Source: Candidatus Oleimmundimicrobium sp. (lineage in GTDB: Bacteria; Actinomycetota; Aquicultoria; UBA3085; Oleimmundimicrobiaceae). Taken from it: a stretch of 64,000 bases of DNA. The stretch is from contig NZ_JAUSCH010000084.1 in assembly GCF_030651595.1 (NCBI RefSeq), positions 1,338 through 65,337 on the forward strand, written 5' to 3'. Positions 1-64,000 of the stretch are shown in pieces. The notes below the pieces were generated by a model. That model was not told the origin of the DNA. It saw only the letters and a program-made list of their open reading frames with translations, and did no database searches. Positions within the stretch are counted from its first letter, which is position 1, and each line of letters starts with the position of its first letter. The translations under genes were made by a program, and so were the position numbers.

Positions 1-1
1 A

Positions 2-238
2 GAAGTACTTAAATCTTTTGAAAATATAATTCAAAAAGCAAATGTAAAATATATTTTTTTAAGCTATAACAATGAAGGTTTAATGACAGAAGAAGAAGTA
101 AAAACAATTATGTCTAAAAGAGGTAAATATGGGATATTCAAAAAGGAATATAGCAGGTTTAAGGCAGATAAAACAGAAAATAGAAACCATACAGCAAATT
201 CAGTAGTTGAGTATTTACATTATGTTGAATGCAAATAA
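2..238 (+). CDS. 3' end of a D12-class (Dam-like) N6-adenine DNA methyltransferase, truncated by the window edge
   Basis: Frame 2 reads EVLKSFENIIQKANVKYIFLSYNNEGLMTEEEVKTIMSKRGKYGIFKKEY...VEYLHYVECK*. The ...SYNNEG...S.RGK... pattern resembles the Dam C-terminus (VLISNHDT...RRSISSNGGTRK). TAA stop at 236-238. Confidence 0.55.
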   Translation, partial: EVLKSFENIIQKANVKYIFLSYNNEGLMTEEEVKTIMSKRGKYGIFKKEYSRFKADKTENRNHTANSVVEYLHYVECK

Positions 239-632
239 GGAGTTTTGAAAAATGGAATTCACCCCCAGCCCCTCTTCCATTTTTCAAAACAAAAAAATCA
301 AATACAATAATAAAAAGCCCACCAAAAACGGAATAATATGGATAAATTTTTCAAAAATACGCAAGGCACGTTGCACTCTCACTCCGCTATCGCTCCGTTC
401 GGCTCGCCTAACACAGTATATGCGGTTCCGCTACGCTTCACCCAAATTGCTCCGCAACTTAAGATATGCCGATACGTTATCTGAAATTGCGTTTTTTAAC
501 AGAAGGGCAAAAATACTTAAATTCAAGACAGTTTTCCTAAATAAAACAAAAGCATCAAGTTCTTAATCTCGATATTTCAAAAGAACGTCAAAAACAAGCC
601 CCGATCCTTTATTCTTTTTCGTATTTTAATAG

Positions 633-2612
633 CTATCGACCGATGTTCGTTTCTTTTTCTTTAACTAGACGGGAGAGTTCTTCGGCCTCGAGTTCTTCCA
701 GCTTTATGTATTCGCCACCACAGGCGTTCGCTAAATCTTTGGCAAGCCCGAGGTTTAGGAAATCGTTTTCAGTGTCGATAACCAAGCTTTTTATTTTTGC
801 TTCGGCGATCCTTTCCGCGATTTCCCTGGCTTCCTCAACGGCATTTTTTTCGTTTATGGAGACGTTTGCTTTCCCGTCGGTTATTAACACCATAAGAGGA
901 AGGGTTTTCTTGTTCTTGGCCAGTTCCTTCTCAAAGGTTTCAAGAGCCAGGGTCAATCCGTGGGCTAAAGGGGTCTTTCCTCCCGTGGGAAGCTTTTTGA
1001 GATAATTTTGAGCGTTCTCAACGTTATCCGTTAACGGAAGCAGAAGCTCCGCGCCCTTTCCCCTGAAAGTTATAAGTCCAACCTTATCTCGTCTTTGGTA
1101 GGCATCAACGAGGAGCGAAAGGACGGCTCCTTTCGCAGCCACCATTCTCTCTTTTGCGCCCATGGAGCCGCTGGCATCGGTCACAAAGAGCATGGCTGAA
1201 CCAACTTTCTTTTCCCGCACCTTCTGGCGCAAATCCGATTTCTCTATTTTTAAACCGGCTTCCCCGTTTTTCTTTCCACCATTTCTGATGGCGGCAGCTC
1301 GTATCGTTGCATCGAAGGCGATGTCGGTTGTTTTGTCTTTTGGGATGACGCTTCGAACATATCTCCCCGATTTTGACTCCGTGACGCTTTTTGCTCTTCT
1401 TCCTCCGGTTGCGCGGGGGATCTTATCTTTTGGAATTTTGATTTCCTTCGTTTTAAAAGGGGCGCCAACGTCAAAAGTTTTTGAAGATGAACCATCCGGA
1501 ACCCCCTCTTGCTTTTCTTGATTTTCCGACGGTTCTTGCGGTTTTTCTTGCTCTTGCTCGGGCTTGCTTTGGTTTTCCTTATGCTTTTCGATGGTTTGCT
1601 CCAGCTTTTCCTGGTCCAACTTCTGCTCCTCAAAAGGCTTTCTCTTCATCCTGTGAGGCAGGGCGAGCTCAGCGGCTTCTTTCACATCTTTCTCGGTTAC
1701 TTCCCTTCTTTGATGAAAGGCGGCGATAGTTTTAGCCGTCTTCATCATCACGATGTCGGCTCTGTGTCCGTGCACGCCCATCTCCACGCAGATTTCGGCT
1801 ATTAAGTGCAGCATATCGTCGGATATCTCTGTCTTAGGCAGGAGTGCTTCGGCGGCCAGGACTTGACGGCGCAAATTTTCTTGAGTGTCTTCCCAGCGAT
1901 GGCCGAAGGAATGGGGGTCGTTTTCATAGCTCATTCGCCTCTTAATTATCTCCACCCTTTCTTTTGTATCGTTTATGCCCTCGACTTCGACACAGAGGGC
2001 GAACCTGTCCAAAAGTTGTGGCCTTAAGTCTCCTTCTTCGGGGTTCATCGTTCCCACCAGTATAAAGTGGGCAGGGTGGGAGAATGAGACACTTTCCCTC
2101 TCGACGGTGTTGACTCCCATTGCGGCGGAGTCCAGCAGGATGTCAACTATGTGGTCATCGAGCAGGTTCACCTCGTCAACATAAAGGAAGCCGCGGTGGG
2201 AGTCCGCCAGAATCCCCGGCTCAAAACGTTTTTCGCCATGTTTTATCGCATGCTCTATATCAAGAGTTCCTACTACTCTATCCTCCGTGGCATTGATGGG
2301 GAGGGTAACCACCTTCATTTTCCGGTTGGAGAGGGGCAGTTTGTCTTCAATTAGCTTTTTTTCAAGACAGTGGGGGCACATTTCTGCTTCAGTGTGAGGG
2401 TTACAGCCAAAGGGGCAGCCCTCGACCACTTCTATTTCGGGCAAAAGGTCGGCAAGAGCGCGAACGGCGGTTGATTTGGCAGTTCCTTTTTGGCCCTTGA
2501 TGAGTACCCCGCCGAGCTTGGGGTTAATGACATTTAAAATCAGGGCCTTTTTCATCTTATCCTGTCCCACAATTGCGGTGAAGGAATATACTTTACCAGC
2601 TAAACAACTCAT
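633..2612 (-). CDS. Fused ChlI/ChlD-type chelatase subunit (AAA+ ATPase plus acidic/Pro-rich linker plus C-terminal VWA/MIDAS)
   Basis: Walker A GQKGTAKST and a Cys-rich insert CPFGCNPHTEAEMCPHC. Middle linker rich in KPQEPSENQEKQ. C-terminal VWA with DASGSM MIDAS. Adjacent to a CobN homolog. Confidence 0.85.
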   Translation of the reverse strand: MSCLAGKVYSFTAIVGQDKMKKALILNVINPKLGGVLIKGQKGTAKSTAVRALADLLPEIEVVEGCPFGCNPHTEAEMCPHCLEKKLIEDKLPLSNRKMKVVTLPINATEDRVVGTLDIEHAIKHGEKRFEPGILADSHRGFLYVDEVNLLDDHIVDILLDSAAMGVNTVERESVSFSHPAHFILVGTMNPEEGDLRPQLLDRFALCVEVEGINDTKERVEIIKRRMSYENDPHSFGHRWEDTQENLRRQVLAAEALLPKTEISDDMLHLIAEICVEMGVHGHRADIVMMKTAKTIAAFHQRREVTEKDVKEAAELALPHRMKRKPFEEQKLDQEKLEQTIEKHKENQSKPEQEQEKPQEPSENQEKQEGVPDGSSSKTFDVGAPFKTKEIKIPKDKIPRATGGRRAKSVTESKSGRYVRSVIPKDKTTDIAFDATIRAAAIRNGGKKNGEAGLKIEKSDLRQKVREKKVGSAMLFVTDASGSMGAKERMVAAKGAVLSLLVDAYQRRDKVGLITFRGKGAELLLPLTDNVENAQNYLKKLPTGGKTPLAHGLTLALETFEKELAKNKKTLPLMVLITDGKANVSINEKNAVEEAREIAERIAEAKIKSLVIDTENDFLNLGLAKDLANACGGEYIKLEELEAEELSRLVKEKETNIGR

Positions 2613-2632
2613 TTATTGTCCTCCTCGTTTAT

Positions 2633-3382
2633 TTACTCAAAACCTTTTTCAAAGGTGCGCATACATAAGATTATCATACTCAAGGCAAATGATATCAGAA
2701 TCAATAAGATCAAACCGCAGCCCGATATGTTCCCGGTGAGCATTATTTTTCTTGAGATGTCGATGATGTAAGTGACCGGATTTATTGATGCCACACATCG
2801 CAACCATGCCGGCATCTTGTCCAAAGGCATCAGGGCCGAACTGGCCAAGAAAAGCGGCAAGCTAACTAAGCTTATAATTGCACCGAAACCGTGCAAATCG
2901 GCCACCTTGAAGGCGATAAATATTGAAAGGGCCGAGAGGCCCATGGCAAAGAAGAGGGCGCATCCAAATACCAGTAGAAGACCGGCAAGACCACCTTCCA
3001 TTCTCGCGCCGAGAATCCACGCGGTGGCAAGGACGGCCGAGAGATGAATCATTCCCTTGCTCATGGCCGCCGTAATTTTGCCCATGGCTATCACCGGCCG
3101 CGGAGTGGGGGTTGCGAATATCTTCTTTAAGTAACCGTAGATTTTGTCGGCCGAGGTGAGCAAGCCGCTTTGAAGTGAGGGCATCATGACGGACATCACC
3201 ATTATGCCGGGAGTTACATAATCCAAATACCTTCCTGAATTTGTTGACATGGGCAAAGAGCCGAGCACCGCCAACCAGGCGACGGGGCCGACTATTGAGG
3301 CAATTAAGTTTATTTTGAGTCTAAATAATATCTTGATATCGCGTTTACAGATTTTTATGAAGGCATTAAACAACAACATCAC
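2633..3382 (-). CDS. ABC-2 type transporter permease
   Basis: 249 aa, about 6 predicted TM helices. Overlaps the upstream ABC ATPase stop by 4 nt. Confidence 0.7.
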   Translation of the reverse strand: MMLLFNAFIKICKRDIKILFRLKINLIASIVGPVAWLAVLGSLPMSTNSGRYLDYVTPGIMVMSVMMPSLQSGLLTSADKIYGYLKKIFATPTPRPVIAMGKITAAMSKGMIHLSAVLATAWILGARMEGGLAGLLLVFGCALFFAMGLSALSIFIAFKVADLHGFGAIISLVSLPLFLASSALMPLDKMPAWLRCVASINPVTYIIDISRKIMLTGNISGCGLILLILISFALSMIILCMRTFEKGFE

Positions 3383-4377
3383 CCTCTCATTAGCTTTCTT
3401 ATAATTTTTTTGTGTTTTCTGGCCTCTTTGGGGCTTGGGCTCTCTTCGGTATCACCCGTGTATTTGATGAACACCTCGTCCAAGCCGGCTTGCTTCATCA
3501 AAACCGAGTTGATGGTGATTTCCTTTGAAGTCAAAACTTGCATGACCTCAGGCAAGAACTTGTCGCCCTCTTCCACTATTAGCTCCATTTCCGTTTCAAC
3601 GCATTTTTTGCTTTTAATTTTTTCCATTCCTTCCAGCGCTTCAGAAGCTTTCTCCACGTCCTCTTTCTCTATACGTATTCTAATTACATCTCCTCCAATT
3701 TGATTGGACAACGTGCTTGGGGAGCCCGAGCAAACGATTTTTCCCTTGGTGATTATGGCTACCCTGTCGCAAAGCGCCGCTGCTTCGTCCATGTAATGGG
3801 TGGTGATAAAGAAGGTAACCTTTTTTTCTTCTTTCAACCTGAGGATGAATTCCCATATCTTATGGCGGGCGGTGACGTCCAGGCCGATGGTGGGCTCATC
3901 CAGGAAGACGACTTCCGGTTGATGGATGAGAGCTTGAGCTAACTCCAGCTTTCTCTTCATTCCGCCGGAGTAAGTGGCTGCGGGATTATCCGCGACCTTA
4001 GAAAGTTCGAAGAATTTGAGGAAGTAATCCATCCTCTGCTTTCGTTTGGCGGGAGGTATGCCGTAAAGGGAGCCGAAGAGATCCAAGCTTTCCCGCGCCG
4101 TGAGAGCATCATCCACAGCCAATCCTTGAGGCACGTAACTTATGTGTTTTCTTACCTTGCGAGCCTCTTTTGCTATATCGAATCCACAAACCGATGCCTT
4201 TCCCCCGCTTTGTTTGAGCAGGGTGGTGAGCATGAGCACCGTGGTGGTCTTTCCCGCGCCATTGGGTCCGAGCAAACCAAAAGCTTCACCTCTTGGGATT
4301 TCGAGGTCGACATCATCTACCGCCAGGTTGCCGTCATAGTATTTGGTTAGTTCCCTTGCTTCAATTATTTTATCCAA
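3379..4377 (-). CDS. ABC transporter ATP-binding protein (DrrA-like, with C-terminal extension)
   Basis: Walker A GPNGAGKTT, signature YSGGMKRKL, Walker B VVFLDEPT. Confidence 0.85.
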   Translation of the reverse strand: MDKIIEARELTKYYDGNLAVDDVDLEIPRGEAFGLLGPNGAGKTTTVLMLTTLLKQSGGKASVCGFDIAKEARKVRKHISYVPQGLAVDDALTARESLDLFGSLYGIPPAKRKQRMDYFLKFFELSKVADNPAATYSGGMKRKLELAQALIHQPEVVFLDEPTIGLDVTARHKIWEFILRLKEEKKVTFFITTHYMDEAAALCDRVAIITKGKIVCSGSPSTLSNQIGGDVIRIRIEKEDVEKASEALEGMEKIKSKKCVETEMELIVEEGDKFLPEVMQVLTSKEITINSVLMKQAGLDEVFIKYTGDTEESPSPKEARKHKKIIRKLMRG

Positions 4378-4383
4378 TTGAGC

Positions 4384-5943
4384 TTATCCTCCACCATGCA
4401 ATTTTTTCTTTAACCTCTTCATTTTTTCTCCCCAGTCTTCGACCTCATCCATCGTAATTACGTCCACCGCTCCTCCTTGAAATTCGCCCTGGACGTCGCC
4501 GATTTTATCCTCCATCCAGCCCTCAATTTCCAGGTAAGTCTGTTTAAGTTGTTGCAGGACTTCGGGGTCGGCTTCCCATAGGTCCCTTTGTTCGGCCTCC
4601 AGAAGTCTTCGACCCACCTCCTCCAGGGCCCAGGGATTGTTTTCTTCAAAAAATTTCCGGTTTTCTTCATTCAATACGAATGTCTTGGCGATGTCATCGA
4701 ATATCCAATCGTCGACCTGTTCGGTGGTCGCTTCCCATCCGTAGACCCTACCTATTCTTTTGGAGATATCACCGGCTCCTTTGTAGCCATGACGCTTCAT
4801 TCCCTCGATCCATTTTGGGTTGAGAAGCTTTGTCCGCACTACGCGCCTAATTTCATCGGCCAAATCCCTTACTTCGATCTTGGCAGGGTTTCTTGTGTCG
4901 CCATAGTAGGTTTTTACCTCTTTCCCCGAGGCATTTTTAGCCGCTGCCGTCAGTCCTCCTTGATAAGAGAAATAGCAACAGCAGCCAAACAAGTCATATT
5001 CGTCGGTGACCGTCTTATTATAGGTCAAATCAACCGACTTGAGCTGTTTGAAGAAGGTTTCATGGGATTCTTTTCCAAACATCTCCTTGCCGTAGGCGTA
5101 GCCGCTCCAATAGGTAAAGATATCTGCCAGGTCCTCTTCCTCTTTCCACGCGCTGGCGTAGACGGCAAGATTTACGCCGGAGCCGTAGGTTCCCGGTCGG
5201 CTGCCGAAGATGCGGGAGGTAGCCTCCCTCCATGCCTGGGGGTCGGAGGGAGGAGAGCCGTCGAGTTGCTCGAGGGCGTGTTTGCGGACGAAGTTGAGCT
5301 CCAATGGTTCATCCAGCGAGGCAACCGCCGTTATTGCCTCGTCCAGATACTCCATGATATTGGGAAAGCAATCCCGGGTTATGCCTCCGATGCGGATGGT
5401 CACGTCTATTCTGGGTCGGCCGAGCTCTTCCAAGGGAATTATCCGAAAACCCTTCACCCGGCCGTTGCTCAGCCACTTCGGCTCCACGCCCAAAAGATAG
5501 AGAATCTGTGATACTTCTTCGCCGTCTGACCACATAATGTCGGTGCAGAAGAGTATCATGCCGCAGTTTTCGGGCATATTCCCCGTGTCCGCCACGTATT
5601 TTTCGATTAAACTGTTTGCAAGGCTTCTGCCCACTTTCCAGGCGGCCTTGGTAGGTATCTTGTATGGGTCGAGGGAGTAAAAGTTTCTTCCGGTGGGAAG
5701 AATGTCTGCTCTCCCTCGGGTGATAAGTCCCGAGGGCCCGCTTTCAATGTAGCCGCCGGAAAATCCGTGAAGAAGACTTTCAATTTCTTTTGAGGCGTCT
5801 ATTCTGGCTGAGATGTCCAAAACTTTCGACTTTAGAACCGAGAGTTTTTCGAGTGCTTCGGGATTGACAAACCTGTCGCCCAGGATGCACCCGGCAAGGT
5901 TTTTTAATTCCCTTAACTCTTGCGGGCTTAATTTTGTTTCCAT
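4384..5943 (-). CDS. cobN: CobN/Mg-chelatase H family chelatase, C-terminal 519-aa segment, in frame with the upstream segment
   Basis: Same frame as 5944..8304. It is separated from that ORF only by TAA followed directly by ATG. Combined length of about 1305 aa matches CobN/ChlH. Confidence 0.7.
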   Translation of the reverse strand: METKLSPQELRELKNLAGCILGDRFVNPEALEKLSVLKSKVLDISARIDASKEIESLLHGFSGGYIESGPSGLITRGRADILPTGRNFYSLDPYKIPTKAAWKVGRSLANSLIEKYVADTGNMPENCGMILFCTDIMWSDGEEVSQILYLLGVEPKWLSNGRVKGFRIIPLEELGRPRIDVTIRIGGITRDCFPNIMEYLDEAITAVASLDEPLELNFVRKHALEQLDGSPPSDPQAWREATSRIFGSRPGTYGSGVNLAVYASAWKEEEDLADIFTYWSGYAYGKEMFGKESHETFFKQLKSVDLTYNKTVTDEYDLFGCCCYFSYQGGLTAAAKNASGKEVKTYYGDTRNPAKIEVRDLADEIRRVVRTKLLNPKWIEGMKRHGYKGAGDISKRIGRVYGWEATTEQVDDWIFDDIAKTFVLNEENRKFFEENNPWALEEVGRRLLEAEQRDLWEADPEVLQQLKQTYLEIEGWMEDKIGDVQGEFQGGAVDVITMDEVEDWGEKMKRLKKKLHGGG

Positions 5944-8304
5944 TTAGCTCACCTTTCCTTCGTGTGCAAGAAACTCCCCAATGAACTTCTTTGAGTGTCC
6001 CTGAGTCTCTTCGAGTATTTCACCATAAGTTTTGCCGAAACCTTCGTGGTATTCAGCCGGATTATTTATTGCAAAGCTATAGTCTAAACCCATGAGCTCG
6101 AAGATTGTCTTTCGCATGGAGAATTCCTCATCTGAGTCATAACGGAGGATGGAATTTATGAATTCCACTCGGGCGTTGCTTTGAGGGAATTCTCCGAAGA
6201 CGTGCATGCCGTCTTGAATTTGGGTCTCTCTTAAGCGAGTTAAAACTTCGTGAGCCTGTTTGACGATTTCATCGAAGGACCCTTCTCCATGAATACCTTT
6301 TTCCTCGATCCCTATCTCTTTCTCCAATTTGGACGCCTTTATTTTGTCCACGATGAGGTGCTCCAGGGCATGAGCGCGAGCCGGATCGGTGATTTTAGCC
6401 TGGTTGTATTCGGCCAAATATCCTTCCAACTCCTTTAAGCTTTCGTAGAGACCGCTTTCGGTCATCACCGTCTGCATGTGGTCGATCAGCGTGGCGTAAC
6501 TTCTTCGCTTGGCGATGGTCCCCTCCGGCGGATTGTCGGCATTGTATATGTAGAGATGGGGAAGAGTACCGATTCCTATATCGGGATAACAGGAATCGGA
6601 AAGCCCTACCGCCTTTCCGGGCAAAAACTCCAAATTACCGTGGGTTCCCACGTGCACCACCACATCCGCTTCCCAGATCTCTTCCAGGTATCTGTAGGTG
6701 GCCAGATATTGATGGGTGGGAGGGCATTCGGGGTCGTGAAGTATCTTGCAGACCTGTCCGTCGCAGCGCGCCCCATAACACCCTCGTTTGGGTTGGACAC
6801 AGACCATAACATTTCCGTATTCTACCCCCGTGAGCACGATTTTTCCTTCATAAACCATGCCTTCACCGGGCGGCTCTCCCCAGGTGGAGGTCATTTTCTC
6901 TCTCACTTCTTCCGGCAACTTGTTCCACCACACCAGATATTTATCCAAGGAGAGGAGGGTGTGCGCCCCGCCCTTTGCAACTATCTCCTCTATGGGAGTC
7001 CATCTGAATTCGGAGATGGCTTTTCTCTCCATGATGGTCTCGATTAACTCTTTCCCGTTAGGGGGGTTTTTTTCGACCTTGTATCCTTGCTCTTTCATCT
7101 TTTGCATGATTTTAGCCACGCTTTCCAGAGTGTCCAAGTGTGCCCCACTGCCCACTGTGGCCTCCACGCTGGCGCAAGGGTTATTGTGCAGAACGAAGAC
7201 CACCTTCCGTTCTTGAGGCGGTTTTCTTCGGAGGCGCATCCATTTCTTGGCCCGCTCGACAATGTGATTGACCCGCTCCGGGATGGGCATATATTGTTCG
7301 AGAGTAACCCCGGTTTCCTCGTCGCTTGCTCTTGTTTGAACCCCGATTACCAGCGGCTCAATTATTCCATCAAATTCGGGCATGGCCACCGACCAGACTA
7401 TGTTTTCGGCAAGACCTTGAGCATCGGCTCTCCACTCCTCTTCGGTTTTGCGGTAAGAAACCAGGGGGTCAATGACCGGGACATCCAGTTTTTTAAGCAG
7501 TTCTACGCCTGCCTCCGCGCGGCCGATATCGGAACCTTCCGGCAGGGTTACCAGAAAGAAAGATTGCAAGTTGAGCAAGATATCGACGACCGATTTATCA
7601 TCTTTTGTCAGAAAAGCGGGAATTACCACATCATTTCCTTTGGCTCCCAGCTCATTTTCCTTAAAACCGTGAGAAAAGACAGGTATGATGTTGACATTCC
7701 TGTTTTCAAATTCACGAATAAGGGCATTCTCCACTTCGAGGTTTCCGTTTATCCAGTAAGAGCGATAAAAGAGGATACCCGCGGTGGGGTAGGAGGGGTC
7801 GAATTTCTTGTACCACTTAAGATAACTCTCAAGGTTGTCAAAGTGCGATGAGGCGTCGGGATGATAAATTCCCTGCCATGGCGTTTCTTGGAGCGGCTTA
7901 ACCTCCACCTCGATATCGAGAACCTCGCGGGCGATATAGGATAACAGGCTTTTCATGTTTTCCAGACCGTCGGTTACCAGATATTTATAGGCCGTGGCCA
8001 CTATCTCGGTGTTCACGGTGGAAAGACCCCAAAGAGACGGGTCGTGACCGAAAGAGACGGTGGGGGCGACCTTTCTAATTTTTTCGATTTCGGGGAGCAT
8101 CTCGCTCCAGACTTCGTTTGTGGTTGGATAAAGGAGGAGAACATCCGCCTCTTGTCGCAAATACTCCAGAAACTCTTCTCTTACCGGTTCATCCTCCAAG
8201 TCGCGCATGGAGCGGAGCTCAAGCTGTACGAAATCGAGCTCCTTGCTTGCTTGAACGAGTGTGGAAACGTGGCTTCCCCACATGATGGAGCCCACTTTTA
8301 TCAT
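5944..8304 (-). CDS. cobN: CobN/Mg-chelatase H family chelatase, N-terminal 786-aa segment
   Basis: CobN-like N-terminal region (MIKVGSIMWGSHVSTLVQASKELDFVQLELRS...). Ends at an in-frame TAA at 5944-5946, immediately followed by the continuing ORF. Confidence 0.7.
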   Translation of the reverse strand: MIKVGSIMWGSHVSTLVQASKELDFVQLELRSMRDLEDEPVREEFLEYLRQEADVLLLYPTTNEVWSEMLPEIEKIRKVAPTVSFGHDPSLWGLSTVNTEIVATAYKYLVTDGLENMKSLLSYIAREVLDIEVEVKPLQETPWQGIYHPDASSHFDNLESYLKWYKKFDPSYPTAGILFYRSYWINGNLEVENALIREFENRNVNIIPVFSHGFKENELGAKGNDVVIPAFLTKDDKSVVDILLNLQSFFLVTLPEGSDIGRAEAGVELLKKLDVPVIDPLVSYRKTEEEWRADAQGLAENIVWSVAMPEFDGIIEPLVIGVQTRASDEETGVTLEQYMPIPERVNHIVERAKKWMRLRRKPPQERKVVFVLHNNPCASVEATVGSGAHLDTLESVAKIMQKMKEQGYKVEKNPPNGKELIETIMERKAISEFRWTPIEEIVAKGGAHTLLSLDKYLVWWNKLPEEVREKMTSTWGEPPGEGMVYEGKIVLTGVEYGNVMVCVQPKRGCYGARCDGQVCKILHDPECPPTHQYLATYRYLEEIWEADVVVHVGTHGNLEFLPGKAVGLSDSCYPDIGIGTLPHLYIYNADNPPEGTIAKRRSYATLIDHMQTVMTESGLYESLKELEGYLAEYNQAKITDPARAHALEHLIVDKIKASKLEKEIGIEEKGIHGEGSFDEIVKQAHEVLTRLRETQIQDGMHVFGEFPQSNARVEFINSILRYDSDEEFSMRKTIFELMGLDYSFAINNPAEYHEGFGKTYGEILEETQGHSKKFIGEFLAHEGKVS

Positions 8305-8331
8305 TTTCTCATTCTCCTTTCAAATTATTTT

Positions 8332-9225
8332 TTACAGGACCTTTCCTGCCAGCTGATATATCTGTCTTAAAGAAGACGAATAAAATATCTCGTTTATATA
8401 AAGCAAATACATTATTTTAACCGCGGCTACCGCCAAACTTCCCGAGATTGCTCCTCCCGTAATTAGAAAATCGCTGAATTTATATCGGAGGTCTCTTAAG
8501 TGGCTTCGGGGAGCCGTTGGGTTAAACGCTCTACTCTCTATGGATAGTGCCAGGGTGCTTGCCCGGCGGACGGAGTTTGCCAAGATGGGGCGCAAGGTGG
8601 AGATGGCCGTTTTAAGTGAAGAGAATATTCCCACCTTGGTGGGTTTAAAACCTTTCAGTCTTTCCACAGCAATCACCGTCTTGGTCTCGGTAAGCACCGT
8701 AGGTATGAACCTTAAAGCGGTTATCGTCATGAAAGCGAAATTGTAAGGGATTTTTAACTTCACCAACCCCGTGAGCAAATCACGGGGCTCGGTGGTCCAG
8801 CATGTGAGCAACCCCAGGCAAATCATCGAAGAGAAGCGCAGCGCTTGAACGGCGCCATGGATGAAACCCTCCCGGTAGATGTAAAGCCCATCGGTTATGG
8901 CTCCCAAAATGGGCGTCTTTGAGGAGATGAGGACGAAAATTATTGTTCTGGGATGCCCCGCGTAGAACAGGGCCTGGCTGAACATCGCTCCCCACATTCC
9001 CAAAATCACGAAGATGGCCAACAGCCTTACCTTGTCCCAGGGCAGTTTGGCGAATATGCAAGATGAAATGGCGACCACAAATAGGATAAAGAGCGATTTC
9101 GGTTTGTCGAGACTAACCGCAAGAATCGACGCGCAGAGCAAGAAAATTATCTTTGCCCGGGGGTCGATTCGATGGATGAACGTTTTTTTTATGGATGGTT
9201 GGATCAGTGAGGCGGTATTAAACAT
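8332..9225 (-). CDS. ECF transporter transmembrane (T) component, CbiQ/EcfT family
   Basis: 297 aa polytopic membrane protein with an EcfT-like profile. Overlaps the upstream EcfA gene. Confidence 0.7.
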   Translation of the reverse strand: MFNTASLIQPSIKKTFIHRIDPRAKIIFLLCASILAVSLDKPKSLFILFVVAISSCIFAKLPWDKVRLLAIFVILGMWGAMFSQALFYAGHPRTIIFVLISSKTPILGAITDGLYIYREGFIHGAVQALRFSSMICLGLLTCWTTEPRDLLTGLVKLKIPYNFAFMTITALRFIPTVLTETKTVIAVERLKGFKPTKVGIFSSLKTAISTLRPILANSVRRASTLALSIESRAFNPTAPRSHLRDLRYKFSDFLITGGAISGSLAVAAVKIMYLLYINEIFYSSSLRQIYQLAGKVL

Positions 9226-10901
9226 TTGAGCGCATCCTCCAGTTCTTCTACCATAAAGATTGACTCAAGGCCCAGTTTTTTGGCGATGTGGTAAGAGTCG
9301 GGGGCGCTTAAGTTTGCTCGGCGCAAGATGTCTTCCTGTTCAAAAACACTTTCCGGCGAACCTTGAGCTATAATTTCTCCCTTATCCATAACCAAGATGG
9401 TATCGGCGTATCGTATCGCTGTTTGGACATCGTGGGTGCAAAAGACGACGGTCTTTCCCCCGTCCTTTGGGATCAAGTAGGCCATCATCTCTTCAATGTG
9501 GATTCTATCTTGTCCTGTGGTGGGTTCGTCTAAGAGAATTAACTTCGGTTGCATCGAAATGATGGAAGCCACGGCAGTCCGAAGCCTTTGGCCTCGGCTT
9601 AAAGCAAGGGGACAGTCGGCCATTAATTTCCCGATGGACATTGCCTCCAAAGATTGCCTGGCTAGCTCATCTGCCTTTTCCAAATGGAGATTCTGGGGAC
9701 CAAACATCGCTTCACCCCAAACGGTATCAGAAAGAAGCATAAGGTCTGGATTTTGGAATACCACTCCCACCTGGTTTGCTAAAGAGTAGGGGTTAATTTT
9801 GCAAGTGTCCGCGTTAAACACCCCAATCCTTCCCGAAGACGGCTTAAGTATGGCTGCCAAGTGAAGAAGAAGGGTGGTTTTGCCGGAGCCGTTGCTTCCC
9901 ATGAGGGCTACTACTTCACCTTCCCTGATGCTTAGGTCGATATTTTTGAGAACACACTCTCCCTTCTTCGAATAAGAGAAAGAAACATCTTTTGCTGAGA
10001 CGACCTCATTCCCCAGCCTCCGGGGAGGCCGATCGCGGCTAACGCTCGTTACTTTTTTAAGGAAGTCGTTTTCGATTCTACCTCGCACCGTCTCTATCGC
10101 TTGTTTGCTTGTCAACGGTCTTTCCGGGAAACCGAGAGCGAAGAAGAGTTTAATGGGCTCAGGGACCCTCAGGCCCAGATTTTCGAATATCTCGAGCTTG
10201 GCAAAAGCTTTCCCGGTGGGCTCATCGAGAACCAATTCCCCTTCATCCATCACGAGGATGCGGGAGGCCATATGCGCTATCTCGTGAATTCTGTGCTCGA
10301 CCAAAATCACCGTGATGTTTTGCTCCACGTTGAGCCGCTTTATGATGTCTAAAACTTCTTTGGCTCCCACGGGGTCCAATTGGCTTAGAGGTTCATCCAA
10401 AGCGAGGATGCGGGGCTCCATGGCCAGAACCGATGCTATGGCCACCCTTTGCTTTTGTCCTCCCGAAAGAGTGCCTATCTGAGCTTGACGCAGGTTTTTC
10501 ATACCCACTTTCCGAAGAGCCAAGTCGATGCCTCTATCTATTTCGTTTTTACCAAGGCACAGATTTTCCAGGCCGAAGGCCACTTCGTCCTCGATGACGG
10601 TTGAAAAGAGCTGGTCGTCTGGACTTTGGAAAACCATGCCTACTTGTTTGCAAATGTCTTGCATCTCGGCGGTATTGGTATCCAAGCCGTTTACTTTAAC
10701 GGTTCCCTCCATCTTCCCTCCCGATTGATGAGGGATGATGCCGTTTAAGGTTTTAAGCAAAGTGCTCTTGCCACAACCCGTGGGGCCCGTAAGCAGCACA
10801 AACTCCCCTGGCTGAACGCTCAAGTTAATTCCTTTAATAGTCAGTTTTTCTCTGCCCGCGTATGTGAATTTTAAATTGTCAATGGATAAAGAACCTCTCA
10901 T
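9204..10901 (-). CDS. ECF transporter ATPase with duplicated ABC domains (fused EcfA-EcfA', CbiO-like)
   Basis: Two Walker A motifs (GPTGCGKST, GSNGSGKTT). Two signature motifs (LSGGQKQR, LSRGQRLR). Two Walker B motifs. Confidence 0.85.
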   Translation of the reverse strand: MRGSLSIDNLKFTYAGREKLTIKGINLSVQPGEFVLLTGPTGCGKSTLLKTLNGIIPHQSGGKMEGTVKVNGLDTNTAEMQDICKQVGMVFQSPDDQLFSTVIEDEVAFGLENLCLGKNEIDRGIDLALRKVGMKNLRQAQIGTLSGGQKQRVAIASVLAMEPRILALDEPLSQLDPVGAKEVLDIIKRLNVEQNITVILVEHRIHEIAHMASRILVMDEGELVLDEPTGKAFAKLEIFENLGLRVPEPIKLFFALGFPERPLTSKQAIETVRGRIENDFLKKVTSVSRDRPPRRLGNEVVSAKDVSFSYSKKGECVLKNIDLSIREGEVVALMGSNGSGKTTLLLHLAAILKPSSGRIGVFNADTCKINPYSLANQVGVVFQNPDLMLLSDTVWGEAMFGPQNLHLEKADELARQSLEAMSIGKLMADCPLALSRGQRLRTAVASIISMQPKLILLDEPTTGQDRIHIEEMMAYLIPKDGGKTVVFCTHDVQTAIRYADTILVMDKGEIIAQGSPESVFEQEDILRRANLSAPDSYHIAKKLGLESIFMVEELEDALKCLIPPH

Positions 10902-10910
10902 TTAAAACAC

Positions 10911-12827
10911 CTATTCCATAATTTTTCTTAAACTGAATCCCAATCTTGTTCCCACCAAGGCACCCACCAAAGTGTATAAGAAGCCATCGATTACCGCGTA
11001 GGCATGAACGTACCAGGTCGTATAGTAAAGTCTGTATAAAAATATCGTGGTGCCGAAATTTATGTAAACGGAAAGGGTATCGGCCAACGCACAGGCAATT
11101 CCCACCGTGGCGAGAACACGCCATCTCTTTTCCGCGCCGATATCCGTCAGAATGCCGTTTTTCCTGGTCACGCCAAAGAGATATAGGGTGGTCTCGAGCA
11201 AAAAAATCAGAGATGCTTTCCACATGAGGGTGACGGGGCTAAAATTGCCGAGCACCACTCCCCCTAAAAGAAAACTTACACCCAAAGCGAGGGTCACCAC
11301 TCCCGGCCTGGGAATGAGGACCACAAGAGACATGATGAGAGCGTAAAGAATAATTTCATAAAAGATTCCTGTGATTAAGAAGCTAAAGGGGCCCAGGATG
11401 GCATGGAGGAAGTCCCAAAGGAGGGTGCCGGGCACATTGACCGTAATGAAAGTGGCCGTGCCAAAAAGAGCTATTATTACCAGCCATTTGGTCTTAAATC
11501 TTTTAAAAAATGCCTTTTGACAAATCATAAGATACCCAAGTCCCATCACTGTGATTAAAAAAGCTGCGAGAGTGATGAGCCCTGGGACCGGGTTTCTGGT
11601 GATGACATCGATCTCTTTTTGTTTTTTAGAGATGGCCTTGTCTGTCCCGAATATTTTAATTTCGCTCTCCAAAATATATTTACCCCCTAAGACCTCGGCC
11701 ACATCGACATAGATGGGAAAGGTTACTTTTTCTTCCGATTTCCCGGTCACCGAAACCACGGCGTAACTTACTCCCGTGCCGCCGCTTTTGGTGGAGGGAA
11801 CCCGAAAAGCCCGGGCTATCTTTTTTGTCTTGGGGTCCAGTACTTTGGATGTTACAAGAAAGACCACGTTATCTTGATTTTCATTTCTGACCGTGGTGGT
11901 GGCAAAAGCAAGAGGATGCTCGAGATAATCAATCTCTTTATCATCAGTTTTAAGTATTCTTTTTAAGAAATTGTTACCATCCACGCTTAAGGCCAGAGTA
12001 TTTTCCTTCTTACGAGAATCAAAATCTCCCTCGTCATCGGTGGGTACTTTGATTCCAGCTATATGAGCCAGGCCTTCAGCCTCTTTTAAAGAGATTACGC
12101 GCAGTTCTTTTTCTTTTTGGAACCGCGTGATTTTGTACTCGCCGTTTATCGTTTCCGCGACGGTGGCTTCTCCCCCGATTTTGTAAATGCCTGCAGCGAG
12201 AGTGGACGGCACTTCAAATTCCAGCAATTCGTTGAAGTTATCAAATTCTGTTACCAGCTTGCACTCGGCCGTGAGGATGTGACCTTCTTTTGTCTCTTTT
12301 GTCTCAAAAATTGAGGGTGTTCGAATCGGCTTGAACTCTTTAGGTAGAGTCAATTTAACGCTTGCTTGCAGGGGGTTGCCGGAGTAACTTTCTAAAAAAA
12401 CGGTGGCCGTGACCATGCTTCCTTTGACAACAAGGCTTCTCTCGTCGCTTTCCCCCGTCCCATAGGGGGCCTGAATAGAGAATTTAGCAACGGAGGTCGG
12501 CTTGGCTGGAGATTTTAACTCCTTTTCTATCATATCTCCGTTCTTGAGATTGATTTGGAATAAGTAAGACCGAGCCTCCTCCCAATCAAGAAAGAGGATG
12601 ACTTGTTTTGAGACTTCCGAATCGATGGTGGCCATGGTTATGAGCGAGCCATCCTGGTCAAAGACGCTCACCGAGGATATTGGGGTTTCCCTCGAAAGCT
12701 CAATTACGGCCCTATGGTGTCCAAACTCAATGGTTTTTATTTTTAAATCTTTCTCCTCTTTACCCCGGCAACCCGAAACCAAAAAGACAACCAGAGCTAA
12801 AATGAGGATTGTTTTGAGTTTTCTCAC
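10911..12827 (-). CDS. Large membrane lipoprotein: lipobox, about 400-aa extracytoplasmic domain, then a C-terminal block of about 6 TM helices (possible ECF substrate-capture/S-component-like protein)
   Basis: N-terminus MRKLKTILILALVVFLVSGC (lipobox). Beta-rich soluble domain. C-terminal hydrophobic helices (ITLAAFLITVMGLGYL...). Co-oriented and adjacent to EcfA/EcfT. Confidence 0.5.
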   Translation of the reverse strand: MRKLKTILILALVVFLVSGCRGKEEKDLKIKTIEFGHHRAVIELSRETPISSVSVFDQDGSLITMATIDSEVSKQVILFLDWEEARSYLFQINLKNGDMIEKELKSPAKPTSVAKFSIQAPYGTGESDERSLVVKGSMVTATVFLESYSGNPLQASVKLTLPKEFKPIRTPSIFETKETKEGHILTAECKLVTEFDNFNELLEFEVPSTLAAGIYKIGGEATVAETINGEYKITRFQKEKELRVISLKEAEGLAHIAGIKVPTDDEGDFDSRKKENTLALSVDGNNFLKRILKTDDKEIDYLEHPLAFATTTVRNENQDNVVFLVTSKVLDPKTKKIARAFRVPSTKSGGTGVSYAVVSVTGKSEEKVTFPIYVDVAEVLGGKYILESEIKIFGTDKAISKKQKEIDVITRNPVPGLITLAAFLITVMGLGYLMICQKAFFKRFKTKWLVIIALFGTATFITVNVPGTLLWDFLHAILGPFSFLITGIFYEIILYALIMSLVVLIPRPGVVTLALGVSFLLGGVVLGNFSPVTLMWKASLIFLLETTLYLFGVTRKNGILTDIGAEKRWRVLATVGIACALADTLSVYINFGTTIFLYRLYYTTWYVHAYAVIDGFLYTLVGALVGTRLGFSLRKIME

Positions 12828-12911
12828 AAGCCTCCAACCTCTTCATGTTAAAAGAAATTGAGAGAAGAGGAAATGGATATGATGGTTCCTCTTCTCTCAA
12901 AATGGGTCGCG

Positions 12912-14612
12912 CTACCTAACGAAATGGATTTTGTGATTTCCGCTTATGCTCTTATCTTCCATTTGAATCGGTGCCTCAATTGCGGCAATACTCTCTCCGT
13001 TGTTTGAAATTGTGGCAATGGCGCAGATGCCCTCCATGGGATAGAACCAGCACAATTTGTTGCTAGCGTTGCCTTCCTTTGTTAAGTCGAAGCACTGCAC
13101 GCCGGCCATGTCTTTGTTTTGACTTACCCAGTCATGAGCTACCCCAACCACCATGTATCGATTATCTTGAGAGAATAGCGGACAACCGATTTTTCCCTCG
13201 GCCTTCCATTTCCACTGAAGTTTCCCTTCGTTGGAATAGGCAAATATGGTTGTGGCGTCCGGATGAACCGCGGGCGGTGTACCGGAACATTTTGTCTTAT
13301 CCGCGGAGTAAGTGACGCTGGTGGCAAAGATGGCGTTGCCCTCATTGTCCACGTGAGTGCCGTTGCCATAGGCATAAATGGGAACCCCGCTTACCTCCTG
13401 AATCTTGGAAATTTCCTTCATCCACACGAGCTTGAGCTCGCCGGTCTCTTTTGCTTTAGTTAAGTCGAAGAGAAATCCTCTTCCATCTCCTGCCATGGCC
13501 GTGAAATGATTGCCGTCTGGAGAGATGCAGATACCATCCCAAATTCCCACGAATTTAAAGTACGGCTCCAGGGCATCGACCTTGTAGACGGCCATTTCCT
13601 TTCCGGTTTCTCCATTTAAGAGACGGACTGTGCCATCGGGATATTTTTCCTGAACCATGCCGTAGTTCCAGCTCTGATTGACGAACATCACCTTGTTTCC
13701 ATCCGGGGTGGCTACCACCTTCGGTACGCCTGTATCCATGGGTTCGTCTTCTGGGAACCGCCACTTTGTTTTGCCGGACTCCACATCAAACGCGTAGATG
13801 AAGCACTTGGTTTTGTAAACGGTTACCTCTTTGTCTTCCACCATCTTATTTTCTTTTTGTTTCAGTTGTCCCGCGGCGAAAGCCGTATCTCCTGAAACGG
13901 TCAGACTATAAATCATGGGGCGGTAGTACCAGTAGCTGTCGGTGCTCGTTCCCACGTCCTCTGATACTTTATATTTCCAAAGCTCTTCACCGGTTTTGGT
14001 GTTGAAAGCATAAAGATAACCATCGGCGCTTGCTTCGCCAGCGAGAAGTATCTCGCCGTTGCTAGAGAAAGCAACCTTTTTGCCGACTCCGTCGGGAACC
14101 TGGTAGTCCCAGAGCTTCTTTCCGGCGTTGTCGAAGACGTAGAACTTCCCGTCGAAACCCGCTATCGCGATATATTTTCCATCCGGCGAGACAATTGTTT
14201 CCTCAGAAGGGACGCCTTGCCAATCTCCTATCTGAGGAAGTTCTTCCAGGGAACCAAGTTTTGCTTCCCCGAGTTTATAGGCGGAAGGTTTCTTTGGAGA
14301 CTCGGTTTCTTGGGTTATCACGCCTTCCTCTGATTTTATTGTGATGGCGCATTTCTCATTTGGTTCCCATTCGAAGGAGGCCAGTATGGTCTTTGTGTTT
14401 GGCTGAGTGAAATCAACCTTTTTGTCGGCTACTTTAACTTCTGAGACATCGCGCGCTTCGCTTAAAACAAGAACTGCTCCCATTCTGGTAAACAGGGCCG
14501 ACTCTAATTTTGCGACATCCTTCTTTCCCGAACAGCCGCTTAGAAGGGGCATGATGAAGGCCACAGAAAGTATAATGCCGATTATTTTTGCCAATCTTTT
14601 TTTATATTTCAC
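12912..14612 (-). CDS. PQQ-like beta-propeller repeat lipoprotein
   Basis: Lipobox LLSGCSG. Recurring blade motifs (FDNAGKKLWDYQV, FNTKTGEELWKYKV, FDVESGKTKWRF, NEGKLQWKWKA). Confidence 0.7.
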   Translation of the reverse strand: MKYKKRLAKIIGIILSVAFIMPLLSGCSGKKDVAKLESALFTRMGAVLVLSEARDVSEVKVADKKVDFTQPNTKTILASFEWEPNEKCAITIKSEEGVITQETESPKKPSAYKLGEAKLGSLEELPQIGDWQGVPSEETIVSPDGKYIAIAGFDGKFYVFDNAGKKLWDYQVPDGVGKKVAFSSNGEILLAGEASADGYLYAFNTKTGEELWKYKVSEDVGTSTDSYWYYRPMIYSLTVSGDTAFAAGQLKQKENKMVEDKEVTVYKTKCFIYAFDVESGKTKWRFPEDEPMDTGVPKVVATPDGNKVMFVNQSWNYGMVQEKYPDGTVRLLNGETGKEMAVYKVDALEPYFKFVGIWDGICISPDGNHFTAMAGDGRGFLFDLTKAKETGELKLVWMKEISKIQEVSGVPIYAYGNGTHVDNEGNAIFATSVTYSADKTKCSGTPPAVHPDATTIFAYSNEGKLQWKWKAEGKIGCPLFSQDNRYMVVGVAHDWVSQNKDMAGVQCFDLTKEGNASNKLCWFYPMEGICAIATISNNGESIAAIEAPIQMEDKSISGNHKIHFVR

Positions 14613-14926
14613 GCAGATTGCGCTCCTTTCAAGTTTTTATTTACATTAACAACATTGCAAGCTTAAGTCCGAATTTAGCTTTTTGATTTTCACCTCCTTG
14701 GTAAACAAAACAGTTTTCGATAATTGTTGCCAAATAAAAAGACCACAAAAATCTCATCCAGCTTTTGAGCCGGGTAAGACCTTCGTGGCCTAATTTCGGA
14801 AAAAGTTCTAATTTACAAAGCTGCAACCTTCGGGTTGCTCTATAATAAGTTAGACAAATTAATAGCATAATTTTAAAAAGATTACAATGTTTTATTCAAC
14901 GATACTGCTTCGTCAGAATTTTTTAA

Positions 14927-16132
14927 ATGCGTGATTGGGGAGTTGAAGTGGAGAACAAAGGAAGAGATTTTTTGATTCCCGGGATAAAAAAGAACGTCTT
15001 CGTTTTAGGGTTAGTGAGCTTATTTACCGATATAAGCAGCGAGATGATATATCCTCTCGTGCCAATTTTTCTAACCAGTGTTTTGGGAGCGCCGGTTGCT
15101 GTCGTTGGTTTAATTGAGGGCGTTGCGGAGAGCACCGCGAGCATTTTGAAGACCTTCTCCGGCTGGCTTTCGGATAAATACGAGAAAAGAAAACCGTTTG
15201 TTCTGGGAGGGTATTCTCTTTCCGCTCTTGGAAAACTTCTTTTAAGCGTGGCTTTCGTCTGGCCCACGGTTTTAACGGCTCGCTTTGTGGACCGCTTGGG
15301 CAAAGGAGTTAGAACCTCAGCGAGGGATGCTCTTATTGCTGATGAAACTGATTCTATTAATCGGGGCAGAGCCTTTGGTTTTCATCGGGCGATGGATACA
15401 ACCGGCGCGGTTATCGGGCCACTAATTGTCTTAATCTTAATGGCTGTTTTAAAAGAACAATATCGATTGATTTTTTTGCTTTCTTTCTTTCCGGCTGTCT
15501 TAGGTGTTGCTCTTCTCTTTTTCTTTGTGAAAGAGAAAAAAAGACAAACTTTTAGCTCAAAAGAAGCTCCTCGTTTAAGCTTGGCCGGCTTTGACAAGAA
15601 TTTTAAAATGCTTCTTTTAATCGTGGTTGTTTTTGGGCTTGGCAACTCCAGCGATGTTTTTCTGATTTTAAGAGCAAAAAATCTAGGCCTTTCGGCTACC
15701 TTGGTTGTTTTAGCCTACGTTCTTTACAATGTAGTTTACGCATCTTTTTCGATGCCGGCCGGCATTCTTTCTGATAGGGTGGGAAGAAAAAAGCTAATGG
15801 TTGGCGGTTTTCTAATATTTTCCGGAGTTTATTTTGTCCTCGCGTTTATATCTAAATCCGTTTATATTTGGCCGCTTTTTGCCATATATGGTTTGTATAT
15901 TGCAGCCACAGAGGGTGTGAGCAGGGCTTTGGTAACTGACATGGCAGGGCCGGAGAATAAGGGTACGGCACTAGGGCTTTATCATACAGCGGTGGGGTTG
16001 GTAACATTTGCGGCCAGCTTGATTGCCGGCTTGCTCTGGACATACATTAATCCGTCGGCGCCTTTTATCTACGGCGGTTTAACATCATTATTAGCCGCAA
16101 TTTTATTTATTCTTTTTATGCCACTTGAGTAA
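14927..16132 (+). CDS. MFS transporter
   Basis: About 12 TM helices. MFS-like motif GRKKLMVGG. Confidence 0.75.
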   Translation: MRDWGVEVENKGRDFLIPGIKKNVFVLGLVSLFTDISSEMIYPLVPIFLTSVLGAPVAVVGLIEGVAESTASILKTFSGWLSDKYEKRKPFVLGGYSLSALGKLLLSVAFVWPTVLTARFVDRLGKGVRTSARDALIADETDSINRGRAFGFHRAMDTTGAVIGPLIVLILMAVLKEQYRLIFLLSFFPAVLGVALLFFFVKEKKRQTFSSKEAPRLSLAGFDKNFKMLLLIVVVFGLGNSSDVFLILRAKNLGLSATLVVLAYVLYNVVYASFSMPAGILSDRVGRKKLMVGGFLIFSGVYFVLAFISKSVYIWPLFAIYGLYIAATEGVSRALVTDMAGPENKGTALGLYHTAVGLVTFAASLIAGLLWTYINPSAPFIYGGLTSLLAAILFILFMPLE

Positions 16133-16220
16133 TTTTTTCATGTCGGGGCAGGTGAATTTTTGTTTTGTTTGTGCTATCTTTTTGTTAAAGTATCCTCTTT
16201 TGGGTGGTGTAAAAATCTAG

Positions 16221-18020
16221 GTGGCTTATATTTCTCTTTATAGAAAATATCGACCTCAAACACTTGAAGAAGTGGTTGGCCAAAAACATATAACCCACAC
16301 GCTTTCCAATGCGGTTAAGCATAATAAAATATCTCATGCTTATTTATTTTGCGGTCCAAGGGGAACGGGGAAAACGAGTGTAGCTAAAATCTTGGCTAAG
16401 ATGCTCAATTGTAAAAATGGTCCCACCCCCACCCCTTGCAATAAATGCGAAGCTTGTAATCAGATTAACAATGGGAGCTTCCTTGATGTTTTTGAAATAG
16501 ATGCTGCTTCAAATCGGGGAATTGATGAGATCCGCGATCTTAAAGGAAAGATTAACTTTTCACCCACCGAAGGCTATATGAAGGTCTACATAATTGATGA
16601 AGTGCACATGCTCACCCCTGAAGCGTTCAACGCGCTTCTTAAAACATTAGAAGAACCTCCTTCTCATGTAATTTTTGTTCTAGCCACAACGGAGCCACAC
16701 AAAGTTTTATCTACAATTTTATCTCGCTGTCAGCGTTTTGATTTTAGGCGAATTCTTACATCTGATATGGTGGCAAGATTGTTATTTGTGGCTGAAGCTG
16801 AAGGGATTAACGCGGAAGAAACCGCGCTAACCTTAATCGCGAAACATGCTCAGGGTAGTTTACGAGATGCTCTGGGTACGTTAGACCAGCTATCTTCCTT
16901 TATTGGGAAAAATATAAAAACTTGTGATGTAACTACTTTATTGGGGATGTTTGATACGGAACTCCTTTTTGATGTTGTAGAAACATTGTATAAAAGAGAT
17001 ACGGCCTCTACTTTTGAATATGTTGAAAAACTGATTGCAAGCGGCAGGGACCCTAAGCAGTTTACTAAGGATTTAATTGAATATATTCGGGCACTTTTTA
17101 TAATTAAAAACACCGAAACAGCAAACGAAATAATCAATGTAACGCCCGAAGTTTTTGCTAAGATGGAAAACCAGGCTGTTCGTTTTCAGAACACTGAGCT
17201 TATGCGATTTTTAGATGTTTTAAGCACATCTCACAGTCAAATGCGTTGGAATCCCGATGTGAAGCTGGTTTTGGAGATGACCTTGGTGAAACTTACAAGG
17301 CCGGAAACAAATTCATCTATTGATGGGTTGCTTTGCCGGGTTGAGAAGCTTGAAAGATTAATTGAAGGGCAAAAGATTGGAGTTGCCAAAGAGAAAAAAG
17401 AGAGCTTGAATATAGAAAAAGGTGTGGAATCTGCTTCAACTGAAGAAAAGAAAAAAATTGAGCATGTATGCGTTAAAAGTCAAAATGAACACGAGAAATT
17501 GGAGAAGGCGGAGGAGAAAAGGAGTAAAAAACCGGATGATACCGGTTTAAAGTCAGAAAGTGTAAAAGAGAAGAAAGAAGATAAAGAAGCCAAGTGCCAG
17601 AAATCTAATGTGGCCGGTAGTTCTAGAGATACTGATAAAGCAAAACGTGCCTGGCCGGTTGTTTTAGATAAAGTTAAAAAGAAAAAGATATCTACCTATG
17701 CCTTATTGCTTGAATGTCAGCCGGCTGAACTTGAGAATTCAAAATTAACTCTTAAATTTAATCGAAACGCGGGTTTTCATAAGAGCGAAATTGAAAGGCC
17801 TCAAAACTTTAGACTGGTGCGAGAATCTTTGGAAGAAGTTTTGGGTTTTAAGATTAAGATGAATTGTGTTTTGGATGTGGGCGGAGAATCAATTAAAGCA
17901 GAAGCAAAAAAGGAAGATGAGATGTTGGATAGAGAAAATATCGTTGATTTGTTGCAGCGAGATTTTGACGCGGAGATAACCGAGGAAAATGTTGTTGATG
18001 AAAAAGGGGATATTAAATAA
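16221..18020 (+). CDS. dnaX: DNA polymerase III subunit gamma/tau
   Basis: YRPQTLEEVVGQ, GPRGTGKTS, zinc module CNKCEACNQI, DEVHML. Confidence 0.95.
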   Translation: MAYISLYRKYRPQTLEEVVGQKHITHTLSNAVKHNKISHAYLFCGPRGTGKTSVAKILAKMLNCKNGPTPTPCNKCEACNQINNGSFLDVFEIDAASNRGIDEIRDLKGKINFSPTEGYMKVYIIDEVHMLTPEAFNALLKTLEEPPSHVIFVLATTEPHKVLSTILSRCQRFDFRRILTSDMVARLLFVAEAEGINAEETALTLIAKHAQGSLRDALGTLDQLSSFIGKNIKTCDVTTLLGMFDTELLFDVVETLYKRDTASTFEYVEKLIASGRDPKQFTKDLIEYIRALFIIKNTETANEIINVTPEVFAKMENQAVRFQNTELMRFLDVLSTSHSQMRWNPDVKLVLEMTLVKLTRPETNSSIDGLLCRVEKLERLIEGQKIGVAKEKKESLNIEKGVESASTEEKKKIEHVCVKSQNEHEKLEKAEEKRSKKPDDTGLKSESVKEKKEDKEAKCQKSNVAGSSRDTDKAKRAWPVVLDKVKKKKISTYALLLECQPAELENSKLTLKFNRNAGFHKSEIERPQNFRLVRESLEEVLGFKIKMNCVLDVGGESIKAEAKKEDEMLDRENIVDLLQRDFDAEITEENVVDEKGDIK

Positions 18021-18063
18021 AATTAGCAGTTAAAACATTATTCTTAAAGGAGAGATAACATTT

Positions 18064-18372
18064 ATGGACATTGGTAAATTAATGAAGCAAGCTAAAAAAA
18101 TGCAGCAGGAAATGGTCAAAATTCAAGAAAAATTGGCTGACGAACGGATTGAGGCGAGCGCCGGAGGTGGAGCTGTTAAGGTTGTTGTAAACGGGAAGCA
18201 GGAATTGCTTGATATAAAAATTGACCCCAGCGTTGTGGACCCTGATGATATAGAGATGCTTCAAGATTTAGTGCTTGCCGCTGCCAACGAAGCTCTTCAG
18301 CAAAGCAGGGATTTGGCCGCGCAAAGAGTTAATAGTGTTACGGGTGGCATGGGCATACCGGGCTTGACATAA
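18064..18372 (+). CDS. ybaB: Nucleoid-associated protein YbaB/EbfC
   Basis: 102 aa, MKQAKKMQQEMVKIQEKL.... Conserved dnaX-ybaB synteny. Confidence 0.9.
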   Translation: MDIGKLMKQAKKMQQEMVKIQEKLADERIEASAGGGAVKVVVNGKQELLDIKIDPSVVDPDDIEMLQDLVLAAANEALQQSRDLAAQRVNSVTGGMGIPGLT

Positions 18373-18847
18373 TATGGCAAATGCCTGCCCGCCTCCCCGC
18401 CTGCCTACGCCTATGATGCCGTTAGGCATTGGCGGGCAGGTGGCGGGGCAGATGGCTGATGGCAGATGGCATATAGAAAAAGAAGGGTAAAGGAAAAGTC
18501 AAAAGTCAACAAAGCTGGTGGCTTATGGCTGATAGCAGATGGCAAACAGGGTATGGAGTGTTGTAATAAGACCAGCAATCTGGCCGACAAACTACTGACT
18601 TCCCACCAAGAGACTACCGACTGATTAGTAGAGGATAAAGGGTAAAGGATTAAGCGGTAAGGATTAAGAAGCAAGTTGGAAATGTACAGGAGATTAAGTT
18701 GTGATTAGGTAGTAATTAAGTAGAGATTAAGAATAAGACCATTAATTTCAATGAATTACAATAAATTTCAATTAATTTCAAAGCAACTGAAGCCTAGTGT
18801 TTGAAGTCTGATTTATGCAAATTGTTAATGGTTAAAGGAGTGATTTT
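18373..18847. repeat. Intergenic insertion built of tandem degenerate heptamers plus a GC-rich imperfect hairpin; it separates ybaB from recR
   Basis: Heptamer runs GCAGATG GCTGATG GCAGATG, GCTTATG GCTGATA GCAGATG, GGATAAA GGGTAAA GGATTAA GCGGTAA GGATTAA, and AGTCAAA AGTCAAC. A block ccagcaatctggccgacaaactactgacttcccaccaagagactaccgactgat shares about 85% identity with 58232-58288. Confidence 0.7.
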
Positions 18848-19444
18848 GTGTATTATGCGGCCCCGGTTGCAGTTTTAATTGAAGAGTTAACAAAACTACC
18901 GAGCATTGGGCCAAAGTCTGCTCAAAGGCTGGCCTTTTATCTTTTGAAAGTTTCTCCTGAGAGTGCTAAAAATTTGGCTGATGCCATCATAAACGTTAAA
19001 GATAAAGTTGGGTTCTGCAAGATTTGTTTCAATATAACCGAAGAGGATACATGCGAAATGTGTCTTGATTTTGAAAGAGATGATTCATTGCTCTGCATAG
19101 TTGAAGAACCGCAAGATATCGTTGCTTTGGAAAAAACGTGCAGTTTTAAGGGGCGCTATCATGTTTTAGGAGGAGCCATTTCTCCTATAGATGGGATAGG
19201 TCCTGAGGATTTAAAGATACACGAATTACTGAATCGCTTGAAAGACGGAAAGGTTCAAGAGATAGTCGTTGCTACAAATCCTAATATTGAGGGAGAGGCT
19301 ACAGCGATGTATATCGCCAAACTAGTTAAGCCTTTTGGAATTAGAGTTACTAGAATAGCTAGTGGGTTACCTGTTGGAGGAGATTTGGAATATGCGGACG
19401 AGGTTACTTTAAGTAAGGCGTTAGAAGGAAGAAGAGAGATGTGA
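18848..19444 (+). CDS. recR: Recombination protein RecR
   Basis: Zinc finger [16 protein letters not shown]. Toprim region. GTG start. Confidence 0.9.
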
Positions 19445-19485
19445 ACCAAAAAAACTAAAAACTAACCGTTGACCGCAACAAATCG

Positions 19486-19520
19486 ACCGCTTATTGAAAA
19501 TTAGCGGTTTTTATATTTTA
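19486..19520 (+). terminator. Rho-independent terminator after recR
   Basis: accgct-(11 nt loop)-agcggt followed by TTTTATATTTT. Confidence 0.6.
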
Positions 19521-19582
19521 TTTGAAGTATATTTTTTGGGTATTTTAAAAAACAAAACATGGAAAAGTAAAGAGGTGAAGTA

Positions 19583-20155
19583 GTGGAAAAATGTACTGAG
19601 ATTAGATGGCATGCTCGAGGTGGCCAAGGGGCAGTTACGGCTGCTAAGTTTTTAGCAGAAGTGGCACTTGCCAGCGGAAAAAATATCCAGGCTTTTCCAG
19701 AATACGGCCCGGAAAGAATGGGGGCTCCTATTCAGGCATTTACTAGAATAGCATCTTCCCCGATTACCCTTTATTGTTCTGTAGAAAATCCTGGCATAGT
19801 GGTAGTTTTAGATGAAACTTTATTGGATGTTGTTAAGGTTACCAAGGGTTTATTGGATGATGGCATAATTTTGGTAAATACCAACAATAATCCAGCAGAA
19901 GTAAGAAAAAAATTAGGCATAAAAAGTGGGAAAATTTATACAGTTAACGCAACCGCGATAGCAGTAGATACATTAGGCAAACCAATTCCCAATACTCCAA
20001 TGATTGGCGCGCTCATAAAAGTTACAGATATGGTCCCTCTTGAAGTTATAACTCGTCATTTTGCCGAGTCTTTTAGCAAAAAGTTTAATCAAAAAATTCT
20101 CGAAGGGAATATAGAAGCAATTAAGCAAGCTTATGAGAAGGTGAGGGGCGAATGA
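19583..20155 (+). CDS. porC: 2-oxoacid:ferredoxin oxidoreductase gamma subunit
   Basis: 190 aa, PorG/POR-gamma family. First gene of the four-gene gamma-delta-alpha-beta arrangement. Confidence 0.85.
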   Translation: MEKCTEIRWHARGGQGAVTAAKFLAEVALASGKNIQAFPEYGPERMGAPIQAFTRIASSPITLYCSVENPGIVVVLDETLLDVVKVTKGLLDDGIILVNTNNNPAEVRKKLGIKSGKIYTVNATAIAVDTLGKPIPNTPMIGALIKVTDMVPLEVITRHFAESFSKKFNQKILEGNIEAIKQAYEKVRGE

Positions 20156-20427
20156 AAGATTGGCAAGCAAATAAACTTTTACCTGGCGGAATTATTCCTA
20201 AAAGCGGTACAGCAAAAGAGTATAAAACTGGGGGTTGGCGCTCGAAAGCTCCTAAATGGAATGAAGAAAAATGCAAGCAGTGTTTAATTTGTTGGATATC
20301 GTGTCCTGAGGGTGCAGTATTGGTAAAAGATGGTAAAGTCAGGGGCATAGATATGGATTATTGCAAAGGGTGTGGAATTTGTGCCACGGAGTGTTCTTTT
20401 GATGTGATTAAAATGGTGGAGGGGTAG
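20152..20427 (+). CDS. porD: 2-oxoacid:ferredoxin oxidoreductase delta subunit (two 4Fe-4S ferredoxin motifs)
   Basis: CKQCLICWISCP and CKGCGICATEC motifs. Confidence 0.85.
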   Translation: MKDWQANKLLPGGIIPKSGTAKEYKTGGWRSKAPKWNEEKCKQCLICWISCPEGAVLVKDGKVRGIDMDYCKGCGICATECSFDVIKMVEG

Positions 20428-21645
20428 GTGAAGATTATGAGCAAAAAGAGAATTGTGGCTACAACAGGCAACGGGGCTGTAGCTGAAGCGATGAGGCAGA
20501 TAAATCCAGATGTTCTTAGTATTTATCCCATAACTCCCCAAACTGCCATTGTTGAGGGTTTTTCAAAGTTTGCCGCCAATGGTTTGGTTGATACGGAGTG
20601 TGTGACTGTGGAAAGCGAACATTCATCCATGAGCAACTGCATAGGCGCTTCCGCCGCGGGGGCTCGTGTTATGACGGCAACCTCTTCTCAGGGGTTAGCT
20701 TTGATGCATGAGATGCTCTATATTGCATCCGGGATGCGGCTTCCAATTGCGATGTTTAATGTCAACAGGGCTTTGAGTGCCCCAATTAACATTCACTGTG
20801 ACCACAGTGATAGCATGGGGGCAAGAGATACGAGCTGGATACAAATTTATTCCGAGGATGCTCAGGAAGCGTATGATAATACTATTCAAGCAATACGTAT
20901 TGCTGAAGACAGAAGAGTTTTACTCCCTATAATGGTGAATATGGATGGTTTTATCATAAGCCATGGGATTCAGAAGGCGGAGTTTATTGAAGATAAAGAA
21001 GTTAAAAATTTTGTTGGAGAGTATAAACCACTTATGCCTCTTTTAGATATTGATAATCCTGTAACCTACGGGCCATTTGATGGTCTTGGCGGTTTTTTTA
21101 TGGAACACAAGAAAAATCAAGCCGATGCAATGGAAAGAGCAAAGAGCGTTATTTTAGAAGTGGCTGATGAGTTTGCCAAAGTTTCTGGCAAAAAATACGG
21201 TTTTTTTGAAGAATATATGCTTGACGATGCGGAAGTTGCTATTATTACTTTAAATTCTTCGGCTGGGACTACGAAGCACATGGTAAATGAACTTCGAGCT
21301 AAAGGGCTTCCGGTGGGATTGCTTAAGCTTAGAGTTTTTAGACCCTTTCCTACAGAAGAGCTTGCCAACGCTTTAAAACATTTAAAAGCGGTGGCTGTTC
21401 TGGACAGAGCACTATCTTTTGGGTCAGTCGGTCCACTCTTTAGTGAAGTTAAGGCCACTCTTTTTGATTTAGAGGTTAGACCAAAGGTGATTAACTTTAT
21501 ATACGGTCTGGGAGGAAGAGAGTACACGTTGCATGATGCAAAGAGAGTATTTGATGTACTAATGGATATTGCAAAGACCGGAAAAGTTGAAAAGAATTTT
21601 GATTACCTTGGGCTTAAAGAAGTGGAGGTATTAACATGGAGATAA
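20428..21645 (+). CDS. porA: 2-oxoacid:ferredoxin oxidoreductase alpha subunit
   Basis: 405 aa POR alpha. Confidence 0.85.
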   Translation: MKIMSKKRIVATTGNGAVAEAMRQINPDVLSIYPITPQTAIVEGFSKFAANGLVDTECVTVESEHSSMSNCIGASAAGARVMTATSSQGLALMHEMLYIASGMRLPIAMFNVNRALSAPINIHCDHSDSMGARDTSWIQIYSEDAQEAYDNTIQAIRIAEDRRVLLPIMVNMDGFIISHGIQKAEFIEDKEVKNFVGEYKPLMPLLDIDNPVTYGPFDGLGGFFMEHKKNQADAMERAKSVILEVADEFAKVSGKKYGFFEEYMLDDAEVAIITLNSSAGTTKHMVNELRAKGLPVGLLKLRVFRPFPTEELANALKHLKAVAVLDRALSFGSVGPLFSEVKATLFDLEVRPKVINFIYGLGGREYTLHDAKRVFDVLMDIAKTGKVEKNFDYLGLKEVEVLTWR

Positions 21646-22556
21646 AAGATTTGACGGAAAAGAAAGAAAGACTCACCTCCGGGCATAGGCTCTGTGCCGG
21701 TTGCGGGGCACCAATTGTGGTTAGACAAATTCTTATGGGAACAGACGAACCAGTAGTCGTTGCTTGCGCCACCGGGTGTCTTGAGGTGTCAACCACAATA
21801 TATCCCTCAACTGCATGGGATGTACCATACATTCACTCCGCTTTTGAGAATGCGGGGGCAACAATTGGCGGCGTAGAGGCTGCTTATCGGTCTCTAAAGC
21901 GTCAAGGAAAATTGGATAAAGAGATAAAGTTTATCGCCTTTGGCGGCGACGGCGGGACTTACGATATCGGTTTTCAATCCCTTTCAGGGGTGCTGGAGCG
22001 TGGTCACAATATAGTTTATGTATGCTATGATAACGGCGCTTACATGAACACAGGCATTCAACGTTCAAGCGCAACCCCAAGAGGGGCCTGGACCACTACT
22101 TCTGAGGTAGGAAAGGTTCAACCGGGCAAGAAGCAAAATCGCAAAAATTTGACCGCTTGTGTTGCTGCGCACGATGTTCCTTACGTAGCTCAGGCATCTC
22201 CCGCTTTTTGGAAGGATTTAGTAAGAAAATCAACAAAGGCTTTTGAAGCTGATGGTCCCGCATTCTTAAATGTGATTGCCCCTTGTCCGCGCGGATGGCG
22301 ACATCCTTCCGACCAAACTCTTAGAATAGCAAAACTTGCCGTGGAAACTTGTTTTTGGCCCTTATATGAAGTTGAAAATGGCGAGTGGAAGTTAACCTAT
22401 AAACCCAAAGAGAAAAAGCCCTTAGTTGAATGGTTTAAAACCCAAGGAAGATTCAAGCATCTCTTTAAACCTGAAAATGAGCACCTTCTTGAGGAACTTC
22501 AGGAAAAAGTAGACAAAGATTGGGAGAAACTCCTTAAGCTTTGCGGAGAAGCATAA
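21636..22556 (+). CDS. porB: 2-oxoacid:ferredoxin oxidoreductase beta subunit (TPP-binding)
   Basis: CAGCG and GDG TPP motif (FGGDGGTYDIG). Confidence 0.85.
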   Translation: MEIKDLTEKKERLTSGHRLCAGCGAPIVVRQILMGTDEPVVVACATGCLEVSTTIYPSTAWDVPYIHSAFENAGATIGGVEAAYRSLKRQGKLDKEIKFIAFGGDGGTYDIGFQSLSGVLERGHNIVYVCYDNGAYMNTGIQRSSATPRGAWTTTSEVGKVQPGKKQNRKNLTACVAAHDVPYVAQASPAFWKDLVRKSTKAFEADGPAFLNVIAPCPRGWRHPSDQTLRIAKLAVETCFWPLYEVENGEWKLTYKPKEKKPLVEWFKTQGRFKHLFKPENEHLLEELQEKVDKDWEKLLKLCGEA

Positions 22557-22582
22557 GATATTGTTACATAAAAATGTTAAAC

Positions 22583-22620
22583 AAAACCCCCGTACTAAAT
22601 GCCGGGGGTTTTGTTTATTT
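22583..22620 (+). terminator. Rho-independent terminator after porB
   Basis: aaacccccg-tactaaatgc-cgggggttt followed by a T-run. Confidence 0.7.
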
Positions 22621-22791
22621 AAAAGACAAATTTTGTTGGATAATTAAATTATGCTTAAATTGTAAGAGACTTAAGCTCGTTGCCGATTACCACGCTTTTT
22701 TCAAACATCCAATTAAGTAATTAAGTAAAGTTGTTTTACCTCTTGCAAGTTGTTAGAATAGGATAAATCTTTAAGTAAGGTAGGTTATCTT

Positions 22792-24006
22792 TTGGGTATA
22801 ATTGTTCAGAAATATGGTGGAAGCTCAGTTGCCAATGCCGAGCGAATAAAAAACGTAGCTAAGCGCGTAATTAAAACCAAGAAACAAGGAAACGCCGTAG
22901 TAGTAGTAGTCTCTGCTTTGGGAGATACGACTGATACTCTTTTAAAGATGGCTTACGAGATAACTCCCGCGCCGCCTGAGAGGGAACTCGATATGCTTTT
23001 GGCCACAGGAGAGCAGGTATCGGTAGCGCTTCTCAGTATGGCGATTTACTCTTTAGGATATCAAACCATCTCTCTTACCGGCCAACAAGTTGGTATTGTT
23101 ACAGATGCGGTTCACACTAAAGCAAAAATTTTAGATATCCGCTCCGAGCGCATTTTAAAAGCAATTAAAGAGGATAAAATAGTTATTGTTGCTGGTTTTC
23201 AAGGGGTTACCGTAGATAATAACATAACTACTTTGGGCCGGGGTGGTTCGGACACCACAGCGGTTGCTCTTGCCGCAAAACTTAAGGCGGATATCTGTGA
23301 GATATATACTGATGTTGATGGAGTTTATACTGCTGATCCGCGCATAGTCCCAAACGCTTTTAAAATTTTCAAGTTATCTTTTGATGAGATGTTGGAAATG
23401 GCAGCAACTGGAGCGAAGGTTTTGCAGGCGAGATCCGTGGAGTTTGGCCGAAACCACAATGTTAATATTCACGTTCGCTCAAGTTTTTCAGAGGAGCCGG
23501 GCACGTTGATTAAGGAGGCAGATGAAACTATGGAAAAAGCCATAATAAGTGGGATTACGCACGACATTGATGAAGCTAAAATTACAATTTTGGGTGTTCC
23601 CGATAGACCAGGTATTGCCGCAAAAGTTTTTAGAGTTTTAGCCGATGCTAACGTGAATGTCGATATGATTATTCAAAATGTTAGTGAAAAAGGTTGTACG
23701 GATATATCCTTTACTGTCGTAAAAAACGATTTGGCCAAAGCGAAAGATGTAGTTGATAAAGTAGCTGTTGAGCTTAAAGCAAGAGGCACAGCTTGCGATG
23801 AGGGAATAGCGAAAATCTCCTTAATTGGAGCCGGCATGAGAACTCATCCGGGGGTTGCCGCCGATATGTTCTCGGTTTTGGCTGAGAACAATGTAAACAT
23901 TGAGATGATAAGCACGTCTTCAATTAAGATATCATGTGTTATTAATGAGAAAGATATGAATTTGGCTGTGAAGGCTCTACATGACAAGTTTTGTTCGGGT
24001 AAATAA
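22792..24006 (+). CDS. lysC: Aspartate kinase
   Basis: [11 protein letters not shown]-terminus. Two C-terminal ACT domains. TTG start. Confidence 0.9.
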
Positions 24007-24140
24007 TAGATAGCCGATAGCGTATGGCTGATGGCTAAAAACCAGTTAGAAGTCAAAAAAACAGATGGCTATTTTTTAGTTTTTTTATTTACTATTAACT
24101 GTGGACTAACAACTAAGAACTAAACCGGAGGGAAGAAAGA
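24007..24140. repeat. Heptamer-repeat intergenic element downstream of the lysC stop
   Basis: GCCGATA GCGTATG GCTGATG GCTAAAA immediately after the stop, plus an AGTCAAAAA word shared with 18.49 kb. Confidence 0.5.
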
Positions 24141-25157
24141 GTGAAGGAATACAATGTAGCGATAGTTGGAGCCACTGGCGTGGTGGGCGAGGAAATGCGC
24201 AAAGTGCTTGAGCAAAGGGAGTTTCCTGTAAAAGAACTCAAGCTGCTTGCCTCTGCCAGATCGGCGGGACATCGTTTAACTTTTAAGAGAGCAGGCATAA
24301 TTGTTGAGGAGCTGACTAAGGATTCCTTCAAAGGGATTGATATCGCTCTGTTTTCAGCAGGAGGCTCTGTGAGCAAGGAATTTGCTTCTTACGCTGTAAA
24401 AGCGGGGGCAGTTGTCATTGATAACAGCAGCGCATTTCGAATGGATAAAGATGTTCCTTTGATAGTTCCGGAAGTAAATCCGGATGATGTGAAAACCCAC
24501 AAAGGAATTATCGCCAATCCAAATTGTTCCACGATACAGATGGTTGTCGCGCTTAAGCCGCTTTACGATAAATCCAAGATTAAACGAATAGTTGTCTCAA
24601 CATATCAGGCTGTCTCCGGTACGGGCAAAGAGGCCATCGAGGAACTTTTGAGTCAGTCAAAAAAGATAATTTTGGGAGAAAACGAGATAGAGGCAGATGT
24701 CTATCCTCATCAAATAGCTTTTAATCTTCTTCCTCAAATTGATGTCTTTTTGAAAAATGATTACACTAAGGAAGAAATGAAAATGGTCAATGAGACCCAA
24801 AAAATTATGGGCGATCCAAACATTGGGATATCGGCAACGTGTGTCAGAGTTCCCATCCTTATATCTCACTCTGAAGCGGTAAATATTGAAACCGAGAAAA
24901 AGATTTCTTCTTCGGAAGCTAAGGAAATTTTAAAGAATGCTCCCGGGGTTGAAGTTATTGATGAACCCAAAAATTGTGTTTATCCCATGCCCATTTTTGC
25001 TGTGGGCAAGGATGCTTGTTATGTTGGGCGCATTCGTGAGGATGAATCAATTAAAAATGGCCTCAACCTTTGGATTGTATCCGACAATTTGCGTAAGGGA
25101 GCTGCTTTAAATGCTGTCCAGATTGCGGAAATTTTGGTAAAGCGCAAACTTCTTTAA
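24141..25157 (+). CDS. asd: Aspartate-semialdehyde dehydrogenase
   Basis: NVAIVGATGVVG and active-site NCSTI. Confidence 0.9.
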   Translation: MKEYNVAIVGATGVVGEEMRKVLEQREFPVKELKLLASARSAGHRLTFKRAGIIVEELTKDSFKGIDIALFSAGGSVSKEFASYAVKAGAVVIDNSSAFRMDKDVPLIVPEVNPDDVKTHKGIIANPNCSTIQMVVALKPLYDKSKIKRIVVSTYQAVSGTGKEAIEELLSQSKKIILGENEIEADVYPHQIAFNLLPQIDVFLKNDYTKEEMKMVNETQKIMGDPNIGISATCVRVPILISHSEAVNIETEKKISSSEAKEILKNAPGVEVIDEPKNCVYPMPIFAVGKDACYVGRIREDESIKNGLNLWIVSDNLRKGAALNAVQIAEILVKRKLL

Positions 25158-25171
25158 TCTCTCTTTAAGGC

Positions 25172-26089
25172 TTGGTTGATATGCAACATGAAGATAGGTT
25201 TATTTTAGCTGGAAGAGCTGCTCGCTTAGGCATTTATGGCAACTTGGGGCTGGCCTTTATAAAGTTGTTTGCCGGTATTGTTGGTAGAAGCCAGGCCGTT
25301 ATAGCGGATGCGGTTAATACGCTTTCAGATATTATTACGGATGTTGTGACCATTTTGAGTTTGAAGATTGCGAAGAAGCCAATTGACACCAAACACCCAT
25401 ATGGCCACGGTAAAGTGGAAGCAATTTCCGCGTTTCTCGTTGGGTTATTTATTATAGTAACTGGTGTTTTTATTCTTTTCTCCGCAGCTCGTTCAGTCTT
25501 CACCCACTCATATGTAAAACCTGAATTGATAGCGTTACTTGCTGCTTTTTTGACTGTTTTAGCCAAAGAGAGAATGTTCCGTTATGTTTACAAGATAGGC
25601 AGAGAGATAAACAGTCCCGCGGTGATGGCTAAAGCGCGAGACCATCGCTCAGATGTTTTAGCCTCTTTTTCGGTTATAGTTGGTGTAACTGCCGCAAGGT
25701 TGGGTTATCCTATTTTTGATCCCATTGCTGCTGGTCTTGTCTCCTTTTTTATAATTAGAATTGGTTATTTTGCATTATTAAATGCTTCTCGTCAGCTCAT
25801 GGATACCTTACCCGAGGAATCAACTTTAAGAGAGATTACTTTAATTTCTGAGGAAATCAAAGGGGTTGAGCATGTGCATGAGGTTAAAGCGCGTTATGCC
25901 GGCCAATTTTTACTTGTGGACATAAAAGTTGAAGCTGACCCAAAAATTACTGTGGCCAAAGGGCATGATATCGCGGTCGAAGTAAGACGAAGAATAATGA
26001 AAAAAATGGACAATGTTGATGATGTGTTGGTACACATTAATCCATACAGAAAACATTTACCGCACAATCACCCGGGGACCACTGATTAG
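25172..26089 (+). CDS. Cation diffusion facilitator family transporter
   Basis: 6 TM helices plus a C-terminal cytoplasmic domain, CDF-like. Confidence 0.8.
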   Translation: MVDMQHEDRFILAGRAARLGIYGNLGLAFIKLFAGIVGRSQAVIADAVNTLSDIITDVVTILSLKIAKKPIDTKHPYGHGKVEAISAFLVGLFIIVTGVFILFSAARSVFTHSYVKPELIALLAAFLTVLAKERMFRYVYKIGREINSPAVMAKARDHRSDVLASFSVIVGVTAARLGYPIFDPIAAGLVSFFIIRIGYFALLNASRQLMDTLPEESTLREITLISEEIKGVEHVHEVKARYAGQFLLVDIKVEADPKITVAKGHDIAVEVRRRIMKKMDNVDDVLVHINPYRKHLPHNHPGTTD

Positions 26090-26131
26090 TTATTTATTAA
26101 ACGTTAAAGAAGACAAGAGAGGGTTTTTAAA

Positions 26132-26596
26132 ATGTACATTGGGGTTATTGGCTCAGGCCAATGTGATAATAAAACGGCCAAGATTGCTTATGAGATTGGG
26201 AGAAATATAGCCAAAAAAGGCGGCATTTTAATTTGTGGAGGGCTGGGTGGCGTAATGGAAGCTGCTTGTAAAGGAGCTAAAGATGCGAGAGGTTTATCGG
26301 TTGGGATTTTACCTTCTAAAACCAGGAAACACGCAAACCCTTTTATTGACATTGCCATTCCCACCGGTATGTCGGAGGCGCGTAACGCGCTTGTGGTTAG
26401 GGCTTCGGACGCGGTTATAGCTGTGGGAGAAGAGTTTGGCACTCTTTCAGAGATAGGGCTTGCCCTAAAAATGAATAAGCCCGTTGTGGGGATAGGTACT
26501 TGGGAATTGAGCAAAGAAGGAAAGCCAATTGAGTCAATTATTCTTGTTAAAGGTCCCTTTGAGGCGGTTGAAGAGGTTTTTCGCCTTGTTCGCTAA
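26132..26596 (+). CDS. TIGR00725/LOG-like (SLOG Rossmann) family protein
   Basis: MYIGVIGSGQCD...ILICGGLGGVMEAACKGA pattern. Confidence 0.7.
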   Translation: MYIGVIGSGQCDNKTAKIAYEIGRNIAKKGGILICGGLGGVMEAACKGAKDARGLSVGILPSKTRKHANPFIDIAIPTGMSEARNALVVRASDAVIAVGEEFGTLSEIGLALKMNKPVVGIGTWELSKEGKPIESIILVKGPFEAVEEVFRLVR

Positions 26597-26675
26597 AGAT
26601 CGGTTGTTCTTTTTACTTTGGTTTACTGTGAATTATTTTCAGACCATTTCTCCGATGGTATAATAAGGCTGGGTT

Positions 26676-27176
26676 TTGAAGGGCATCTTTGTGGTTGGAA
26701 GGAAATATATGAGAACAAGTGTAGATGTTCACAATGTTCTTAGCGAGAAGAATATTCCTTACGAAATCATTCCTATTTCTTGCTCAATATCATCTGCCGG
26801 GAGGATGGCGGAGGTTTTAAACCTTTCTCCCTTCGAAGTTGTTAAGTCCATTCTTTTTATGACCGATGGTGAGCCAATATTGGCAATTTTATCTAGCGAA
26901 AAAAAGATTTCTTACAAGAAACTGAAAAAGGCCACTCTTATTTCAAACTTACGGCTTGCTACTCTTCAAGAACTTATAGATATTACAGGTTACATGCCTG
27001 GCGCGACTCCACCTGTTGCTCACAAAGTCTCGATACGCACGGTTATAGATGATGATTTAAAAACGCAAAATGTCATTTATACTAGCGCGGGCGAACTGAA
27101 CGCTGTTCTTAAAATGAAGGTTTTTGATTTAAAAAAAATAACATGTGCCAAGGTTTATGATTTAACAAAAGATTAG
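26676..27176 (+). CDS. YbaK/ProX-like aminoacyl-tRNA deacylase domain protein
   Basis: 166 aa with YbaK-like topology (my reading; no diagnostic motif checked). Confidence 0.55.
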   Translation: MKGIFVVGRKYMRTSVDVHNVLSEKNIPYEIIPISCSISSAGRMAEVLNLSPFEVVKSILFMTDGEPILAILSSEKKISYKKLKKATLISNLRLATLQELIDITGYMPGATPPVAHKVSIRTVIDDDLKTQNVIYTSAGELNAVLKMKVFDLKKITCAKVYDLTKD

Positions 27177-27274
27177 GGTTTTGGAAGTTTCAAGGGAACT
27201 AATATTTTTTTGAACTCGTCATAGCAATATGATGTTATGGTTTATGTAGAAAGCAAAAACATTGAGGATATATT

Positions 27275-29053
27275 ATGGAACCCATAAAAATTATAGAGAG
27301 CTATCCTGACAAATGTAAAGAGTGTTATAGCTGTATTCGCTCATGTCCCGTTAAGAGTATAAAGATAAGCAATGGTTGCGTTGAGGTTCTGGACGAAACA
27401 TGTATATATTGTGGTGAATGCGTAATAGTTTGTTCTCAAGGAGCGTTGGTATATAAAGACAGTATTCAACGCGCATATCGTATTGCCAACAAAAAAAAGA
27501 AAGCTGTTGCAATTTTATCTCCCGAATGCCTGGCCGCTTTCCCCTCAATTGGTTCAACTGAAATTGCTGCCGGGCTCATAAAACTTGGCTTTGATGCCAT
27601 TGAAGGGACTATCTTGGGGGAAGAACTTGTGGCCGCGGAATATAAGAAGATTTTGAGTCAAGCTGAAGATTTTCCAATGATTCGCTCCACGTGTCCTGTT
27701 GTTACAAACTTAATAGAAAAATATTTTCCTAATCTTATCCCATATCTTGCCCCTGTTGTGTCGCCAATGATTGCCCAAGGCCGTCTTTGTAAAGAGTTAT
27801 ATGAAGGGGCTTATACAGTCTATGTAACCTCGTGTGTTGCTCAAAAGGCCGAAGCAATGGATGAACCCATCGCAGACGCTATTGATACAGTGATAACATT
27901 CTCCGAGCTCAAGAAGATGTTTGAAGATGCGGAGATTGATCTTAAATTATTATCCGAGGCGAAATTGGAGCCGGTTGAGCGCGTTTTGCGGGTGGATTCC
28001 TTGCCAGGGGGATTGCCTCGACAATTTATGGCTAAAATGAGCACAATCAACCGTAACCTTAAGACAGCAAGGGGTGTGCAGGAAACGCATGCTTTAGCGG
28101 AGGCTTTAAACGAGGGTGAGATTCGAGCAAATTTTGTGGATGTTTTAAATTGTAAGGGTTGTATTGATGGGCCGGTGATGAGGAATGGTTTAGCTAACGG
28201 GAGAAGCTTATATCTTTTAAAGAATCAAATACAGCAAAGTTATAGAAGAGAGAGAAAAAAGATGGGGTGGGTTAACCCATCTGAGATACTCCCTAATTTA
28301 CCAAAAATAAATTTGAGGAGAACTTTTACCGATAAAACAATTCCCTTGGTTTCTCCCGCAAAAGAAGAACTGAAAAAATTACTGGCGGAGGCGGATATTT
28401 TTACTCCTGAAGATGAGCTTAACTGTGGTGCTTGTGGATACAAAACATGTGTTAAAAATGCAAGCGCCATATATCAAGGGGTCACTAACTGGAGCACATG
28501 TTTCCCGTATCAAAAAAAACTCATGGTTCAAATAAAAGAAAACGCGGAAAAAATATCCATGGTTGACGCAGTTACCGGGTTGCTCAATCATTATGGATTT
28601 ACTCGTACTCTTAAAAAAGAAGCAAAAAGAGCTCATCGGTATGGCTCGGCACTTTCAATCATAGTTCTTGACATCGATCGGTTTAAATTAATAAACGATA
28701 CCTATGGTCATGTAAGAGGAGATGAGGTTCTAAAATCTGTAGCAAAAATATTATGTAGCAATTTGCGTGAAACGGATTTTGTTGCTCGTCAAGGAGGAGA
28801 TGAATTTACAGTAATTTTGCCACAGATTGAAAAAACGGAAGCTTTCGCGGTTGCGGAAAAGCTACGTTGCAAAACCGAAAATTTTAATTTTATATTTGAG
28901 AAAAAACGCATTCCTATAACCTTAAGTCTCGGAGTTGCTTCTCTTCCCCAAGGGGAAAAAGATCCCTTGTTTTTATTTGATATGGCGGATAAAGCCATGT
29001 ACCAAGCTAAAAAAACCGGACGCAACAAAACATGTATCGCTAAAGATATTTAG
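27275..29053 (+). CDS. Sensory [FeFe]-hydrogenase-like (HydS-type) protein fused to a GGDEF diguanylate cyclase domain
   Basis: Two 4Fe-4S motifs (CKECYSCIRSCP, CIYCGECVIVCS). H-cluster motifs STCPV, TSCVAQKAE and NCKGCIDGP. Cx2Cx4Cx16C (CGACGYKTC-16-C). GGDEF with I-site RETD and A-site GGDEF. Confidence 0.75.
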   Translation: MEPIKIIESYPDKCKECYSCIRSCPVKSIKISNGCVEVLDETCIYCGECVIVCSQGALVYKDSIQRAYRIANKKKKAVAILSPECLAAFPSIGSTEIAAGLIKLGFDAIEGTILGEELVAAEYKKILSQAEDFPMIRSTCPVVTNLIEKYFPNLIPYLAPVVSPMIAQGRLCKELYEGAYTVYVTSCVAQKAEAMDEPIADAIDTVITFSELKKMFEDAEIDLKLLSEAKLEPVERVLRVDSLPGGLPRQFMAKMSTINRNLKTARGVQETHALAEALNEGEIRANFVDVLNCKGCIDGPVMRNGLANGRSLYLLKNQIQQSYRRERKKMGWVNPSEILPNLPKINLRRTFTDKTIPLVSPAKEELKKLLAEADIFTPEDELNCGACGYKTCVKNASAIYQGVTNWSTCFPYQKKLMVQIKENAEKISMVDAVTGLLNHYGFTRTLKKEAKRAHRYGSALSIIVLDIDRFKLINDTYGHVRGDEVLKSVAKILCSNLRETDFVARQGGDEFTVILPQIEKTEAFAVAEKLRCKTENFNFIFEKKRIPITLSLGVASLPQGEKDPLFLFDMADKAMYQAKKTGRNKTCIAKDI

Positions 29054-29196
29054 TGATAGTGGGTGGCATATGGCTGATAGCAGATGGCGAATAGCATATG
29101 GCTGATGCTTGCCCGCCGCTGGTGGGGCTCTAATGGCAGATGGCAAATAGGTAAATGAAACTCTCCACTCCCGACTAACAGAATTAAACTGGAAGG
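29054..29196. repeat. Heptamer-repeat intergenic element downstream of the HydS-GGDEF stop
   Basis: GCATATG GCTGATA GCAGATG GCGAATA GCATATG GCTGATG, then a GC-rich segment tgcccgccgctggtgggg, then GCAGATG GCAAATA. Confidence 0.6.
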
Positions 29197-29664
29197 GTGG
29201 ATTTTTTGAAAACTGAGATTGTTGTATCTTCCGGTGGTGTAATTTTTAGAAAAATTAATAGTAGAGTAGAAATTGCAATTACCTCAAGAAGTGATAAAGA
29301 GGGAGATGTTTGGTGTTTGCCCAAGGGTTTGGTTGAAAAAGGCGAAAAGTTTACAGATACTGCTATTCGGGAAATTAAAGAAGAAACGGGCCTAATGGGT
29401 AAAGTTATCGCGAAGCTCGGCGAAATAGAGTATTGGTTTTATTGGGGGGCGCCTAAGACGAGGTATCATAAGTTTGTTCATTTTTATCTGATGGAATACG
29501 TTAACGGAGATATTTGTGAGCATGATTTTGAGGTTAAAGAAGTTAAATGGGCTTCAATAAAAGATGCAATTTCAATGTTGTCTTACAAGAGCGAAATTGA
29601 GATAATCAAAAAGGCCGAGATTATTTTAACTAAAAAAAGGAATGCTAAGAACATTTTTTCTTAG
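29197..29664 (+). CDS. NUDIX hydrolase
   Basis: Nudix box GLVEKGEKFTDTAIREIKEETG. Confidence 0.85.
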   Translation: MDFLKTEIVVSSGGVIFRKINSRVEIAITSRSDKEGDVWCLPKGLVEKGEKFTDTAIREIKEETGLMGKVIAKLGEIEYWFYWGAPKTRYHKFVHFYLMEYVNGDICEHDFEVKEVKWASIKDAISMLSYKSEIEIIKKAEIILTKKRNAKNIFS

Positions 29665-29691
29665 GGGTAGACCACACATTTTTTTAGTACA

Positions 29692-30297
29692 TCAAAAGAG
29701 AAATAGCGAGATTATGCAGCTTACAAAAACAACATAGATGGGTTCTACGTCGAAACAAGCCAAAGCTATAAGCGAACCGCCAAAAATGCTCCCCGTTTTA
29801 ATATCGACCAAGTTTATTTTGCTAAAATTCAGGGCAATTGCAGCCAGCATTCCTATTACCGACGCGACTACTCCTCCAAAGAAGGCCTGCAACGATTTCA
29901 AGTTTTTGACCCGCTTGTGTTGTTTGGCGAGGATGATTATTAAAAAAGCGGACGGCAAAAGCATTGAAATAGTTGCAAAAAATGCCCCCGGAATTCCCGC
30001 AACCAGAAATCCCACAAAAGTGGCCAAGATTATCACTGGCCCCGGAGTTACCTGTGCGAAAATGATAGCTGCCGCAAATTGTGCCGGGGTGAGCCAGTTG
30101 TATCCCTCAACCACTTCTTTTTGTATGAATGGTATGATGGTGTAGCCGTTTCCAAAGGCTATGGTCCCAATTTTTAGGAACGTAAAATTTAATTTAGCTA
30201 ACAAGGGTGCAGAGAATCCTAAAACGATGAGAACTAAACTGATAGCAGTCGCCATAATTTTTAACTTTTTTCTCAACTTTTGTTTGCCGGTGGGCAT
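29692..30297 (-). CDS. Chromate transporter ChrA family, short-chain half
   Basis: 201 aa membrane protein of the ChrA family (about 6 predicted TM helices). Overlaps and pairs with the adjacent 186-aa half. Confidence 0.7.
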   Translation of the reverse strand: MPTGKQKLRKKLKIMATAISLVLIVLGFSAPLLAKLNFTFLKIGTIAFGNGYTIIPFIQKEVVEGYNWLTPAQFAAAIIFAQVTPGPVIILATFVGFLVAGIPGAFFATISMLLPSAFLIIILAKQHKRVKNLKSLQAFFGGVVASVIGMLAAIALNFSKINLVDIKTGSIFGGSLIALACFDVEPIYVVFVSCIISLFLF

Positions 30298-30833
30298 GGC
30301 TTTTCCTCCAACACGTAAAATATCAAACCCAACATTCCCGCCAGGAATATAAGCAAAAACAAATTGGTTTTTAGAAAATAAAGGGCAAAGAAGGTGAACA
30401 AGGCGATAACTGCTTCCCTTTTTCTTTTTATTGTGGATTTTGATAAATTTACCAAGGCATCTATGATTAGGGCTACAACTACAGCGTTCAGCCCCCTTAA
30501 AATTGAGCTTATGAAGGAAACTTCTTGGAAGTGAAGGTATCCTATCGCGAGGAATATCATAAGGGTGAAAGCTGGCAAGATGAAAGCCGATATAGCAATA
30601 ATTGCCCCGGACAATCCCCCTAAATTGTATCCTATGTAGACAACCAAAGATGTACTCGTTGACCCGGGCACAATTTGTGCTAAAGCAAGACCCTCGTTAA
30701 ATTGATTTCTCGATATCATCTTTTTCTTTTTTACAAGTGTTTCTTCAATGTGCGCGATGGCAACCATTCCGCCAAAAGCACCGAGACCGATTTTGAAGAA
30801 TGATTTGAAAATATCCTTTAGCTTAATATCCAA
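30273..30833 (-). CDS. Chromate transporter ChrA family, short-chain half
   Basis: 186 aa membrane protein, ChrA-like (about 6 predicted TM helices). Confidence 0.7.
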   Translation of the reverse strand: MDIKLKDIFKSFFKIGLGAFGGMVAIAHIEETLVKKKKMISRNQFNEGLALAQIVPGSTSTSLVVYIGYNLGGLSGAIIAISAFILPAFTLMIFLAIGYLHFQEVSFISSILRGLNAVVVALIIDALVNLSKSTIKRKREAVIALFTFFALYFLKTNLFLLIFLAGMLGLIFYVLEEKPCPPANKS

Positions 30834-30901
30834 GATTTGCCTCCGAGCAAATAGATACGAAATATTGTATAATAATACAACTTATAATTCGAGGATAAAG
30901 C

Positions 30902-32227
30902 ATGATTGTTAAACACATAAAACACTTTGAAACAAATAAATTAAAACATCAGGTTGTGGCGATAAGTATATTTGTAGGCTTTGTTGTCATGTCTTTTTGT
31001 TGGGGGCTATCTTATTTCGAGGGAGTATTTGAGAAATGGAGCCCGATTATACTAGGGTCTTTTGTGGCATTTATGACATCGGTGATTTTAAAGGTTTGGG
31101 CGGTAAAAGGAGAATTTGAGCATTCCAAGGCCGTATATTCACATCAGATTTTTGAGATAGCAAGCGCTACTTTGCCATATCTTCGAACTGGCCTAAATGA
31201 AAAATCAGCTGGTGAAGTTGCAAGAATATTGATAAAAAATATCGACGCAATGGCGGTCGCTCTTACAAATTTAACAACAATATTGGCTTTCTCCGGGGCA
31301 GGAGAGGATCACCATCAGGCAGGTGGATTAATTTTAACAGAGGCAACTAAAGAGGTTTTGAAATACAACGAAGCGAGGGTGTTAAAGAGCAAAAAAGAAA
31401 TAGGCTGTCCTGTTTCCAATTGCCCGTTAAGCGCGGCCATAGCTGTCCCTTTGGAATTGAGAAATAAAGTAGCCGGTGCTTTAAAATTCTATTATTCTGA
31501 TAAAGAAGAATTAACTGAAAGTAGAATAACGTTTACCGAAGGTTTAGCTAAATTGTTGAGCACTCAACTGGAACTCTCAGAAATTGACAGACAAGAAGGG
31601 CTTGCTTGTAAAGCTGAACTCAAAGCATTGCAAGCTCAAATAAACCCTCATTTTCTTTTTAATACCTTAAATACTATTGCCAGCTTGTGTAGAACTGACT
31701 CAAAAAAGGCCAGAAAGCTCATAATCCAATTTGCTGATTTTTTTAGAAAATCGCTTGAACGAGATTCGGATTTAGTTACTTTGGAGGAGGAAATAGACTA
31801 TCTCAACACATACTTGCTCTTAGAAGAAGCTCGGTTTGGAAAGAATCTCCAAATATTAGAAGATGTAGATAAAGAAGTTTTAGGAATTAAAATACCATTT
31901 CTAATTATTCAACCTCTGGTTGAAAACGCAATTAAGCATGGAGGGACATTATGGGGACATATTAAAGTAAAAATAGCCGCAAAAATTTACAATTCAGAAG
32001 TAATAATTCAAGTGTGCGATAATGGAAAAGGTATTAGTGAGAAAAACCTGAGCAAAATTTTATCTCCGGGGTTTGGTAAAGGAACAGGGATAGGTTTAAG
32101 TAATGTAAATGAAAGGTTAAAAAGTCTTTATGGCGAAGAATATGCATTGGAAGTAACGAGTACAAAAAACAAAGAGACCAAGGTTGTAATACATATTCCT
32201 ATAACAGGAGAGAACGATGAAGATTAA
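30902..32227 (+). CDS. Sensor histidine kinase, LytS/YehU family (TM plus GAF-like plus His_kinase/HATPase)
   Basis: NPHFLFNTLN H-box. ATPase G-boxes near the C-terminus. N-terminal TM helices. Confidence 0.8.
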   Translation: MIVKHIKHFETNKLKHQVVAISIFVGFVVMSFCWGLSYFEGVFEKWSPIILGSFVAFMTSVILKVWAVKGEFEHSKAVYSHQIFEIASATLPYLRTGLNEKSAGEVARILIKNIDAMAVALTNLTTILAFSGAGEDHHQAGGLILTEATKEVLKYNEARVLKSKKEIGCPVSNCPLSAAIAVPLELRNKVAGALKFYYSDKEELTESRITFTEGLAKLLSTQLELSEIDRQEGLACKAELKALQAQINPHFLFNTLNTIASLCRTDSKKARKLIIQFADFFRKSLERDSDLVTLEEEIDYLNTYLLLEEARFGKNLQILEDVDKEVLGIKIPFLIIQPLVENAIKHGGTLWGHIKVKIAAKIYNSEVIIQVCDNGKGISEKNLSKILSPGFGKGTGIGLSNVNERLKSLYGEEYALEVTSTKNKETKVVIHIPITGENDED

Positions 32228-32960
32228 AGCATTAATAGTTGACGATGAAGCTCCAGCTCGCTCAGAACTTAGATATATGTTGCAGGAAACAAGCGATGTC
32301 GAAGTGGTTGGCGAAGCGGCAAATGCTGATGAGGCAATTAAACTTATAAAAGCCCTAAATTATGACGTAGTTTTTGTGGATATTCAGATGCAGGGATTAA
32401 CCGGTCTGCAATTGGCTGAAATTACTAAGGAGCTTTCATTACCACCGGCAGTTGTCTTTGTTACCGCTTATGGAGAATATGCGGTAAAAGCATTTGAGCT
32501 TAATGCTCTCGATTATTTGGTTAAACCATTTGAGGAAAAACGCCTTGTCCAAACTATAGAGAAAGTCTCTCGATATAAAGCAAGCCTCGAAGGACTCGAG
32601 CATAAAAAGAAAATCAAAAGCGGGAAGGCAGAATTAGATCTCTTGCCTGTGCAAGAGAATGATAAAACAATTTTGATTTCGATTGATAATATAGTTTATA
32701 TCCATGCCCAAAACGAGCGAATCTTTGTTCATGCGACAGGCGGTGTTTATTCTACTTCTTTTAATTTAAAAGAGTTGGAATCTCGTTTTTCAAACAGAGG
32801 ATTTTTTAGAACTCATCGAAGTTACCTTGTTAACATCTATAAAGCTAAAGAAATTATACCGATGTTTCATGGAAGTTTTATCTTGCGCCTTTCGGGAGAA
32901 ATTAAAGTTCCGGTTAGTCGAAGAAAAGCTTCGGAGTTAAAATCAATTTTAGGTATGTAA
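32217..32960 (+). CDS. LytTR-family response regulator
   Basis: Receiver domain (IVDDE, phospho-acceptor VDIQM) plus a LytTR DNA-binding domain. Confidence 0.85.
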   Translation: MKIKALIVDDEAPARSELRYMLQETSDVEVVGEAANADEAIKLIKALNYDVVFVDIQMQGLTGLQLAEITKELSLPPAVVFVTAYGEYAVKAFELNALDYLVKPFEEKRLVQTIEKVSRYKASLEGLEHKKKIKSGKAELDLLPVQENDKTILISIDNIVYIHAQNERIFVHATGGVYSTSFNLKELESRFSNRGFFRTHRSYLVNIYKAKEIIPMFHGSFILRLSGEIKVPVSRRKASELKSILGM

Positions 32961-33112
32961 GCTTAAAATCCATACCGGTAAATGCATTATTTTGGCCACT
33001 TACCTTCAAATTTGTATCGTTGAGGGCAAAGTGGTTGTTATTTTTAAGAGGTCAAACTAAAATAATCTAATCTATAGTTGCTTTTGTTTACTAATTAAAG
33101 GGGGACATTATT

Positions 33113-34807
33113 GTGAAGACCGATTTGGAAATTGCACAAGAAGCAAAGCTTAGGCCAATCGAGGAAATTGCTAGAAGCCTTGGTTTAACAGAAGACGAAA
33201 TTGAACTATATGGTAAATACAAAGCTAAAACAGATCTGGGTGTTTTAAGCAGATTAAAAGATAAGCCCAACGGCAAATATATTGATGTTACCGCTATTAC
33301 GCCAACTCCACTGGGAGAAGGCAAGACAGTAACAACAATCGGGCTCTCCCTTGGATTAAATGCAATCGGCAAGAAAGTAATGACATGTATAAGGCAACCC
33401 TCTCTGGGCCCTGTCTTTGGCATCAAAGGCGGAGCAGCCGGTGGTGGCTATTCTCAAGTTTTGCCTATGGAAGATTTCAATTTGCATTTCACGGGCGATG
33501 TTCATGCTGTAAGTCTTGCGACAAATTTGCTAGCAGCCTTTATCGATAATCATATTCTTAAAGGGAACAAGCTAAATATCGATCCGCACACCATTAGTTG
33601 GAACAGAGTCGTTGATATAAGCGACAGAGCTTTACGCAATATAGTTATTGGATTGGGCGGTAAAGTTAACGGTATTCCAAGAGAGGCCGGTTTCGATATA
33701 TCCGTTGCCTCAGAAGCTATGGCAATCCTTGCTCTGGCTAGTGATTTAAAAGATTTGCGCGAGCGTCTTGGTCGAATAGTTTTTGCTTTTACTTATGATG
33801 GAAAACCAGTGACGGCTGAGGAGTTAAAGTGTGCCGGTGCAATGGCTGTTCTAATGAAAGATGCAATAAAACCAACCCTTATTCAAACGACAGAAAATAC
33901 TCCATGTCTTGTGCATGCCGGGCCTTTTGCCAACATTGCGCATGGCAATAACTCAATAATTGCTGATAAAATTGCTTTAAAACTGGCAGATTACGTGGTC
34001 ACGGAAAGCGGTTTCGGGGCTGATTGCGGAGCCGAAAAATTTATGGATATTAAGTGTCGGGTAAGTGGCTTAAAGCCAGACTGCGTGGTCGTTGTTGCCA
34101 CAGTTCGGGCACTGAAGATGCACAGTGGTAAATTTGAAGTTGTTGCCGGAAGGCCGCTTGATCCGGCTCTAACCAGAGAAGATTTGGATTCTCTCTCCAA
34201 GGGTATTGAGAATTTAGAAGCGCACATCGAGAGTTTGAAGAATTTTGGGGTGCCAATAGTCGTTGCTGTCAACAAATTTGCAACTGATACCGAGAAAGAA
34301 ATAAATTTTATACGCGAGCGAGCAATAGCTGCCGGAGCCGAGGACGCTATTAAAAGTGAAGTTTGGGCTAAAGGTGGAGAAGGTGGAAAAGAGCTTGCGG
34401 AAGCGGTTGCAAAAGCTTGTGAAAAGCCATCGAATTTTAAATTTCTTTATCCTGACGATGTCTCAATTAAAGAGAAAATTGAAACTATTGCAACTAAAAT
34501 ATATGGTGCGGCCGGAGTCGACTTTTCACCTATCGCAGAAAAGAAAATCAAATTATATGCTGAATATGGATGGGACAAGTTCCCAATTTGTATGGCTAAA
34601 ACACACCTTTCGCTATCTCATGATCCCATGTTAAAAGGAAGACCGCGCAACTTCCGGTTGCCAATTAGAGATATTCGCCCATCAGTTGGTGCCGGTTTCT
34701 TGTATCCGTTGTGTGGTGATATGAGGACAATGCCGGGACTTCCCTCTGTCCCTGCGGGAACAAAAATTGATATTGACGAAAATGGCAAGATAGTTGGTTT
34801 ATTTTAA
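33113..34807 (+). CDS. fhs: Formate--tetrahydrofolate ligase
   Basis: DLEIAQEAKLRPIEEIA, PTPLGEGKTVTTIGL. GTG start. Confidence 0.95.
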   Translation: MKTDLEIAQEAKLRPIEEIARSLGLTEDEIELYGKYKAKTDLGVLSRLKDKPNGKYIDVTAITPTPLGEGKTVTTIGLSLGLNAIGKKVMTCIRQPSLGPVFGIKGGAAGGGYSQVLPMEDFNLHFTGDVHAVSLATNLLAAFIDNHILKGNKLNIDPHTISWNRVVDISDRALRNIVIGLGGKVNGIPREAGFDISVASEAMAILALASDLKDLRERLGRIVFAFTYDGKPVTAEELKCAGAMAVLMKDAIKPTLIQTTENTPCLVHAGPFANIAHGNNSIIADKIALKLADYVVTESGFGADCGAEKFMDIKCRVSGLKPDCVVVVATVRALKMHSGKFEVVAGRPLDPALTREDLDSLSKGIENLEAHIESLKNFGVPIVVAVNKFATDTEKEINFIRERAIAAGAEDAIKSEVWAKGGEGGKELAEAVAKACEKPSNFKFLYPDDVSIKEKIETIATKIYGAAGVDFSPIAEKKIKLYAEYGWDKFPICMAKTHLSLSHDPMLKGRPRNFRLPIRDIRPSVGAGFLYPLCGDMRTMPGLPSVPAGTKIDIDENGKIVGLF

Positions 34808-34825
34808 AAAGAAAAGAGTATTTAA

Positions 34826-36745
34826 ATGAAATATAAGGTGATCTTCTATCCGGATAATATCCAGATTAAGGTGGAAGAAGGAGAAAACCTTCTCCGCGCC
34901 GCTATGATTGCTGGAGTTTGTCTAAATGCTTCCTGTGGGGGAGACGGAACTTGTGGAAAATGTCGGGTGATTATCGAAAAAGGTATTGTTGAACAACAAT
35001 CAACCGGCAGATTAACAACAAAAGAAATTGAACAGGGTTATGTGCTGGCCTGTCTTTCTAAGGTTGGAAGTGATTTAGAGGTGAGAATTCCTTCCGAATC
35101 TCGCTTGGGGAAATTTATTGAAAGAAAAGCCCCCTCTGCTTCGCACATGCTGATTGCGCGGGGTTGGGAGGAGTATCTCTCAAGTTGGAAGATGTCCCCC
35201 CCGGTTCAAAAGTTTTATATTGAGATGTCCCCACCCAGCTTAGACGATAACACGGACGATTTGCGAAGAATAAAGCGCACTTTAAGCAAAACTCATGGTT
35301 TAAAAGAGGAAGTGGACATCGATCTTTCAATCTTAAAATATATGGTCCGGATTCTTAGGGAGGCAAATTGGCGAGTTACGGTAACTTTAGTTGAATTTGA
35401 TTCTCATACTAAGATTATCAAAATTGAAGCCGGGGATACTACCGGGAAGAACTATGCCGTAGCTGTAGATATCGGGACAACCACCATTGGCGCCCGTTTA
35501 ATAAATTTAAGTAAGCAAGTGGCTGGGGCTCAGGGTTCCAAATATAATGCTCAAGCTAGTTGTGGAGCAGATGTAATTTCAAGGATGATTTTTTCTTGTA
35601 AAAAAGACGGGCTTGTTAAATTGCAGTCGTTAGTTGTGGATACAATAAGCGAGCTTATAGCGGAATTAGTGAGTAAAGCAGGAATCGAATTTTCCGATAT
35701 TTCTTGTTTAATTCTAGCCGGCAATACAATTATGACTCACCTGTTTTTTGGGTTAAGTCCCAAATATATAAGAGAAGCTCCTTATATTCCTACTGCGACG
35801 AATTTTCCCTGGATTAAAGCGAAAGACTTTGGGATGAATATCTTTGAAGAAGTCTATGCTTATTGTTTCCCCTGTGTTGCCAGTTATGTTGGCGGGGACG
35901 TGGTGGCCGGCGTTATTGCTTCGGGGATGTCTCGTTCAAATAAGTTAACGTTATTTATAGATGTTGGGACTAACGGGGAGATTGTTTTAGGGAATGCCGA
36001 TTGGTTGCTTGCTTGTTCTTGTTCAGCTGGTCCTGCTTTTGAGGGAGGCGGCGTCAAACATGGCATGAGAGCGATCAAGGGGGCTATCGAGCAAATTCGC
36101 ATCGACAGAAATACTTATGAACCAATGATTTTAACTATTGGGCAAACAAAGCCCGTTGGTATTTGTGGGTCTGGTCTCATTGATGCTTTAGCTGAGATGT
36201 TTTTAAGCAAAATAGTGGACCAAAGAGGCAAAATAAATGTGAACATTGACTGTCCGAGAGTTAGAGAAGGGGAGCATCGCCCCGAGTATGTTTTAGTGTG
36301 GGCGAATGAAACCGCTAACGGTAAGGATATAGTAGTTACAGAAGTAGATATTGATAACTTAATAAGGGCAAAAGCGGCCATTTTCGCCGGGATAAGTGTT
36401 TTATTGGAGAGTGCCAACGTAAATGCATCAGATATTGAAGAGATTTTTATTGCCGGTGCTTTTGGCAACTATCTTGAAATTGAGCGGGTTCAAGTAATAG
36501 GTCTTTTGCCTGAATGTCCGTTTGAGAAGGTGAAGTTTGTAGGTAATGGTTCTCTTGCCGGGGCAAGCCTCGGTTCGCTGTCGAAAGAAATTTTATTGGA
36601 GGCAAAAGAGGTGGCTGAGAAGATGGCTTATGTGGAGTTAAGCGCTGATGCTAAGTTTATGGATAAATATATTTCAGCTTTATTTTTGCCTCACACGAAT
36701 ATAGAATTATTTCCGACAGTGATGAAAGAGTTAAAAAATAAGTAA
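34826..36745 (+). CDS. Corrinoid activation/regeneration protein (RACo-type: N-terminal 2Fe-2S ferredoxin plus ASKHA ATPase)
   Basis: CGGDGTCGKCRV plant-type ferredoxin motif. Large ASKHA/DUF4445 domain. Sits in the acs cluster. Confidence 0.8.
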   Translation: MKYKVIFYPDNIQIKVEEGENLLRAAMIAGVCLNASCGGDGTCGKCRVIIEKGIVEQQSTGRLTTKEIEQGYVLACLSKVGSDLEVRIPSESRLGKFIERKAPSASHMLIARGWEEYLSSWKMSPPVQKFYIEMSPPSLDDNTDDLRRIKRTLSKTHGLKEEVDIDLSILKYMVRILREANWRVTVTLVEFDSHTKIIKIEAGDTTGKNYAVAVDIGTTTIGARLINLSKQVAGAQGSKYNAQASCGADVISRMIFSCKKDGLVKLQSLVVDTISELIAELVSKAGIEFSDISCLILAGNTIMTHLFFGLSPKYIREAPYIPTATNFPWIKAKDFGMNIFEEVYAYCFPCVASYVGGDVVAGVIASGMSRSNKLTLFIDVGTNGEIVLGNADWLLACSCSAGPAFEGGGVKHGMRAIKGAIEQIRIDRNTYEPMILTIGQTKPVGICGSGLIDALAEMFLSKIVDQRGKINVNIDCPRVREGEHRPEYVLVWANETANGKDIVVTEVDIDNLIRAKAAIFAGISVLLESANVNASDIEEIFIAGAFGNYLEIERVQVIGLLPECPFEKVKFVGNGSLAGASLGSLSKEILLEAKEVAEKMAYVELSADAKFMDKYISALFLPHTNIELFPTVMKELKNK

Positions 36746-36748
36746 TAA

Positions 36749-37519
36749 GTGGTGAGCTTGATGGCTTTTACGATAGCAGTTGCGGGCAAAGGCGGCACAG
36801 GAAAGACGACGATAAGTGCTTTGATAATTAAATATTTACTTGAAAAGAAAATGACTCCGATTTTAGCGGTGGACGCTGATGCTAATTCCAATTTGAATGA
36901 AGTTTTGGGTGTTAAAGTGATAAATTCCATCGGTGAGGTAAGGGAAGAGATAACTAAAAATGTTAACTCAATTCCAACCGGGATGTCTAAAGATGCTTAT
37001 CTGGAACTAAAAATTCAAGAAATTTTAGTTGAGGCATCGGGATTTGATTTGTTGGCCATGGGCCGACCCGAAGGCCCTGGTTGCTACTGTTACGTAAATA
37101 ATATTTTACGGCGATACATGGATATACTGGCGAAAAATTATAGTTACGTAGTTATGGATAATGAAGCCGGAATGGAGCATTTAAGCAGACGAACAACCTA
37201 TGAAGTGGATCATCTTTTGTTGATTTCGGATACAAGCCCTCGAGCAATTCGGGCGGCGGCTAAAATTAGAGATTTAGTCAAAGAACTTGAGCTTAAAGTT
37301 GAAGAAACACATTTGATAATAAATCGTGTCCCTAAAGAGGGGCTGAGTCCCATTTTAAAGGAGGAGATAGATAAGTTGAACCTTAATCTTTTAGGAACTC
37401 TTCCATTAGATGAGCAGATTTTAGAGATGGATTTAAAGAAAAGGCCGATTTTGGAATTGCCCGGTGGTTCTTGTGCTTTTCGAGCAATTTCCGGGCTTAT
37501 TGAGAAGCTTAATTTTTAA
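36749..37519 (+). CDS. cooC: CooC/AcsF-type Ni-insertion ATPase
   Basis: P-loop AVAGKGGTGKTT. MinD/CooC family. Confidence 0.85.
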   Translation: MVSLMAFTIAVAGKGGTGKTTISALIIKYLLEKKMTPILAVDADANSNLNEVLGVKVINSIGEVREEITKNVNSIPTGMSKDAYLELKIQEILVEASGFDLLAMGRPEGPGCYCYVNNILRRYMDILAKNYSYVVMDNEAGMEHLSRRTTYEVDHLLLISDTSPRAIRAAAKIRDLVKELELKVEETHLIINRVPKEGLSPILKEEIDKLNLNLLGTLPLDEQILEMDLKKRPILELPGGSCAFRAISGLIEKLNF

Positions 37520-37539
37520 AACTGAAAGGGGAGCACTAA

Positions 37540-38388
37540 ATGTCAGCAAAAATTATTGATGGTAAGGCCATCGCCGCCTCAATACGACAAGATATGGTAG
37601 ACGAAGTAGCCCAATTGAAAAAGGAGGGTATTACGCCGGGGTTAGCTGTTGTCATTGTTGGAGATGATCCCGCTTCTAAGGTTTATGTTGGTCAAAAGGA
37701 AAAGGGTTGCGCCCAAGTTGGCATTTATTCAGAAAAATATGCTTTGCCGGCAGATACTTCTGAGGAAGAATTACTGGCTTTAGTTAGTAAATTAAACATA
37801 GATGACAAGATAAATGGAATATTAGTTCAGCTTCCATTACCCAAACAAATTGATGAAAAAAAGATTCTTTACGCCATTAGTCCGGTAAAAGATGTGGATG
37901 GTTTTCATCCGGAAAATATTGGGAAGCTGGTTATAGGAGAAGATGCTTTTCTTCCCTGTACTCCACACGGAATAATGGTCTTGCTTAAACACGCCGGAAT
38001 AGATTTGAGGGGAAAAGAAGCGGTGGTTGTTGGGAGGAGCAACATTGTTGGAAAGCCGATTTCACTTATGTTGTTATCGAAAAGCGCGACAGTTACTATC
38101 TGTCATTCAAAGACAAAAGATTTGAGTTTTCATACTAAGAGGGCAGATGTGCTTGTGGCCGCAGTGGGCAAACCGGAGATGATAAAGGGCGAAATGGTTA
38201 AAGATGGGGTTATCGTTATAGATGTTGGGGTAAATCGATTAGAGAGCGGAAAGCTTGTTGGTGATGTGGAGTTTGAAAGTGTGAGCAAAAAAGCTTTAGT
38301 CATTACTCCGGTTCCGGGTGGAGTTGGACCAATGACGATAACGATGCTTTTAAAGAACACAATTAAAGCAGCGAAAATGCAGGCATAA
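37540..38388 (+). CDS. folD: Bifunctional methylene-THF dehydrogenase/methenyl-THF cyclohydrolase
   Basis: 282 aa FolD family with CTPHG motif. Confidence 0.9.
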   Translation: MSAKIIDGKAIAASIRQDMVDEVAQLKKEGITPGLAVVIVGDDPASKVYVGQKEKGCAQVGIYSEKYALPADTSEEELLALVSKLNIDDKINGILVQLPLPKQIDEKKILYAISPVKDVDGFHPENIGKLVIGEDAFLPCTPHGIMVLLKHAGIDLRGKEAVVVGRSNIVGKPISLMLLSKSATVTICHSKTKDLSFHTKRADVLVAAVGKPEMIKGEMVKDGVIVIDVGVNRLESGKLVGDVEFESVSKKALVITPVPGGVGPMTITMLLKNTIKAAKMQA

Positions 38389-38441
38389 AGCTGTAGAAAA
38401 ATTTAAAAAATTTAATTTTGAATTTTGAAAGGAGATATAAG

Positions 38442-39380
38442 ATGGTATTTCAAGCACCGGTAGATACGTATCAAGGGAAGGTTCGTGAAGTTACTGTGGG
38501 CAAGGAAGGCAGTCAGGTAGTGGTTGGTGGAGAGACCACGCTCCCATTTTATTTTTTTGAGGGAGAGATGCCAAGACGGCCGGTTATAGCCATGGAGATT
38601 TATGACGCGGCTCCAAATAATTGGCCAAGTGCTGTCGTTGAGCCATTTAAAGATGTATTAAATGACCCCATTGCTTGGGCCAAAAAGTGTCAGGATGAGT
38701 ATGGGGCGGATATGATTTGTTTACGACTTGTTAGCACTGACCCAAATGGTGAAAATCGAGATCCTGCAAATGCCGCAGAAACCGTTAAAGCTATCTTGGG
38801 AGCGATTTCCATTCCTTTATGTGTTTATGGAAGTGGTAATGCTGAGAAAGACGGAGAGGTTTTAAAGAAAGTTGCTGAGGTTGCTGAGGGGAACAGAGTA
38901 ATACTTGGTCCTTCACAAGAAGATAACTACAAATCGATAACGGCTGCGGCTATTGGTTATAAGCATAATGTTTCAGGACTTTCTCCAATAGATGTGAATA
39001 TGGCCAAGCAATTAAATATATTGATGACCCAACTAGGTTTAGACGCGGGCAGATTAGTGATGGACCCAAGCGGCGCGGCTTTGGGCTACGGGCTGGAGTA
39101 TGTCTACTCGATTACTGAGAGATTGAGACTTGCAGCTTTACAACAAAATGATGGAATGACCCAAATGCCGACATTATGTGATTTTGGCAGAGAAGTTTGG
39201 AAGGCCAAGGAAGCAAAAACGGAAGATGAGCCAAGCTGGGGAGACCCGGAAAAGAGAGGGATTCTCTGGGAGTTTATGACAGCAGCCAGTATGTTGATTG
39301 CCGGAGGAGACATCTTGATTATGAGGCACCCCGAAGCGGTTAAATTAACAAAGAAATTCATTGATGAATTGATGAGCTAA
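38442..39380 (+). CDS. acsD: Corrinoid iron-sulfur protein small subunit (CODH/ACS delta)
   Basis: TIM-barrel AcsD/CdhD family. ATG at 38442 has an AGGAG RBS; the 38418 ATG would place that RBS inside the ORF. Confidence 0.8.
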   Translation: MVFQAPVDTYQGKVREVTVGKEGSQVVVGGETTLPFYFFEGEMPRRPVIAMEIYDAAPNNWPSAVVEPFKDVLNDPIAWAKKCQDEYGADMICLRLVSTDPNGENRDPANAAETVKAILGAISIPLCVYGSGNAEKDGEVLKKVAEVAEGNRVILGPSQEDNYKSITAAAIGYKHNVSGLSPIDVNMAKQLNILMTQLGLDAGRLVMDPSGAALGYGLEYVYSITERLRLAALQQNDGMTQMPTLCDFGREVWKAKEAKTEDEPSWGDPEKRGILWEFMTAASMLIAGGDILIMRHPEAVKLTKKFIDELMS

Positions 39381-39393
39381 CTGGAGGAATATA

Positions 39394-39909
39394 ATGTCTA
39401 ATTGCGTTTGCGGGGCCAAAAAAGAAGAGAAAAAAATTCAAGTAAACGTAAATGACGTTCGTAAATTATTGAAAAAATATGAAGAGAAAAAGGGAGTGCT
39501 TGTGCATGCCCTTCAAGACGTTCAAAAAGAATTTGGTTTTTTGCCTGAGGAAGCGCTCAAAGTCATTGCTGAAGTAATGGACTTATCTTTGGCTCACGTT
39601 TATGGAGTTGCCTCGTTTTACGCGCATTTTTATTTTACTCCGCGAGGCAAAAATATAATTAAAGTTTGCACGGGCACGGCCTGTCATGTTCGCGGTTCGA
39701 AGGTGATTCTTGAGGGATTAGAAGAAGAACTTGGCATAAAAGCTGGCGAGACGACCGATGACTTTGAGTTCACGCTTGAAACAGTAAGTTGTGTGGGCTG
39801 TTGCGCGCTTGCTCCCGTTGTGGTGGTAAATGAAGAAGTTTCAAGAGAGAAAAATTCGAAGAAGATAATCGCAATTCTTAAAAATAAAAAGGAAGAGAAT
39901 GATGAGTAA
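39394..39909 (+). CDS. NuoE/HndA-like thioredoxin-fold [2Fe-2S] subunit
   Basis: CTGTACH...C cluster motifs. 24-kDa family. Confidence 0.85.
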   Translation: MSNCVCGAKKEEKKIQVNVNDVRKLLKKYEEKKGVLVHALQDVQKEFGFLPEEALKVIAEVMDLSLAHVYGVASFYAHFYFTPRGKNIIKVCTGTACHVRGSKVILEGLEEELGIKAGETTDDFEFTLETVSCVGCCALAPVVVVNEEVSREKNSKKIIAILKNKKEENDE

Positions 39910-41797
39910 GTTTAAAAGCTCTAAAGAGCTAAGTGTTTTGCGAAAAAAAATATGTGACGAAAGAGCAAAACAAAAAAAGACAATAGTTCGAGTTTGCAAC
40001 GGGACTGGTTGTCGTGCTTCTGGCGCGCAGAAGGTTGTTGAAGCTTTTAAAAAAGAGGCTACCAAGCAAGGCGTTGATTTTGAGATAAGGCCAACGGGCT
40101 GCCAGGGTTTATGTGAAAAAGGCCCTCTTGTAATTGTAGAGCCCTTAGATGTTTTTTATCAAAAGGTTGATCCGTTTGATGCGGCAAAGATAATTGATCT
40201 TACTATAAATCGCGGCAAAGTTATTGATCGGCTGCAAGTGGTTGATCCTGTTACGGGAGAGCTTGCTGTTAAAGAAGAGGAAATTTCCTTCTATGGCAAA
40301 CAGCAACGCGTAGTTTTAAGAAATTGTGGCCACATTGATCCCACTAACATAGAGGATTATATAGCAATTGGGGGCTATGAGGCGTTGGTGAAAATTTTAA
40401 ATGATATGACGCCGGAAGAAGTGATAGAAGAGGTTAAGAAATCTAATTTAAGAGGTCGAGGTGGGGCAGGTTTTCCTACGGGAAGAAAGTGGGAAGGCGG
40501 TCGAAGAACAAAGAGTGACGTGAAATATATTGTTTGCAATGGTGACGAAGGGGACCCGGGAGCCTTTATGGATAGAAGTGTTTTAGAGGGTGACCCCCAC
40601 TCTGTTATTGAAGGCATGATAATAGGGGCTTATGCTCTGGGCAATTGTAAAGAGGGATTTATATATGTAAGACAAGAATACCCTTTGGCGGTCGAGAACT
40701 TAACAGTGGCGATTAATCAAGCGAGGGAGCTTGGTCTTTTGGGCGAGAATATACTTGGGAGCGGTTTTGATTTTGATTTGGAAATAAAACGTGGAGCAGG
40801 AGCTTTTATTTGTGGAGAGTCGACAGCACTTATGTTTTCTATTGAGGGCAAAAGAGGGATGCCTCGAACTACTCCTCCTCGTTCTGTGGGAAAAGGACTA
40901 TGGGATAAGCCCACAGTGTTAAATAATGTTGAAACCTTCGCTAATATTCCTCCAATAATAATTAAGGGAGCAGACTGGTTTCCCTCTATAGGCACAAAGG
41001 GCTCTCCGGGAACCAAAATATTTGCTCTGACCGGAAAAGTGAAAAACACTGGTCTTATTGAGGTTCCTATGGGAATAACTATTCGGGAAATTGTCTATGA
41101 TATAGGTGGCGGTATTTTAGGCGACAAAGAGTTTAAAGCTGTTCAGACAGGAGGACCGAGTGGCGGTTGTCTTCCAAAAGAATATCTGGATTTACCCGTT
41201 GATTTTGATTCATTAACAGAAGTTGGAGCCATGATGGGCTCCGGCGGGCTTGTTGTGATGGATGAGTCCAATTGCATGGTGGAAATTGCAAGGTATTTTC
41301 TCTCTTTTACTCAGGTGGAATCTTGCGGGAAGTGCCCGCCTTGCAGAATTGGAACATATGAGATGCTTGAGATTTTAAACAGAATCGTTGAAGGGAAAGG
41401 CGAAGAGGGTGACATAGAGCGTTTGGAAAGCATCGGCAAACATATTCAGAAAACTGCTCTATGTGGTCTAGGTAAGAGCGCGCCCAATCCTGTGCTTTCA
41501 ACCATTAAATATTTTAGGGATGAGTATGAAGCCCACATAAGGGATAAATATTGTCCGGCTGGGCAATGTACAGCACTTGGCCATTATCAAATAAACGAGG
41601 AGGATTGTCTCCTTTGCGGTCTATGTAAAGAGGTGTGTGCTTATGACGCGATTACAGAAGAGCGAAACAGGTTCTATATCGATTTATCATACTGTCAAAA
41701 GTGCGGAGCTTGTATAGGGGTTTGTCCGACCGGTTGTGTTGTGAGACAGTTTGAACGAAAATCCACTCCTACTGGTAAGCAGGAGGTGGCTACATGA
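39899..41797 (+). CDS. NuoF/HndC-like NAD(P)H-binding FMN/Fe-S subunit with an N-terminal 2Fe-2S domain and two C-terminal 4Fe-4S domains
   Basis: GRGGAGFPTG; CGKCPPC N3 motif; C-terminal CLLCGLCKEVC and CQKCGACIGVC. Confidence 0.85.
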   Translation: MMSKFKSSKELSVLRKKICDERAKQKKTIVRVCNGTGCRASGAQKVVEAFKKEATKQGVDFEIRPTGCQGLCEKGPLVIVEPLDVFYQKVDPFDAAKIIDLTINRGKVIDRLQVVDPVTGELAVKEEEISFYGKQQRVVLRNCGHIDPTNIEDYIAIGGYEALVKILNDMTPEEVIEEVKKSNLRGRGGAGFPTGRKWEGGRRTKSDVKYIVCNGDEGDPGAFMDRSVLEGDPHSVIEGMIIGAYALGNCKEGFIYVRQEYPLAVENLTVAINQARELGLLGENILGSGFDFDLEIKRGAGAFICGESTALMFSIEGKRGMPRTTPPRSVGKGLWDKPTVLNNVETFANIPPIIIKGADWFPSIGTKGSPGTKIFALTGKVKNTGLIEVPMGITIREIVYDIGGGILGDKEFKAVQTGGPSGGCLPKEYLDLPVDFDSLTEVGAMMGSGGLVVMDESNCMVEIARYFLSFTQVESCGKCPPCRIGTYEMLEILNRIVEGKGEEGDIERLESIGKHIQKTALCGLGKSAPNPVLSTIKYFRDEYEAHIRDKYCPAGQCTALGHYQINEEDCLLCGLCKEVCAYDAITEERNRFYIDLSYCQKCGACIGVCPTGCVVRQFERKSTPTGKQEVAT

Positions 41798-42315
41798 GCA
41801 GTGATGGTTGCCCGGTCTTGATAGTACTTGAATTTCTAAAGGGATTTGCCCGAGATAAGATGTGTGGCAAGTGTCTGCCCTGCATGTTTGGAACAGCGCA
41901 GATGGTCGATGTTTTAGAGAGGATTACAAATGGAAAAGGAGAAGAAGAAGATATGGCTCTGCTTGATGAAATATCTTCTTCTATCGTGGATACTGCTCGA
42001 TGCAAACTGGGTAAGGACGCGGCTACTTTTGTAAAGGACTCATTGTCCGCATCTAAAAGTGAGTATGAAGAGCATATAAAGGACAAGTATTGCGCTCATA
42101 AATCTTGTGAGATTATTGTGAACTACCAGATAAACCCAGAGAAGTGTACGATGTGTGGAGCTTGCAAAGAGGTTTGCTCCAAAGATGCAATCATCGGTGA
42201 GAAGATGGTTTCTTATCTTTCGGACAACAAACCTTATTATATTAAAAATAAAAAGTGCACCAAATGTGACGAGTGTTTGGCCGTATGTGAAGCCGGTGCT
42301 ATAGAAATTGTTTAA
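41794..42315 (+). CDS. Small Fe-S protein paralogous to the C-terminal third of the preceding NuoF-like subunit (N3-like CGKCLPC plus two 4Fe-4S ferredoxin motifs)
   Basis: Colinear similarity to NuoF-like residues about 460-630: CGKCLPCMFGT vs CGKCPPCRIGT; EYEEHIKDKYC vs EYEAHIRDKYC. Confidence 0.6.
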   Translation: MSSDGCPVLIVLEFLKGFARDKMCGKCLPCMFGTAQMVDVLERITNGKGEEEDMALLDEISSSIVDTARCKLGKDAATFVKDSLSASKSEYEEHIKDKYCAHKSCEIIVNYQINPEKCTMCGACKEVCSKDAIIGEKMVSYLSDNKPYYIKNKKCTKCDECLAVCEAGAIEIV

Positions 42316-42332
42316 CTAAAGGAGGAGAAAAA

Positions 42333-44882
42333 TTGAGTGAGCAAGTCACTGTAACGATAAATGGAAAAGAAGTAAAGGTTCCCGAAGGAGTTTTCATCAT
42401 TCAGGCGGCCAAGATGGCGGGGATAGATATACCCCATCTCTGTTATTGTGAATGCCTGCCCAGCACGGGGTCGTGCAGAGTTTGTTTGGTTGAAGTTGAG
42501 GGGATAAAGGGGTTGGTTGCCTCATGTGCTCGAAAAGTTAAGGATGGAATGGTGATTGCCACTGATACAGAAAAGATCCGGGAAGCCAGACGTTTTGTTC
42601 TTGAATTAATACTTTCAAATCATCCCGGCGATTGCATGAGTTGCGATAAAAACGGTGCTTGTGAGCTTCAGAAATACGCATACGAGCTTGGCATTGAGAA
42701 AACAAGTTTCTTGATGAAAGATCCCGGTTACGAGATAGATAAAAGCAATCCTTTTATAGAGAGGAATTACAATCTCTGTATTTTGTGCGGACGGTGTGTG
42801 GGAATCTGCAAAACGCAGGGGGCAGATATCATAGATTTTATAAAGCGAGGCATGATTACCAAGGTGGCAACCCCGTTGGATAAGCCCTTGCAGGAATCGG
42901 GCTGTGATTTTTGTGGAAGCTGTCTCGCGGTTTGTCCTGTTGGCGCGTTACTCGAGGTCGACAGGCGTTTTCGTGGGCGAGAATGGGAAATGAAAGAGAC
43001 AAGAACAGTCTGCTCTTATTGTGGCTGTGGTTGTGACCTTGTATTTGGCATCGTGGATGGGCAGATTATGAGAGCAACCGGCGAGGGCCTGGGAGATTTT
43101 CTCTGCGCGAGAGGCAGATTTGGATGGGATTTTGTAGAAAGCCCTAAGCGAATTACAAAACCTTTGATTAAAAAAGACGGGGTTTTAACCGAAAGCACCT
43201 ACGAAGAGGCCTTTGGGTTTGTAGCAGAACGTCTTCTTGATATAAAGAAAGCCCATGGGGCAGATAGCGTTGGCGGCTTTATCGGCGCGGGGAACACAAA
43301 CGAGGTTGCTTACTTATTCCAAAAGTTTTTAAGGGCCGGTATCGGGACGAACAACATCGATAGCTCCGCCAGACTTCTCGGTTTCCCCGCCTTAGTTGAT
43401 TTATATGAAGCGTTGGGAGACGGAGCTGTTGTCTCAATGAAAGATGTTGAGGAAGCCGATGCTCTCTTGCTCGTAAACGCGGATGTTACGGTGGCCTATC
43501 CTCGTGTGGGTGTAGCCGTAAAGAGAGCGCTTTCAAGCGGAGCGAAGTTGGTAACCATAGATGCCAGAAGAACGAAAATTTCCGAGAAAGCCGATATATA
43601 TATTCAGTCAAAGGTCGGCTCCGACGAGTTTGTCTTAAGTGGGCTTTTGAAAGAGTTACTTGACGGTAAAATTTACGATGAAGAATTCGCCAAGAAGTGC
43701 GAGAAATTTGAAGACTTAAAGAAATCTCTTGGCAAATTGAAGATGGAAACGGTAGAAAGAGAGTCGGGAATTTCTAAAGATGTTTTGAAGGAAGCCGCAA
43801 AACTTTATAGCGAAGGGAAGAAGGCGGTCATAATCTTTGGGGCCGAAACGGCAAGCCCTCAAACCATGGAATTGATTGCCGATATCTCACTTCTAACAGG
43901 TAGAACTAGAGCGAGCGTTCTCCCGTGCCTCCTCTCTTCTAATCTGCGAGGCACGGTTTACATGGGAGCTTTGGCCGAATTTTATCCGGGTGTAAGAAAA
44001 ATAGATGAAGCCAGGAACGATTTTGAGAAGACTTGGGGAGTTAAACTTCCTAAAAAGGCCGGGCTTTCTATTAAGGAAATGTTAGACGGAATGGGCTCAT
44101 CTATTCTTGGGATGTATATAGTTGGAGCGGATCCGGTTACTCAATTTCCTAACTCTTCCAGTGTGGCCAAGTCGCTCTCATCCTTAGACTTCCTGGTGGT
44201 CCAAGATACTTTTTTGACGGAAACCGCAAAGTTGGCCGATGTTGTGTTGCCAGGGATAACTTTAGCCGAGAGCAATGGAACCATTGTTAATATGGAATAT
44301 CGAACGAAAGAGGTTAGGGCAGTTATTGAACCTTTGGCCGAAACTGATTGGAAGACGGTAACCGCTTTGTCTAAAAGAATGAATTATACTATGGGCTACT
44401 CTTCTGAAAAGGAGATTGCCAAAGAAATAAAGTCTCTGGTTTTCGTTCCAAAGAAAATCGAAAGAGATACATATAGCTTTATCTTAGTGGAACCCAAGGT
44501 TTCTGGTGAAGAGCCCGATAAAAAATATCCTTATACTTTAATTGTTGGAGAAACAACATTTGGGTTTTATGATGGAGTTAGAACAAAAATTTCCAAACTA
44601 TCTGAACTTGAGCCAAATATGGGAGATTATGTTATTTTTAACTCAGACGATGCTGCGTTTTTGGGGCTTGAGGATGGTTGCAAGGTCACGGTTAAATCGA
44701 GACGGGGCAAGGTTACAACCTCGGCAAGGATACTTGATTTCTTACCCAAGGGGATGTTTTTTATGCCTAGTTGTCACCATAAACAAGGCGTTCTAGCGAG
44801 CGATAGCATAGATTTAAAATTAAAGAGCCCGCAAGATCAGTTAATTGCTGTAAGTGTTTCAAAAGAAGGAGTCGCCAAATGA
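42333..44882 (+). CDS. NuoG/FdhA-like Fe-S and molybdopterin-fold subunit lacking the catalytic Sec/Cys-His (non-catalytic formate dehydrogenase paralog)
   Basis: 2Fe-2S, His-ligated 4Fe-4S (HPGDCMSCDKNGAC), two 4Fe-4S and CSYCGCGC clusters. NNIDSSARLLGF replaces [11 protein letters not shown] of the true FdhA at 62773. Confidence 0.75.
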   Translation: MSEQVTVTINGKEVKVPEGVFIIQAAKMAGIDIPHLCYCECLPSTGSCRVCLVEVEGIKGLVASCARKVKDGMVIATDTEKIREARRFVLELILSNHPGDCMSCDKNGACELQKYAYELGIEKTSFLMKDPGYEIDKSNPFIERNYNLCILCGRCVGICKTQGADIIDFIKRGMITKVATPLDKPLQESGCDFCGSCLAVCPVGALLEVDRRFRGREWEMKETRTVCSYCGCGCDLVFGIVDGQIMRATGEGLGDFLCARGRFGWDFVESPKRITKPLIKKDGVLTESTYEEAFGFVAERLLDIKKAHGADSVGGFIGAGNTNEVAYLFQKFLRAGIGTNNIDSSARLLGFPALVDLYEALGDGAVVSMKDVEEADALLLVNADVTVAYPRVGVAVKRALSSGAKLVTIDARRTKISEKADIYIQSKVGSDEFVLSGLLKELLDGKIYDEEFAKKCEKFEDLKKSLGKLKMETVERESGISKDVLKEAAKLYSEGKKAVIIFGAETASPQTMELIADISLLTGRTRASVLPCLLSSNLRGTVYMGALAEFYPGVRKIDEARNDFEKTWGVKLPKKAGLSIKEMLDGMGSSILGMYIVGADPVTQFPNSSSVAKSLSSLDFLVVQDTFLTETAKLADVVLPGITLAESNGTIVNMEYRTKEVRAVIEPLAETDWKTVTALSKRMNYTMGYSSEKEIAKEIKSLVFVPKKIERDTYSFILVEPKVSGEEPDKKYPYTLIVGETTFGFYDGVRTKISKLSELEPNMGDYVIFNSDDAAFLGLEDGCKVTVKSRRGKVTTSARILDFLPKGMFFMPSCHHKQGVLASDSIDLKLKSPQDQLIAVSVSKEGVAK

Positions 44883-46840
44883 AAAAGCAAAGCAAAAACG
44901 AAGAAAGCAAGTTTTACCCTGCGGCAAGCACGCAAACCAGCTGCACGGCAAGCGCCAAAATGATAGATAAAGCTAAAAAGGACGGAGTAGAGACCGCTTT
45001 TGAAAGGGTTGCTTCTCTTAAGTCATGTTCATTTGGGGCGGGTGGGACGTGTTGCAGAATATGCTCAATGGGCCCTTGTAGAGTGACCGAGACGAGAACC
45101 GGAGTTTGTGGGGCCACCGCTTCTACGGTTGCGGCCAGAAATTTTGCTCGAATGATAGCCGCCGGCGCGGCCGCGCACTCAGATCATGCCAGAGAGGTTA
45201 TTTTCACTTTTATTGCTGCGGCGAAGGGTGAAGCGCCCGGTTATGAGATAAAAAATGAGACGAAGTTGCATGCTTTGGCTAAAATTTTTGATATCAATAT
45301 AGAGGGTAAGGATAAAAACCGGATAGCTTTGGAGTTGGGCGAGAAAGCTCTTGCTGAGATGGGGAAACAGCAAGGTGAGATAACTCTTGTAAAGCAGGCT
45401 CCGAAGAAAAGGCAGGAGCGTTGGAGAAAAGAAGGCATATCTCCTCGCGGGGTGGACCGCGAGATAGTGGAAACAATGCATCGAACTCACATGGGGGTCG
45501 ATCAAGATTATAAAAACATCTTGCTTCATGGTTGCCGAACTTCTTTGGCCGATGGTTGGGGTGGCTCTATGATAGCAACAGAATTACAGGATGTCCTCTT
45601 TGGCACCCCTGTTCCAGTCAGGTCAAAGGTAAATTTAGGAGTCCTTAAAGAGAATCAAGTTAACGTAATAATTCACGGTCATGAGCCGTTGCTTTCTGAG
45701 ATGATTGTCACGGCGGCAAGGGACCCTGAGCTGATTGAGGAGGCCAAAAAGGCGGGCGCTAAGGGCATAAATATTGCCGGCATATGTTGTACGGCAAATG
45801 AGCTTTTGATGCGCAAAGGTGTTCCGGTAGCCGGTAACTTTCTCCAACAAGAGCTGGCTATCTGTACCGGCGCAGTCGATGCCATGGTTGTTGATGTTCA
45901 ATGTATCATGCAGTCGTTACCCACCGTGGCTAAATGTTATCACACTGAGGTAATTACTACTTCGGCGAAGGGAAAAATTTTGGGTGCCACCCATATGGAA
46001 TTTGATCATCACAAAGCGCCGGAGGTAGCAAAAGATATCGTCAGGCGGGCAATTAAAAATTATCCCAAGAGAGGCAAGGTTGATATTCCCAAGGAAGAGA
46101 TCGAGCTCATTGCGGGTTTTTCTCACGAGACCATAAAGTATTTGCTTGGCGGGCGGTTCCGCGCCTCTTATGGTCCGTTAAACGATAATATAATCAACGG
46201 CAGGATAAAAGGGGTTGTGGGTGTCGTGGGATGCAACAACCCTCGGGTTAAACACGATTATGTACATACCACGGTGGTTAAAGAGCTCATCGCAAACAAC
46301 GTGCTCGTTCTGGTTACCGGGTGCGCCGCGATAAGCTGCGCGAAAGAAGGACTGCTCATTCCCGAAGCCGCTGAGCTTGCGGGCGCCGGTTTGCGGGAGG
46401 TTTGCGAGGCAGTAGGTATTCCTCCCGTGCTTCATTGCGGTTCATGCGTGGACAACAGCCGAATTCTCATGGCCGCTTCGGAAATAGTTAAAGAGGGCGG
46501 TCTCGGCGAAGACTTAGATGAAATTCCGGCCGCGGGTTGCGCCCCCGAGTGGATGAGTGAGAAAGCCGTAGCCATCGGCCAGTATTTTGTTTCAAGTGGA
46601 GTTCCGGTTGGTTTTGGTGTTTCTTTTCCGACGACCAATAGCGAGGTGTTATCCAATTATCTTTTTAAAGAGATTGAGGAGACAACGGGCGGCAAGTGGT
46701 TTTACGAGCCCGATCCCGTTGAGATGGCTAAGATATTAATTAAAAATATAGATAAAAAGAGAAAAGCTTTGGGGATAGATCGTGAGAAAGAGAGGGTGCT
46801 TTACGATATGGAAATGAGGAGGGATCTGGAAATTGTCTAA
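44879..46840 (+). CDS. acsA: Carbon monoxide dehydrogenase catalytic subunit (C-cluster)
   Basis: CSFGAGGTCCRICSMGPCRV N-terminal cluster motifs. CooS/AcsA family. Confidence 0.9.
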   Translation: MKKQSKNEESKFYPAASTQTSCTASAKMIDKAKKDGVETAFERVASLKSCSFGAGGTCCRICSMGPCRVTETRTGVCGATASTVAARNFARMIAAGAAAHSDHAREVIFTFIAAAKGEAPGYEIKNETKLHALAKIFDINIEGKDKNRIALELGEKALAEMGKQQGEITLVKQAPKKRQERWRKEGISPRGVDREIVETMHRTHMGVDQDYKNILLHGCRTSLADGWGGSMIATELQDVLFGTPVPVRSKVNLGVLKENQVNVIIHGHEPLLSEMIVTAARDPELIEEAKKAGAKGINIAGICCTANELLMRKGVPVAGNFLQQELAICTGAVDAMVVDVQCIMQSLPTVAKCYHTEVITTSAKGKILGATHMEFDHHKAPEVAKDIVRRAIKNYPKRGKVDIPKEEIELIAGFSHETIKYLLGGRFRASYGPLNDNIINGRIKGVVGVVGCNNPRVKHDYVHTTVVKELIANNVLVLVTGCAAISCAKEGLLIPEAAELAGAGLREVCEAVGIPPVLHCGSCVDNSRILMAASEIVKEGGLGEDLDEIPAAGCAPEWMSEKAVAIGQYFVSSGVPVGFGVSFPTTNSEVLSNYLFKEIEETTGGKWFYEPDPVEMAKILIKNIDKKRKALGIDREKERVLYDMEMRRDLEIV

Positions 46841-49034
46841 GATTATCGCTTCGGCTGCCATAAGGGGCGCCCACAAGATAGCCAAGAGGGCGGAAGAAAA
46901 TCTTAAGGGAGCTTTAGAGAAATATGGACCCGACAAAAAGGTGGAGTTTCCAAACACGGGGTATTATCTGCCCGTGATTTATGGAATTACCGGGATGGCG
47001 GTTTCCACCCTTGGAGACATGGAGAAGGTTTTGGCATATTCCAAAAGCTTGCTTCCGCCTGTTCCGTCAGAGAAAGTCTGGCTACCGTATCTGGCTCCCG
47101 CTTTGGATGCGGGAATGGCGACACTTTTTATGGATGAAATTATTGAGGCAATTAAGTATGTGGAGTCTCCTCCTTATACTGTGTCATCTAAACCAACGGA
47201 TAGCAATCTTTGGTTGGGTGCGGCCGATGATGTGATAATGAGAGAAAGAGGAGTTGAATTTGTTGATGGTTCAGCACCGGGTTTTGCCGCGTGTGTTGGA
47301 GCAGCACCTACAAATGAAATAGCGGTAAAAATAGCACGAGAACTTCAAGAAAAAAATATCTATGTCTTTATGTCAGCTTCAACTGATGGAAAAAACATGG
47401 CTGAGCAACTTAAAGAAGAAGGCGTTCAGATGGGATGGGAAACCCGTCTGGTTCCCTTTGGTAAAGATGTTACCGCGACCGTCTTTTCCGCGGGGTTTGC
47501 AACTCGCGCCGCGCTTTCTTTTGGCGGAGTTAAACCCGGAGATTTTAGGAAAGTGTTACTCTACAACAAAAATAGGATTTTTGCCTTTGTTCTGGCTTTA
47601 GGAGAGGTCGATGATGAAAAATATGCTCAAGCGGTGGGAGCTGTAAATTTTGGTTTTCCAACTATTGCTGATACTAATATTCCTCAAATTCTCCCAACAG
47701 GAGTTTGTACTTACGAGCATGTTGTGTCAAATGTTCCCCACGATAAATTAGTAGAAAGAGCAATTGAAGTAAGAGGGCTTAAGGTTCAGGTTACCAAGAT
47801 TGATATTCCCGTTTCTTTTGGCTCTGCTTTTGAGGGAGAAAGAATTAGAGGGGAAGATACCTACGTAGAATTTGGTGGAACAAAGACACGTGCCTTTGAA
47901 TTCTTGAGGATGAAAGAGATGGATGAGGTGGAAAATGGCAAAATCGAGGTAGTTGGCAAAGATATAGACGAAATCAAGGAGGGCGAACGGCTTCCTCTTA
48001 GTATAGTAATAGATGTTGCTGGTAGAAAAATGCAGGAAGATTTCGAATCAGTTTTAGAAAGACAAGTTCACCATATGATTAATGGTGCTGAAGGTATATT
48101 TCATATGGGGCAGCGCGATATCATCTGGGTAAGGGTTAGTAAGAAAGCTAAAAATGTTGGCTTTAAATTTCATCATTTTGGGAAGATACTTATCGCGAAG
48201 CTTGCCGCGGATTACCCCGCAATTGTGGATAAGGCTCAAGTTACAATCTACACCGATCTTGAAAAGGTTGACCAGATGTTGGAGGAAGCTCGAAAAGCAT
48301 ACCATCACAGGGATGAAAGGGTGCGGGGGATGACCGATGAGAGCGTTGATACTTTTTATTCCTGTACCTTATGTCAGAGTTTTGCTCCAAACCACGTCTG
48401 CATAATTACTCCCGAGAGATTAGGGCTTTGTGGGGCGTATAACTGGCTTGATGGCAAGGCAGCCTATGAGATTAATCCGACGGGGCCTAACCAGCCGGTT
48501 AAAAAAGGTGAAACGATAGATGCAGTTAAAGGTCAATGGAAAAATGTCAATGAGTTTGTCTTTACGAAATCTAATCAGTCTCTTGAGCATTTCAACGCCT
48601 ATTCTATGATGGAGGATCCAATGACTTCGTGTGGTTGTTTCGAGTGCGTGGTGGCGGTTCTCCCAACGACTAACGGGATCATGATAGTAAATAGGGAGTT
48701 TCCCGGAATGACGCCCTGCGGAATGAAATTTTCAACCTTAGCTGGGACCGTAGGTGGTGGTGTCCAGCTTCCCGGGTTTATCGGGATAGGCCGTCAATAT
48801 ATAATGAGCAAGAAATTTATTTCTGCCGATGGGGGTTTAAAGAGGATTGTCTGGATGCCTAAGGAGTTGAAGGATACTCTTCGTTCGGAATTTCAAAAAC
48901 GTGCAGAAGAAGAAGGTGACCCTAATTTCATCGATAAGATTGCCGATGAAACAGTGGGAACTACTGAGGAAGAAGTTCTGGCGCATATGCAGAAAGTTGG
49001 ACATCCGGCCTTAGAGATGTCCCCAATGTTCTAA
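46833..49034 (+). CDS. acsB: Acetyl-CoA synthase (A-cluster) subunit
   Basis: 733 aa. A-cluster CGC in MTSCGCFECVV. Confidence 0.9.
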   Translation: MSKIIASAAIRGAHKIAKRAEENLKGALEKYGPDKKVEFPNTGYYLPVIYGITGMAVSTLGDMEKVLAYSKSLLPPVPSEKVWLPYLAPALDAGMATLFMDEIIEAIKYVESPPYTVSSKPTDSNLWLGAADDVIMRERGVEFVDGSAPGFAACVGAAPTNEIAVKIARELQEKNIYVFMSASTDGKNMAEQLKEEGVQMGWETRLVPFGKDVTATVFSAGFATRAALSFGGVKPGDFRKVLLYNKNRIFAFVLALGEVDDEKYAQAVGAVNFGFPTIADTNIPQILPTGVCTYEHVVSNVPHDKLVERAIEVRGLKVQVTKIDIPVSFGSAFEGERIRGEDTYVEFGGTKTRAFEFLRMKEMDEVENGKIEVVGKDIDEIKEGERLPLSIVIDVAGRKMQEDFESVLERQVHHMINGAEGIFHMGQRDIIWVRVSKKAKNVGFKFHHFGKILIAKLAADYPAIVDKAQVTIYTDLEKVDQMLEEARKAYHHRDERVRGMTDESVDTFYSCTLCQSFAPNHVCIITPERLGLCGAYNWLDGKAAYEINPTGPNQPVKKGETIDAVKGQWKNVNEFVFTKSNQSLEHFNAYSMMEDPMTSCGCFECVVAVLPTTNGIMIVNREFPGMTPCGMKFSTLAGTVGGGVQLPGFIGIGRQYIMSKKFISADGGLKRIVWMPKELKDTLRSEFQKRAEEEGDPNFIDKIADETVGTTEEEVLAHMQKVGHPALEMSPMF

Positions 49035-49138
49035 TCAGCCCCCAGCATCCAGCCACCAGGGGCCAGAAGTATTACGTATTGCCTGGAAGCTGACGACTGA
49101 TAGCTGGTAGCTAAAATCGACTAAAAGGAGATTTATGT
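49035..49138. repeat. Heptamer-repeat intergenic element between acsB and acsC
   Basis: GCTGACG ACTGATA GCTGGTA GCTAAAA preceded by a GC-rich cagcccccagcatccagccaccagggg. Confidence 0.45.
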
Positions 49139-50482
49139 ATGGCTTTAACTGGACTTGATATTTATAAAAAATTACCTCAAAAAAATTGTGGTGAATGTGG
49201 GATACCTACTTGTCTCGCTTTTGCTATGAAACTTGCGGTGGGGCAGACACAGTTGGATGCGTGTCCATATGTTTCCGAGGAGACTAAAACTGAATTATCC
49301 GAAGCTTCGGCTCCCCCCATACGTCTTATCACAGTGGGCACGGGCGACAAAGCTTTAAAGATTGGGGAGGAAGCTGTGCTCTTCCGTCACGAGAAGACTT
49401 TTTATCACCAACCGGGTCTGGCAATTCTTGTTGACGATGGAATGGATGAAGCAGTGATTGATGAAAAACTTGCGCAGTTAAAAAGCTCTCAATTTGAGAG
49501 AGTAGGCCAGTTTCTTCGAGCTGATTTGGTGGCCGTTAAATCATCTTCAAATGATTCGGCTAAATTTGTGACGCTTGTTAAAAAAGCTATGGGAACCGAG
49601 TTCCCACTGGTATTAATTAGTGAAAACTCTGAAATAATGAAGGCCGCTCTTTCAGTTTGTGTTCAAACTAAACCTCTTCTTTATGCGGCAAATGAAAACA
49701 ATTTTGAGCAGATGGCCGCTCTTGCTAAAGAGAGCAATTGTCCGTTGGTGGTTGCGGCTAAAGATCTTGGGGCTCTTTCTGACTTAGTAGAAAAAGTAAC
49801 AGCTAAAGGAGTTAAAGATATAATTCTTGATCCTGGCTCAAGAACAATAAAAGATAGTTTGAAGGATGCAGTATTTATAAGGCGAGCAGCCTTAAAGAAA
49901 AAATTTAAACCTCTTGGCTACCCAATTATTACTTTTCCTTGTGAAATGTATGACGACCCTTATATGGAAGCAGTGGCTGCCGGGGTTGGGATAATGAAAT
50001 ATGCGGGAGTTATCGTGGTTAGCGATCTTGAATCCTGGAAGGCACTTCCTTTGTATGTTTTGCGCCAAAACATCTACACCGATCCTCAAAAACCCATGCA
50101 AATTGACGAGGGGATTTATCCTATTGGAGAGCCAGATGAAAATTCGCCCGTGCTTCTTACCACAAATTTTTCCTTAACTTATTTTACTGTTTCGGGTGAG
50201 GTGGAGGCCAGTAAGGTTTCATCCTGGATTTGCATAATGGACGTAGAAGGATTATCTGTTTTAACTGCTTGGGCTGCCGGTAAGTTTATACCTGAAAATA
50301 TTGGTCCGTTTATGAAGCGTTGCGGAATTACCGACAAAGTTAAACATCGCAAGATAGTAATCCCGGGATATGTGGCTCAGATAAGTGGGGAGTTGGAGGA
50401 AGAGCTTCCTGATTGGGAAATACAAGTTGGACCGCGAGAAGCCGGGGATATACCATCCTATCTTAAAAACTGGAGCGCTTAG
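49139..50482 (+). CDS. acsC: Corrinoid iron-sulfur protein large subunit
   Basis: N-terminal CGECGIPTC...C 4Fe-4S motif. TIM plus B12-binding architecture. Confidence 0.85.
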   Translation: MALTGLDIYKKLPQKNCGECGIPTCLAFAMKLAVGQTQLDACPYVSEETKTELSEASAPPIRLITVGTGDKALKIGEEAVLFRHEKTFYHQPGLAILVDDGMDEAVIDEKLAQLKSSQFERVGQFLRADLVAVKSSSNDSAKFVTLVKKAMGTEFPLVLISENSEIMKAALSVCVQTKPLLYAANENNFEQMAALAKESNCPLVVAAKDLGALSDLVEKVTAKGVKDIILDPGSRTIKDSLKDAVFIRRAALKKKFKPLGYPIITFPCEMYDDPYMEAVAAGVGIMKYAGVIVVSDLESWKALPLYVLRQNIYTDPQKPMQIDEGIYPIGEPDENSPVLLTTNFSLTYFTVSGEVEASKVSSWICIMDVEGLSVLTAWAAGKFIPENIGPFMKRCGITDKVKHRKIVIPGYVAQISGELEEELPDWEIQVGPREAGDIPSYLKNWSA

Positions 50483-50502
50483 CCTCAACAAATCTAAAAG
50501 GA

Positions 50503-51570
50503 ATGGGCGATATGAGCTTAAAAGATGTGGCCATTATTGGTGGAGGTGTTGCCGGCATAAGTGCGTCCTTGGTCTTAGCCGATATTGGTTTTGCGGTTCA
50601 CATAATTGAAAGGGACGTTCAACTGGGTGGGCATGCGGTAAATTTTGCCTGTAAAGCTACGGATAAATGCAGTAAGTGTCTGGTCTGTTTAGCTGACGAG
50701 CTTGTCCTAAAAGCATTTCAACATCCTAAAATAAAAGTTTTAACTGGCTCTGAGGTGACGTCTTTTTCGGGCAAATCTGGGAATTTTGAGCTGCAAATTT
50801 CTCAAGCTATCGGAGAAGAGTCGCTTTTTAAAGAACTGATATTAAAAGTTGGAGCCGTTGTTATTGCCACGGGTTTTATGCCTTTTAATGCGGAAGAGAA
50901 AAAGGAATACGGGTATGGCAAATATAAAAATGTAATTACTGCTCTGGAACTTGAGAAAGACTTGCGTCTAACCGGAAAAGTTTTGAGGCCCACCGATGGA
51001 GCAATCCCAAAGAAAATTGCTTTTTTCCAGTGCGTCGGGAGCAGAGATGAGAGTATAGGCCGGGGCTATTGTTCTAAAGTGTGTTGTCCGTATGCGCTTA
51101 GACTTTCAAAGCTCATTAAATCGGAAATTCCTGAATCGGATGTTACGATTTTTTATATGGATGTTCAACCAGCGGGCAAATGTTTTAATAAATTTCGCCA
51201 GGAGTGCGAGGAGCTTGGGATACATTTTGTGAGAAATCTGCCCTCAAAAGTTTACGGTTATGTTGATTCGGATTTTCTGCGGGTTAAAAGCTTAAGTGGT
51301 GATAAGGGCGAGGTTGTTCAAAATGAATTTGATCTCGTAGTTTTGTCTGTTGGGATGTCTCCCCAGAGCGATGCAAGGTTTTTGGCCGATACTTTTGGGG
51401 TCAGTCTCGATAGATACGGATTTTTTGAGGGACAGGGATTTCGGGTTAACCTTTCGAATGTTCCCGGAATTTTTCTTGCCGGAGCGTGTCAGGGACCGAA
51501 AGACATCGAAGAGTCAATAGTTCACGGAAAAGCAGCAGCAGTAGAAGTTGCCAGGATGTTGAGGGTGTAA
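50503..51570 (+). CDS. hdrA: HdrA-like FAD-dependent oxidoreductase (N-terminal module)
   Basis: AIIGGGVAGISASL FAD fingerprint. Cys-rich CKATDKCSKCLVC. HdrA-like. Confidence 0.65.
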   Translation: MGDMSLKDVAIIGGGVAGISASLVLADIGFAVHIIERDVQLGGHAVNFACKATDKCSKCLVCLADELVLKAFQHPKIKVLTGSEVTSFSGKSGNFELQISQAIGEESLFKELILKVGAVVIATGFMPFNAEEKKEYGYGKYKNVITALELEKDLRLTGKVLRPTDGAIPKKIAFFQCVGSRDESIGRGYCSKVCCPYALRLSKLIKSEIPESDVTIFYMDVQPAGKCFNKFRQECEELGIHFVRNLPSKVYGYVDSDFLRVKSLSGDKGEVVQNEFDLVVLSVGMSPQSDARFLADTFGVSLDRYGFFEGQGFRVNLSNVPGIFLAGACQGPKDIEESIVHGKAAAVEVARMLRV

Positions 51571-53195
51571 TGGAAAAGGAAGTTTCCAAAATAGGCATAT
51601 TTATTTATGACTGTGAAAGTAAGCTTAAGAACATTTTAAGCACCGATGAAGCATGCTCAAAACTTGAGGGTTTAGGATTTGTTTGTTTTAAAAGTCTTAC
51701 TCCGCGTTTTACCGAAGTAATGTGTGATTTTGAAAAATATTTAAAGGATAACGAGGTTTCTAAGATAGTAGTTGCCGGTTGCAACCCTCGCCCCAAAAAA
51801 CAAATTTTTAAAAACTCTTTAAAAAAAATGGGCCTGAATCCTTATTTGGTGAACTTTGTCAATCTTAATGAAGTAATTGGTTATAAAGAGAAAAAGAGAG
51901 CCACAGAAAAAGCCGTTAATTTAGTAGTTCGGGCAGCGAAATGGATTAAGATGCAGGAACCTATTGGGACTCAAAAAGTTTTGTTAAATCAAAAAGTTCT
52001 TGTTCTCGGAAGTGGAATTGCCGGGATTGAAACAGCTCTTATTTTAGCCGAAGGGGGTTTGGACACGATTTTAATAGAAGAAACCTCTCATCTCGGTGGG
52101 GGAGCGGTTGCGATTGAAAACCTAAAAAGTCTTGTCGAGAGCAAAATCGAGGCGCTAACTAACGAAAAAAAAGTAAGGATTATTAATTCCTCATATTTAG
52201 TTGATTTGAATGGCCACGCAGGAAAATTTATTGCAAGAGTTGATGGTAAGCAAAAATTGACGGTTGAAGTTGGAGCAATTGTTGTCGCAACTGGGTATAA
52301 ACCGATTTTGCCTGTTCAAGAGCTTGGTGAAAATCCTGACTCTTTGATTATCGGGCAGAAAGATATGGGGAATAGATTGTCCTTAGGTAAAAATATACCT
52401 CAGCGTGTCTGTTTTTTAATCGATTTAGTCGATGAAGATTTAAAGATATCGACTCAGGCTCTTTTGAAGCAAGCTTTAACTGTTAAAGAAAAGTTTGGTT
52501 CTGACGTAATTTGTTTTTGCAGAGATTTAAAAGTTTCGTTTGATGGTGGGGAGGAGTTGTATAAGAAAGCTCGGGAAGCCGGCGTATTGTTTTTTAAGTA
52601 TGCTGAAAAACCAGAAATTAAGCTTTCATACAACACTGTTGAAGTTCATTTAATAAACGAAGATTACCCTTACGAAAAATTGATTTTTGAAAGCGATTTA
52701 TTAGTTGTGGGCGAGAAGGCAGTACCTGGTAAAAAATTTGAAGAGTTAGCTAAATTGCTCTCGGTTAATCTTGATTCAAAGGGATTCTTTCAAGAGGAAA
52801 ACGTGAAACTGTTGCCTACATTTTCCTCTAAGCGTGGGGTATTTTTTGTCGGTGGATGTCGTTTTCCACAAAATATAGAAGAGACGTTTTCCGAAGCAAG
52901 GGGCACGGCGGGAGAGGTTCTCTCGTTTCTATCAAAAGGAGAAATTGAACTGGATTTAACATCCGCGAAAATAAATCCGGATAAGTGTGTTCTTTGTCTT
53001 ACTTGTATTAGAACTTGCCCTCATGGAGCGATAGTTGTTGATTATGAAGAAGAAACGGCAAAAGTGATTCCGCTGGCCTGCCAATCGTGTGGGATATGCG
53101 CGAGTGAATGTCCCGTTATGGCCATAGAGCTTCCTCTTTATACCAATGCTCAAATTATCGGGCAGTTAAGTGATGTGGTAGGTGAAGCGGGTTGA
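51570..53195 (+). CDS. hdrA: Second HdrA-like FAD oxidoreductase with an MvhD-like N-terminal region and C-terminal 2x[4Fe-4S] ferredoxin
   Basis: VLVLGSGIAGIETAL; C-terminal CVLCLTCIRTCP and CQSCGICASECP. Start chosen at ATG 51570 (MEKEVSK); the ORF track extends upstream to 51486. Confidence 0.65.
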   Translation: MEKEVSKIGIFIYDCESKLKNILSTDEACSKLEGLGFVCFKSLTPRFTEVMCDFEKYLKDNEVSKIVVAGCNPRPKKQIFKNSLKKMGLNPYLVNFVNLNEVIGYKEKKRATEKAVNLVVRAAKWIKMQEPIGTQKVLLNQKVLVLGSGIAGIETALILAEGGLDTILIEETSHLGGGAVAIENLKSLVESKIEALTNEKKVRIINSSYLVDLNGHAGKFIARVDGKQKLTVEVGAIVVATGYKPILPVQELGENPDSLIIGQKDMGNRLSLGKNIPQRVCFLIDLVDEDLKISTQALLKQALTVKEKFGSDVICFCRDLKVSFDGGEELYKKAREAGVLFFKYAEKPEIKLSYNTVEVHLINEDYPYEKLIFESDLLVVGEKAVPGKKFEELAKLLSVNLDSKGFFQEENVKLLPTFSSKRGVFFVGGCRFPQNIEETFSEARGTAGEVLSFLSKGEIELDLTSAKINPDKCVLCLTCIRTCPHGAIVVDYEEETAKVIPLACQSCGICASECPVMAIELPLYTNAQIIGQLSDVVGEAG

Positions 53196-53611
53196 CGAAG
53201 AGAGATTTTAAGCCAAAAATAACCGTTTTTTGTTGTGAGCACTCTGGATTACTATCGGCTGATATGGCAATTGAGTCTGGGTTTGTTTATCCGGAGAGAG
53301 TGCGCGTGATAAAGGTTCCATGCTCAGGAAAGATTGAAATCATTCACATCATGAGGGCATTGGAAGAAGGCGATGGTGTTGTGATTTATGCTTGTCACAA
53401 AGAAGCCTGTCAATTTTTGAGGGGAAACTTAAGAGCTGAAGCAAGGTTAGCTTATATAAAAAATATTTTGAAAGAAATTGGTATTGAAGAAGAAAGGGTA
53501 CAGATGCATTACTTGGCCCCTTCCAATGGGGCTAAGTTTACACAAACACTGTCTACTTTTTATGAAGATTTAAAAAGTTTGGGGCTCAATACCGGGAGGG
53601 CGGAAGAATGA
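53192..53611 (+). CDS. mvhD: MvhD-like (methyl-viologen-reducing hydrogenase delta) subunit
   Basis: VFCCEHSG...VPCSGKIE...YACHKEAC. Confidence 0.85.
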   Translation: MTKRDFKPKITVFCCEHSGLLSADMAIESGFVYPERVRVIKVPCSGKIEIIHIMRALEEGDGVVIYACHKEACQFLRGNLRAEARLAYIKNILKEIGIEEERVQMHYLAPSNGAKFTQTLSTFYEDLKSLGLNTGRAEE

Positions 53612-54276
53612 TTGTTGGAGAAAGAAAGCCGATACAAGAAATTCTTAATATGATTGCTGAACATAACAAAATTCTTATTGCCGGATGCGGTACCTGTGCT
53701 GCTATCTGTATGGCAGGTGGCGATAAAGAGGTAAGCATTCTTGCGTCAACCATAAAAATGGCGAGAAATAAGGAAGGAAAGCCAATTGAAATATTGGAAC
53801 ACATACCTCTTCGCCAGTGTGAGTGGGAATTTGTCGACGAGTTAAAAGATAAAATTGAATCTTGTGATGCTGTTCTCTCGATGGCTTGTGGAATTGGCGT
53901 CCAGACTATTGTAGAACGTTTTCCAAAAGCTATTGTGTATCCTGCTGTTAATACTACCTTTTTAGGTTTACCCGAGGAACAAGGGGTTTGGTCTGAACGG
54001 TGTGGGGCTTGTGGTAATTGCGTACTCGATAAAACCGGTGGAATTTGCCCCATCGTTAGATGTTCAAAAAGCTTATTAAATGGTCCCTGTGGTGGCTCTA
54101 AGGACGGAAAATGTGAAATTGACCCCGAGGTAGACTGTGCTTGGCAGCTTATTTACGATAGGTTGAAAACGCTTGGGAAACTCGATAATTTAGCTGAGAT
54201 ATTGCCGCCAAAAGATTGGTCAACCGGTCGAGATGGCGGACCAAGAAAGATTATAAGGGAGGATATGAAGCTGTGA
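53608..54276 (+). CDS. metV: Methylene-THF reductase small subunit MetV
   Basis: AGCGTCAAICMAGG N-terminal motif. C-terminal Cys-rich zinc-ribbon region. Confidence 0.8.
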   Translation: MIVGERKPIQEILNMIAEHNKILIAGCGTCAAICMAGGDKEVSILASTIKMARNKEGKPIEILEHIPLRQCEWEFVDELKDKIESCDAVLSMACGIGVQTIVERFPKAIVYPAVNTTFLGLPEEQGVWSERCGACGNCVLDKTGGICPIVRCSKSLLNGPCGGSKDGKCEIDPEVDCAWQLIYDRLKTLGKLDNLAEILPPKDWSTGRDGGPRKIIREDMKL

Positions 54277-55190
54277 AATCGGGAAGTAATCTTGAGAAAA
54301 TTTTAAGTGCTGGAAATTTTGCGGTGACCGCCGAGCTTGGGCCTCCCAAAAGCGCTGATGCTGAAGTTGTTTACAAGAAAGCTGATAGTTTAAAAGGTTG
54401 TGCCGACGCGGTAAATATAACCGATTGCCAGACGGCGATAGTTCGAATGTCATCAATTGCTGTCGGAAGCATGTTAGTATCGAGGGGTATCGAACCAATA
54501 GTCCAAATGACCTGCCGGGACAGGAACCGCATTGCGATACAGAGCGACATTTTGGGCGCTTCGGCTTTAGGGGTAAAGAATCTTCTCTGTCTCACCGGGG
54601 ACCATCAAAAATTTGGCAATCATCCCCAGTCAAAAAATGTCTTTGATTTAGATTCTATTCAACTTATTAAGATGGTTAAGGATATGAGGGACGAAAAGAA
54701 ATTTCAATGCGGGGAAGAGTTGAAAGTGGAGCCTCGTTTCTTTATAGGGGCGGCCGAGAATCCATTTTCCGATCCCTTTGAATTTAGAGCGCTACGTCTT
54801 GCAAAGAAAGTCGACGCCGGAATCGACTTTGTTCAGACGCAAATTGTTTATAACGTTGAAAAGTTTTCAAAGTGGATGGAAATGGTTCGGGAGCTTGGCC
54901 TCCACGAGAAAGTTTTTATACTTGCCGGAGTGGCTCCTTTGAAATCTGCAGGTATGGCTAAATATATGAAGAACAATGTGCCGGGGATGGATGTTCCCGA
55001 CAAAATTGTTGAGCGGATGACCGCTGCCGGAAAAGAAAAAGCTAAAGAAGAAGGCGTAAACATTTGCGTAGATATTATCAATCAAGTTAAAGAGATAAAA
55101 GGTGTGGCGGGCGTACACATTATGGCTATTGAGTGGGAAGAGATTGTGCCGGAGATAGTTGCGAAGGCGGGGTTTTTGCCAAGGCCTTAA
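54273..55190 (+). CDS. metF: 5,10-methylenetetrahydrofolate reductase
   Basis: MetF family (...LEKILSAGNFAVTAELGPPK...). GTG start overlapping the metV stop, with an RBS aagggagga. Confidence 0.85.
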   Translation: MKSGSNLEKILSAGNFAVTAELGPPKSADAEVVYKKADSLKGCADAVNITDCQTAIVRMSSIAVGSMLVSRGIEPIVQMTCRDRNRIAIQSDILGASALGVKNLLCLTGDHQKFGNHPQSKNVFDLDSIQLIKMVKDMRDEKKFQCGEELKVEPRFFIGAAENPFSDPFEFRALRLAKKVDAGIDFVQTQIVYNVEKFSKWMEMVRELGLHEKVFILAGVAPLKSAGMAKYMKNNVPGMDVPDKIVERMTAAGKEKAKEEGVNICVDIINQVKEIKGVAGVHIMAIEWEEIVPEIVAKAGFLPRP

Positions 55191-55448
55191 ATAAAAGGGG
55201 TCAGTCCCAGTCCTCAGCTGCCAGGAAAAATATAAGAGCAGAGAGCAGAAAATAAGGTAACGGATAAAAGGGGAAAGTCAAAAAGGGACAACTCTAAGCC
55301 GTCATTGCGAGGAGCAAGGCGACGAAGCAATCTCATAAATAGCGGATGGTTGAAAGTTAAAAGAGCATAGAATATAGCAAAAACTAGCAAACAAACCATC
55401 TAATTAACTATTAAATATCGGCTACAAACTTAGAAATGGAGTTTCTCA
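55191..55448. repeat. Intergenic element between metF and hdrC, homologous in two blocks to 58106-58260
   Basis: cagtcccagtcctcagctgccagg...agagcagagagcagaaaata and atagaatatagcaaaaactagcaaacaaacc, versus cagctcccagtcgtgagctgccagc...atagagcagagagcgagcagaatat and atagaatatagagtatagcaaaaccagcaatctggcc. Confidence 0.6.
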
Positions 55449-56003
55449 ATGAGAGAAATAGCAAAAATAGATACAACATTTGCAGAACAAATAAAAAATG
55501 AGTGTGGCGAGAATGTTTATTCTTGTTATCAATGCAAGAAATGTACGCTTGGGTGTCCTACAGCTTATGCTATGAGATATAAACCACATCAGCTAATTGA
55601 GGCTATCCAATTGGGACAGAAGGATTTGGTCTTGAAGGACCAGTCGATATGGCTTTGTCTTTCGTGTCAAACGTGCATGGCGCGCTGTCCTCAAAATCTT
55701 GATTTTGTTAAGGTGGCCGATGCTGCAAGGATAATAGCGCAACGTGAAGGATTTAAGATACCGGTACCTGAAATAGCTGCTTTTAACAGTTCTTTCCTTT
55801 CTCTCGTGGAGCGGTTTGGGCGTATTTATGAAATTGGTTTGGTAATGTTAATTAAGTTAAAAACTAAACAGATTATGAAAGATATGGCAATGGGGTTGCC
55901 TCTATTTTTTAAGGGTAAGTTTAGCTTTTTACCTCACAAGGTCGAAAATATAAGTGCAGTACGAAGAATTTTTAGAAATACGAAAGAATTGGAGCAGAAA
56001 TGA
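55449..56003 (+). CDS. hdrC: Heterodisulfide reductase subunit C-like (2x 4Fe-4S)
   Basis: CYQCKKCTLGCP and CLSCQTCMARCP. Confidence 0.85.
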   Translation: MREIAKIDTTFAEQIKNECGENVYSCYQCKKCTLGCPTAYAMRYKPHQLIEAIQLGQKDLVLKDQSIWLCLSCQTCMARCPQNLDFVKVADAARIIAQREGFKIPVPEIAAFNSSFLSLVERFGRIYEIGLVMLIKLKTKQIMKDMAMGLPLFFKGKFSFLPHKVENISAVRRIFRNTKELEQK

Positions 56004-56872
56004 AATATGGTTTATATCCCGGTTGTTCATATAGGGGGACGGCTAGGGAGTTTGGAGAATCGATAGATGCCACTTGCAGCGCGCTTAATCTCGATGTGAA
56101 AGAACTCGAGGATTGGGTTTGCTGTGGGGCGTCTTCCGCTCACAATACTTCACACCTGCTGGCGACGGTTTTACCTTTACACACTTTAATTTCTGCTCGC
56201 GAAGCTGGCTTCGAGAAATTATTGGCGCCGTGTATTGCTTGCGCCTGGCGACTTAAGACTGCCATCAAAGAGATTGAAACGGATGAAAAGTTGAGAATGA
56301 AAGCTGAAAAAGTTATTGGCAAGAAATATGAAGGCGGGATCGATGTTTTTAATATAGTCGAATTTTTTACAAAAGAAATTAAGCTGGAAAAGATAAAAAA
56401 AGCAGTAAAGAAACCATTAAAAGATTTAAGGGTCGTTTGCTATTACGGGTGTATGCTTACTCGGCCTCCAAAAATTGCTAATTTTGATGTGGTTGAAGAC
56501 CCCCGGAGTCTTGACAATATAATGAAAATTTTAGGGGCAGAAAGTTTAGATTGGCCGTATAAAACGGAGTGTTGCGGGGTAAGCTTTGCCTTGAGCAGAA
56601 CGGATGTTGTTATTAAACTCTGTCATGATTTATTAGAGGAGATAAAGAAGCTTGAAGTGGATATGGTTGTTGTAGCTTGTCCTCTTTGTCAAACAAATCT
56701 TGACACGAGACAAAAGGAGATTGAAAAGAAATATAATACCAAATACGGCATACCTATAGTGTATTTTACTCAACTCATGGGCCTTGCGTTGGGGAAAACC
56801 CCCGAAGATGTTGGTTTAAAACGTCTTACGGTTAATCCTTTCCCGGTCCTAAAAAAGAAGGGAATTTTATAG
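56000..56872 (+). CDS. hdrB: Heterodisulfide reductase subunit B-like (two CCG domains)
   Basis: CCG-domain Cys pattern (CCGASSAH..., CPLCQTNLD). Confidence 0.85.
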   Translation: MKYGLYPGCSYRGTAREFGESIDATCSALNLDVKELEDWVCCGASSAHNTSHLLATVLPLHTLISAREAGFEKLLAPCIACAWRLKTAIKEIETDEKLRMKAEKVIGKKYEGGIDVFNIVEFFTKEIKLEKIKKAVKKPLKDLRVVCYYGCMLTRPPKIANFDVVEDPRSLDNIMKILGAESLDWPYKTECCGVSFALSRTDVVIKLCHDLLEEIKKLEVDMVVVACPLCQTNLDTRQKEIEKKYNTKYGIPIVYFTQLMGLALGKTPEDVGLKRLTVNPFPVLKKKGIL

Positions 56873-57934
56873 ATGGAATTTAAACCCAGTTGTCTCCCAA
56901 TGGCTGTTGGAAGCATGCCACATATGGATGCAGTTAAAGCATGCGAGGTAATTTTAAAATATACTCCTCAGATACCGGCATGGCCCCAACTTCCCAACCT
57001 TTCTTTTAAAGAAAACATGTGTACTCAAGTTTCAGAGGGTATGCCGGCAGTAAAAATAGATGAAGAGAAAAAGAAAATTTATCTGGACGCAGGGGACAAT
57101 TTAACTTGGAAGCTTGAGCAATTTTATGAAAAGTTCTTGGCTGAAGACCTCGACTATTTTGAAATATCTGCTGATTATGCTCGAGGGTTTCATGTCATGT
57201 TTGACACATTAAAAAAACACCTGCCAAGCAATTTAGTTATTCTTAAAGGGCAGTTAACGGGTCCAATCAGCTTTGGTTTGACGGTTACAGACCAAAATAA
57301 ACAAGCTGTTCTCTATAATGATTTTTTAAGGGATGCAATTATAAAAACACTTATGATGAAGGCCAAATGGCAGGAGAGGCAATTTAAGAAATTATCTGCC
57401 AACACAAAAACCATTATCTTTTTTGATGAACCGTATCTTCAGTCTTATGGTTCAGCTTATATAAAATTAAATAAGGATGAGGTCGTATCTTATCTAAACG
57501 AGTGTTTTTCTGCAGTTGAAGGTCTTTGTGGTGTTCATTGTTGCGGTCGAACCGACTGGAGCATTTTGATGGAAACCAATGTTAATATTATAAGTTTCGA
57601 TGCGTATGACCATACTGAAAGCGTAGCTCTTTATCCCAAAGAACTAAATAAATTTTTAAATAGAGGAGGAGTTCTTGCCTGGGGGATAGTGCCGTCTACT
57701 TATCCAACTCCGGATGCAATAGCGAAAGAGACCTTGGATAGCATTCTTAACCGGTTTGAAGAGAAAATTCAGTTATTGGTTGACAAAGGAATAGATAAAA
57801 TGAATCTTCTTGAAGCAAGCTTAATTACTCCAAACTGCGGCGCGGGCTCAATGACGGAAGAATTGGCGGAAAAGAGCATCAGATTAACTTCAGAGCTTTC
57901 TTTAGCTTTAAGAGAAAGATATTTTGGCAGATAG
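56873..57934 (+). CDS. Core-MetE-like zinc methyltransferase (cobalamin-independent methionine synthase C-terminal domain family, short form)
   Basis: GPISFGL; IIFFDEPYLQSYGS (compare IQIDEPAL); VHCCGR (His-Cys); ITPNCGAGS (compare PDCGLK). 353 aa. Confidence 0.6.
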   Translation: MEFKPSCLPMAVGSMPHMDAVKACEVILKYTPQIPAWPQLPNLSFKENMCTQVSEGMPAVKIDEEKKKIYLDAGDNLTWKLEQFYEKFLAEDLDYFEISADYARGFHVMFDTLKKHLPSNLVILKGQLTGPISFGLTVTDQNKQAVLYNDFLRDAIIKTLMMKAKWQERQFKKLSANTKTIIFFDEPYLQSYGSAYIKLNKDEVVSYLNECFSAVEGLCGVHCCGRTDWSILMETNVNIISFDAYDHTESVALYPKELNKFLNRGGVLAWGIVPSTYPTPDAIAKETLDSILNRFEEKIQLLVDKGIDKMNLLEASLITPNCGAGSMTEELAEKSIRLTSELSLALRERYFGR

Positions 57935-58374
57935 CAGATAGCAGATGGCAGATAGCAGATGGCAGATGGTTAGAGGTTGAACCCTTCTCTCCCTCCCCCT
58001 TGACGGGGGAGGGTTGGGGTGAGGGTGAAGGAGCTGATAGCTATTAGTTATTGGTCTTTATGTTTTAGTTTTTGGCTAACGGCTAAAGTTTAGGGTATAG
58101 GGTAATGGGGAAAGGGTATTCAGCTCCCAGTCGTGAGCTGCCAGCTTTCAGGGAAACTAAAAATATGAGTACGGAGCATAGAGCAGAGAGCGAGCAGAAT
58201 ATGGAGTATAGAATATAGAGTATAGCAAAACCAGCAATCTGGCCAACAAACTACCGACTCCCCACTAAGAGACTACCGACTGATGGAGCAGAGAGCCGTT
58301 AGCTATCGAAGTTACCCAGTACGGGCCAGTATCTGGTAGGGCCGGGTTATCTATCGACGAAAGCGAGGATTTAA
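57935..58374. repeat. 440-bp intergenic element: (GCAGATR)x6 tandem heptamers starting inside the last codons of the upstream gene, a 9-bp perfect GC hairpin, and blocks homologous to 18.56 kb and 55.2 kb
   Basis: gcagata gcagata gcagatg gcagata gcagatg gcagatg at 57928-57969. ccctccccc-ttgac-gggggaggg at 57991-58013. GARTATA x4 near 58200. ccagcaatctggccaacaaactaccgactccccactaagagactaccgactgat matches 18563-18617. Confidence 0.75.
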
Positions 58375-59133
58375 ATGAAGATAGCAGTTACAGGTAAGGG
58401 CGGTGTTGGAAAGACAACCATCGCTGGAGCGCTTGCCAGATTGTATAATGATAAAGGTTATAAAGTTTTGGCGGTTGACGCTGATCCGGATGCTAATTTG
58501 GCCTCGGCTATTATTGGGGCGTCAAGATTACGGGAAAAAATTGTACCCATATCATATATGAAAAAACTGATTGAGGAACGTACGGGAGCAAAACTAGGCA
58601 CCATGGGAAGTTTTTTTAAGATAAATCCAAAAGTTGATGATATTCCTGAAAAGGTAGGGGTGAAGTTTTTAGGCATAAGGCTTCTGGTTTTAGGTGGAGT
58701 AGAAAAAGGGGGAAGCGGTTGCATCTGCCCCGAAAGTGCACTTTTGCGGAGTTTAATGAGAAATTTGCTTTTTGAGCGAGATGAAGTGGTTGTCATGGAT
58801 ATGGAAGCGGGTATTGAACACTTAGGAAGAGGAACTGCCGAATCGGTGGATGCTTTTATCGTTGTAGTCGAACCCGGCCTTCGCAGCATAGAGACCGCGA
58901 AGTCGATAAGAAGTCTTGCCAAAGACATAGGCATCAAAAAAGTTTTTCTGGTGGTAAACAAGGTTAGAGATGGTGAGAAGAAGCGTATAGAAGAAAAAAT
59001 AAAAAAAGAAATTCCCGATGTACCTATAGTGGGGTGGCTAAGCGAGAACAGCAAAGTTCGTCTTGCTGATATTGAGGGAAAATCGGCTTACGACCTCGAT
59101 AAGTTATTTGTAAAAGAGATTGATTCTCTTTGA
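58375..59133 (+). CDS. cooC: Second CooC/AcsF-family Ni-insertion ATPase
   Basis: P-loop VTGKGGVGKTT. MinD/CooC family. Only about 30% identical to the 36749 copy. Confidence 0.8.
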   Translation: MKIAVTGKGGVGKTTIAGALARLYNDKGYKVLAVDADPDANLASAIIGASRLREKIVPISYMKKLIEERTGAKLGTMGSFFKINPKVDDIPEKVGVKFLGIRLLVLGGVEKGGSGCICPESALLRSLMRNLLFERDEVVVMDMEAGIEHLGRGTAESVDAFIVVVEPGLRSIETAKSIRSLAKDIGIKKVFLVVNKVRDGEKKRIEEKIKKEIPDVPIVGWLSENSKVRLADIEGKSAYDLDKLFVKEIDSL

Positions 59134-59194
59134 GAAGAAGTTGAAGAGGCCATGGGCCGGAAGATATAAATTATTTTTAAGAAGGAGGATTTAG

Positions 59195-59710
59195 ATGGCA
59201 TGTCAGTGTAAGTGCGGGAAGTCGAGTGGTGAAAAACTCAATCTCTCTGAAATTTCTGATATTATTGAAAGATATAAAGATTATCCCGGGGCAACTATCC
59301 CGTTACTTCAAGAGATTCAGAAAAGGTTCGGTTATCTTTCTGAAGATGTTTTAGACTATGTTTCTGAGGCCACGGGGATTCAGTTGAGTCAGCTTTACGG
59401 CGTAGCCACTTTCTACCCGCAGTTTTCTCTTATTCCGGTGGGGAAGAACGTGATTTCAGTATGTCAAGGGACAGCTTGTCACGTGAGCGGGGCGAAGAAA
59501 ATAACAGAAGCATTGGCCGATGAATTGGGTATTGAAGAAGGCGAGACCACTCATGATCGGCAGTTTACTTTGAGATCAGTTGCCTGTTTGGGAGCTTGTA
59601 GTCTTGCTCCCGTTATGAGAATGAATGATGAAACCTACGGACGGCTAACGCCCAAAATGGTTCGAGAAATAATACGCAACATAAAAACTAAAAATAAGTC
59701 GATTAATTAA
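59195..59710 (+). CDS. NuoE/HndA-like [2Fe-2S] subunit (second copy)
   Basis: CQGTACHVSG...C motifs. Confidence 0.85.
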   Translation: MACQCKCGKSSGEKLNLSEISDIIERYKDYPGATIPLLQEIQKRFGYLSEDVLDYVSEATGIQLSQLYGVATFYPQFSLIPVGKNVISVCQGTACHVSGAKKITEALADELGIEEGETTHDRQFTLRSVACLGACSLAPVMRMNDETYGRLTPKMVREIIRNIKTKNKSIN

Positions 59711-59725
59711 AAACAGGAGGTTTAG

Positions 59726-60505
59726 ATGTTAATAATTGGAGAAAAAATTAATGTTATGTCAATGACTATAGGCCCTGCCATGAAAAATCGAGATCCCAAG
59801 CCAATTCAAGATTTAGCGGTTGCTCAAGTTGAAGCTGGCGCTAATGTTTTAGACATAAACATTGGACCAGCACGTAAGAACGGTGCGGAAATAATGGAAT
59901 GGGTTGTGAAGACCGTTCAGGATGCGGTCGATGTAATGCTTTGTTTGGATACTACCAACGCGGAAGCGATGGAAGCAGGGTTGAAGGTTTGTAAGAAACA
60001 GCCAATTATAAATTCTGCTTCCGGGGAGCCCAATAGGCTTGAAACAATGATGAGTTTGGCTGCAAAGTATGAGGCTAACGTAATTGGATTAACTATGACT
60101 GAGACGGGCATTCCGCGAGACGCAAATGAAAGATTAGCAATAGCCGTTGATATTATGACGAAAATGGCTGAAAAAGGAGTCCCAATGGAGAATCTTTACC
60201 TGGACCCATTGATTCTTCCGGTTGCTGTTGCTCAAGAGCAAGCTCAGGAAGCAATTGAAGCGATAAAGATGTTTAGGCAGTTAAATGACCCTCCGATTAA
60301 AACGGTTGTCGGATTAAGCAATATTTCGAATGGAGCACCTGCTGAAACTAAGCCGCTTTTGGATAGAACATATCTTACCATGCTTGCAACTGTTGGACTG
60401 GATGCGGCAATTGCCGATCCTTTTGATAAGGAATTAATGGATGCAGTTAAAACAGTGAGGATATTAAGAAATGAAGTTCTTTACTGTCACTCTTATCTGG
60501 ATTAG
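59726..60505 (+). CDS. acsE: Methyl-THF:corrinoid iron-sulfur protein methyltransferase (pterin-binding, DHPS-like)
   Basis: 259 aa pterin-binding barrel (LIIGEKINVMS..., DINIGPA...). AcsE/MtrH family. Confidence 0.75.
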   Translation: MLIIGEKINVMSMTIGPAMKNRDPKPIQDLAVAQVEAGANVLDINIGPARKNGAEIMEWVVKTVQDAVDVMLCLDTTNAEAMEAGLKVCKKQPIINSASGEPNRLETMMSLAAKYEANVIGLTMTETGIPRDANERLAIAVDIMTKMAEKGVPMENLYLDPLILPVAVAQEQAQEAIEAIKMFRQLNDPPIKTVVGLSNISNGAPAETKPLLDRTYLTMLATVGLDAAIADPFDKELMDAVKTVRILRNEVLYCHSYLD

Positions 60506-62311
60506 GTGAAATTTATGGCTAAAGGAAAACAAACCAAGGTTTTTATATGCACGGGGACGGGCTGTGTTTTAAGCGGTTCTGAAAAAGTAAAAACTGCTTT
60601 TAAGAACGAGCTTAAGAAACGAAAAATTTTGGAAATTGATATTGTTCAGACCGGTTGTCATGGTTTTTGTCAACAGGGCCCAATCGTTGTTATCCAGCCT
60701 ACGGGGGTTTTTTATCCGAGAGTATCTGTGGAAAATGTTCCTCGCATCGTCGAAGAGCATTTGGTTGGGGGCAAAGTTGTTGAGGACTTGCTTTATGAAG
60801 ATTCATTGACGAACAAAAAAATTCCTCTTTATAAGGATATAAATTTTTATAAAAAGCAAAACAGAATTGTTCTTCGGAACTGTGGCTTAATCGATCCCGA
60901 AAATGTAGATGATTATATTGAACATGGGGGTTATAAAGCTTTTAAAAAAGTTTTAAGCGAGATGGCTCCCGAAGATGTAGTCGAAGAAATTAAGGCTTCG
61001 GGCTTAAGGGGTCGCGGTGGAGCCGGGTTTCCCACCGGGCTTAAATGGGATTTTGCCCGAAAAGCCTCCGGTGATATAAAGTACATAATTTGTAATGCTG
61101 ATGAAGGGGATCCCGGAGCTTTTATGGACAGGAGTGTTTTGGAAGGCGATCCGCATAGCATTCTGGAAGGAATGATGATTGCTGGTTACGCTATCGGGGC
61201 TACTGAGGGATACATTTATGCTAGGGCTGAATATCCCTTAGCCGTTAAAAGATTAAGAATTGCCGTTGAGCAAGCCAGGAAGAAAGGTTTTTTGGGCAAG
61301 AATATTTTGGGCAGTTCTTTAAATTTCGAGATTAAGATAAAAGAAGGAGCCGGTGCTTTTGTTTGCGGGGAAGAGACAGCTCTTATGGCTTCAATTGAGG
61401 GCAAAAGGGGAATGCCCCGCATTCGTCCGCCTTTTCCGGCTCAATCCGGTCTTTGGGGGAAGCCCACCAACATCAATAACGTTGAAACACTTGCAAATAT
61501 TGCCTGGATAATAACAAATGGGGCCGACAAATTTGCGGCTATTGGAACAGGCAAGAGTAAAGGCACCAAGATTTTTGCAATTACAGGCAAAGTTAAGAAT
61601 GGCGGATTGGTTGAGGTTCCCATGGGGACAACTCTTAGAGATATAATATTCGACATTTGTGGCGGGATAAAGGAAGATAAGGAATTTAAAGCGGTTCAGA
61701 TAGGTGGCCCATCCGGCGGATGCCTTCCGGCTAAATTTCTCGATATATCAATAGATTACGAGTCTCTAACTGAGACAGGAGCTATTGTGGGTTCCGGCGG
61801 GATGGTTGTTATGGATGAGAGCTCCTGCATAGTGGATTTAGCGAAATACTTTTTGGCTTTTACTCAGAAAGAATCATGTGGGAAGTGTGTCCCTTGCCGT
61901 ATTGGAACGAAGCGAATGTTTGAGATGCTTCAACGGATGACCAGGGGGGAAAGTAGTGAGGAGGAAATTGTTCTCTTAGAACAGTTAGCTCAAGATGTTA
62001 AGGTTTCGTCGCTCTGTGGTTTGGGGCAAACAGCTCCCAATCCGGTGCTTACAATGCTTAAATATTTTCGCGAAGAGTTTGAGGAGCATGTTAAAGAAGG
62101 AAAATGTCGAGCAGGAGTGTGTTCCGAGCTTATTGCCTATGTTATTAAAGAGAATGTTTGTAAGGGTTGTGGTGTTTGTAAAAAACACTGTCCGGTGGGT
62201 GCTATAAGCGGGGAAAAGAAACATCCGCACGAAATAGATATCGAGAAGTGTGTAAAATGTGGCATTTGTATGCAACACTGCCCATTTGATGCAATATATA
62301 TTGCAAAGTAA
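60506..62311 (+). CDS. NuoF/HndC-like subunit (second copy) with an N-terminal 2Fe-2S domain and C-terminal 2x[4Fe-4S]
   Basis: GRGGAGFPTG; CGKCVPC; CKGCGVCKKHCP; CVKCGICMQHCP. The start may instead be ATG 60515 (MAKGKQ). Confidence 0.85.
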   Translation: MKFMAKGKQTKVFICTGTGCVLSGSEKVKTAFKNELKKRKILEIDIVQTGCHGFCQQGPIVVIQPTGVFYPRVSVENVPRIVEEHLVGGKVVEDLLYEDSLTNKKIPLYKDINFYKKQNRIVLRNCGLIDPENVDDYIEHGGYKAFKKVLSEMAPEDVVEEIKASGLRGRGGAGFPTGLKWDFARKASGDIKYIICNADEGDPGAFMDRSVLEGDPHSILEGMMIAGYAIGATEGYIYARAEYPLAVKRLRIAVEQARKKGFLGKNILGSSLNFEIKIKEGAGAFVCGEETALMASIEGKRGMPRIRPPFPAQSGLWGKPTNINNVETLANIAWIITNGADKFAAIGTGKSKGTKIFAITGKVKNGGLVEVPMGTTLRDIIFDICGGIKEDKEFKAVQIGGPSGGCLPAKFLDISIDYESLTETGAIVGSGGMVVMDESSCIVDLAKYFLAFTQKESCGKCVPCRIGTKRMFEMLQRMTRGESSEEEIVLLEQLAQDVKVSSLCGLGQTAPNPVLTMLKYFREEFEEHVKEGKCRAGVCSELIAYVIKENVCKGCGVCKKHCPVGAISGEKKHPHEIDIEKCVKCGICMQHCPFDAIYIAK

Positions 62312-62332
62312 GCTTTTTGAAAGGAGTTTCCC

Positions 62333-62761
62333 ATGATTGTTAAAGATATTATGACTAAGGGAGCTGCATCAATTTATCCGGATGCTACCGCTAAAGAAGC
62401 AGCAAACGTAATGAAGAAAAAGAAAGTAGGCTCGCTTTTGGTCGTCGATGACGAAGAACTTCTTGGGATAATTACCGACAGAATGATAGCAACTGAGGTT
62501 GTTGCCGTTGGTTTGGATATCAAGAAGACCAAAGTGAGAGATTTCATGCATGAGAGTGTTGTCTCAGTTTCTCCGGAAATGGAGGCGGCAAAGGCCGCTA
62601 AATTGCTTGAGGAGTTGGAGATAAGGTATTTGCCGGTAACGGTCAACGGAAAAGTTGTCGGGATGCTTTCTCTCTCTGATATAGCGAATTTTATCAGGGA
62701 TTTTATCAGCTGCATATTAATTGAGGTTGGAGCCCGAGTTACAAAAAGAAAAGAAGAGTAA
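62333..62761 (+). CDS. CBS domain pair protein
   Basis: 142 aa with two CBS motifs. Confidence 0.7.
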   Translation: MIVKDIMTKGAASIYPDATAKEAANVMKKKKVGSLLVVDDEELLGIITDRMIATEVVAVGLDIKKTKVRDFMHESVVSVSPEMEAAKAAKLLEELEIRYLPVTVNGKVVGMLSLSDIANFIRDFISCILIEVGARVTKRKEE

Positions 62762-62772
62762 ACGGAGGAAGT

Positions 62773-64000
62773 ATGCCTAAGATAAGTTTGACGATTAATG
62801 GCAAAAAAGTTGTGTCCGAATCGGGCCAAACTATACTTGAGGTTGCTAAGGAAAATGGCATAAGAATTCCTACTCTTTGCCATGATCCGAGACTTAAGCC
62901 CTATGGGGCTTGCCGGGTTTGTCTTGTCGAAGTCGAGGGGGCAAGAAATTTTTTGCCTGCTTGTGCAACTAAAGTTACAGATGGAATGGTTGTAAATACA
63001 GACACGATTCCGCTTTATGAAATAAGAAGAACCATAGTTGAGCTGCTTCTTTCTGATCATGAACTAAGTTGCATAACGTGTGAAAGCGCAGGCCAGTGTC
63101 AGCTTCAAGATTTGGCTTATGAGTTGGGGATAGAAGAGAATCGTTTTAAGGGAGAAAAACATGCTTATACCGTCGAGGATTATAATCCTTTAATTGAGAG
63201 GGATTTAAATAAATGCATCCTCTGTGGTCGTTGTGTTCGTATCTGTGAAGAGGTTCAACAGAATAAGATATATACCTTTGCGAATCGAGGATTCGATACC
63301 ATAGTTACAACTCCTTATGACAGGTCGCTTATTGAAACAAAATGCGAGCTTTGCGGACAGTGCGTATCTACGTGTCCAACAGGAGCCTTAACTGAGAAGA
63401 TGAGCAGGTATAAGGGGCGAATTTGGGAGATAGAAAAAGTAAAGACAATTTGCCCTTACTGTGGTTGCGGTTGTGAACTTGAGCTTCAGGTTAAAGATGG
63501 TGAAATAGTTCGTGTCTCAGCTGATGTCGAAAGCGGAGCGAATAAGGGAAATACTTGCGTAAAAGGCCGTTTTGGTTATGATTTTGTGAATCACTCTGAT
63601 AGACTCACCTCCCCTCTAATCCGAAAAGACGGGAAGCTGGTAGAAACATCTTGGGATGAGGTCATACGGACTGTTGCAAACAAATTTTCTGAGATTAAAA
63701 AGAAGCACGGCCCCGACGCAATTGCTGGTCTTTCCTCAGCAAAGTGTACCAATGAAGAAAATTATCTGATGCAGAAGTTTATGAGGGCGGTGATTGGCAC
63801 AAACAATATCGACCATTGTGCCCGGTTGTGACACGCTCCAACGGTGGCCGGTCTGGTCAAAGCATTTGGAAGCGGAGCGATGACAAATTCTATCGCCGAT
63901 ATACACGAAGCTGATGTAATTTTAGTTATCGGTTCAAATACTACGGAAAACCATCCGGTAATTGCTCTTGAGATGAAGAGGGCGGTATCTGATTTTGCCA
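62773..64000 (+). CDS. fdhA: Formate dehydrogenase catalytic subunit, selenocysteine-containing (UGA at 63832-63834), continuing past the window end
   Basis: 2Fe-2S, 4Fe-4S and CPYCGCGC motifs. [20 protein letters not shown] matches FdhF VDCCARV-U-HGPSVAGL. The frame stays open to the window end after the TGA. Confidence 0.85.

Follow-up and report, generated by a model that had tools for sequence, protein, structure and literature searches.

We consider it reasonably likely that four genes of Candidatus Oleimmundimicrobium sp. code for a Bfu-family (HydABC-like) flavin/Fe-S module that serves the CODH subunit of CODH/ACS as its dedicated redox partner. Four + strand ORFs fill positions 39394-44882 of the stretch of DNA that was analysed (64,000 nt, hereafter the window), directly upstream of the CODH/ACS genes. 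An earlier note on this DNA had described a NuoE-NuoF-(NuoF C-terminal paralog)-Fdh-like module upstream of acsA, and both the exact ORF coordinates and the Pfam assignments agree with it. The features are:

39394..39909, + strand: BfuC, NuoE-like [2Fe-2S] subunit, 171 aa (Pfam PF01257, 2e-50; NCBIfam NuoE NF005722)
39899..41797, + strand: BfuB, HydB-type NuoF-like flavoprotein, 632 aa (Pfam domains, full-length HydB alignments)
41794..42315, + strand: B', stand-alone paralogue of the C-terminal half of BfuB, 173 aa (Pfam, alignment to HydB)
42333..44882, + strand: BfuA, catalytically dead FdhA-like Fe-S subunit, 849 aa (Pfam, alignments, AlphaFold2)
43365..43385, + strand: remnant of the Fdh active-site loop, S345-A-R-L-L349-G350-F (alignment to C-A-R-[LV]-[Cys/Sec]-His of intact FdhA/FdsA)
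43923..43940, + strand: remnant of the catalytic Arg loop, PCLLSS in place of PLRGQN (alignments)
44879..46840, + strand: acsA, Ni-CODH subunit of CODH/ACS (Pfam Prismane, 1.7e-178; TIGR01702)
46833..49034, + strand: acsB, acetyl-CoA synthase subunit (Pfam CODH_A_N, CdhC and ACS_CODH_B_C)

AcsA scored 663 bits against TIGR01702 (cut-off 478) and 700 bits against the PDB chain 6t7j_B. The overlaps proposed earlier for NuoE/NuoF, NuoF/173-aa and Fdh-like/acsA measure 11 nt at BfuC/BfuB, 4 nt (ATGA) at BfuB/B' and again 4 nt (ATGA) at BfuA/acsA, and acsA overlaps acsB by 8 nt. The BfuA gene has a TTG start preceded by a 17-nt gap, and all start codons of the set have a GGAGG-type ribosome-binding site upstream. 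We read these junctions as tight coupling of translation between the module and acsA/acsB. A search for + strand terminators within the operon gave none convincing. The operon neighbours of the 849-aa gene are Wood-Ljungdahl genes, and nuoA-N-type genes were not found among the scanned ORFs, which were those of the window outside ~18.8-26.6 kb.

The 849-aa subunit had been described as carrying SARLLGF where an intact FdhA has CARL-U-H, and this contrast was borne out by three independent alignments (phmmer against the R. capsulatus FdsA 6tg9_A, MAFFT with 121 sequences, and tblastn pairs). The heptapeptide, at 43365-43385, stands against CARL-TGA-H in the intact FdhA at the window end; Leu349 and Gly350 align opposite the catalytic Cys/Sec-His and a Leu opposite the catalytic Arg. 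Neither Cys nor Sec appeared at the catalytic position after re-alignment, and the 849-aa ORF contains no in-frame TGA or other internal stop codon, so that a hidden selenocysteine was rejected. Compared with a formate dehydrogenase, the protein therefore lacks the Sec/Cys ligand with the catalytic His (ARx[C/U]H) and also the catalytic Arg, the PLRGQN loop being replaced by PCLLSS; the overall fold and the pterin-adjacent [4Fe-4S] are present.

What is retained is the complete electron-transfer equipment, as had been claimed for the Fe-S motifs and the FdhA folds. The Pfam domains are Fer2_4, NADH-G_4Fe-4S_3, a Fer4 dicluster (Fer4_Nqo3), Molybdop_Fe4S4, Molybdopterin and Molydop_binding, and all 19 of the 19 Fe-S cysteines are present together with His97. 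The N-terminal [2Fe-2S], the His-ligated [4Fe-4S] (H97) and the 2x[4Fe-4S] of NuoG type have invariant cysteines and H97, and the cluster next to the pterin site keeps C227, C230, C234 and C258. The AlphaFold2 model (pLDDT 91.3, pTM 0.90) superposes on FdsA-type formate dehydrogenases with a TM of 0.86-0.87, compared with 0.65-0.73 for NuoG and 0.55 for HydA. The protein falls below the cut-offs of both family models, with 455 bits against TIGR01591 Fdh-alpha (cut-off 666.25; the intact relative P0035 reaches 928.8) and 363 bits against TIGR01973 NuoG (cut-off 470). By sequence and fold, BfuA descends from the alpha subunit of a NAD-type formate dehydrogenase whose five Fe-S clusters and fold were kept. 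The resemblance to NuoG of complex I suggested earlier thus stands for the role and fails for the ancestry (TM of 0.87 to FdsA and 0.65-0.73 to NuoG).

The dead FdhA homologues were separated from intact FdhA by one split in 60/60 bootstraps, in trees that were all neighbour-joining and in which fast-evolving sequences can cluster artefactually. Membership of this separate conserved clade led us to reject a one-off decay product, and decay is ruled out by the strict conservation of the Fe-S ligands across phyla: the Fe-S cysteines are 100% conserved throughout the clade. In the N-terminal Fe-S region the pairwise identity is 0.64 (0.58 in intact FdhA), and of the columns invariant in FdhA the pterin domain keeps only 0.51 and the C-terminal domain only 0.38. 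The Sec/Cys column contains L, Y, T, H, S, A, F or D, the His column G or S, and the catalytic Arg column L/S/P/A/I, with Arg in no member. Most members have Arg at the position where, in FdhH, a Lys connects the [4Fe-4S] with the pterin, and five cysteine columns kept in at least 93% of intact FdhA are missing. From the ligand loss and the low retention in the two pterin-binding regions, which bears indirectly on a bound Mo/W-bis-PGD and on formate/CO2 activity, we infer that the 849-aa subunit is probably unable to bind Mo. It seems very improbable that the subunit is still an enzyme, using a non-canonical metal ligand or acting on a new substrate in the former pterin pocket. The fully kept fold with its high model confidence and the invariant residues in the former catalytic domains (D343, P390, G429, N537 and G540 among them) would suit such an enzyme, but the variability at the Mo-ligand, His and Arg positions leaves no alternative ligand fixed, and the replaced Lys, the lost cysteine columns and the score under the curated Fdh-alpha cut-off also speak against it.

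The other subunits point to a bifurcating core. BfuC has the NuoE-type Pfam domain 2Fe-2S_thioredx (PF01257, 2e-50), scores 156 bits against NuoE NF005722 (cut-off 141) and contains the [2Fe-2S] ligands C92-x4-C97 and C133-x2-C136 of Bfu-family cluster C1. In BfuB, Pfam found an N-terminal 2Fe-2S_thioredx, Complex1_51K (FMN), SLBB, NADH_4Fe-4S and 2 x Fer4. The Bfu-family definition of BfuB was taken from PMC9304861, and every ligand motif for FMN and clusters B1-B5 is present, the match being one of motif conservation. These are the N-terminal [2Fe-2S] (C33/C38/C68/C72), the flavin motif GRGGAGFPTG at 186, the [4Fe-4S] by the flavin (C476xxC479xxC482...C522), a His/Cys site (H546-x6-C552-x4-C557) and, at the C-terminus, 2x[4Fe-4S] (two CxxCxxCxxxC, at 570 and 599). 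The 'B2' [2Fe-2S] site of the published definition may be read differently in other HydABC structural work, so that the presence of all bifurcation cofactors is a statement about motifs and the mechanism is unsettled. Judged by these motifs, no cofactor of a bifurcating core is missing from BfuC and BfuB.

Full-length BfuB scored 804 bits to the bifurcating HydB of T. kivui (8a6t_B) and 803 to the NiFe-HydB of A. mobile (7t2r_B), and only ~350-390 bits to FdsB and NuoF. These scores bear on a simpler reading, a non-bifurcating NAD(P)H:CODH oxidoreductase in which electrons would move only between NAD(P)(H) and the CODH C-cluster and ferredoxin would not be obligatory. The same gene context would fit it, for example with CO oxidation making NADH; CO (-520 mV) is able to reduce NAD+ directly, FdsABG and Hox contain NuoEF and are non-bifurcating, and Schut et al. 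called the need for bifurcation with such low-potential substrates unclear (PMC9304861). However, non-bifurcating homologues are without clusters B2-B5 (PMC9304861), whereas the N-terminal [2Fe-2S], the His/Cys site and the C-terminal 2x[4Fe-4S] all occur in BfuB, which is much closer to bifurcating HydB, and NADH alone is a poor reductant for CO2 -> CO in autotrophs running reductively. We regard this simpler reading as unlikely, and tightly coupled NAD/Fd/third-substrate bifurcation is what we predict for the module.

The 173-aa B' repeats the C-terminal half of BfuB as a protein of its own, with a [4Fe-4S] four-helix domain (NADH_4Fe-4S), the His/Cys site and 2 x Fer4 ferredoxin domain. Over its whole length it aligns with HydB 8a6t_B (residues 469-627) and with 9bov_B (425-583), and all its ligands (C6, C24xxC27xxC30...C70, H94...C100...C105 and two CxxCxxCxxxC) are kept and conserved in 17 related loci. 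B' was found in every CODH-linked module and was absent at every intact-FdhA locus with complete upstream sequence. Furthermore, BfuB sequences from such modules group together in 100/100 bootstraps, separate from Fdh-linked BfuB.

The link with CODH comes from the gene order in relatives. A CODH gene lies directly downstream of 20/22 dead-type genes (those with at least 1.5 kb of downstream sequence) and of 0/59 intact FdhA genes (Fisher p = 5e-17, over loci that are phylogenetically non-independent and mostly from MAGs), so the adjacency to CODH seen here is kept in most relatives. The order BfuC-BfuB-B'-deadBfuA-CODH is present in Ammonifex thiophilus, Desulfothermobacter acidiphilus, several Bacillota MAGs, Actinomycetota MAGs, a Desulfonatronaceae MAG, a Chloroflexota MAG and the locus L088, which groups with Bipolaricaulota-annotated proteins. 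The gene set next to CO dehydrogenase is thus conserved in at least 4 phyla, which argues that the module probably supplies this enzyme with electrons, in a mode not yet described. The stop and start codons of the dead-type gene and the downstream CODH gene often overlap, and the order of the other Wood-Ljungdahl genes varies between phyla. At L088 no acsB follows the CODH gene, for which reason the partner may be the CODH subunit and not the whole CODH/ACS. The co-localisation could also mean co-regulation alone.

The same window contains an intact Fdh-Bfu set that served as comparator:

59195..64000, + strand: intact Fdh-Bfu set
59195-59710, + strand: BfuC2
59726-60505, + strand: acsE, inserted in the Fdh-Bfu set
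60506-62311, + strand: BfuB2
between BfuB2 and Sec-FdhA, + strand: small CBS-domain ORF
62773 to window end, + strand: Sec-FdhA, with TGA at 63829

BfuB1 and BfuB2 are 56% identical. HdrA-, HdrBC- and MetFV-like genes lie in the window as well.

This true Fdh-Bfu set and the Hdr- and Met-type genes nearby would also suit a module unrelated to CODH, either a decaying Fdh-Bfu paralogue or a BfuABC core for a catalytic subunit elsewhere, merely clustered with Wood-Ljungdahl genes. Its catalytic partner could then be the Sec-FdhA (as in G. acidurici, with the pterin site on an extra subunit) or HdrA/MetFV. Type 3 Fdh-Bfu does combine a pterin-less BfuA (A1-A5) with a separate Fdh subunit (PMC9304861), and the dead-type module L084 has no CODH gene after it. 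Against this stand the CODH gene immediately downstream in 20/22 cases, while the order of other Wood-Ljungdahl genes varies, the strict conservation of the Fe-S ligands across phyla and the separate clade formed by the module's BfuB; moreover, the Sec-FdhA of the window is already provided with N-terminal Fe-S domains and with a BfuC/BfuB pair of its own. A module without functional connection to CODH is, in our opinion, quite unlikely. The earlier suggestion that the module is NAD(P)H-linked, possibly bifurcating, and devoted to CODH/ACS instead of formate finds comparative-genomic support in the synteny and in the HydB type of BfuB.

If the module is the redox partner of CODH, the dead Fdh domain would work as scaffold and wire, like NuoG in complex I or HydA in the NiFe-Bfu hydrogenase. 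The 849-aa protein is a BfuA homologue with five cluster motifs, and from the synteny we infer that it may pass on electrons from CODH. As a guess, B' might be a built-in ferredoxin/CooF-like connector or a second ferredoxin arm that bridges the clusters of BfuA and the D/B clusters in the CODH dimer. The CO2/[CO] couple at the C-cluster would be coupled jointly to NAD+/NADH and to ferredoxin. Run reductively, the complex would use NADH and reduced ferredoxin side by side to turn CO2 into CO channelled to ACS, NADH replacing ferredoxin as the source of half the CO2-reducing electrons; run oxidatively, it would reduce NAD+ and ferredoxin by oxidising CO or the acetyl-CoA carbonyl. The coupling would be thermodynamically reasonable because channelled CO at a very low steady-state level would shift the effective CO2/CO potential from -520 mV towards ~-400 mV, the 'mid-potential' range in which the third substrates of other Bfu enzymes lie, H2 and formate for example. 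We suggest, tentatively, that CODH/ACS in these organisms may itself be an electron-bifurcating (confurcating) complex, with its carbonyl branch driven by NADH and ferredoxin. If so, a Bfu core would be wired to CODH/ACS via the fossil of a formate dehydrogenase and a second copy of the BfuB Fe-S arm, half of the electrons for CO would come from NADH and not from reduced ferredoxin, and the module would have a single origin in a Fdh-Bfu enzyme recruited to CODH, an ancient, cross-phylum answer to autotrophy near the thermodynamic limit.

The closest known system is Codh-Bfu, a predicted, uncharacterised Bfu-family member for which it was argued that bifurcation would make CO usable at very low levels (Schut et al. 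2022, Front Microbiol 13:946711, PMC9304861). Both have a BfuC/BfuB core with bifurcation-type cofactors, a Ni-CODH gene in the cluster and CO/CO2 as proposed third substrate. In the published type (4 sequences, Firmicutes only) the Codh genes are 'sandwiched between BfuB and BfuA', the BfuA is of Type 2, without clusters A3 and A5, and the extra poly-[4Fe-4S] subunits are CooF-like (PMC9304861). Here, in contrast, the genes run BfuC-BfuB-B'-BfuA-AcsA-AcsB, a dead FdhA of full length takes the place of BfuA and has five cluster motifs including Molybdop_Fe4S4, the extra subunit is not CooF but B', the CODH is AcsA, which is associated with ACS and encoded within a Wood-Ljungdahl operon, and the host is an Actinomycetota MAG, with carriers in several phyla. 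One compared locus, L022, is of the predicted Codh-Bfu type (CooA-like regulator, CooF, CooS, BfuC, BfuB and a 284-aa BfuA), and its BfuB is nearer to Fdh-linked BfuB than to the clade of the present module. On this comparison of architectures and sequences, the module is a new variant beside the predicted Codh-Bfu.

The NAD-dependent and Bfu-type formate dehydrogenases (FdsABG of R. capsulatus, 6tg9, and the Fdh-Bfu at the window end) have in common with the module a NuoE-like subunit, a NuoF-like subunit and an FdhA with NuoG-like Fe-S domains at its N-terminus; it is such enzymes that the 849-aa protein matches best in sequence and fold, with 6tg9_A (4e-118, TM 0.86) and 7vw6_A (TM 0.87). 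Unlike them, the 849-aa protein has no catalytic Sec/Cys, His or Arg and is ~50 residues shorter, and the module has the extra B' and CODH genes downstream (0/59 for intact FdhA). There are precedents for a dead or NuoG-like BfuA in NuoG/Nqo3 of complex I, HydA of the A. mobile NiFe-HydABCSL (7t2r/7t30) and StnA/NfnA (8oh5_C, 9bov_A), all of them with a molybdopterin-oxidoreductase-derived domain that lacks the active site, serves as Fe-S scaffold and links the NADH/FMN module to another catalytic unit. All three properties would extend to the 849-aa protein, and all these precedents are among its sequence or fold matches, as are the chains 7t2r_A, 8oh5_C, 9bov_A and 9n5u_A of solved bifurcating enzymes. 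It is, however, far nearer to real FdhA than to NuoG or HydA by both sequence and fold, and its putative partner is a CODH gene, whereas the precedents are paired with a membrane arm, a NiFe hydrogenase or a GltD-type domain. The NCBI protein 100% identical to the 849-aa subunit is annotated as 'molybdopterin-dependent oxidoreductase [Candidatus Oleimmundimicrobium sp.]'.

Within a long Wood-Ljungdahl operon on the plus strand of the window, four genes coding for a putative redox partner of CODH precede acsA and acsB. The gene order is as follows.

33113-34807, plus strand, fhs, start of the operon, followed by RACo, cooC and folD
38418-39380, plus strand, small CFeSP subunit gene, between folD and the four-gene module
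39394-39909, plus strand, BfuC gene (NuoE-like, 171 aa)
39899-41797, plus strand, BfuB gene (NuoF-like, 632 aa)
41794-42315, plus strand, B' gene (173 aa)
42333-44882, plus strand, BfuA gene (Fdh-like, 849 aa)
44879-46840, plus strand, acsA, directly 3' of the BfuA gene
46833-49034, plus strand, acsB, followed by acsC
downstream of acsC, plus strand, in this order: HdrA-like genes, metV, metF, hdrC/B-like genes and a second cooC
59195-59710, plus strand, second NuoE-like gene, after the second cooC
59726-60505, plus strand, acsE
60506-62311, plus strand, second NuoF-like gene
~62333-62750, plus strand, small CBS-domain ORF
62773 onwards, plus strand, Sec-FdhA with a TGA at 63829, running off the window end

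All four module ORFs match exactly the positions given in the earlier note, and the overlaps it described were found at BfuC/BfuB (11 nt), BfuB/B' (4 nt, ATGA) and BfuA/acsA (4 nt, ATGA). The overlap between acsA and acsB is of 8 nt, a 17-nt gap separates the B' and BfuA genes, and a GGAGG-like site lies 5' of each start codon. A scan of the plus strand for promoters and terminators inside this block gave none above the shuffle expectation. BfuA has a 100% identical counterpart at NCBI, from a MAG named "Candidatus Oleimmundimicrobium sp."; the genus is placed in the Actinomycetota, class Ca. Aquicultoria.

The active site of the 849-aa BfuA had been proposed to be dead, and the alignments bear this out. 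Against the solved Rhodobacter capsulatus FdsA (6tg9_A, E = 4e-118), the loop T-C-A-R-V-Cys-His stands opposite S-S-A-R-L-Leu349-Gly350 and the loop P-L-Arg-G-Q-N opposite P-C-Leu-L-S-S, so that Sec/Cys-His is replaced by Leu349-Gly350 and Arg by Leu. The register was identical in a MAFFT alignment of the best 120 database relatives plus the Sec-FdhA of the window, and in pairwise tblastn. This re-alignment rules out a hidden Sec or Cys, and a recoded Sec is excluded because the ORF has no internal stop. The Fe-S ligands were kept in every motif (C37/C48/C51/C65, H97/C101/C104/C110, C149/152/155/159 and C191/194/197/201), as were those of the Molybdop_Fe4S4 domain (C227/230/234/258). The AlphaFold2 model was confident (pLDDT 91.3, pTM 0.90) and its nearest structures were FdsA-type formate dehydrogenases (TM 0.86-0.87, versus 0.65-0.73 for NuoG and 0.55 for NiFe-Bfu HydA). 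BfuA fell below the curated cut-offs of both Fdh-alpha (455 bits vs 666) and NuoG (363 vs 470); an intact relative reached 929 bits with the Fdh-alpha model. Judged from the alignments and the predicted fold, BfuA is catalytically dead and structurally intact.

Assigned by alignment column, the best 120 relatives divide cleanly into a dead group of ~50 proteins (750-890 aa) without Cys/Sec-His and Arg and an intact group of ~70 (~880-925 aa) with DHCARL-C-H and PLRGQNN. The dead set formed a single split of the neighbour-joining tree in 60/60 bootstraps. Within it 19 of 19 Fe-S cysteines were 100% conserved, and pairwise identity in the N-terminal Fe-S region was higher than in intact FdhA (0.64 vs 0.58). 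Of the columns in which intact FdhA is conserved to at least 95%, the dead clade retained 0.90 in the N-terminal Fe-S region and 0.86 in the [4Fe-4S] domain, 0.51 in the molybdopterin domain and 0.38 in the C-terminal domain, a pattern that fits selection as Fe-S carrier and scaffold and does not fit an enzyme with a new ligand. Replacement of the Mo ligand by another residue, for instance Ser or Asp, is likewise rejected, since the former ligand column is not conserved in the clade (L/Y/T/H/S/A/F/D). The former His column holds G/S, and Arg mostly replaces the Lys that lies between the [4Fe-4S] cluster and the pterin. Nor can BfuA be considered a pseudogene, with its ORF intact and its Fe-S ligands invariant. 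As far as alignment and tree can tell, the dead FdhA-like proteins are a family and not an accident.

Over its full length BfuB aligned to the bifurcating HydB of T. kivui (8a6t_B, 804 bits) and A. mobile (7t2r_B, 803 bits), versus ~350-390 bits for the non-bifurcating FdsB and NuoF. It has the N-terminal [2Fe-2S] domain, GRGGAGFPTG, C476xxC479xxC482...C522 and, on the C-terminal side, H546/C552/C557 and then two CxxCxxCxxxC motifs. Clusters of this kind separate bifurcating Bfu from the non-bifurcating NuoF, FdsB and HoxF homologues (Schut et al. 2022, PMC9304861). By scores and motifs, BfuB is a predicted flavoprotein of the bifurcating type. Module BfuB sequences group in a separate clade (100/100) from the BfuB that accompanies intact FdhA, and the two BfuB of the window are 56% identical. 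B' matches the last ~160 residues of the BfuB type (8a6t_B residues 469-627) with every ligand kept, and these ligands are conserved in 17 related loci. Among the loci compared, a free-standing B' beside a complete BfuB was found only in the present type of module. Two more distant B' homologues, in loci with Stn-like and [FeFe]-hydrogenase contexts (L083 and L085), were discarded as extra subunits, being 3' halves of split BfuB genes. Matches to B' upstream of intact FdhA in three other loci fit the C-terminal end of a BfuB; in two (L032, L035) the contig starts inside the BfuB gene and in the third (L037) the BfuB match is partial only.

The window proteins were mapped onto 80 loci from a scan with one genome per species, and onto loci found by exact protein look-up. 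With one exception, every dead-type gene of the clade lies 3' of BfuC, BfuB and a B' gene of ~170-200 aa and directly 5' of a Ni-CODH gene, which is usually followed by acsB and acsC. Where the sequence reached at least 1.5 kb past the gene, CODH was directly downstream in 20 of 22 dead and 0 of 59 intact cases (Fisher p = 5e-17; the loci share ancestry, so this value overstates their independence). The two dead genes without CODH were that of L083, a different, Stn-like dead domain, and that of L084, a genuine module followed by unrelated genes. The carriers include the cultured Ammonifex thiophilus and Desulfothermobacter acidiphilus, several Bacillota MAGs, a Desulfotomaculum MAG, Actinomycetota MAGs (Ca. 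Subteraquimicrobium among them), a Desulfonatronaceae MAG, a Chloroflexota MAG and a locus (L088) grouping with Bipolaricaulota-annotated proteins. Between phyla the order of the five-gene core is constant, whereas that of the surrounding Wood-Ljungdahl genes varies. Two loci depart in detail.

L084, 299-5904, BfuB with CBS domain (779 aa), B' (200 aa) and a truncated dead BfuA (673 aa)
L088, 1-5912, dead BfuA (750 aa), then a CODH gene without acsB after it

This comparative evidence supports the reading of the earlier note, a NAD(P)H-linked or bifurcating module dedicated to CODH/ACS. BfuC, BfuB, B', BfuA and AcsA, with or without AcsB, would form one complex in which the dead Fdh domain serves as scaffold and wire. 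B' might join the BfuA clusters to the D/B clusters of CODH or be a second ferredoxin-type arm, and the BfuBC core would tie the C-cluster reaction to NAD(H) and ferredoxin jointly. The E0' of CO2/CO is -520 mV (Table 1, PMC9304861). Since CO in CODH/ACS is channelled and very dilute, the effective potential can rise to the ~-400 mV range of other Bfu third substrates, e.g. H2 or formate. CO2 reduction could then be driven by NADH and reduced ferredoxin in confurcation, NADH supplying half of the electrons; in the reverse direction, electrons from carbonyl oxidation would be bifurcated. From gene context, the module is probably a dedicated redox partner of CODH(/ACS). That it truly bifurcates appears evenly balanced, and the two together, a dedicated and bifurcating partner, we regard as somewhat favoured.

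Schut et al. (2022, PMC9304861) proposed both the Bfu family and a "Codh-Bfu" class; the latter is a prediction from four sequences, in Firmicutes only, with Codh genes between BfuB and BfuA and a short Type 2 BfuA. A Peptococcaceae MAG locus (L022) exemplifies this architecture.

L022, 5503-12145, minus strand of the locus, CooA-like regulator, CooF, CooS, BfuC, BfuB and a 284-aa BfuA

An intact Cys-FdhA adjoins this set on the opposite strand. The window module differs from Codh-Bfu in gene order and phylum range, in its BfuA (a full-length dead FdhA with five cluster motifs), in having B' instead of CooF, in its ACS-type CODH inside Wood-Ljungdahl operons and in a BfuB of separate lineage. 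Dead molybdopterin-type scaffold domains are also known in NuoG, NiFe-Bfu HydA and StnA/NfnA, and QrcB has another (NCBIfam name "molybdopterin-binding-like"). The window module is a Bfu-type one, linked to ACS, in which a fossil Fdh subunit and a duplicated BfuB arm are combined; it is not categorically new. A full-text literature search of incomplete coverage did not find this arrangement described, and it may have been mentioned earlier elsewhere; what appeared was the different Codh-Bfu prediction and nuoEF genes noted in passing near CODH/ACS (NPL-UPA2 MAG).

If correct, this reading would change the ATP/ferredoxin bookkeeping of a whole range of organisms, among them subsurface Actinomycetota, Chloroflexota, Ammonifex and sulfate-reducing Bacillota, and would provide a fresh case of a catalytic subunit (FdhA) turned electron-transfer scaffold and, among Bfu enzymes, the first in which the BfuB Fe-S arm is duplicated. 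For specialists the module matters for the energetics of the Wood-Ljungdahl carbonyl branch, and the two cultured carriers make the idea directly testable. Members of the dead clade are entered at JGI as "formate dehydrogenase alpha subunit" and at NCBI as "molybdopterin-dependent oxidoreductase". This points to a systematic annotation problem, and metabolic reconstructions may in consequence count one formate dehydrogenase too many in these genomes.

The second, catalytically intact Fdh-Bfu set (59195-64000, plus strand) has an odd layout, with acsE inserted between its NuoE-like and NuoF-like genes and the small CBS-domain ORF between the latter and Sec-FdhA; in L084 the CBS domain is fused to BfuB. 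Other features of the window are the following.

4384-8304, minus strand, cobN (cobaltochelatase), split into ORFs of 786 and 519 aa
10911-12827, minus strand, 638-aa ORF without Pfam match (E <= 1e-5)
27275-29053, plus strand, 592-aa hydrogenase-like/GGDEF protein, ~4 kb upstream of the Wood-Ljungdahl operon
30902-32960, His_kinase/LytTR two-component pair, downstream of the former
50503-51570 and 51486-53195, plus strand, HdrA-like flavoprotein ORFs in different frames with an 85-nt overlap, downstream of acsC
56873-57934, plus strand, 353-aa ORF without Pfam match (E <= 1e-5)

The split of cobN, which lies among cobalt/ABC transporter and chelatase genes, is due to a TAA and an immediate ATG at ~5944; this in-frame stop (5944, minus strand) had been a candidate Sec-FdhA, rejected because the stop is TAA and the gene is cobN. 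The two HdrA-like ORFs correspond to a single 994-aa ORF in Ammonifex thiophilus; the gene may truly be split, or a frameshift or sequencing error may account for the two frames. The 592-aa protein combines 2x[4Fe-4S], the [FeFe]-hydrogenase large-subunit domain (PF02906), FeS and a C-terminal GGDEF diguanylate cyclase, which suggests a sensor of hydrogenase origin that acts through c-di-GMP signalling. The 353-aa ORF is inside the Wood-Ljungdahl operon, flanked by an hdrB-like gene on one side and the second cooC on the other.

Follow-up and report, generated by a model that had tools for sequence, protein, structure and literature searches.

What kind of DNA fills a gap of 440 nt inside an operon of the Wood-Ljungdahl (carbon-fixation) pathway, and how did it come to be there? 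The gap (positions 57935-58374) separates a MetE-like gene from a CooC-like gene in Candidatus Oleimmundimicrobium, an uncultured genus of the Actinomycetota (Ca. Aquicultoria); none of the papers in the collection searched names the genus. All positions refer to the window, i.e. the whole stretch of 64,000 nt that was analysed. The genes of the operon are ordered as follows: MetV/MetF, HdrC/B-like proteins, a 353-aa MetE/URO-D-like protein, the spacer, a CooC-type ATPase, a NuoE-like ferredoxin and a pterin-binding methyltransferase. An in-frame stop suspected in the HdrA-like region (50483-51485) was dismissed, the ORF 50512-51570 being intact. The comparison covered six genomes and about 210 kb (the 64-kb window plus about 150 kb of related loci), and the spacer region was reproduced by two independent Logan assemblies of other sequencing runs. 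A sequence-only reading had described the spacer as the largest intergenic element and as a dispersed mosaic, possibly MITE-like or a structured ncRNA family. In size it ranks second, because the spacer at 18373-18847 is longer (475 nt). A scan for tRNA and tmRNA genes returned none.

The unifying feature of the spacer, overlooked by that reading, is tandem repetition with a period of 7 nt over nearly its entire length. The self-identity of 57935-58374 at a lag of 7 nt was 0.47, against 0.27 ± 0.02 in 2000 local shuffles (z 9.7). The period spans 57925 to about 58300 and does not extend into the final ~75 nt, the leader of the CooC-like gene. Three period-7 arrays were called within the spacer by Tandem Repeats Finder (57925-57969, 58091-58119 and 58196-58225); the first and the last of these correspond to the six GCAGATR units, with the stop of the MetE-like ORF among them, and to the four GARTATA units that had been proposed by eye. 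When the chain is read in register its units change gradually, from GCAGATR (six copies) through T-rich and G-tract units to the GAGCAGA/GAGTATA and finally the ACTACCG/ACTCCCC types (Table 1). The T-rich units, designated M5b, read GCTGATA GCTATTA GTTATTG GTCTTTA TGTTTTA GTTTTTG GCTAACG GCTAAAG; they are 92.6% identical to positions 11075-11128 of the related sequence L013, in the orthologous spacer, and are also present in L005. Arrays with four G-tracts similar to 58089-58116 were found in L013 (8295-8319) and L017 (11099-11123). The non-repetitive leader (58310-58374) is the only part of the spacer that can be aligned across all congeners, its last 39 nt being 79% identical to L013.

Table 1. 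Coordinates of the MetE-like/CooC-like spacer, its components and related features of the window.
Feature	Position	Strand	Description
ybaB-recR spacer	18373-18847	+	M1 (18384-18451), GGCWGAT arrays, M3 (18568-18625), GGATTAA and 10-mer arrays
RGCNGAT heptamer array	24007-24036	+	Immediately after the lysC stop
ACTAACA-type heptamers	24105-24125	+	Before the asd Shine-Dalgarno
Miniature of the spacer layout	29065-29181	+	After the HydA-GGDEF gene: array, small GC palindrome, array, ACTCTCC/ACTCCCG heptamers
metF to hdrC-like spacer	55191-55448	+	Degenerate colinear relatives of 58120-58250; lag-7 identity 0.39
MetE-like ORF	56873-57934	+	Ends ...TAT TTT GGC AGA TAG within the heptamer array
Heptamer array TGGCAGA/GCAGATR	57925-57969	+	Period 7, 6.4 copies, 89% matches (Tandem Repeats Finder)
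TAG stop of MetE-like gene	57932-57934	+	Inside the heptamer array, with the last codons of the gene
GC-rich hairpin module M5	57980-58026	+	About 19 pairs, -34.4 kcal/mol, z -2.5
Perfect 9-bp hairpin core	57991-58013	+	CCCTCCCCC-TTGAC-GGGGGAGGG
G-quadruplex-type motif	58005-58025	+	GGGGGAGGGTTGGGGTGAGGG; overlaps the 3' arm of the M5 hairpin; from motif scan
Degenerate T-rich heptamers M5b	58033-58088	+	In register by lag-7 map
G-tract heptamers	58089-58116	+	TTTAGGG TATAGGG TAATGGG GAAAGGG; four G-tracts, canonical quadruplex motif
Small hairpin CAGCTC-N8-GAGCTG	58121-58140	+	z -1.5, not significant; weak similarity to 55202-55225
Purine-rich heptamer arrays	58173-58225	+	GAGCAGA and GAGTATA/GAATATA types, within the 156-nt block 58154-58309
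GARTATA-type array	58196-58225	+	Period 7, 4.3 copies (Tandem Repeats Finder)
Module M3	58227-58284	+	CCAG-CAAT-CTGG mini-hairpin, then C-rich G-poor stretch; ACTACCGACT twice, 22 nt apart
Tail of the 156-nt shared block	58285-58309	+	GGAGCAGAGAGCCGTTAGCTATCGA
Leader of CooC-like gene	58310-58374	+	Non-repetitive, Shine-Dalgarno GAGGA; no period 7

Period 7 recurs in the other co-directional spacers of this group of genomes that were compared. Lag-7 identity reached 0.37-0.53 in all 15 co-directional spacers examined from four related genomes, vs 0.23-0.33 at other lags; the value for coding DNA was 0.23-0.26. Neither the divergent gap 14613-14926 nor the terminator-bearing gap 22557-22791 gave a period-7 signal. 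The host junctions are classical operon junctions (ybaB-recR, lysC-asd, argG-argH, acsB-acsC and metF-hdrC). The G-C skew of the spacers is +0.36 in their first third vs +0.14 later, and C-rich, G-poor ACTNNNN units tend to sit just 5' of the next Shine-Dalgarno. The possibility that the arrays serve as a three-frame stop device was rejected: one reading frame has no stop for 36 codons downstream of the MetE-like gene, and downstream of ybaB the open run is 13-38 codons.

The arrays are interrupted by GC-rich palindromes. The perfect 9-bp hairpin of the earlier reading was recovered at its place, and its stem was found to extend over the whole of M5. The M5 hairpin was detected at two loci of the surveyed sequence, M5/M5b together being present in the window, L005 and L013, and the M1 palindrome (fold z -3.6 in the window) at three loci (window, L004 and L005). 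In L005 the base of the M5 stem carries a C>T / G>A double change. A join mediated by repeats, with the end of contig JAUWKI010000004, may have produced the 3' tail of L005, and L005 was therefore not counted as an independent M5 locus. Two quadruplex motifs were found in the spacer, where 0.014 were expected from shuffles (P 0.0002).

Other parts of the spacer are shared with further gaps. The block of about 55 bp thought to match 18563-18617 proved to be module M3: 58227-58284 is 91% identical to 18568-18625 over 58 nt, and the similarity extends to about 100 nt at 77% (E 1e-15). Full-length matches to M3 numbered 10 (97-99 bits) and represent 7 non-redundant loci in four genomes, with partial copies besides. 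A sequence-only model of M3 returned 20 matches in the 211 kb surveyed, i.e. about 15 loci once redundancy is removed; of these 15 copies, 14 lie in the same orientation as the genes. The 22-nt core of the module (CCCCACTAAGAGACTACCGACT) was found in six genomes with 0-3 mismatches. M3 exists as two subtypes plus recombinants between them, and is near-invariant across loci and species; neutral turnover does not account for this near-invariance. When 24 nt of the shared block were used to scan a genome collection, the only further matches came from two MAGs labelled Actinomycetota; a metagenome scan with the 5' half of M3 retrieved only copies of one of these, the SpSt-lineage genome, and four chance matches in an integrase gene. 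A spurious 87-aa ORF that spans the repeats gave no matches in a protein search.

Modules also change place. The 156-nt block 58154-58309, which includes M3, is 89% identical to L013 1907-2056; the L013 copy sits in another gap of this operon, acsB/acsC, and the acsB/acsC gap of the window (104 nt) has no such block. An AT-rich module, M7, occupies four gaps of three genomes and is absent from the window. The matches reported to 55200-55250 and 55360-55400, both within 55191-55448, proved colinear but weak (82% over 34 nt, E 0.08; 73% over 45 nt, E 0.03), and the M3 sequence model does not detect these blocks. The idea of a dispersed mosaic, as opposed to random spacer DNA, is supported, its blocks also turning up in gene gaps elsewhere in the window and in five related genomes. 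Contigs break inside the modules: L001 and L002 both end at 58257, within M3, CSMAG contig 4 ends 115 nt past the MetE-like stop, L024 and L025 end inside M1, and L027-L030 begin inside M3 or an array. Short-read contigs repeatedly end in modules, and therefore further copies are to be expected in each genome. For short-read assembly the modules have a practical consequence: they fragment these MAGs and may produce chimeric joins.

Comparison of strains revealed hypervariable copy number. The array at 57925-57969 has 6 copies in the window, and 7 and 4 in two samples with flanks of 99.9-100% identity: L001 differs from the window by 6 mismatches and has 1 heptamer more, while L002 has 0 mismatches in 4371 nt and 2 heptamers fewer. 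This length variation is real, since the reads must contain the k-mers concerned. Small palindromes come and go on the same scale. The ybaB-recR spacer of L023 (flanks 99.8% identical to the window) has 2 more heptamers and 1 fewer decamer, and this strain has no counterpart of the 45-nt palindrome 18396-18440, which the window carries inside the loop of a simpler hairpin; L022, too, has the simple form. Among species, the conserved ...YFG codons of the MetE-like gene run straight into an array in all four congeners, and this array supplies or abuts the stop. The congener arrays differ in units and lengths, and downstream everything differs but the last ~35 nt before the CooC start. In the outgroup L031 (62% protein identity, 55% GC) the MetE-like stop is directly followed by the cooC ATG, and the operon gaps show no period 7; the spacer is therefore derived, having expanded at a junction that was once tight. 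Its repeats form a family that changes fast and is specific to the lineage.

One spacer behaves differently. The ybaB-recR spacer of the window is 96.8% identical (360 of 372 aligned nt) to that of a CSMAG_2342-like species, with differences that are mainly repeat-unit indels, although the flanking coding sequences are 80% identical and their third codon positions 57%. Assembly chimerism was rejected as a cause, five independent assemblies being in agreement. The corresponding gap is unrelated in four other congeners. The identity reflects either strong constraint in both species or a recent cross-species replacement; pure slippage and neutral turnover do not account for it.

Tandem heptamers close to the ends of genes were recognised in cyanobacteria in 1990 and in Xanthomonas and giant sulfur bacteria afterwards, and they have no assigned function. 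The G-rich heptamers of Xanthomonas (GGGAATC) and Nostoc (GGGGA(C/T)T) are over-represented between aligned ORFs, are conserved in position and vary in length and sequence between species, are mostly transcribed, are not tied to mobile elements and have no known function (Rehm et al., 2015; PMC4692102). The cyanobacterial STRR heptamers are cited in the same paper (Mazel et al., 1990). TAACTGA heptamers occur just upstream of start codons in Beggiatoaceae, Cyanobacteria and Bacteroidetes, and binders of the S1, Csp or CsrA type were suggested for them (MacGregor, 2015; PMC4679880); as cited there, heptamers are the commonest long simple repeats of prokaryotes and possibly arise by polymerase slippage (Mrazek et al., 2007).

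The best reading places the present spacer with the intergenic heptameric repeats of Xanthomonas and Nostoc. Shared with that class are tandem 7-nt units on the coding strand between co-directional ORFs, a position overlapping the stop or within 50 bp of it (57932-57934, lysC, HydA-GGDEF and the four congeners), occupation of the same gene pairs in relatives with differing lengths and sequences, and independence from gene functions and insertion sequences. The GGGTAWA units at 58089-58116 supply exactly four G-tracts, a predicted quadruplex motif. In contrast, the dominant unit GGCAGAT has only GG, short of a G-tract of at least 3; several unit types follow one another in fixed order, interleaved with palindromes and with the conserved non-repetitive M3; and the host is an uncultured anaerobic actinobacterium. 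With the STRR and TAACTGA repeats the spacer has in common tandem intergenic heptamers and a sporadic phylogenetic distribution, and ACTNNNN units lie closely upstream of start codons here as well (24105-24125 and 29160-29181; also L015 and L017), TAACTGA being ACTGATA in another register. The units themselves differ (GGCAGAT, GGGTAWA, GAGTATA and ACTNCCN, not TAACTGA, CCCCAGT, TTGGTCA or CAACAGT), arrays here fill whole spacers, whereas TAACTGA occurs in sets of 2-6 copies, and there is no evidence linking the lineages. REP/BIME sequences of enterobacteria and BOX elements of pneumococci are GC-rich imperfect palindromes that lie 3' of stops in operons as variable mosaics; the copy number of their internal modules varies, and they are thought to affect mRNA stability and translation of neighbouring cistrons. 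M1 and M5 are likewise extragenic GC-rich imperfect palindromes in mosaics, as in REP/BIME/REPIN; no REP consensus was found, and tandem heptamers are not a BIME feature.

Four other explanations were weighed against slippage-driven growth. If the modules were non-autonomous mobile elements (MITEs, or REP/REPIN-like sequences moved in trans by a RAYT or an IS200/IS605-type enzyme), with the arrays secondary, one could understand why non-orthologous copies are 89-97% identical across species whose proteins are about 80% identical, why contigs break inside modules in several independent assemblies, and why M7 recurs in four gaps. The strain-variable 45-nt palindrome, with imperfect 10-nt inverted ends and no target duplication, is what single-strand 'peel and paste' insertion would leave. 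The modules are also short, non-coding, dispersed and assembly-breaking, as MITEs are. Yet neither M3 nor the 156-nt block is bounded by inverted repeats, the ends vary from copy to copy, M3 subtypes have recombined, and all but one of the 15 copies share a single orientation relative to transcription. Apart from internal hairpins, an inverted-repeat scan detected only a 10-nt pair at 58075/58294, which was rejected as terminal repeats, the boundaries of the shared block lying elsewhere. Target-site duplications were found neither at the 45-nt indel nor at the hairpin-module indel relative to L013, which is bounded by heptamer units; the plasmid and phage collections held nothing similar to the spacer sequences, and the gene tables listed no transposase near any copy. 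The MITE-like description is accordingly not upheld, and mobility of this kind is considered unlikely. It is very unlikely that the hairpin is an intrinsic terminator and the rest of the spacer the promoter region of cooC. A stable GC hairpin does stand 45 nt past the stop, with T-rich heptamers about 20 nt after it, but the M5 stem is not followed by a T-run, and the promoter/terminator scan of the spacer gave no terminator (0 sites) and no sense-strand promoter. The genome uses canonical hairpin and T-run terminators elsewhere (22583-22620 in the window), L013 has no M5 hairpin at the MetE-like/CooC junction, and in the outgroup the two genes abut, as co-transcription would predict.

A structured ncRNA or cis-regulatory RNA (a leader, a riboswitch-like element, or an sRNA family with the M3 core) would fit the near-invariance of M3, the conservation of the ybaB-recR spacer far above that of its flanking genes, and two hairpin-arm changes that are G-U compatible on the sense strand only. 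Against it, M3 is no better folded than shuffles as sense RNA (z +0.77; antisense z -1.5, not significant), and the covariance check that had been suggested across copies yielded a consensus fold of -8.7 kcal/mol with one covarying pair. The RNA fold of the whole spacer is not significant (z -1.25). Rfam gave 0 matches in the window at gathering thresholds, and permissive scans, which included both large spacers, returned only chance-level hairpins. The element is missing from the orthologous gap in sister species, and the genes downstream of its copies (recR, cooC, argH, acsC) are functionally unrelated. The folded-RNA reading is thus largely refuted, and the ncRNA family of the sequence-only reading appears highly improbable. 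That the arrays are neutral by-products of slippage in dispensable DNA, their order being devoid of function, is judged rather unlikely. It agrees with the hypervariable copy number, with the whole replacement of spacers between congeners, with the outgroup having no spacer and with the fact that no function has been found for the comparable repeats of Xanthomonas and Nostoc. It agrees less well with the consistent orientation, with a 5'→3' unit order that holds across loci and species, with an array kept exactly at the stop codon in four species, and with the conservation of M3 and of one whole spacer far above synonymous-site identity.

The explanation that we favour, and hold as a whole to be fairly probable, is that of a slippage-driven heptameric spacer with REP/BIME-like hairpin modules, either neutral at the RNA level or with a modest role there. 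The spacer has grown from a junction originally without a gap, and its units follow one another 5'→3' as the GGCAGAT type at or over the stop, the G-tract units, the purine-rich GAGCAGA/GAGTATA units and the C-rich ACTNCCN units before the next ribosome-binding site, with the GC palindrome M5 interrupting the arrays and the dispersed module M3 (about 75-100 nt) carried along. Copy number shifts by slippage on a strain-level timescale. The flanking heptamer arrays, shared between gaps, would let modules be copied from one gap into another by recombination or template switching, not by transposition. Probably transcribed within the operon mRNA, the spacer may act as a decoupling spacer at the RNA level: the hairpin, and possibly G-tract structures too, would protect the 3' side of the upstream cistron, and the unstructured C/A-rich stretch would form an open leader for the downstream cistron. 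Such a decoupling role would resemble that of REP/BIME in enteric operons. Our confidence in any specific function of the spacer is much lower.

A more speculative proposal, which we rate as quite unlikely, is that the arrays and M3 together form a sequence-specific platform that sets the relative expression of neighbouring cistrons, and that whole spacers are exchanged between species. A protein whose footprint is 7 nt, for example an RNA binder of the cold-shock-domain or S1 type, could coat the in-register units, or these could be folded into G-quadruplexes. If this were true, exchange of spacers between species would explain why 400 nt of non-coding DNA are ~97% identical despite saturated synonymous sites; the spacers would then represent regulatory DNA of a new class, internal to operons and transferable, and would offer a way into the 35-year-old question of the role of heptamer repeats in bacteria.

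An unrelated, uncultured lineage, an acetogenic-type member of the Actinomycetota, is added to the hosts of heptamer repeats. Three timescales are visible side by side at related loci: copy number among strains, module turnover among species and, at the level of the clade, the birth of a spacer from a zero-length junction. With its strict orientation and order of repeats, this comparative series can help to tell mutation bias and selection apart.

Within the spacer between the MetE-like and CooC genes, the G-tract arrays and the dispersed module M3 are bracketed by a perfect 10-nt inverted pair (GCTAACGGCT / AGCCGTTAGC, separation 209 nt). About 0.1 such perfect pairs would be expected by chance in a region of equal size, and the boundaries of the block shared with L013, a locus from a related genome, do not match the pair. 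The coordinates of all features are specified in the table.

Features of the window and their counterparts (L-numbers denote loci or contigs from related genomes or other assemblies)
Feature	Window	Other loci
10-nt inverted pair	58075-58084 and 58294-58303	
ybaB-recR spacer	18373-18847	L004 6103-6481; L026; L027-L030
45-nt palindrome	18396-18440	L023, junction 1832-1833
Motif GTCATTGCGAGGAGCAAGGCGACGAAGCAATCTC	55301-55334	L003 about 6950-6990, minus strand
AT-rich module		L004 715-737; L013 8399-8421; L022 5818-5840 and 11587-11609; also L017 about 11130-11260
Overlapping contig ends, CSMAG_2342		L005 3960-4172; L015 11090-11174
Strand switch	about 14600-14930	
FdhA-like ORF	62773-63831	
In-frame TGA	63829-63831	L013 16788-16790 (TGC)

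The ybaB-recR spacer was 96.8% identical between two species, for which the flanking coding DNA was ~80% identical (57% at third codon positions). Unrelated sequence occupied the ybaB-recR gap of four further congeners. In this spacer, a simpler hairpin (CCTGCCCGCC-TCT-GGCGGGGCA) holds a 45-nt palindrome nested in its loop. The window strain carries the palindrome; the close strain L023, whose flanks are 99.8% identical, lacks it, and no target duplication was found at this indel. Two further contigs end inside the palindrome. In the MAG CSMAG_2342, two contig ends overlap via repeat modules; at its 3' tail, contig 24 may have been misjoined, through these repeats, with the contig 4 spacer that separates the MetE-like and CooC genes.

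Three related genomes carry, in differing operon gaps, a dispersed AT-rich module of roughly 150-200 nt that begins with AATGAAAAATGGAGAATGAAAAA and has loosely inverted ends. The window has no copy of this module and contains nothing that makes as good a MITE candidate. Separately, the motif GTCATTGCGAGGAGCAAGGCGACGAAGCAATCTC was found again in a second genome; it resembles a short repeat widespread in other phyla, where it appears as spurious '...CEERSDEAIS...' peptides.

Gene orientation and GC skew both change sign at one place in the window (skew about -0.05 before, +0.15 to +0.29 after), which could be a replication-related strand switch. Because the two switch together, repeat orientation relative to replication and relative to transcription are inseparable within the window.

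At the window end, an ORF encoding an FdhA-like molybdopterin enzyme terminates at an in-frame TGA, aligned to a TGC (Cys) codon in L013, where the gene is a single 898-aa ORF. This TGA very probably encodes selenocysteine, with the FdhA-like gene running on past it to the window end.

Follow-up and report, generated by a model that had tools for sequence, protein, structure and literature searches.

Results

Gene Content of the Locus

The window analysed here is a stretch of 64,000 nucleotides with a G+C content of 43%, in which the segment from 33 to 64 kb is a Wood-Ljungdahl cluster with fdhA at its end. The cluster starts with fhs, RACo, cooC, folD, acsD, nuoE/nuoF-like genes and the gene for an FdhA-like paralog; it continues with acsA (CODH), acsB (ACS), acsC, two HdrA-like genes, mvhD, metV, metF and hdrCB-like genes, and it ends with an unknown ORF, cooC, a nuoE-like gene, acsE, a nuoF-like gene, a CBS-pair gene and fdhA. 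The features at this end of the cluster were as follows:

59195..59710, + strand: nuoE/fdsG-like 2Fe-2S subunit (Pfam 2Fe-2S_thioredx, 4.5e-53; NF005722)
60506..62311, + strand: nuoF/fdsB-like FMN/NAD(P)H subunit (Complex1_51K, NADH_4Fe-4S, 2Fe-2S_thioredx, Fer4; PRK13596)
62333..62761, + strand: CBS-pair protein between the nuoF-like gene and fdhA (two Pfam CBS matches)
62773..64000, + strand: 5' 409 codons of fdhA, formate dehydrogenase alpha subunit (Pfam, PDB, TIGR01591)
63826..63884, + strand: full-length match to Rfam SECIS_3 (RF01989; 43.7 bits, E 7.1e-9)
63829..63831, + strand: in-frame UGA, codon 353, almost certainly read as Sec, at the Mo/W-ligand position (alignments, Sec/Cys alternation)
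63845..63859, + strand: putative SECIS apical hairpin, 5-bp stem, loop GGUCU (RNAalifold, pair counts)

The open reading frame called as fdhA, at 62773-63831, has 352 codons and a TGA stop at 63829-63831. An in-frame TGA had been described in the sequence-only reading, and it was found as described, with the ORF ending there and the frame open to the window end; the coordinate quoted for it, 63834, was a few bases off. Straight translation past the TGA showed that the frame is stop-free for 56 codons, up to base 64000, where the gene is truncated by the window edge. About 490 codons are absent, as estimated from L001, a locus in a MAG labelled 'Actinomycetes bacterium CSMAG_2342', which carries the nearest relative of the window fdhA (90% identity in amino acids and 83% in nucleotides). 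The fdhA frame of L001 has 898 codons, contains this TGA alone and ends with TAG, and the catalytic-Arg motif NPLRGQNNVQG is present in it, in a region seen only in L001. From L001 and another 336 nt in the public assembly L082, the window gene would be expected to stay intact beyond 64000.

The encoded protein showed the Pfam domains Fer2_4, NADH-G_4Fe-4S_3, Fer4_Nqo3, Molybdop_Fe4S4 and the first 133 positions of Molybdopterin, a layout in which a NuoG-like 2Fe-2S/4Fe-4S N-terminus is joined to a molybdo/tungstopterin domain. The best matches among solved structures were Rhodobacter capsulatus FdsA (6tg9/6tga, E 7e-100) and a further FdsA entry, 9wxb. TIGR01591, the NCBIfam equivalog 'formate dehydrogenase subunit alpha' with a cutoff of 666 bits, gave 260 bits over profile positions 1-180 with the 409-residue window protein, which is unable to reach the cutoff because it is cut at residue 409; the full-length ortholog in L001 scored 920 bits. 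The best explanation of these data is that the fdhA product is the alpha, catalytic subunit of a formate dehydrogenase of the FdsA / Moorella FdhA type, cytoplasmic and linked to NAD(P)H or ferredoxin, and we infer that its cofactor metal is Mo or W. The Wood-Ljungdahl context makes this enzyme the formate dehydrogenase that reduces CO2 in the methyl branch.

The nuoE-like product scored 161 bits with the NCBIfam NuoE model NF005722 (cutoff 141), and the nuoF-like product, which has an additional 2Fe-2S domain at the N-terminus and 2x[4Fe-4S] domains at the C-terminus, scored 411 bits with the NuoF model PRK13596 (cutoff 389). Judging from architecture and neighbourhood, these two subunits are probably the partners of FdhA, as in FdsGBA. 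Within 59195-62761 on the + strand, the methyltransferase gene acsE separates the nuoE-like gene from the nuoF-like one, and the CBS-pair gene precedes fdhA. L001 keeps the order cooC, nuoE-like, acsE, nuoF-like, CBS and fdhA (its positions 1014-4578 extend from the nuoE-like to the CBS gene), and L081 and L082 agree with L001 in the position of the CBS-pair gene.

Homologs other than the close relative L001 were at most 59% identical to FdhA. Protein scans found no relatives between 59% and 90% identity and, among metagenome contigs, none above 59%; a 30-mer scan of metagenome contigs for the fdhA locus gave no match, and exact-protein look-ups for the locus returned only contigs of 2.8-3.7 kb. 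The find comes from a poorly sampled lineage.

Other genes of the window are recorded here as separate observations. The FdhA/NuoG-like paralog at 42333-44882 (+), 849 aa long and 46% identical to the N-terminal part of the Sec-type FdhA, is located after the first nuoE/nuoF-like genes and before acsA/acsB. It has Leu at the Sec/Cys position (SSARLLGFP, compared with HCARL-U-HAP) and scored 455 bits with TIGR01591 (cutoff 666); it is probably non-catalytic and serves as a scaffold or in electron transfer. Two consecutive HdrA-like ORFs upstream of mvhD-metV-metF, at 50503-51570 and 51486-53195 (+), match overlapping parts of the HdrA2 profile, and the 85-nt overlap of the two ORFs as listed results from placing the start at the earliest possible GTG. 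The ORF at 56873-57934 (+; 353 aa), situated in the cluster between the gene for the HdrB-like CCG protein and cooC, and the ORF at 10911-12827 (-; 638 aa) had no Pfam/NCBIfam match. At 27275-29053 (+), one ORF encodes the C-terminal domain of an [FeFe]-hydrogenase large subunit together with an Fe-S motif and a diguanylate cyclase (GGDEF) domain, and its product looks like a hydrogenase-like sensor that may be coupled to c-di-GMP synthesis. Finally, a CobN/Mg-chelatase at 4384-8304 (-) appears as two same-frame ORFs, 8304-5944 and 5943-4384, which match profile positions 1-656 and 676-1089. The split gene was considered as a further Sec case and rejected, as the junction at 5943/5944 reads AGC TAA ATG GAA, i.e., a TAA followed by a start, with no TGA.

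The In-Frame UGA Occupies the Metal-Ligand Position

Next, the residue encoded at the UGA was compared with proteins of known structure. An alignment to E. coli FdhF, claimed in the sequence-only reading to be residue-for-residue, was indeed gapless, with 55% identity over residues 107-195 of PDB 1aa6 and X opposite X; the UGA thus faces X140, the Sec of E. coli FdhH. In the FdsA entries 6tg9/6tga and 9wxb, the residue opposite the UGA is the active-site Cys (CARVCHSPT). The conserved catalytic His354 comes directly after the UGA codon, and the 56 window codons past it follow the homologs colinearly, as had been anticipated.

The codon used at this site was then counted in 80 loci from reference genomes, which contain 84 homologous sites. 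TGA was present at 70 of the 84, the window included, and TGC/TGT at the remaining 14, and no other codon was found. The independent metagenome set, also of 80 loci, gave 60 TGA and 23 Cys codons. The same TGA is present in L001, L081 and L082. When the window was compared with L001, the 56 codons after the TGA showed 21 synonymous and 4 non-synonymous differences (upstream of the TGA, 120 and 35, respectively), and therefore purifying selection acts on the downstream frame at the protein level.

A six-frame scan of the window for TGA codons flanked by long open frames, both upstream and downstream, returned this site and three others; the three had no homology support, and no second credible selenoprotein gene was found in the window. 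Since TGA terminates 13 of the 51 window genes as an ordinary stop, the genetic code is the standard one.

The components of the Sec machinery were searched for as well. The domain search of window ORFs of at least 110 aa found no selA, selB or selD, and no tRNA gene at all, tRNA-Sec included, was found in the 64 kb; in the 15.8 kb of L001, selA, selB, selD and tRNA-Sec were likewise not found. We infer that selA/B/C/D are carried by the organism.

A Conserved Hairpin Follows the UGA in Sec-Type Genes

The stem of the hairpin begins 13 nt past the TGA, inside the coding sequence. It is formed by the pairs U63845-A63859, G-C, G-U, C-G and C63849-G63855, and it closes the loop GGUCU at 63850-63854, which places the loop Gs at +19/+20 and the U at +21 after the UGA. 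Folding of the window hairpin region gave no energy significantly different from that of shuffled sequence (z of -0.53 for 57 nt, -0.36 for 40 nt and -0.75 for 23 nt); thermodynamics alone therefore cannot support the hairpin, and the support is comparative.

For the comparison, two gapless alignments were built, A1 with 70 Sec-type segments of 60 nt, beginning 3 nt before the TGA, and A2 with 14 Cys-type segments. RNAalifold on A1 returned a single hairpin, columns 19-24 pairing with columns 30-35 around the loop GGUCU. These columns were 97.0% paired in A1 (66 distinct Sec-type sequences), a level reached in 0 of 500 shuffles, while registers slid along the alignment gave at most 59%. Changes on both sides of the stem were observed: across A1, pair 21-33 occurs as GC, CG, UA or AU and is never broken, and pair 24-30 occurs as CG, AU and UA. 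In contrast, the same columns were 54.8% paired in the Cys-type set, under the shuffle mean, and the median hairpin energy was -8.1 kcal/mol for Sec-type versus +0.95 kcal/mol for Cys-type sequences. The metagenome replicate behaved in the same way, with 93.5% pairing and -8.05 kcal/mol for Sec-type, and 65% and -0.3 kcal/mol for Cys-type genes. Moreover, the loop Gly codon was GGT in 65 of 70 Sec-type versus 2 of 14 Cys-type genes, a preference that is a constraint at a synonymous site, present only when the codon is TGA. Collectively, these comparisons support the apical GGUCU hairpin as a conserved, covarying element that is specific to TGA-type genes. The contrast in pairing between Sec and Cys genes (97% vs 55%) makes a clean control and brings nothing new to the understanding of SECIS elements.

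Within this family, the window hairpin is one of the weaker members. Its energy of -5.5 kcal/mol ranks 55th among the 70 Sec-type sequences, although it beats all Cys-type ones (best, -4.1 kcal/mol). The stem has 5 bp, one of them G-U, with G63844 unpaired opposite A63860, compared with six pairs in the family, whose helix reaches outward via columns 19-35 and 20-34; of these, the window retains only U-A. In the window protein, LVK takes the place of the LA(T/A) of most relatives, and the helix is weaker because of this LVK, the pair G63846-C63858 still being kept. For bacterial SECIS elements in general, a stem length of 6-8 bp has been described, with a conserved G in the loop some 20 nt downstream of the UGA (PMC4605307); the loop G at +19/+20 fits this description, but the stem has just 5 bp. 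One could speculate that such a weak 5-bp minihelix with a G-U pair and without a bulged U, in a rarely sampled lineage, points to an unusually permissive SelB, or to a SECIS decaying toward a Sec-to-Cys switch; we regard this as an unlikely proposal.

Longer versions of the element fared differently. The fold CCAA-CGGU-GGCC-GGUCU-GGUC-AAAGCAU-UUGG, which had been proposed to start immediately 3' of the UGA, is possible and close to the MFE of the 40 nt after the UGA, and its apical hairpin held up in the comparison, but its lower stem did not. As an RNA element, the CCAA/UUGG stem was rejected: it was 70.5% paired in Sec genes versus 82.1% in Cys genes, and because the conserved Pro/Ser-Thr ... 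Phe-Gly codons explain the pairing, the stem does not count as evidence of such an element.

The Rfam SECIS_3 match was obtained in a permissive search of 401 nt; it opens 3 nt before the UGA and covers model positions 1-59 of 59. Its 43.7 bits do not reach the gathering score of 63, and at the gathering threshold Rfam lists nothing. Part of the score is due to conserved coding sequence. The lower stem of the SECIS_3 model, 59.6% paired in this clade, was rejected, as was its bulged-U register, in which pairs 18-35 and 19-34 are mostly broken in this clade.

Alternative Explanations and Proposed Decoding

Gene callers end the product at exactly 352 aa, an in-frame GTG a few codons past the TGA is the start of an ORF in L001 (5661-7286), and the energy of the hairpin is unremarkable, all of which would agree with a TGA that is a true stop, the gene being either a pseudogene or split in two, one part for an Fe-S protein of 352 aa and the other for a molybdopterin protein translated on its own. 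Such a split, however, would fall at the metal-ligand residue and deprive both products of the ligand. In addition, the TGA recurs in 130 homologs from many phyla, alternating with Cys codons only, the codons from the TGA to the first GTG (HAPT) are conserved, and a hairpin with compensatory changes follows only the TGA-type codon, so that we consider a true stop highly improbable. Nor does an artefact account for the codon: one base change would be enough to turn a TGC/TGT Cys codon into TGA by a sequencing or assembly error, but this is effectively excluded because L081 and L082, assemblies of two independent SRA runs, share the identical TGA and its flanks, and L001, diverged by 17%, has the same TGA.

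The UGA might also be read through without selenium, with Cys or Trp inserted via a near-cognate or mischarged tRNA, or with UGA reassigned. No Sec machinery turned up in the window or L001, which would suit such a reading, and the Cys-type homologs show that Cys works at this site. Reassignment is excluded, however, by the TGA codons that end 13 of 51 genes and by the lack of any other supported in-frame TGA in the window, and a SECIS-type hairpin under selection is sensible only with SelB-dependent decoding; read-through of this kind is thus very unlikely. Decoding of the UGA at 63829-63831 as selenocysteine at the FdhA catalytic site is the reading that we prefer, and from the sequence comparisons we would give it a probability of roughly 0.93.

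Under selenocysteine decoding, the elongation factor SelB carrying Sec-tRNA(Sec) would bind the in-frame hairpin at 63845-63859 (loop GGUCU), and it would compete with release factor 2 for the UGA in the ribosomal A site, where it would deliver the Sec-tRNA(Sec). Codon 353 would then be read as selenocysteine, the ligand of the Mo/W cofactor, and translation would run for some 545 codons beyond the UGA.

Consequences for Annotation

The expectation that a gene caller stopping at the TGA would truncate this formate dehydrogenase was borne out by two public assemblies that call a 352-aa product. In the Logan assembly of SRR13727530 (L081), the fdhA call at 2619-3677 stops at the TGA and gives 352 aa, and in that of SRR34857729 (L082), the call at 1439-2497 stops there too (352 aa), with the 3' part as a separate gene at 2546-2833. 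Automatic calling thus breaks fdhA up, leaving a fragment of 352 aa and an orphan ORF for the 3' part, and this hides the first enzyme of the Wood-Ljungdahl methyl branch in metabolic reconstructions of an uncultured lineage. The Sec reading predicts a need for selenium, and selA/B/C/D, in the organism. The Sec codon and hairpin in fdhA are real and represent textbook biology, and the main value of the find is for annotation. FdhA is among the most widespread bacterial selenoprotein families (PMC9312934). As a separate observation, the relatives L059 (4962, 11042) and L065 (4995, 11030) each contain two Sec-type fdhA paralogs within 6 kb, each paralog having its own TGA and a GG(U/G)CU or AGUCU hairpin.

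Comparison with Known Systems

A Sec codon followed by a hairpin with a GGUCU loop in fdhA/fdhF is the classic bacterial case. The fdhF SECIS of E. coli, a sequence confirmed in 5419 of 5426 genomes of this species, has UGACACG and, at nt 22-27 counted from the U of UGA, GGUCUG in register with the window, and its loop G23/U24 are equally distant from the UGA, in agreement with the likeness to the fdhF element that had been noticed from the sequence. The two elements differ in the 3' strand, which in E. coli is offset by one base, resulting in the bulged U17 and a GGUC loop, whereas the window and its relatives have a continuous helix and a 5-nt GGUCU loop. The proteins differ too, as E. coli FdhF is without the NuoG-like N-terminal Fe-S domains and is part of the formate-hydrogenlyase complex.

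FdsGBA of R. capsulatus, an NAD-dependent Mo enzyme, is similar to the window system in the NuoG-like N-terminus and in the NuoE/NuoF-like partners, and the match to FdsA spans all 409 residues. Unlike the window protein, FdsA has Cys and not Sec at the ligand position, and because its ligand is Cys, it is without a SECIS.

FdhA of Moorella mulderi (L009), which here represents the Moorella-type acetogen enzyme, has the same domain architecture, 56% identity and a TGA at the same codon, followed at the same place by the hairpin GUGGCC-GGUCU-GGCCA(U). By comparison, the window hairpin lacks one pair and includes a G-U (-5.8 vs -9.6 kcal/mol), both differences arising because LVK replaces LA(I/T). 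The neighbouring genes also differ, the window having acsE and the CBS gene interleaved with nuoE/nuoF. The Moorella-type acetogen FdhA is a W/Se, NADP-dependent formate dehydrogenase, and the Moorella thermoacetica enzyme acts in the methyl branch of the Wood-Ljungdahl pathway, a role that we take to be the same for the window FdhA.
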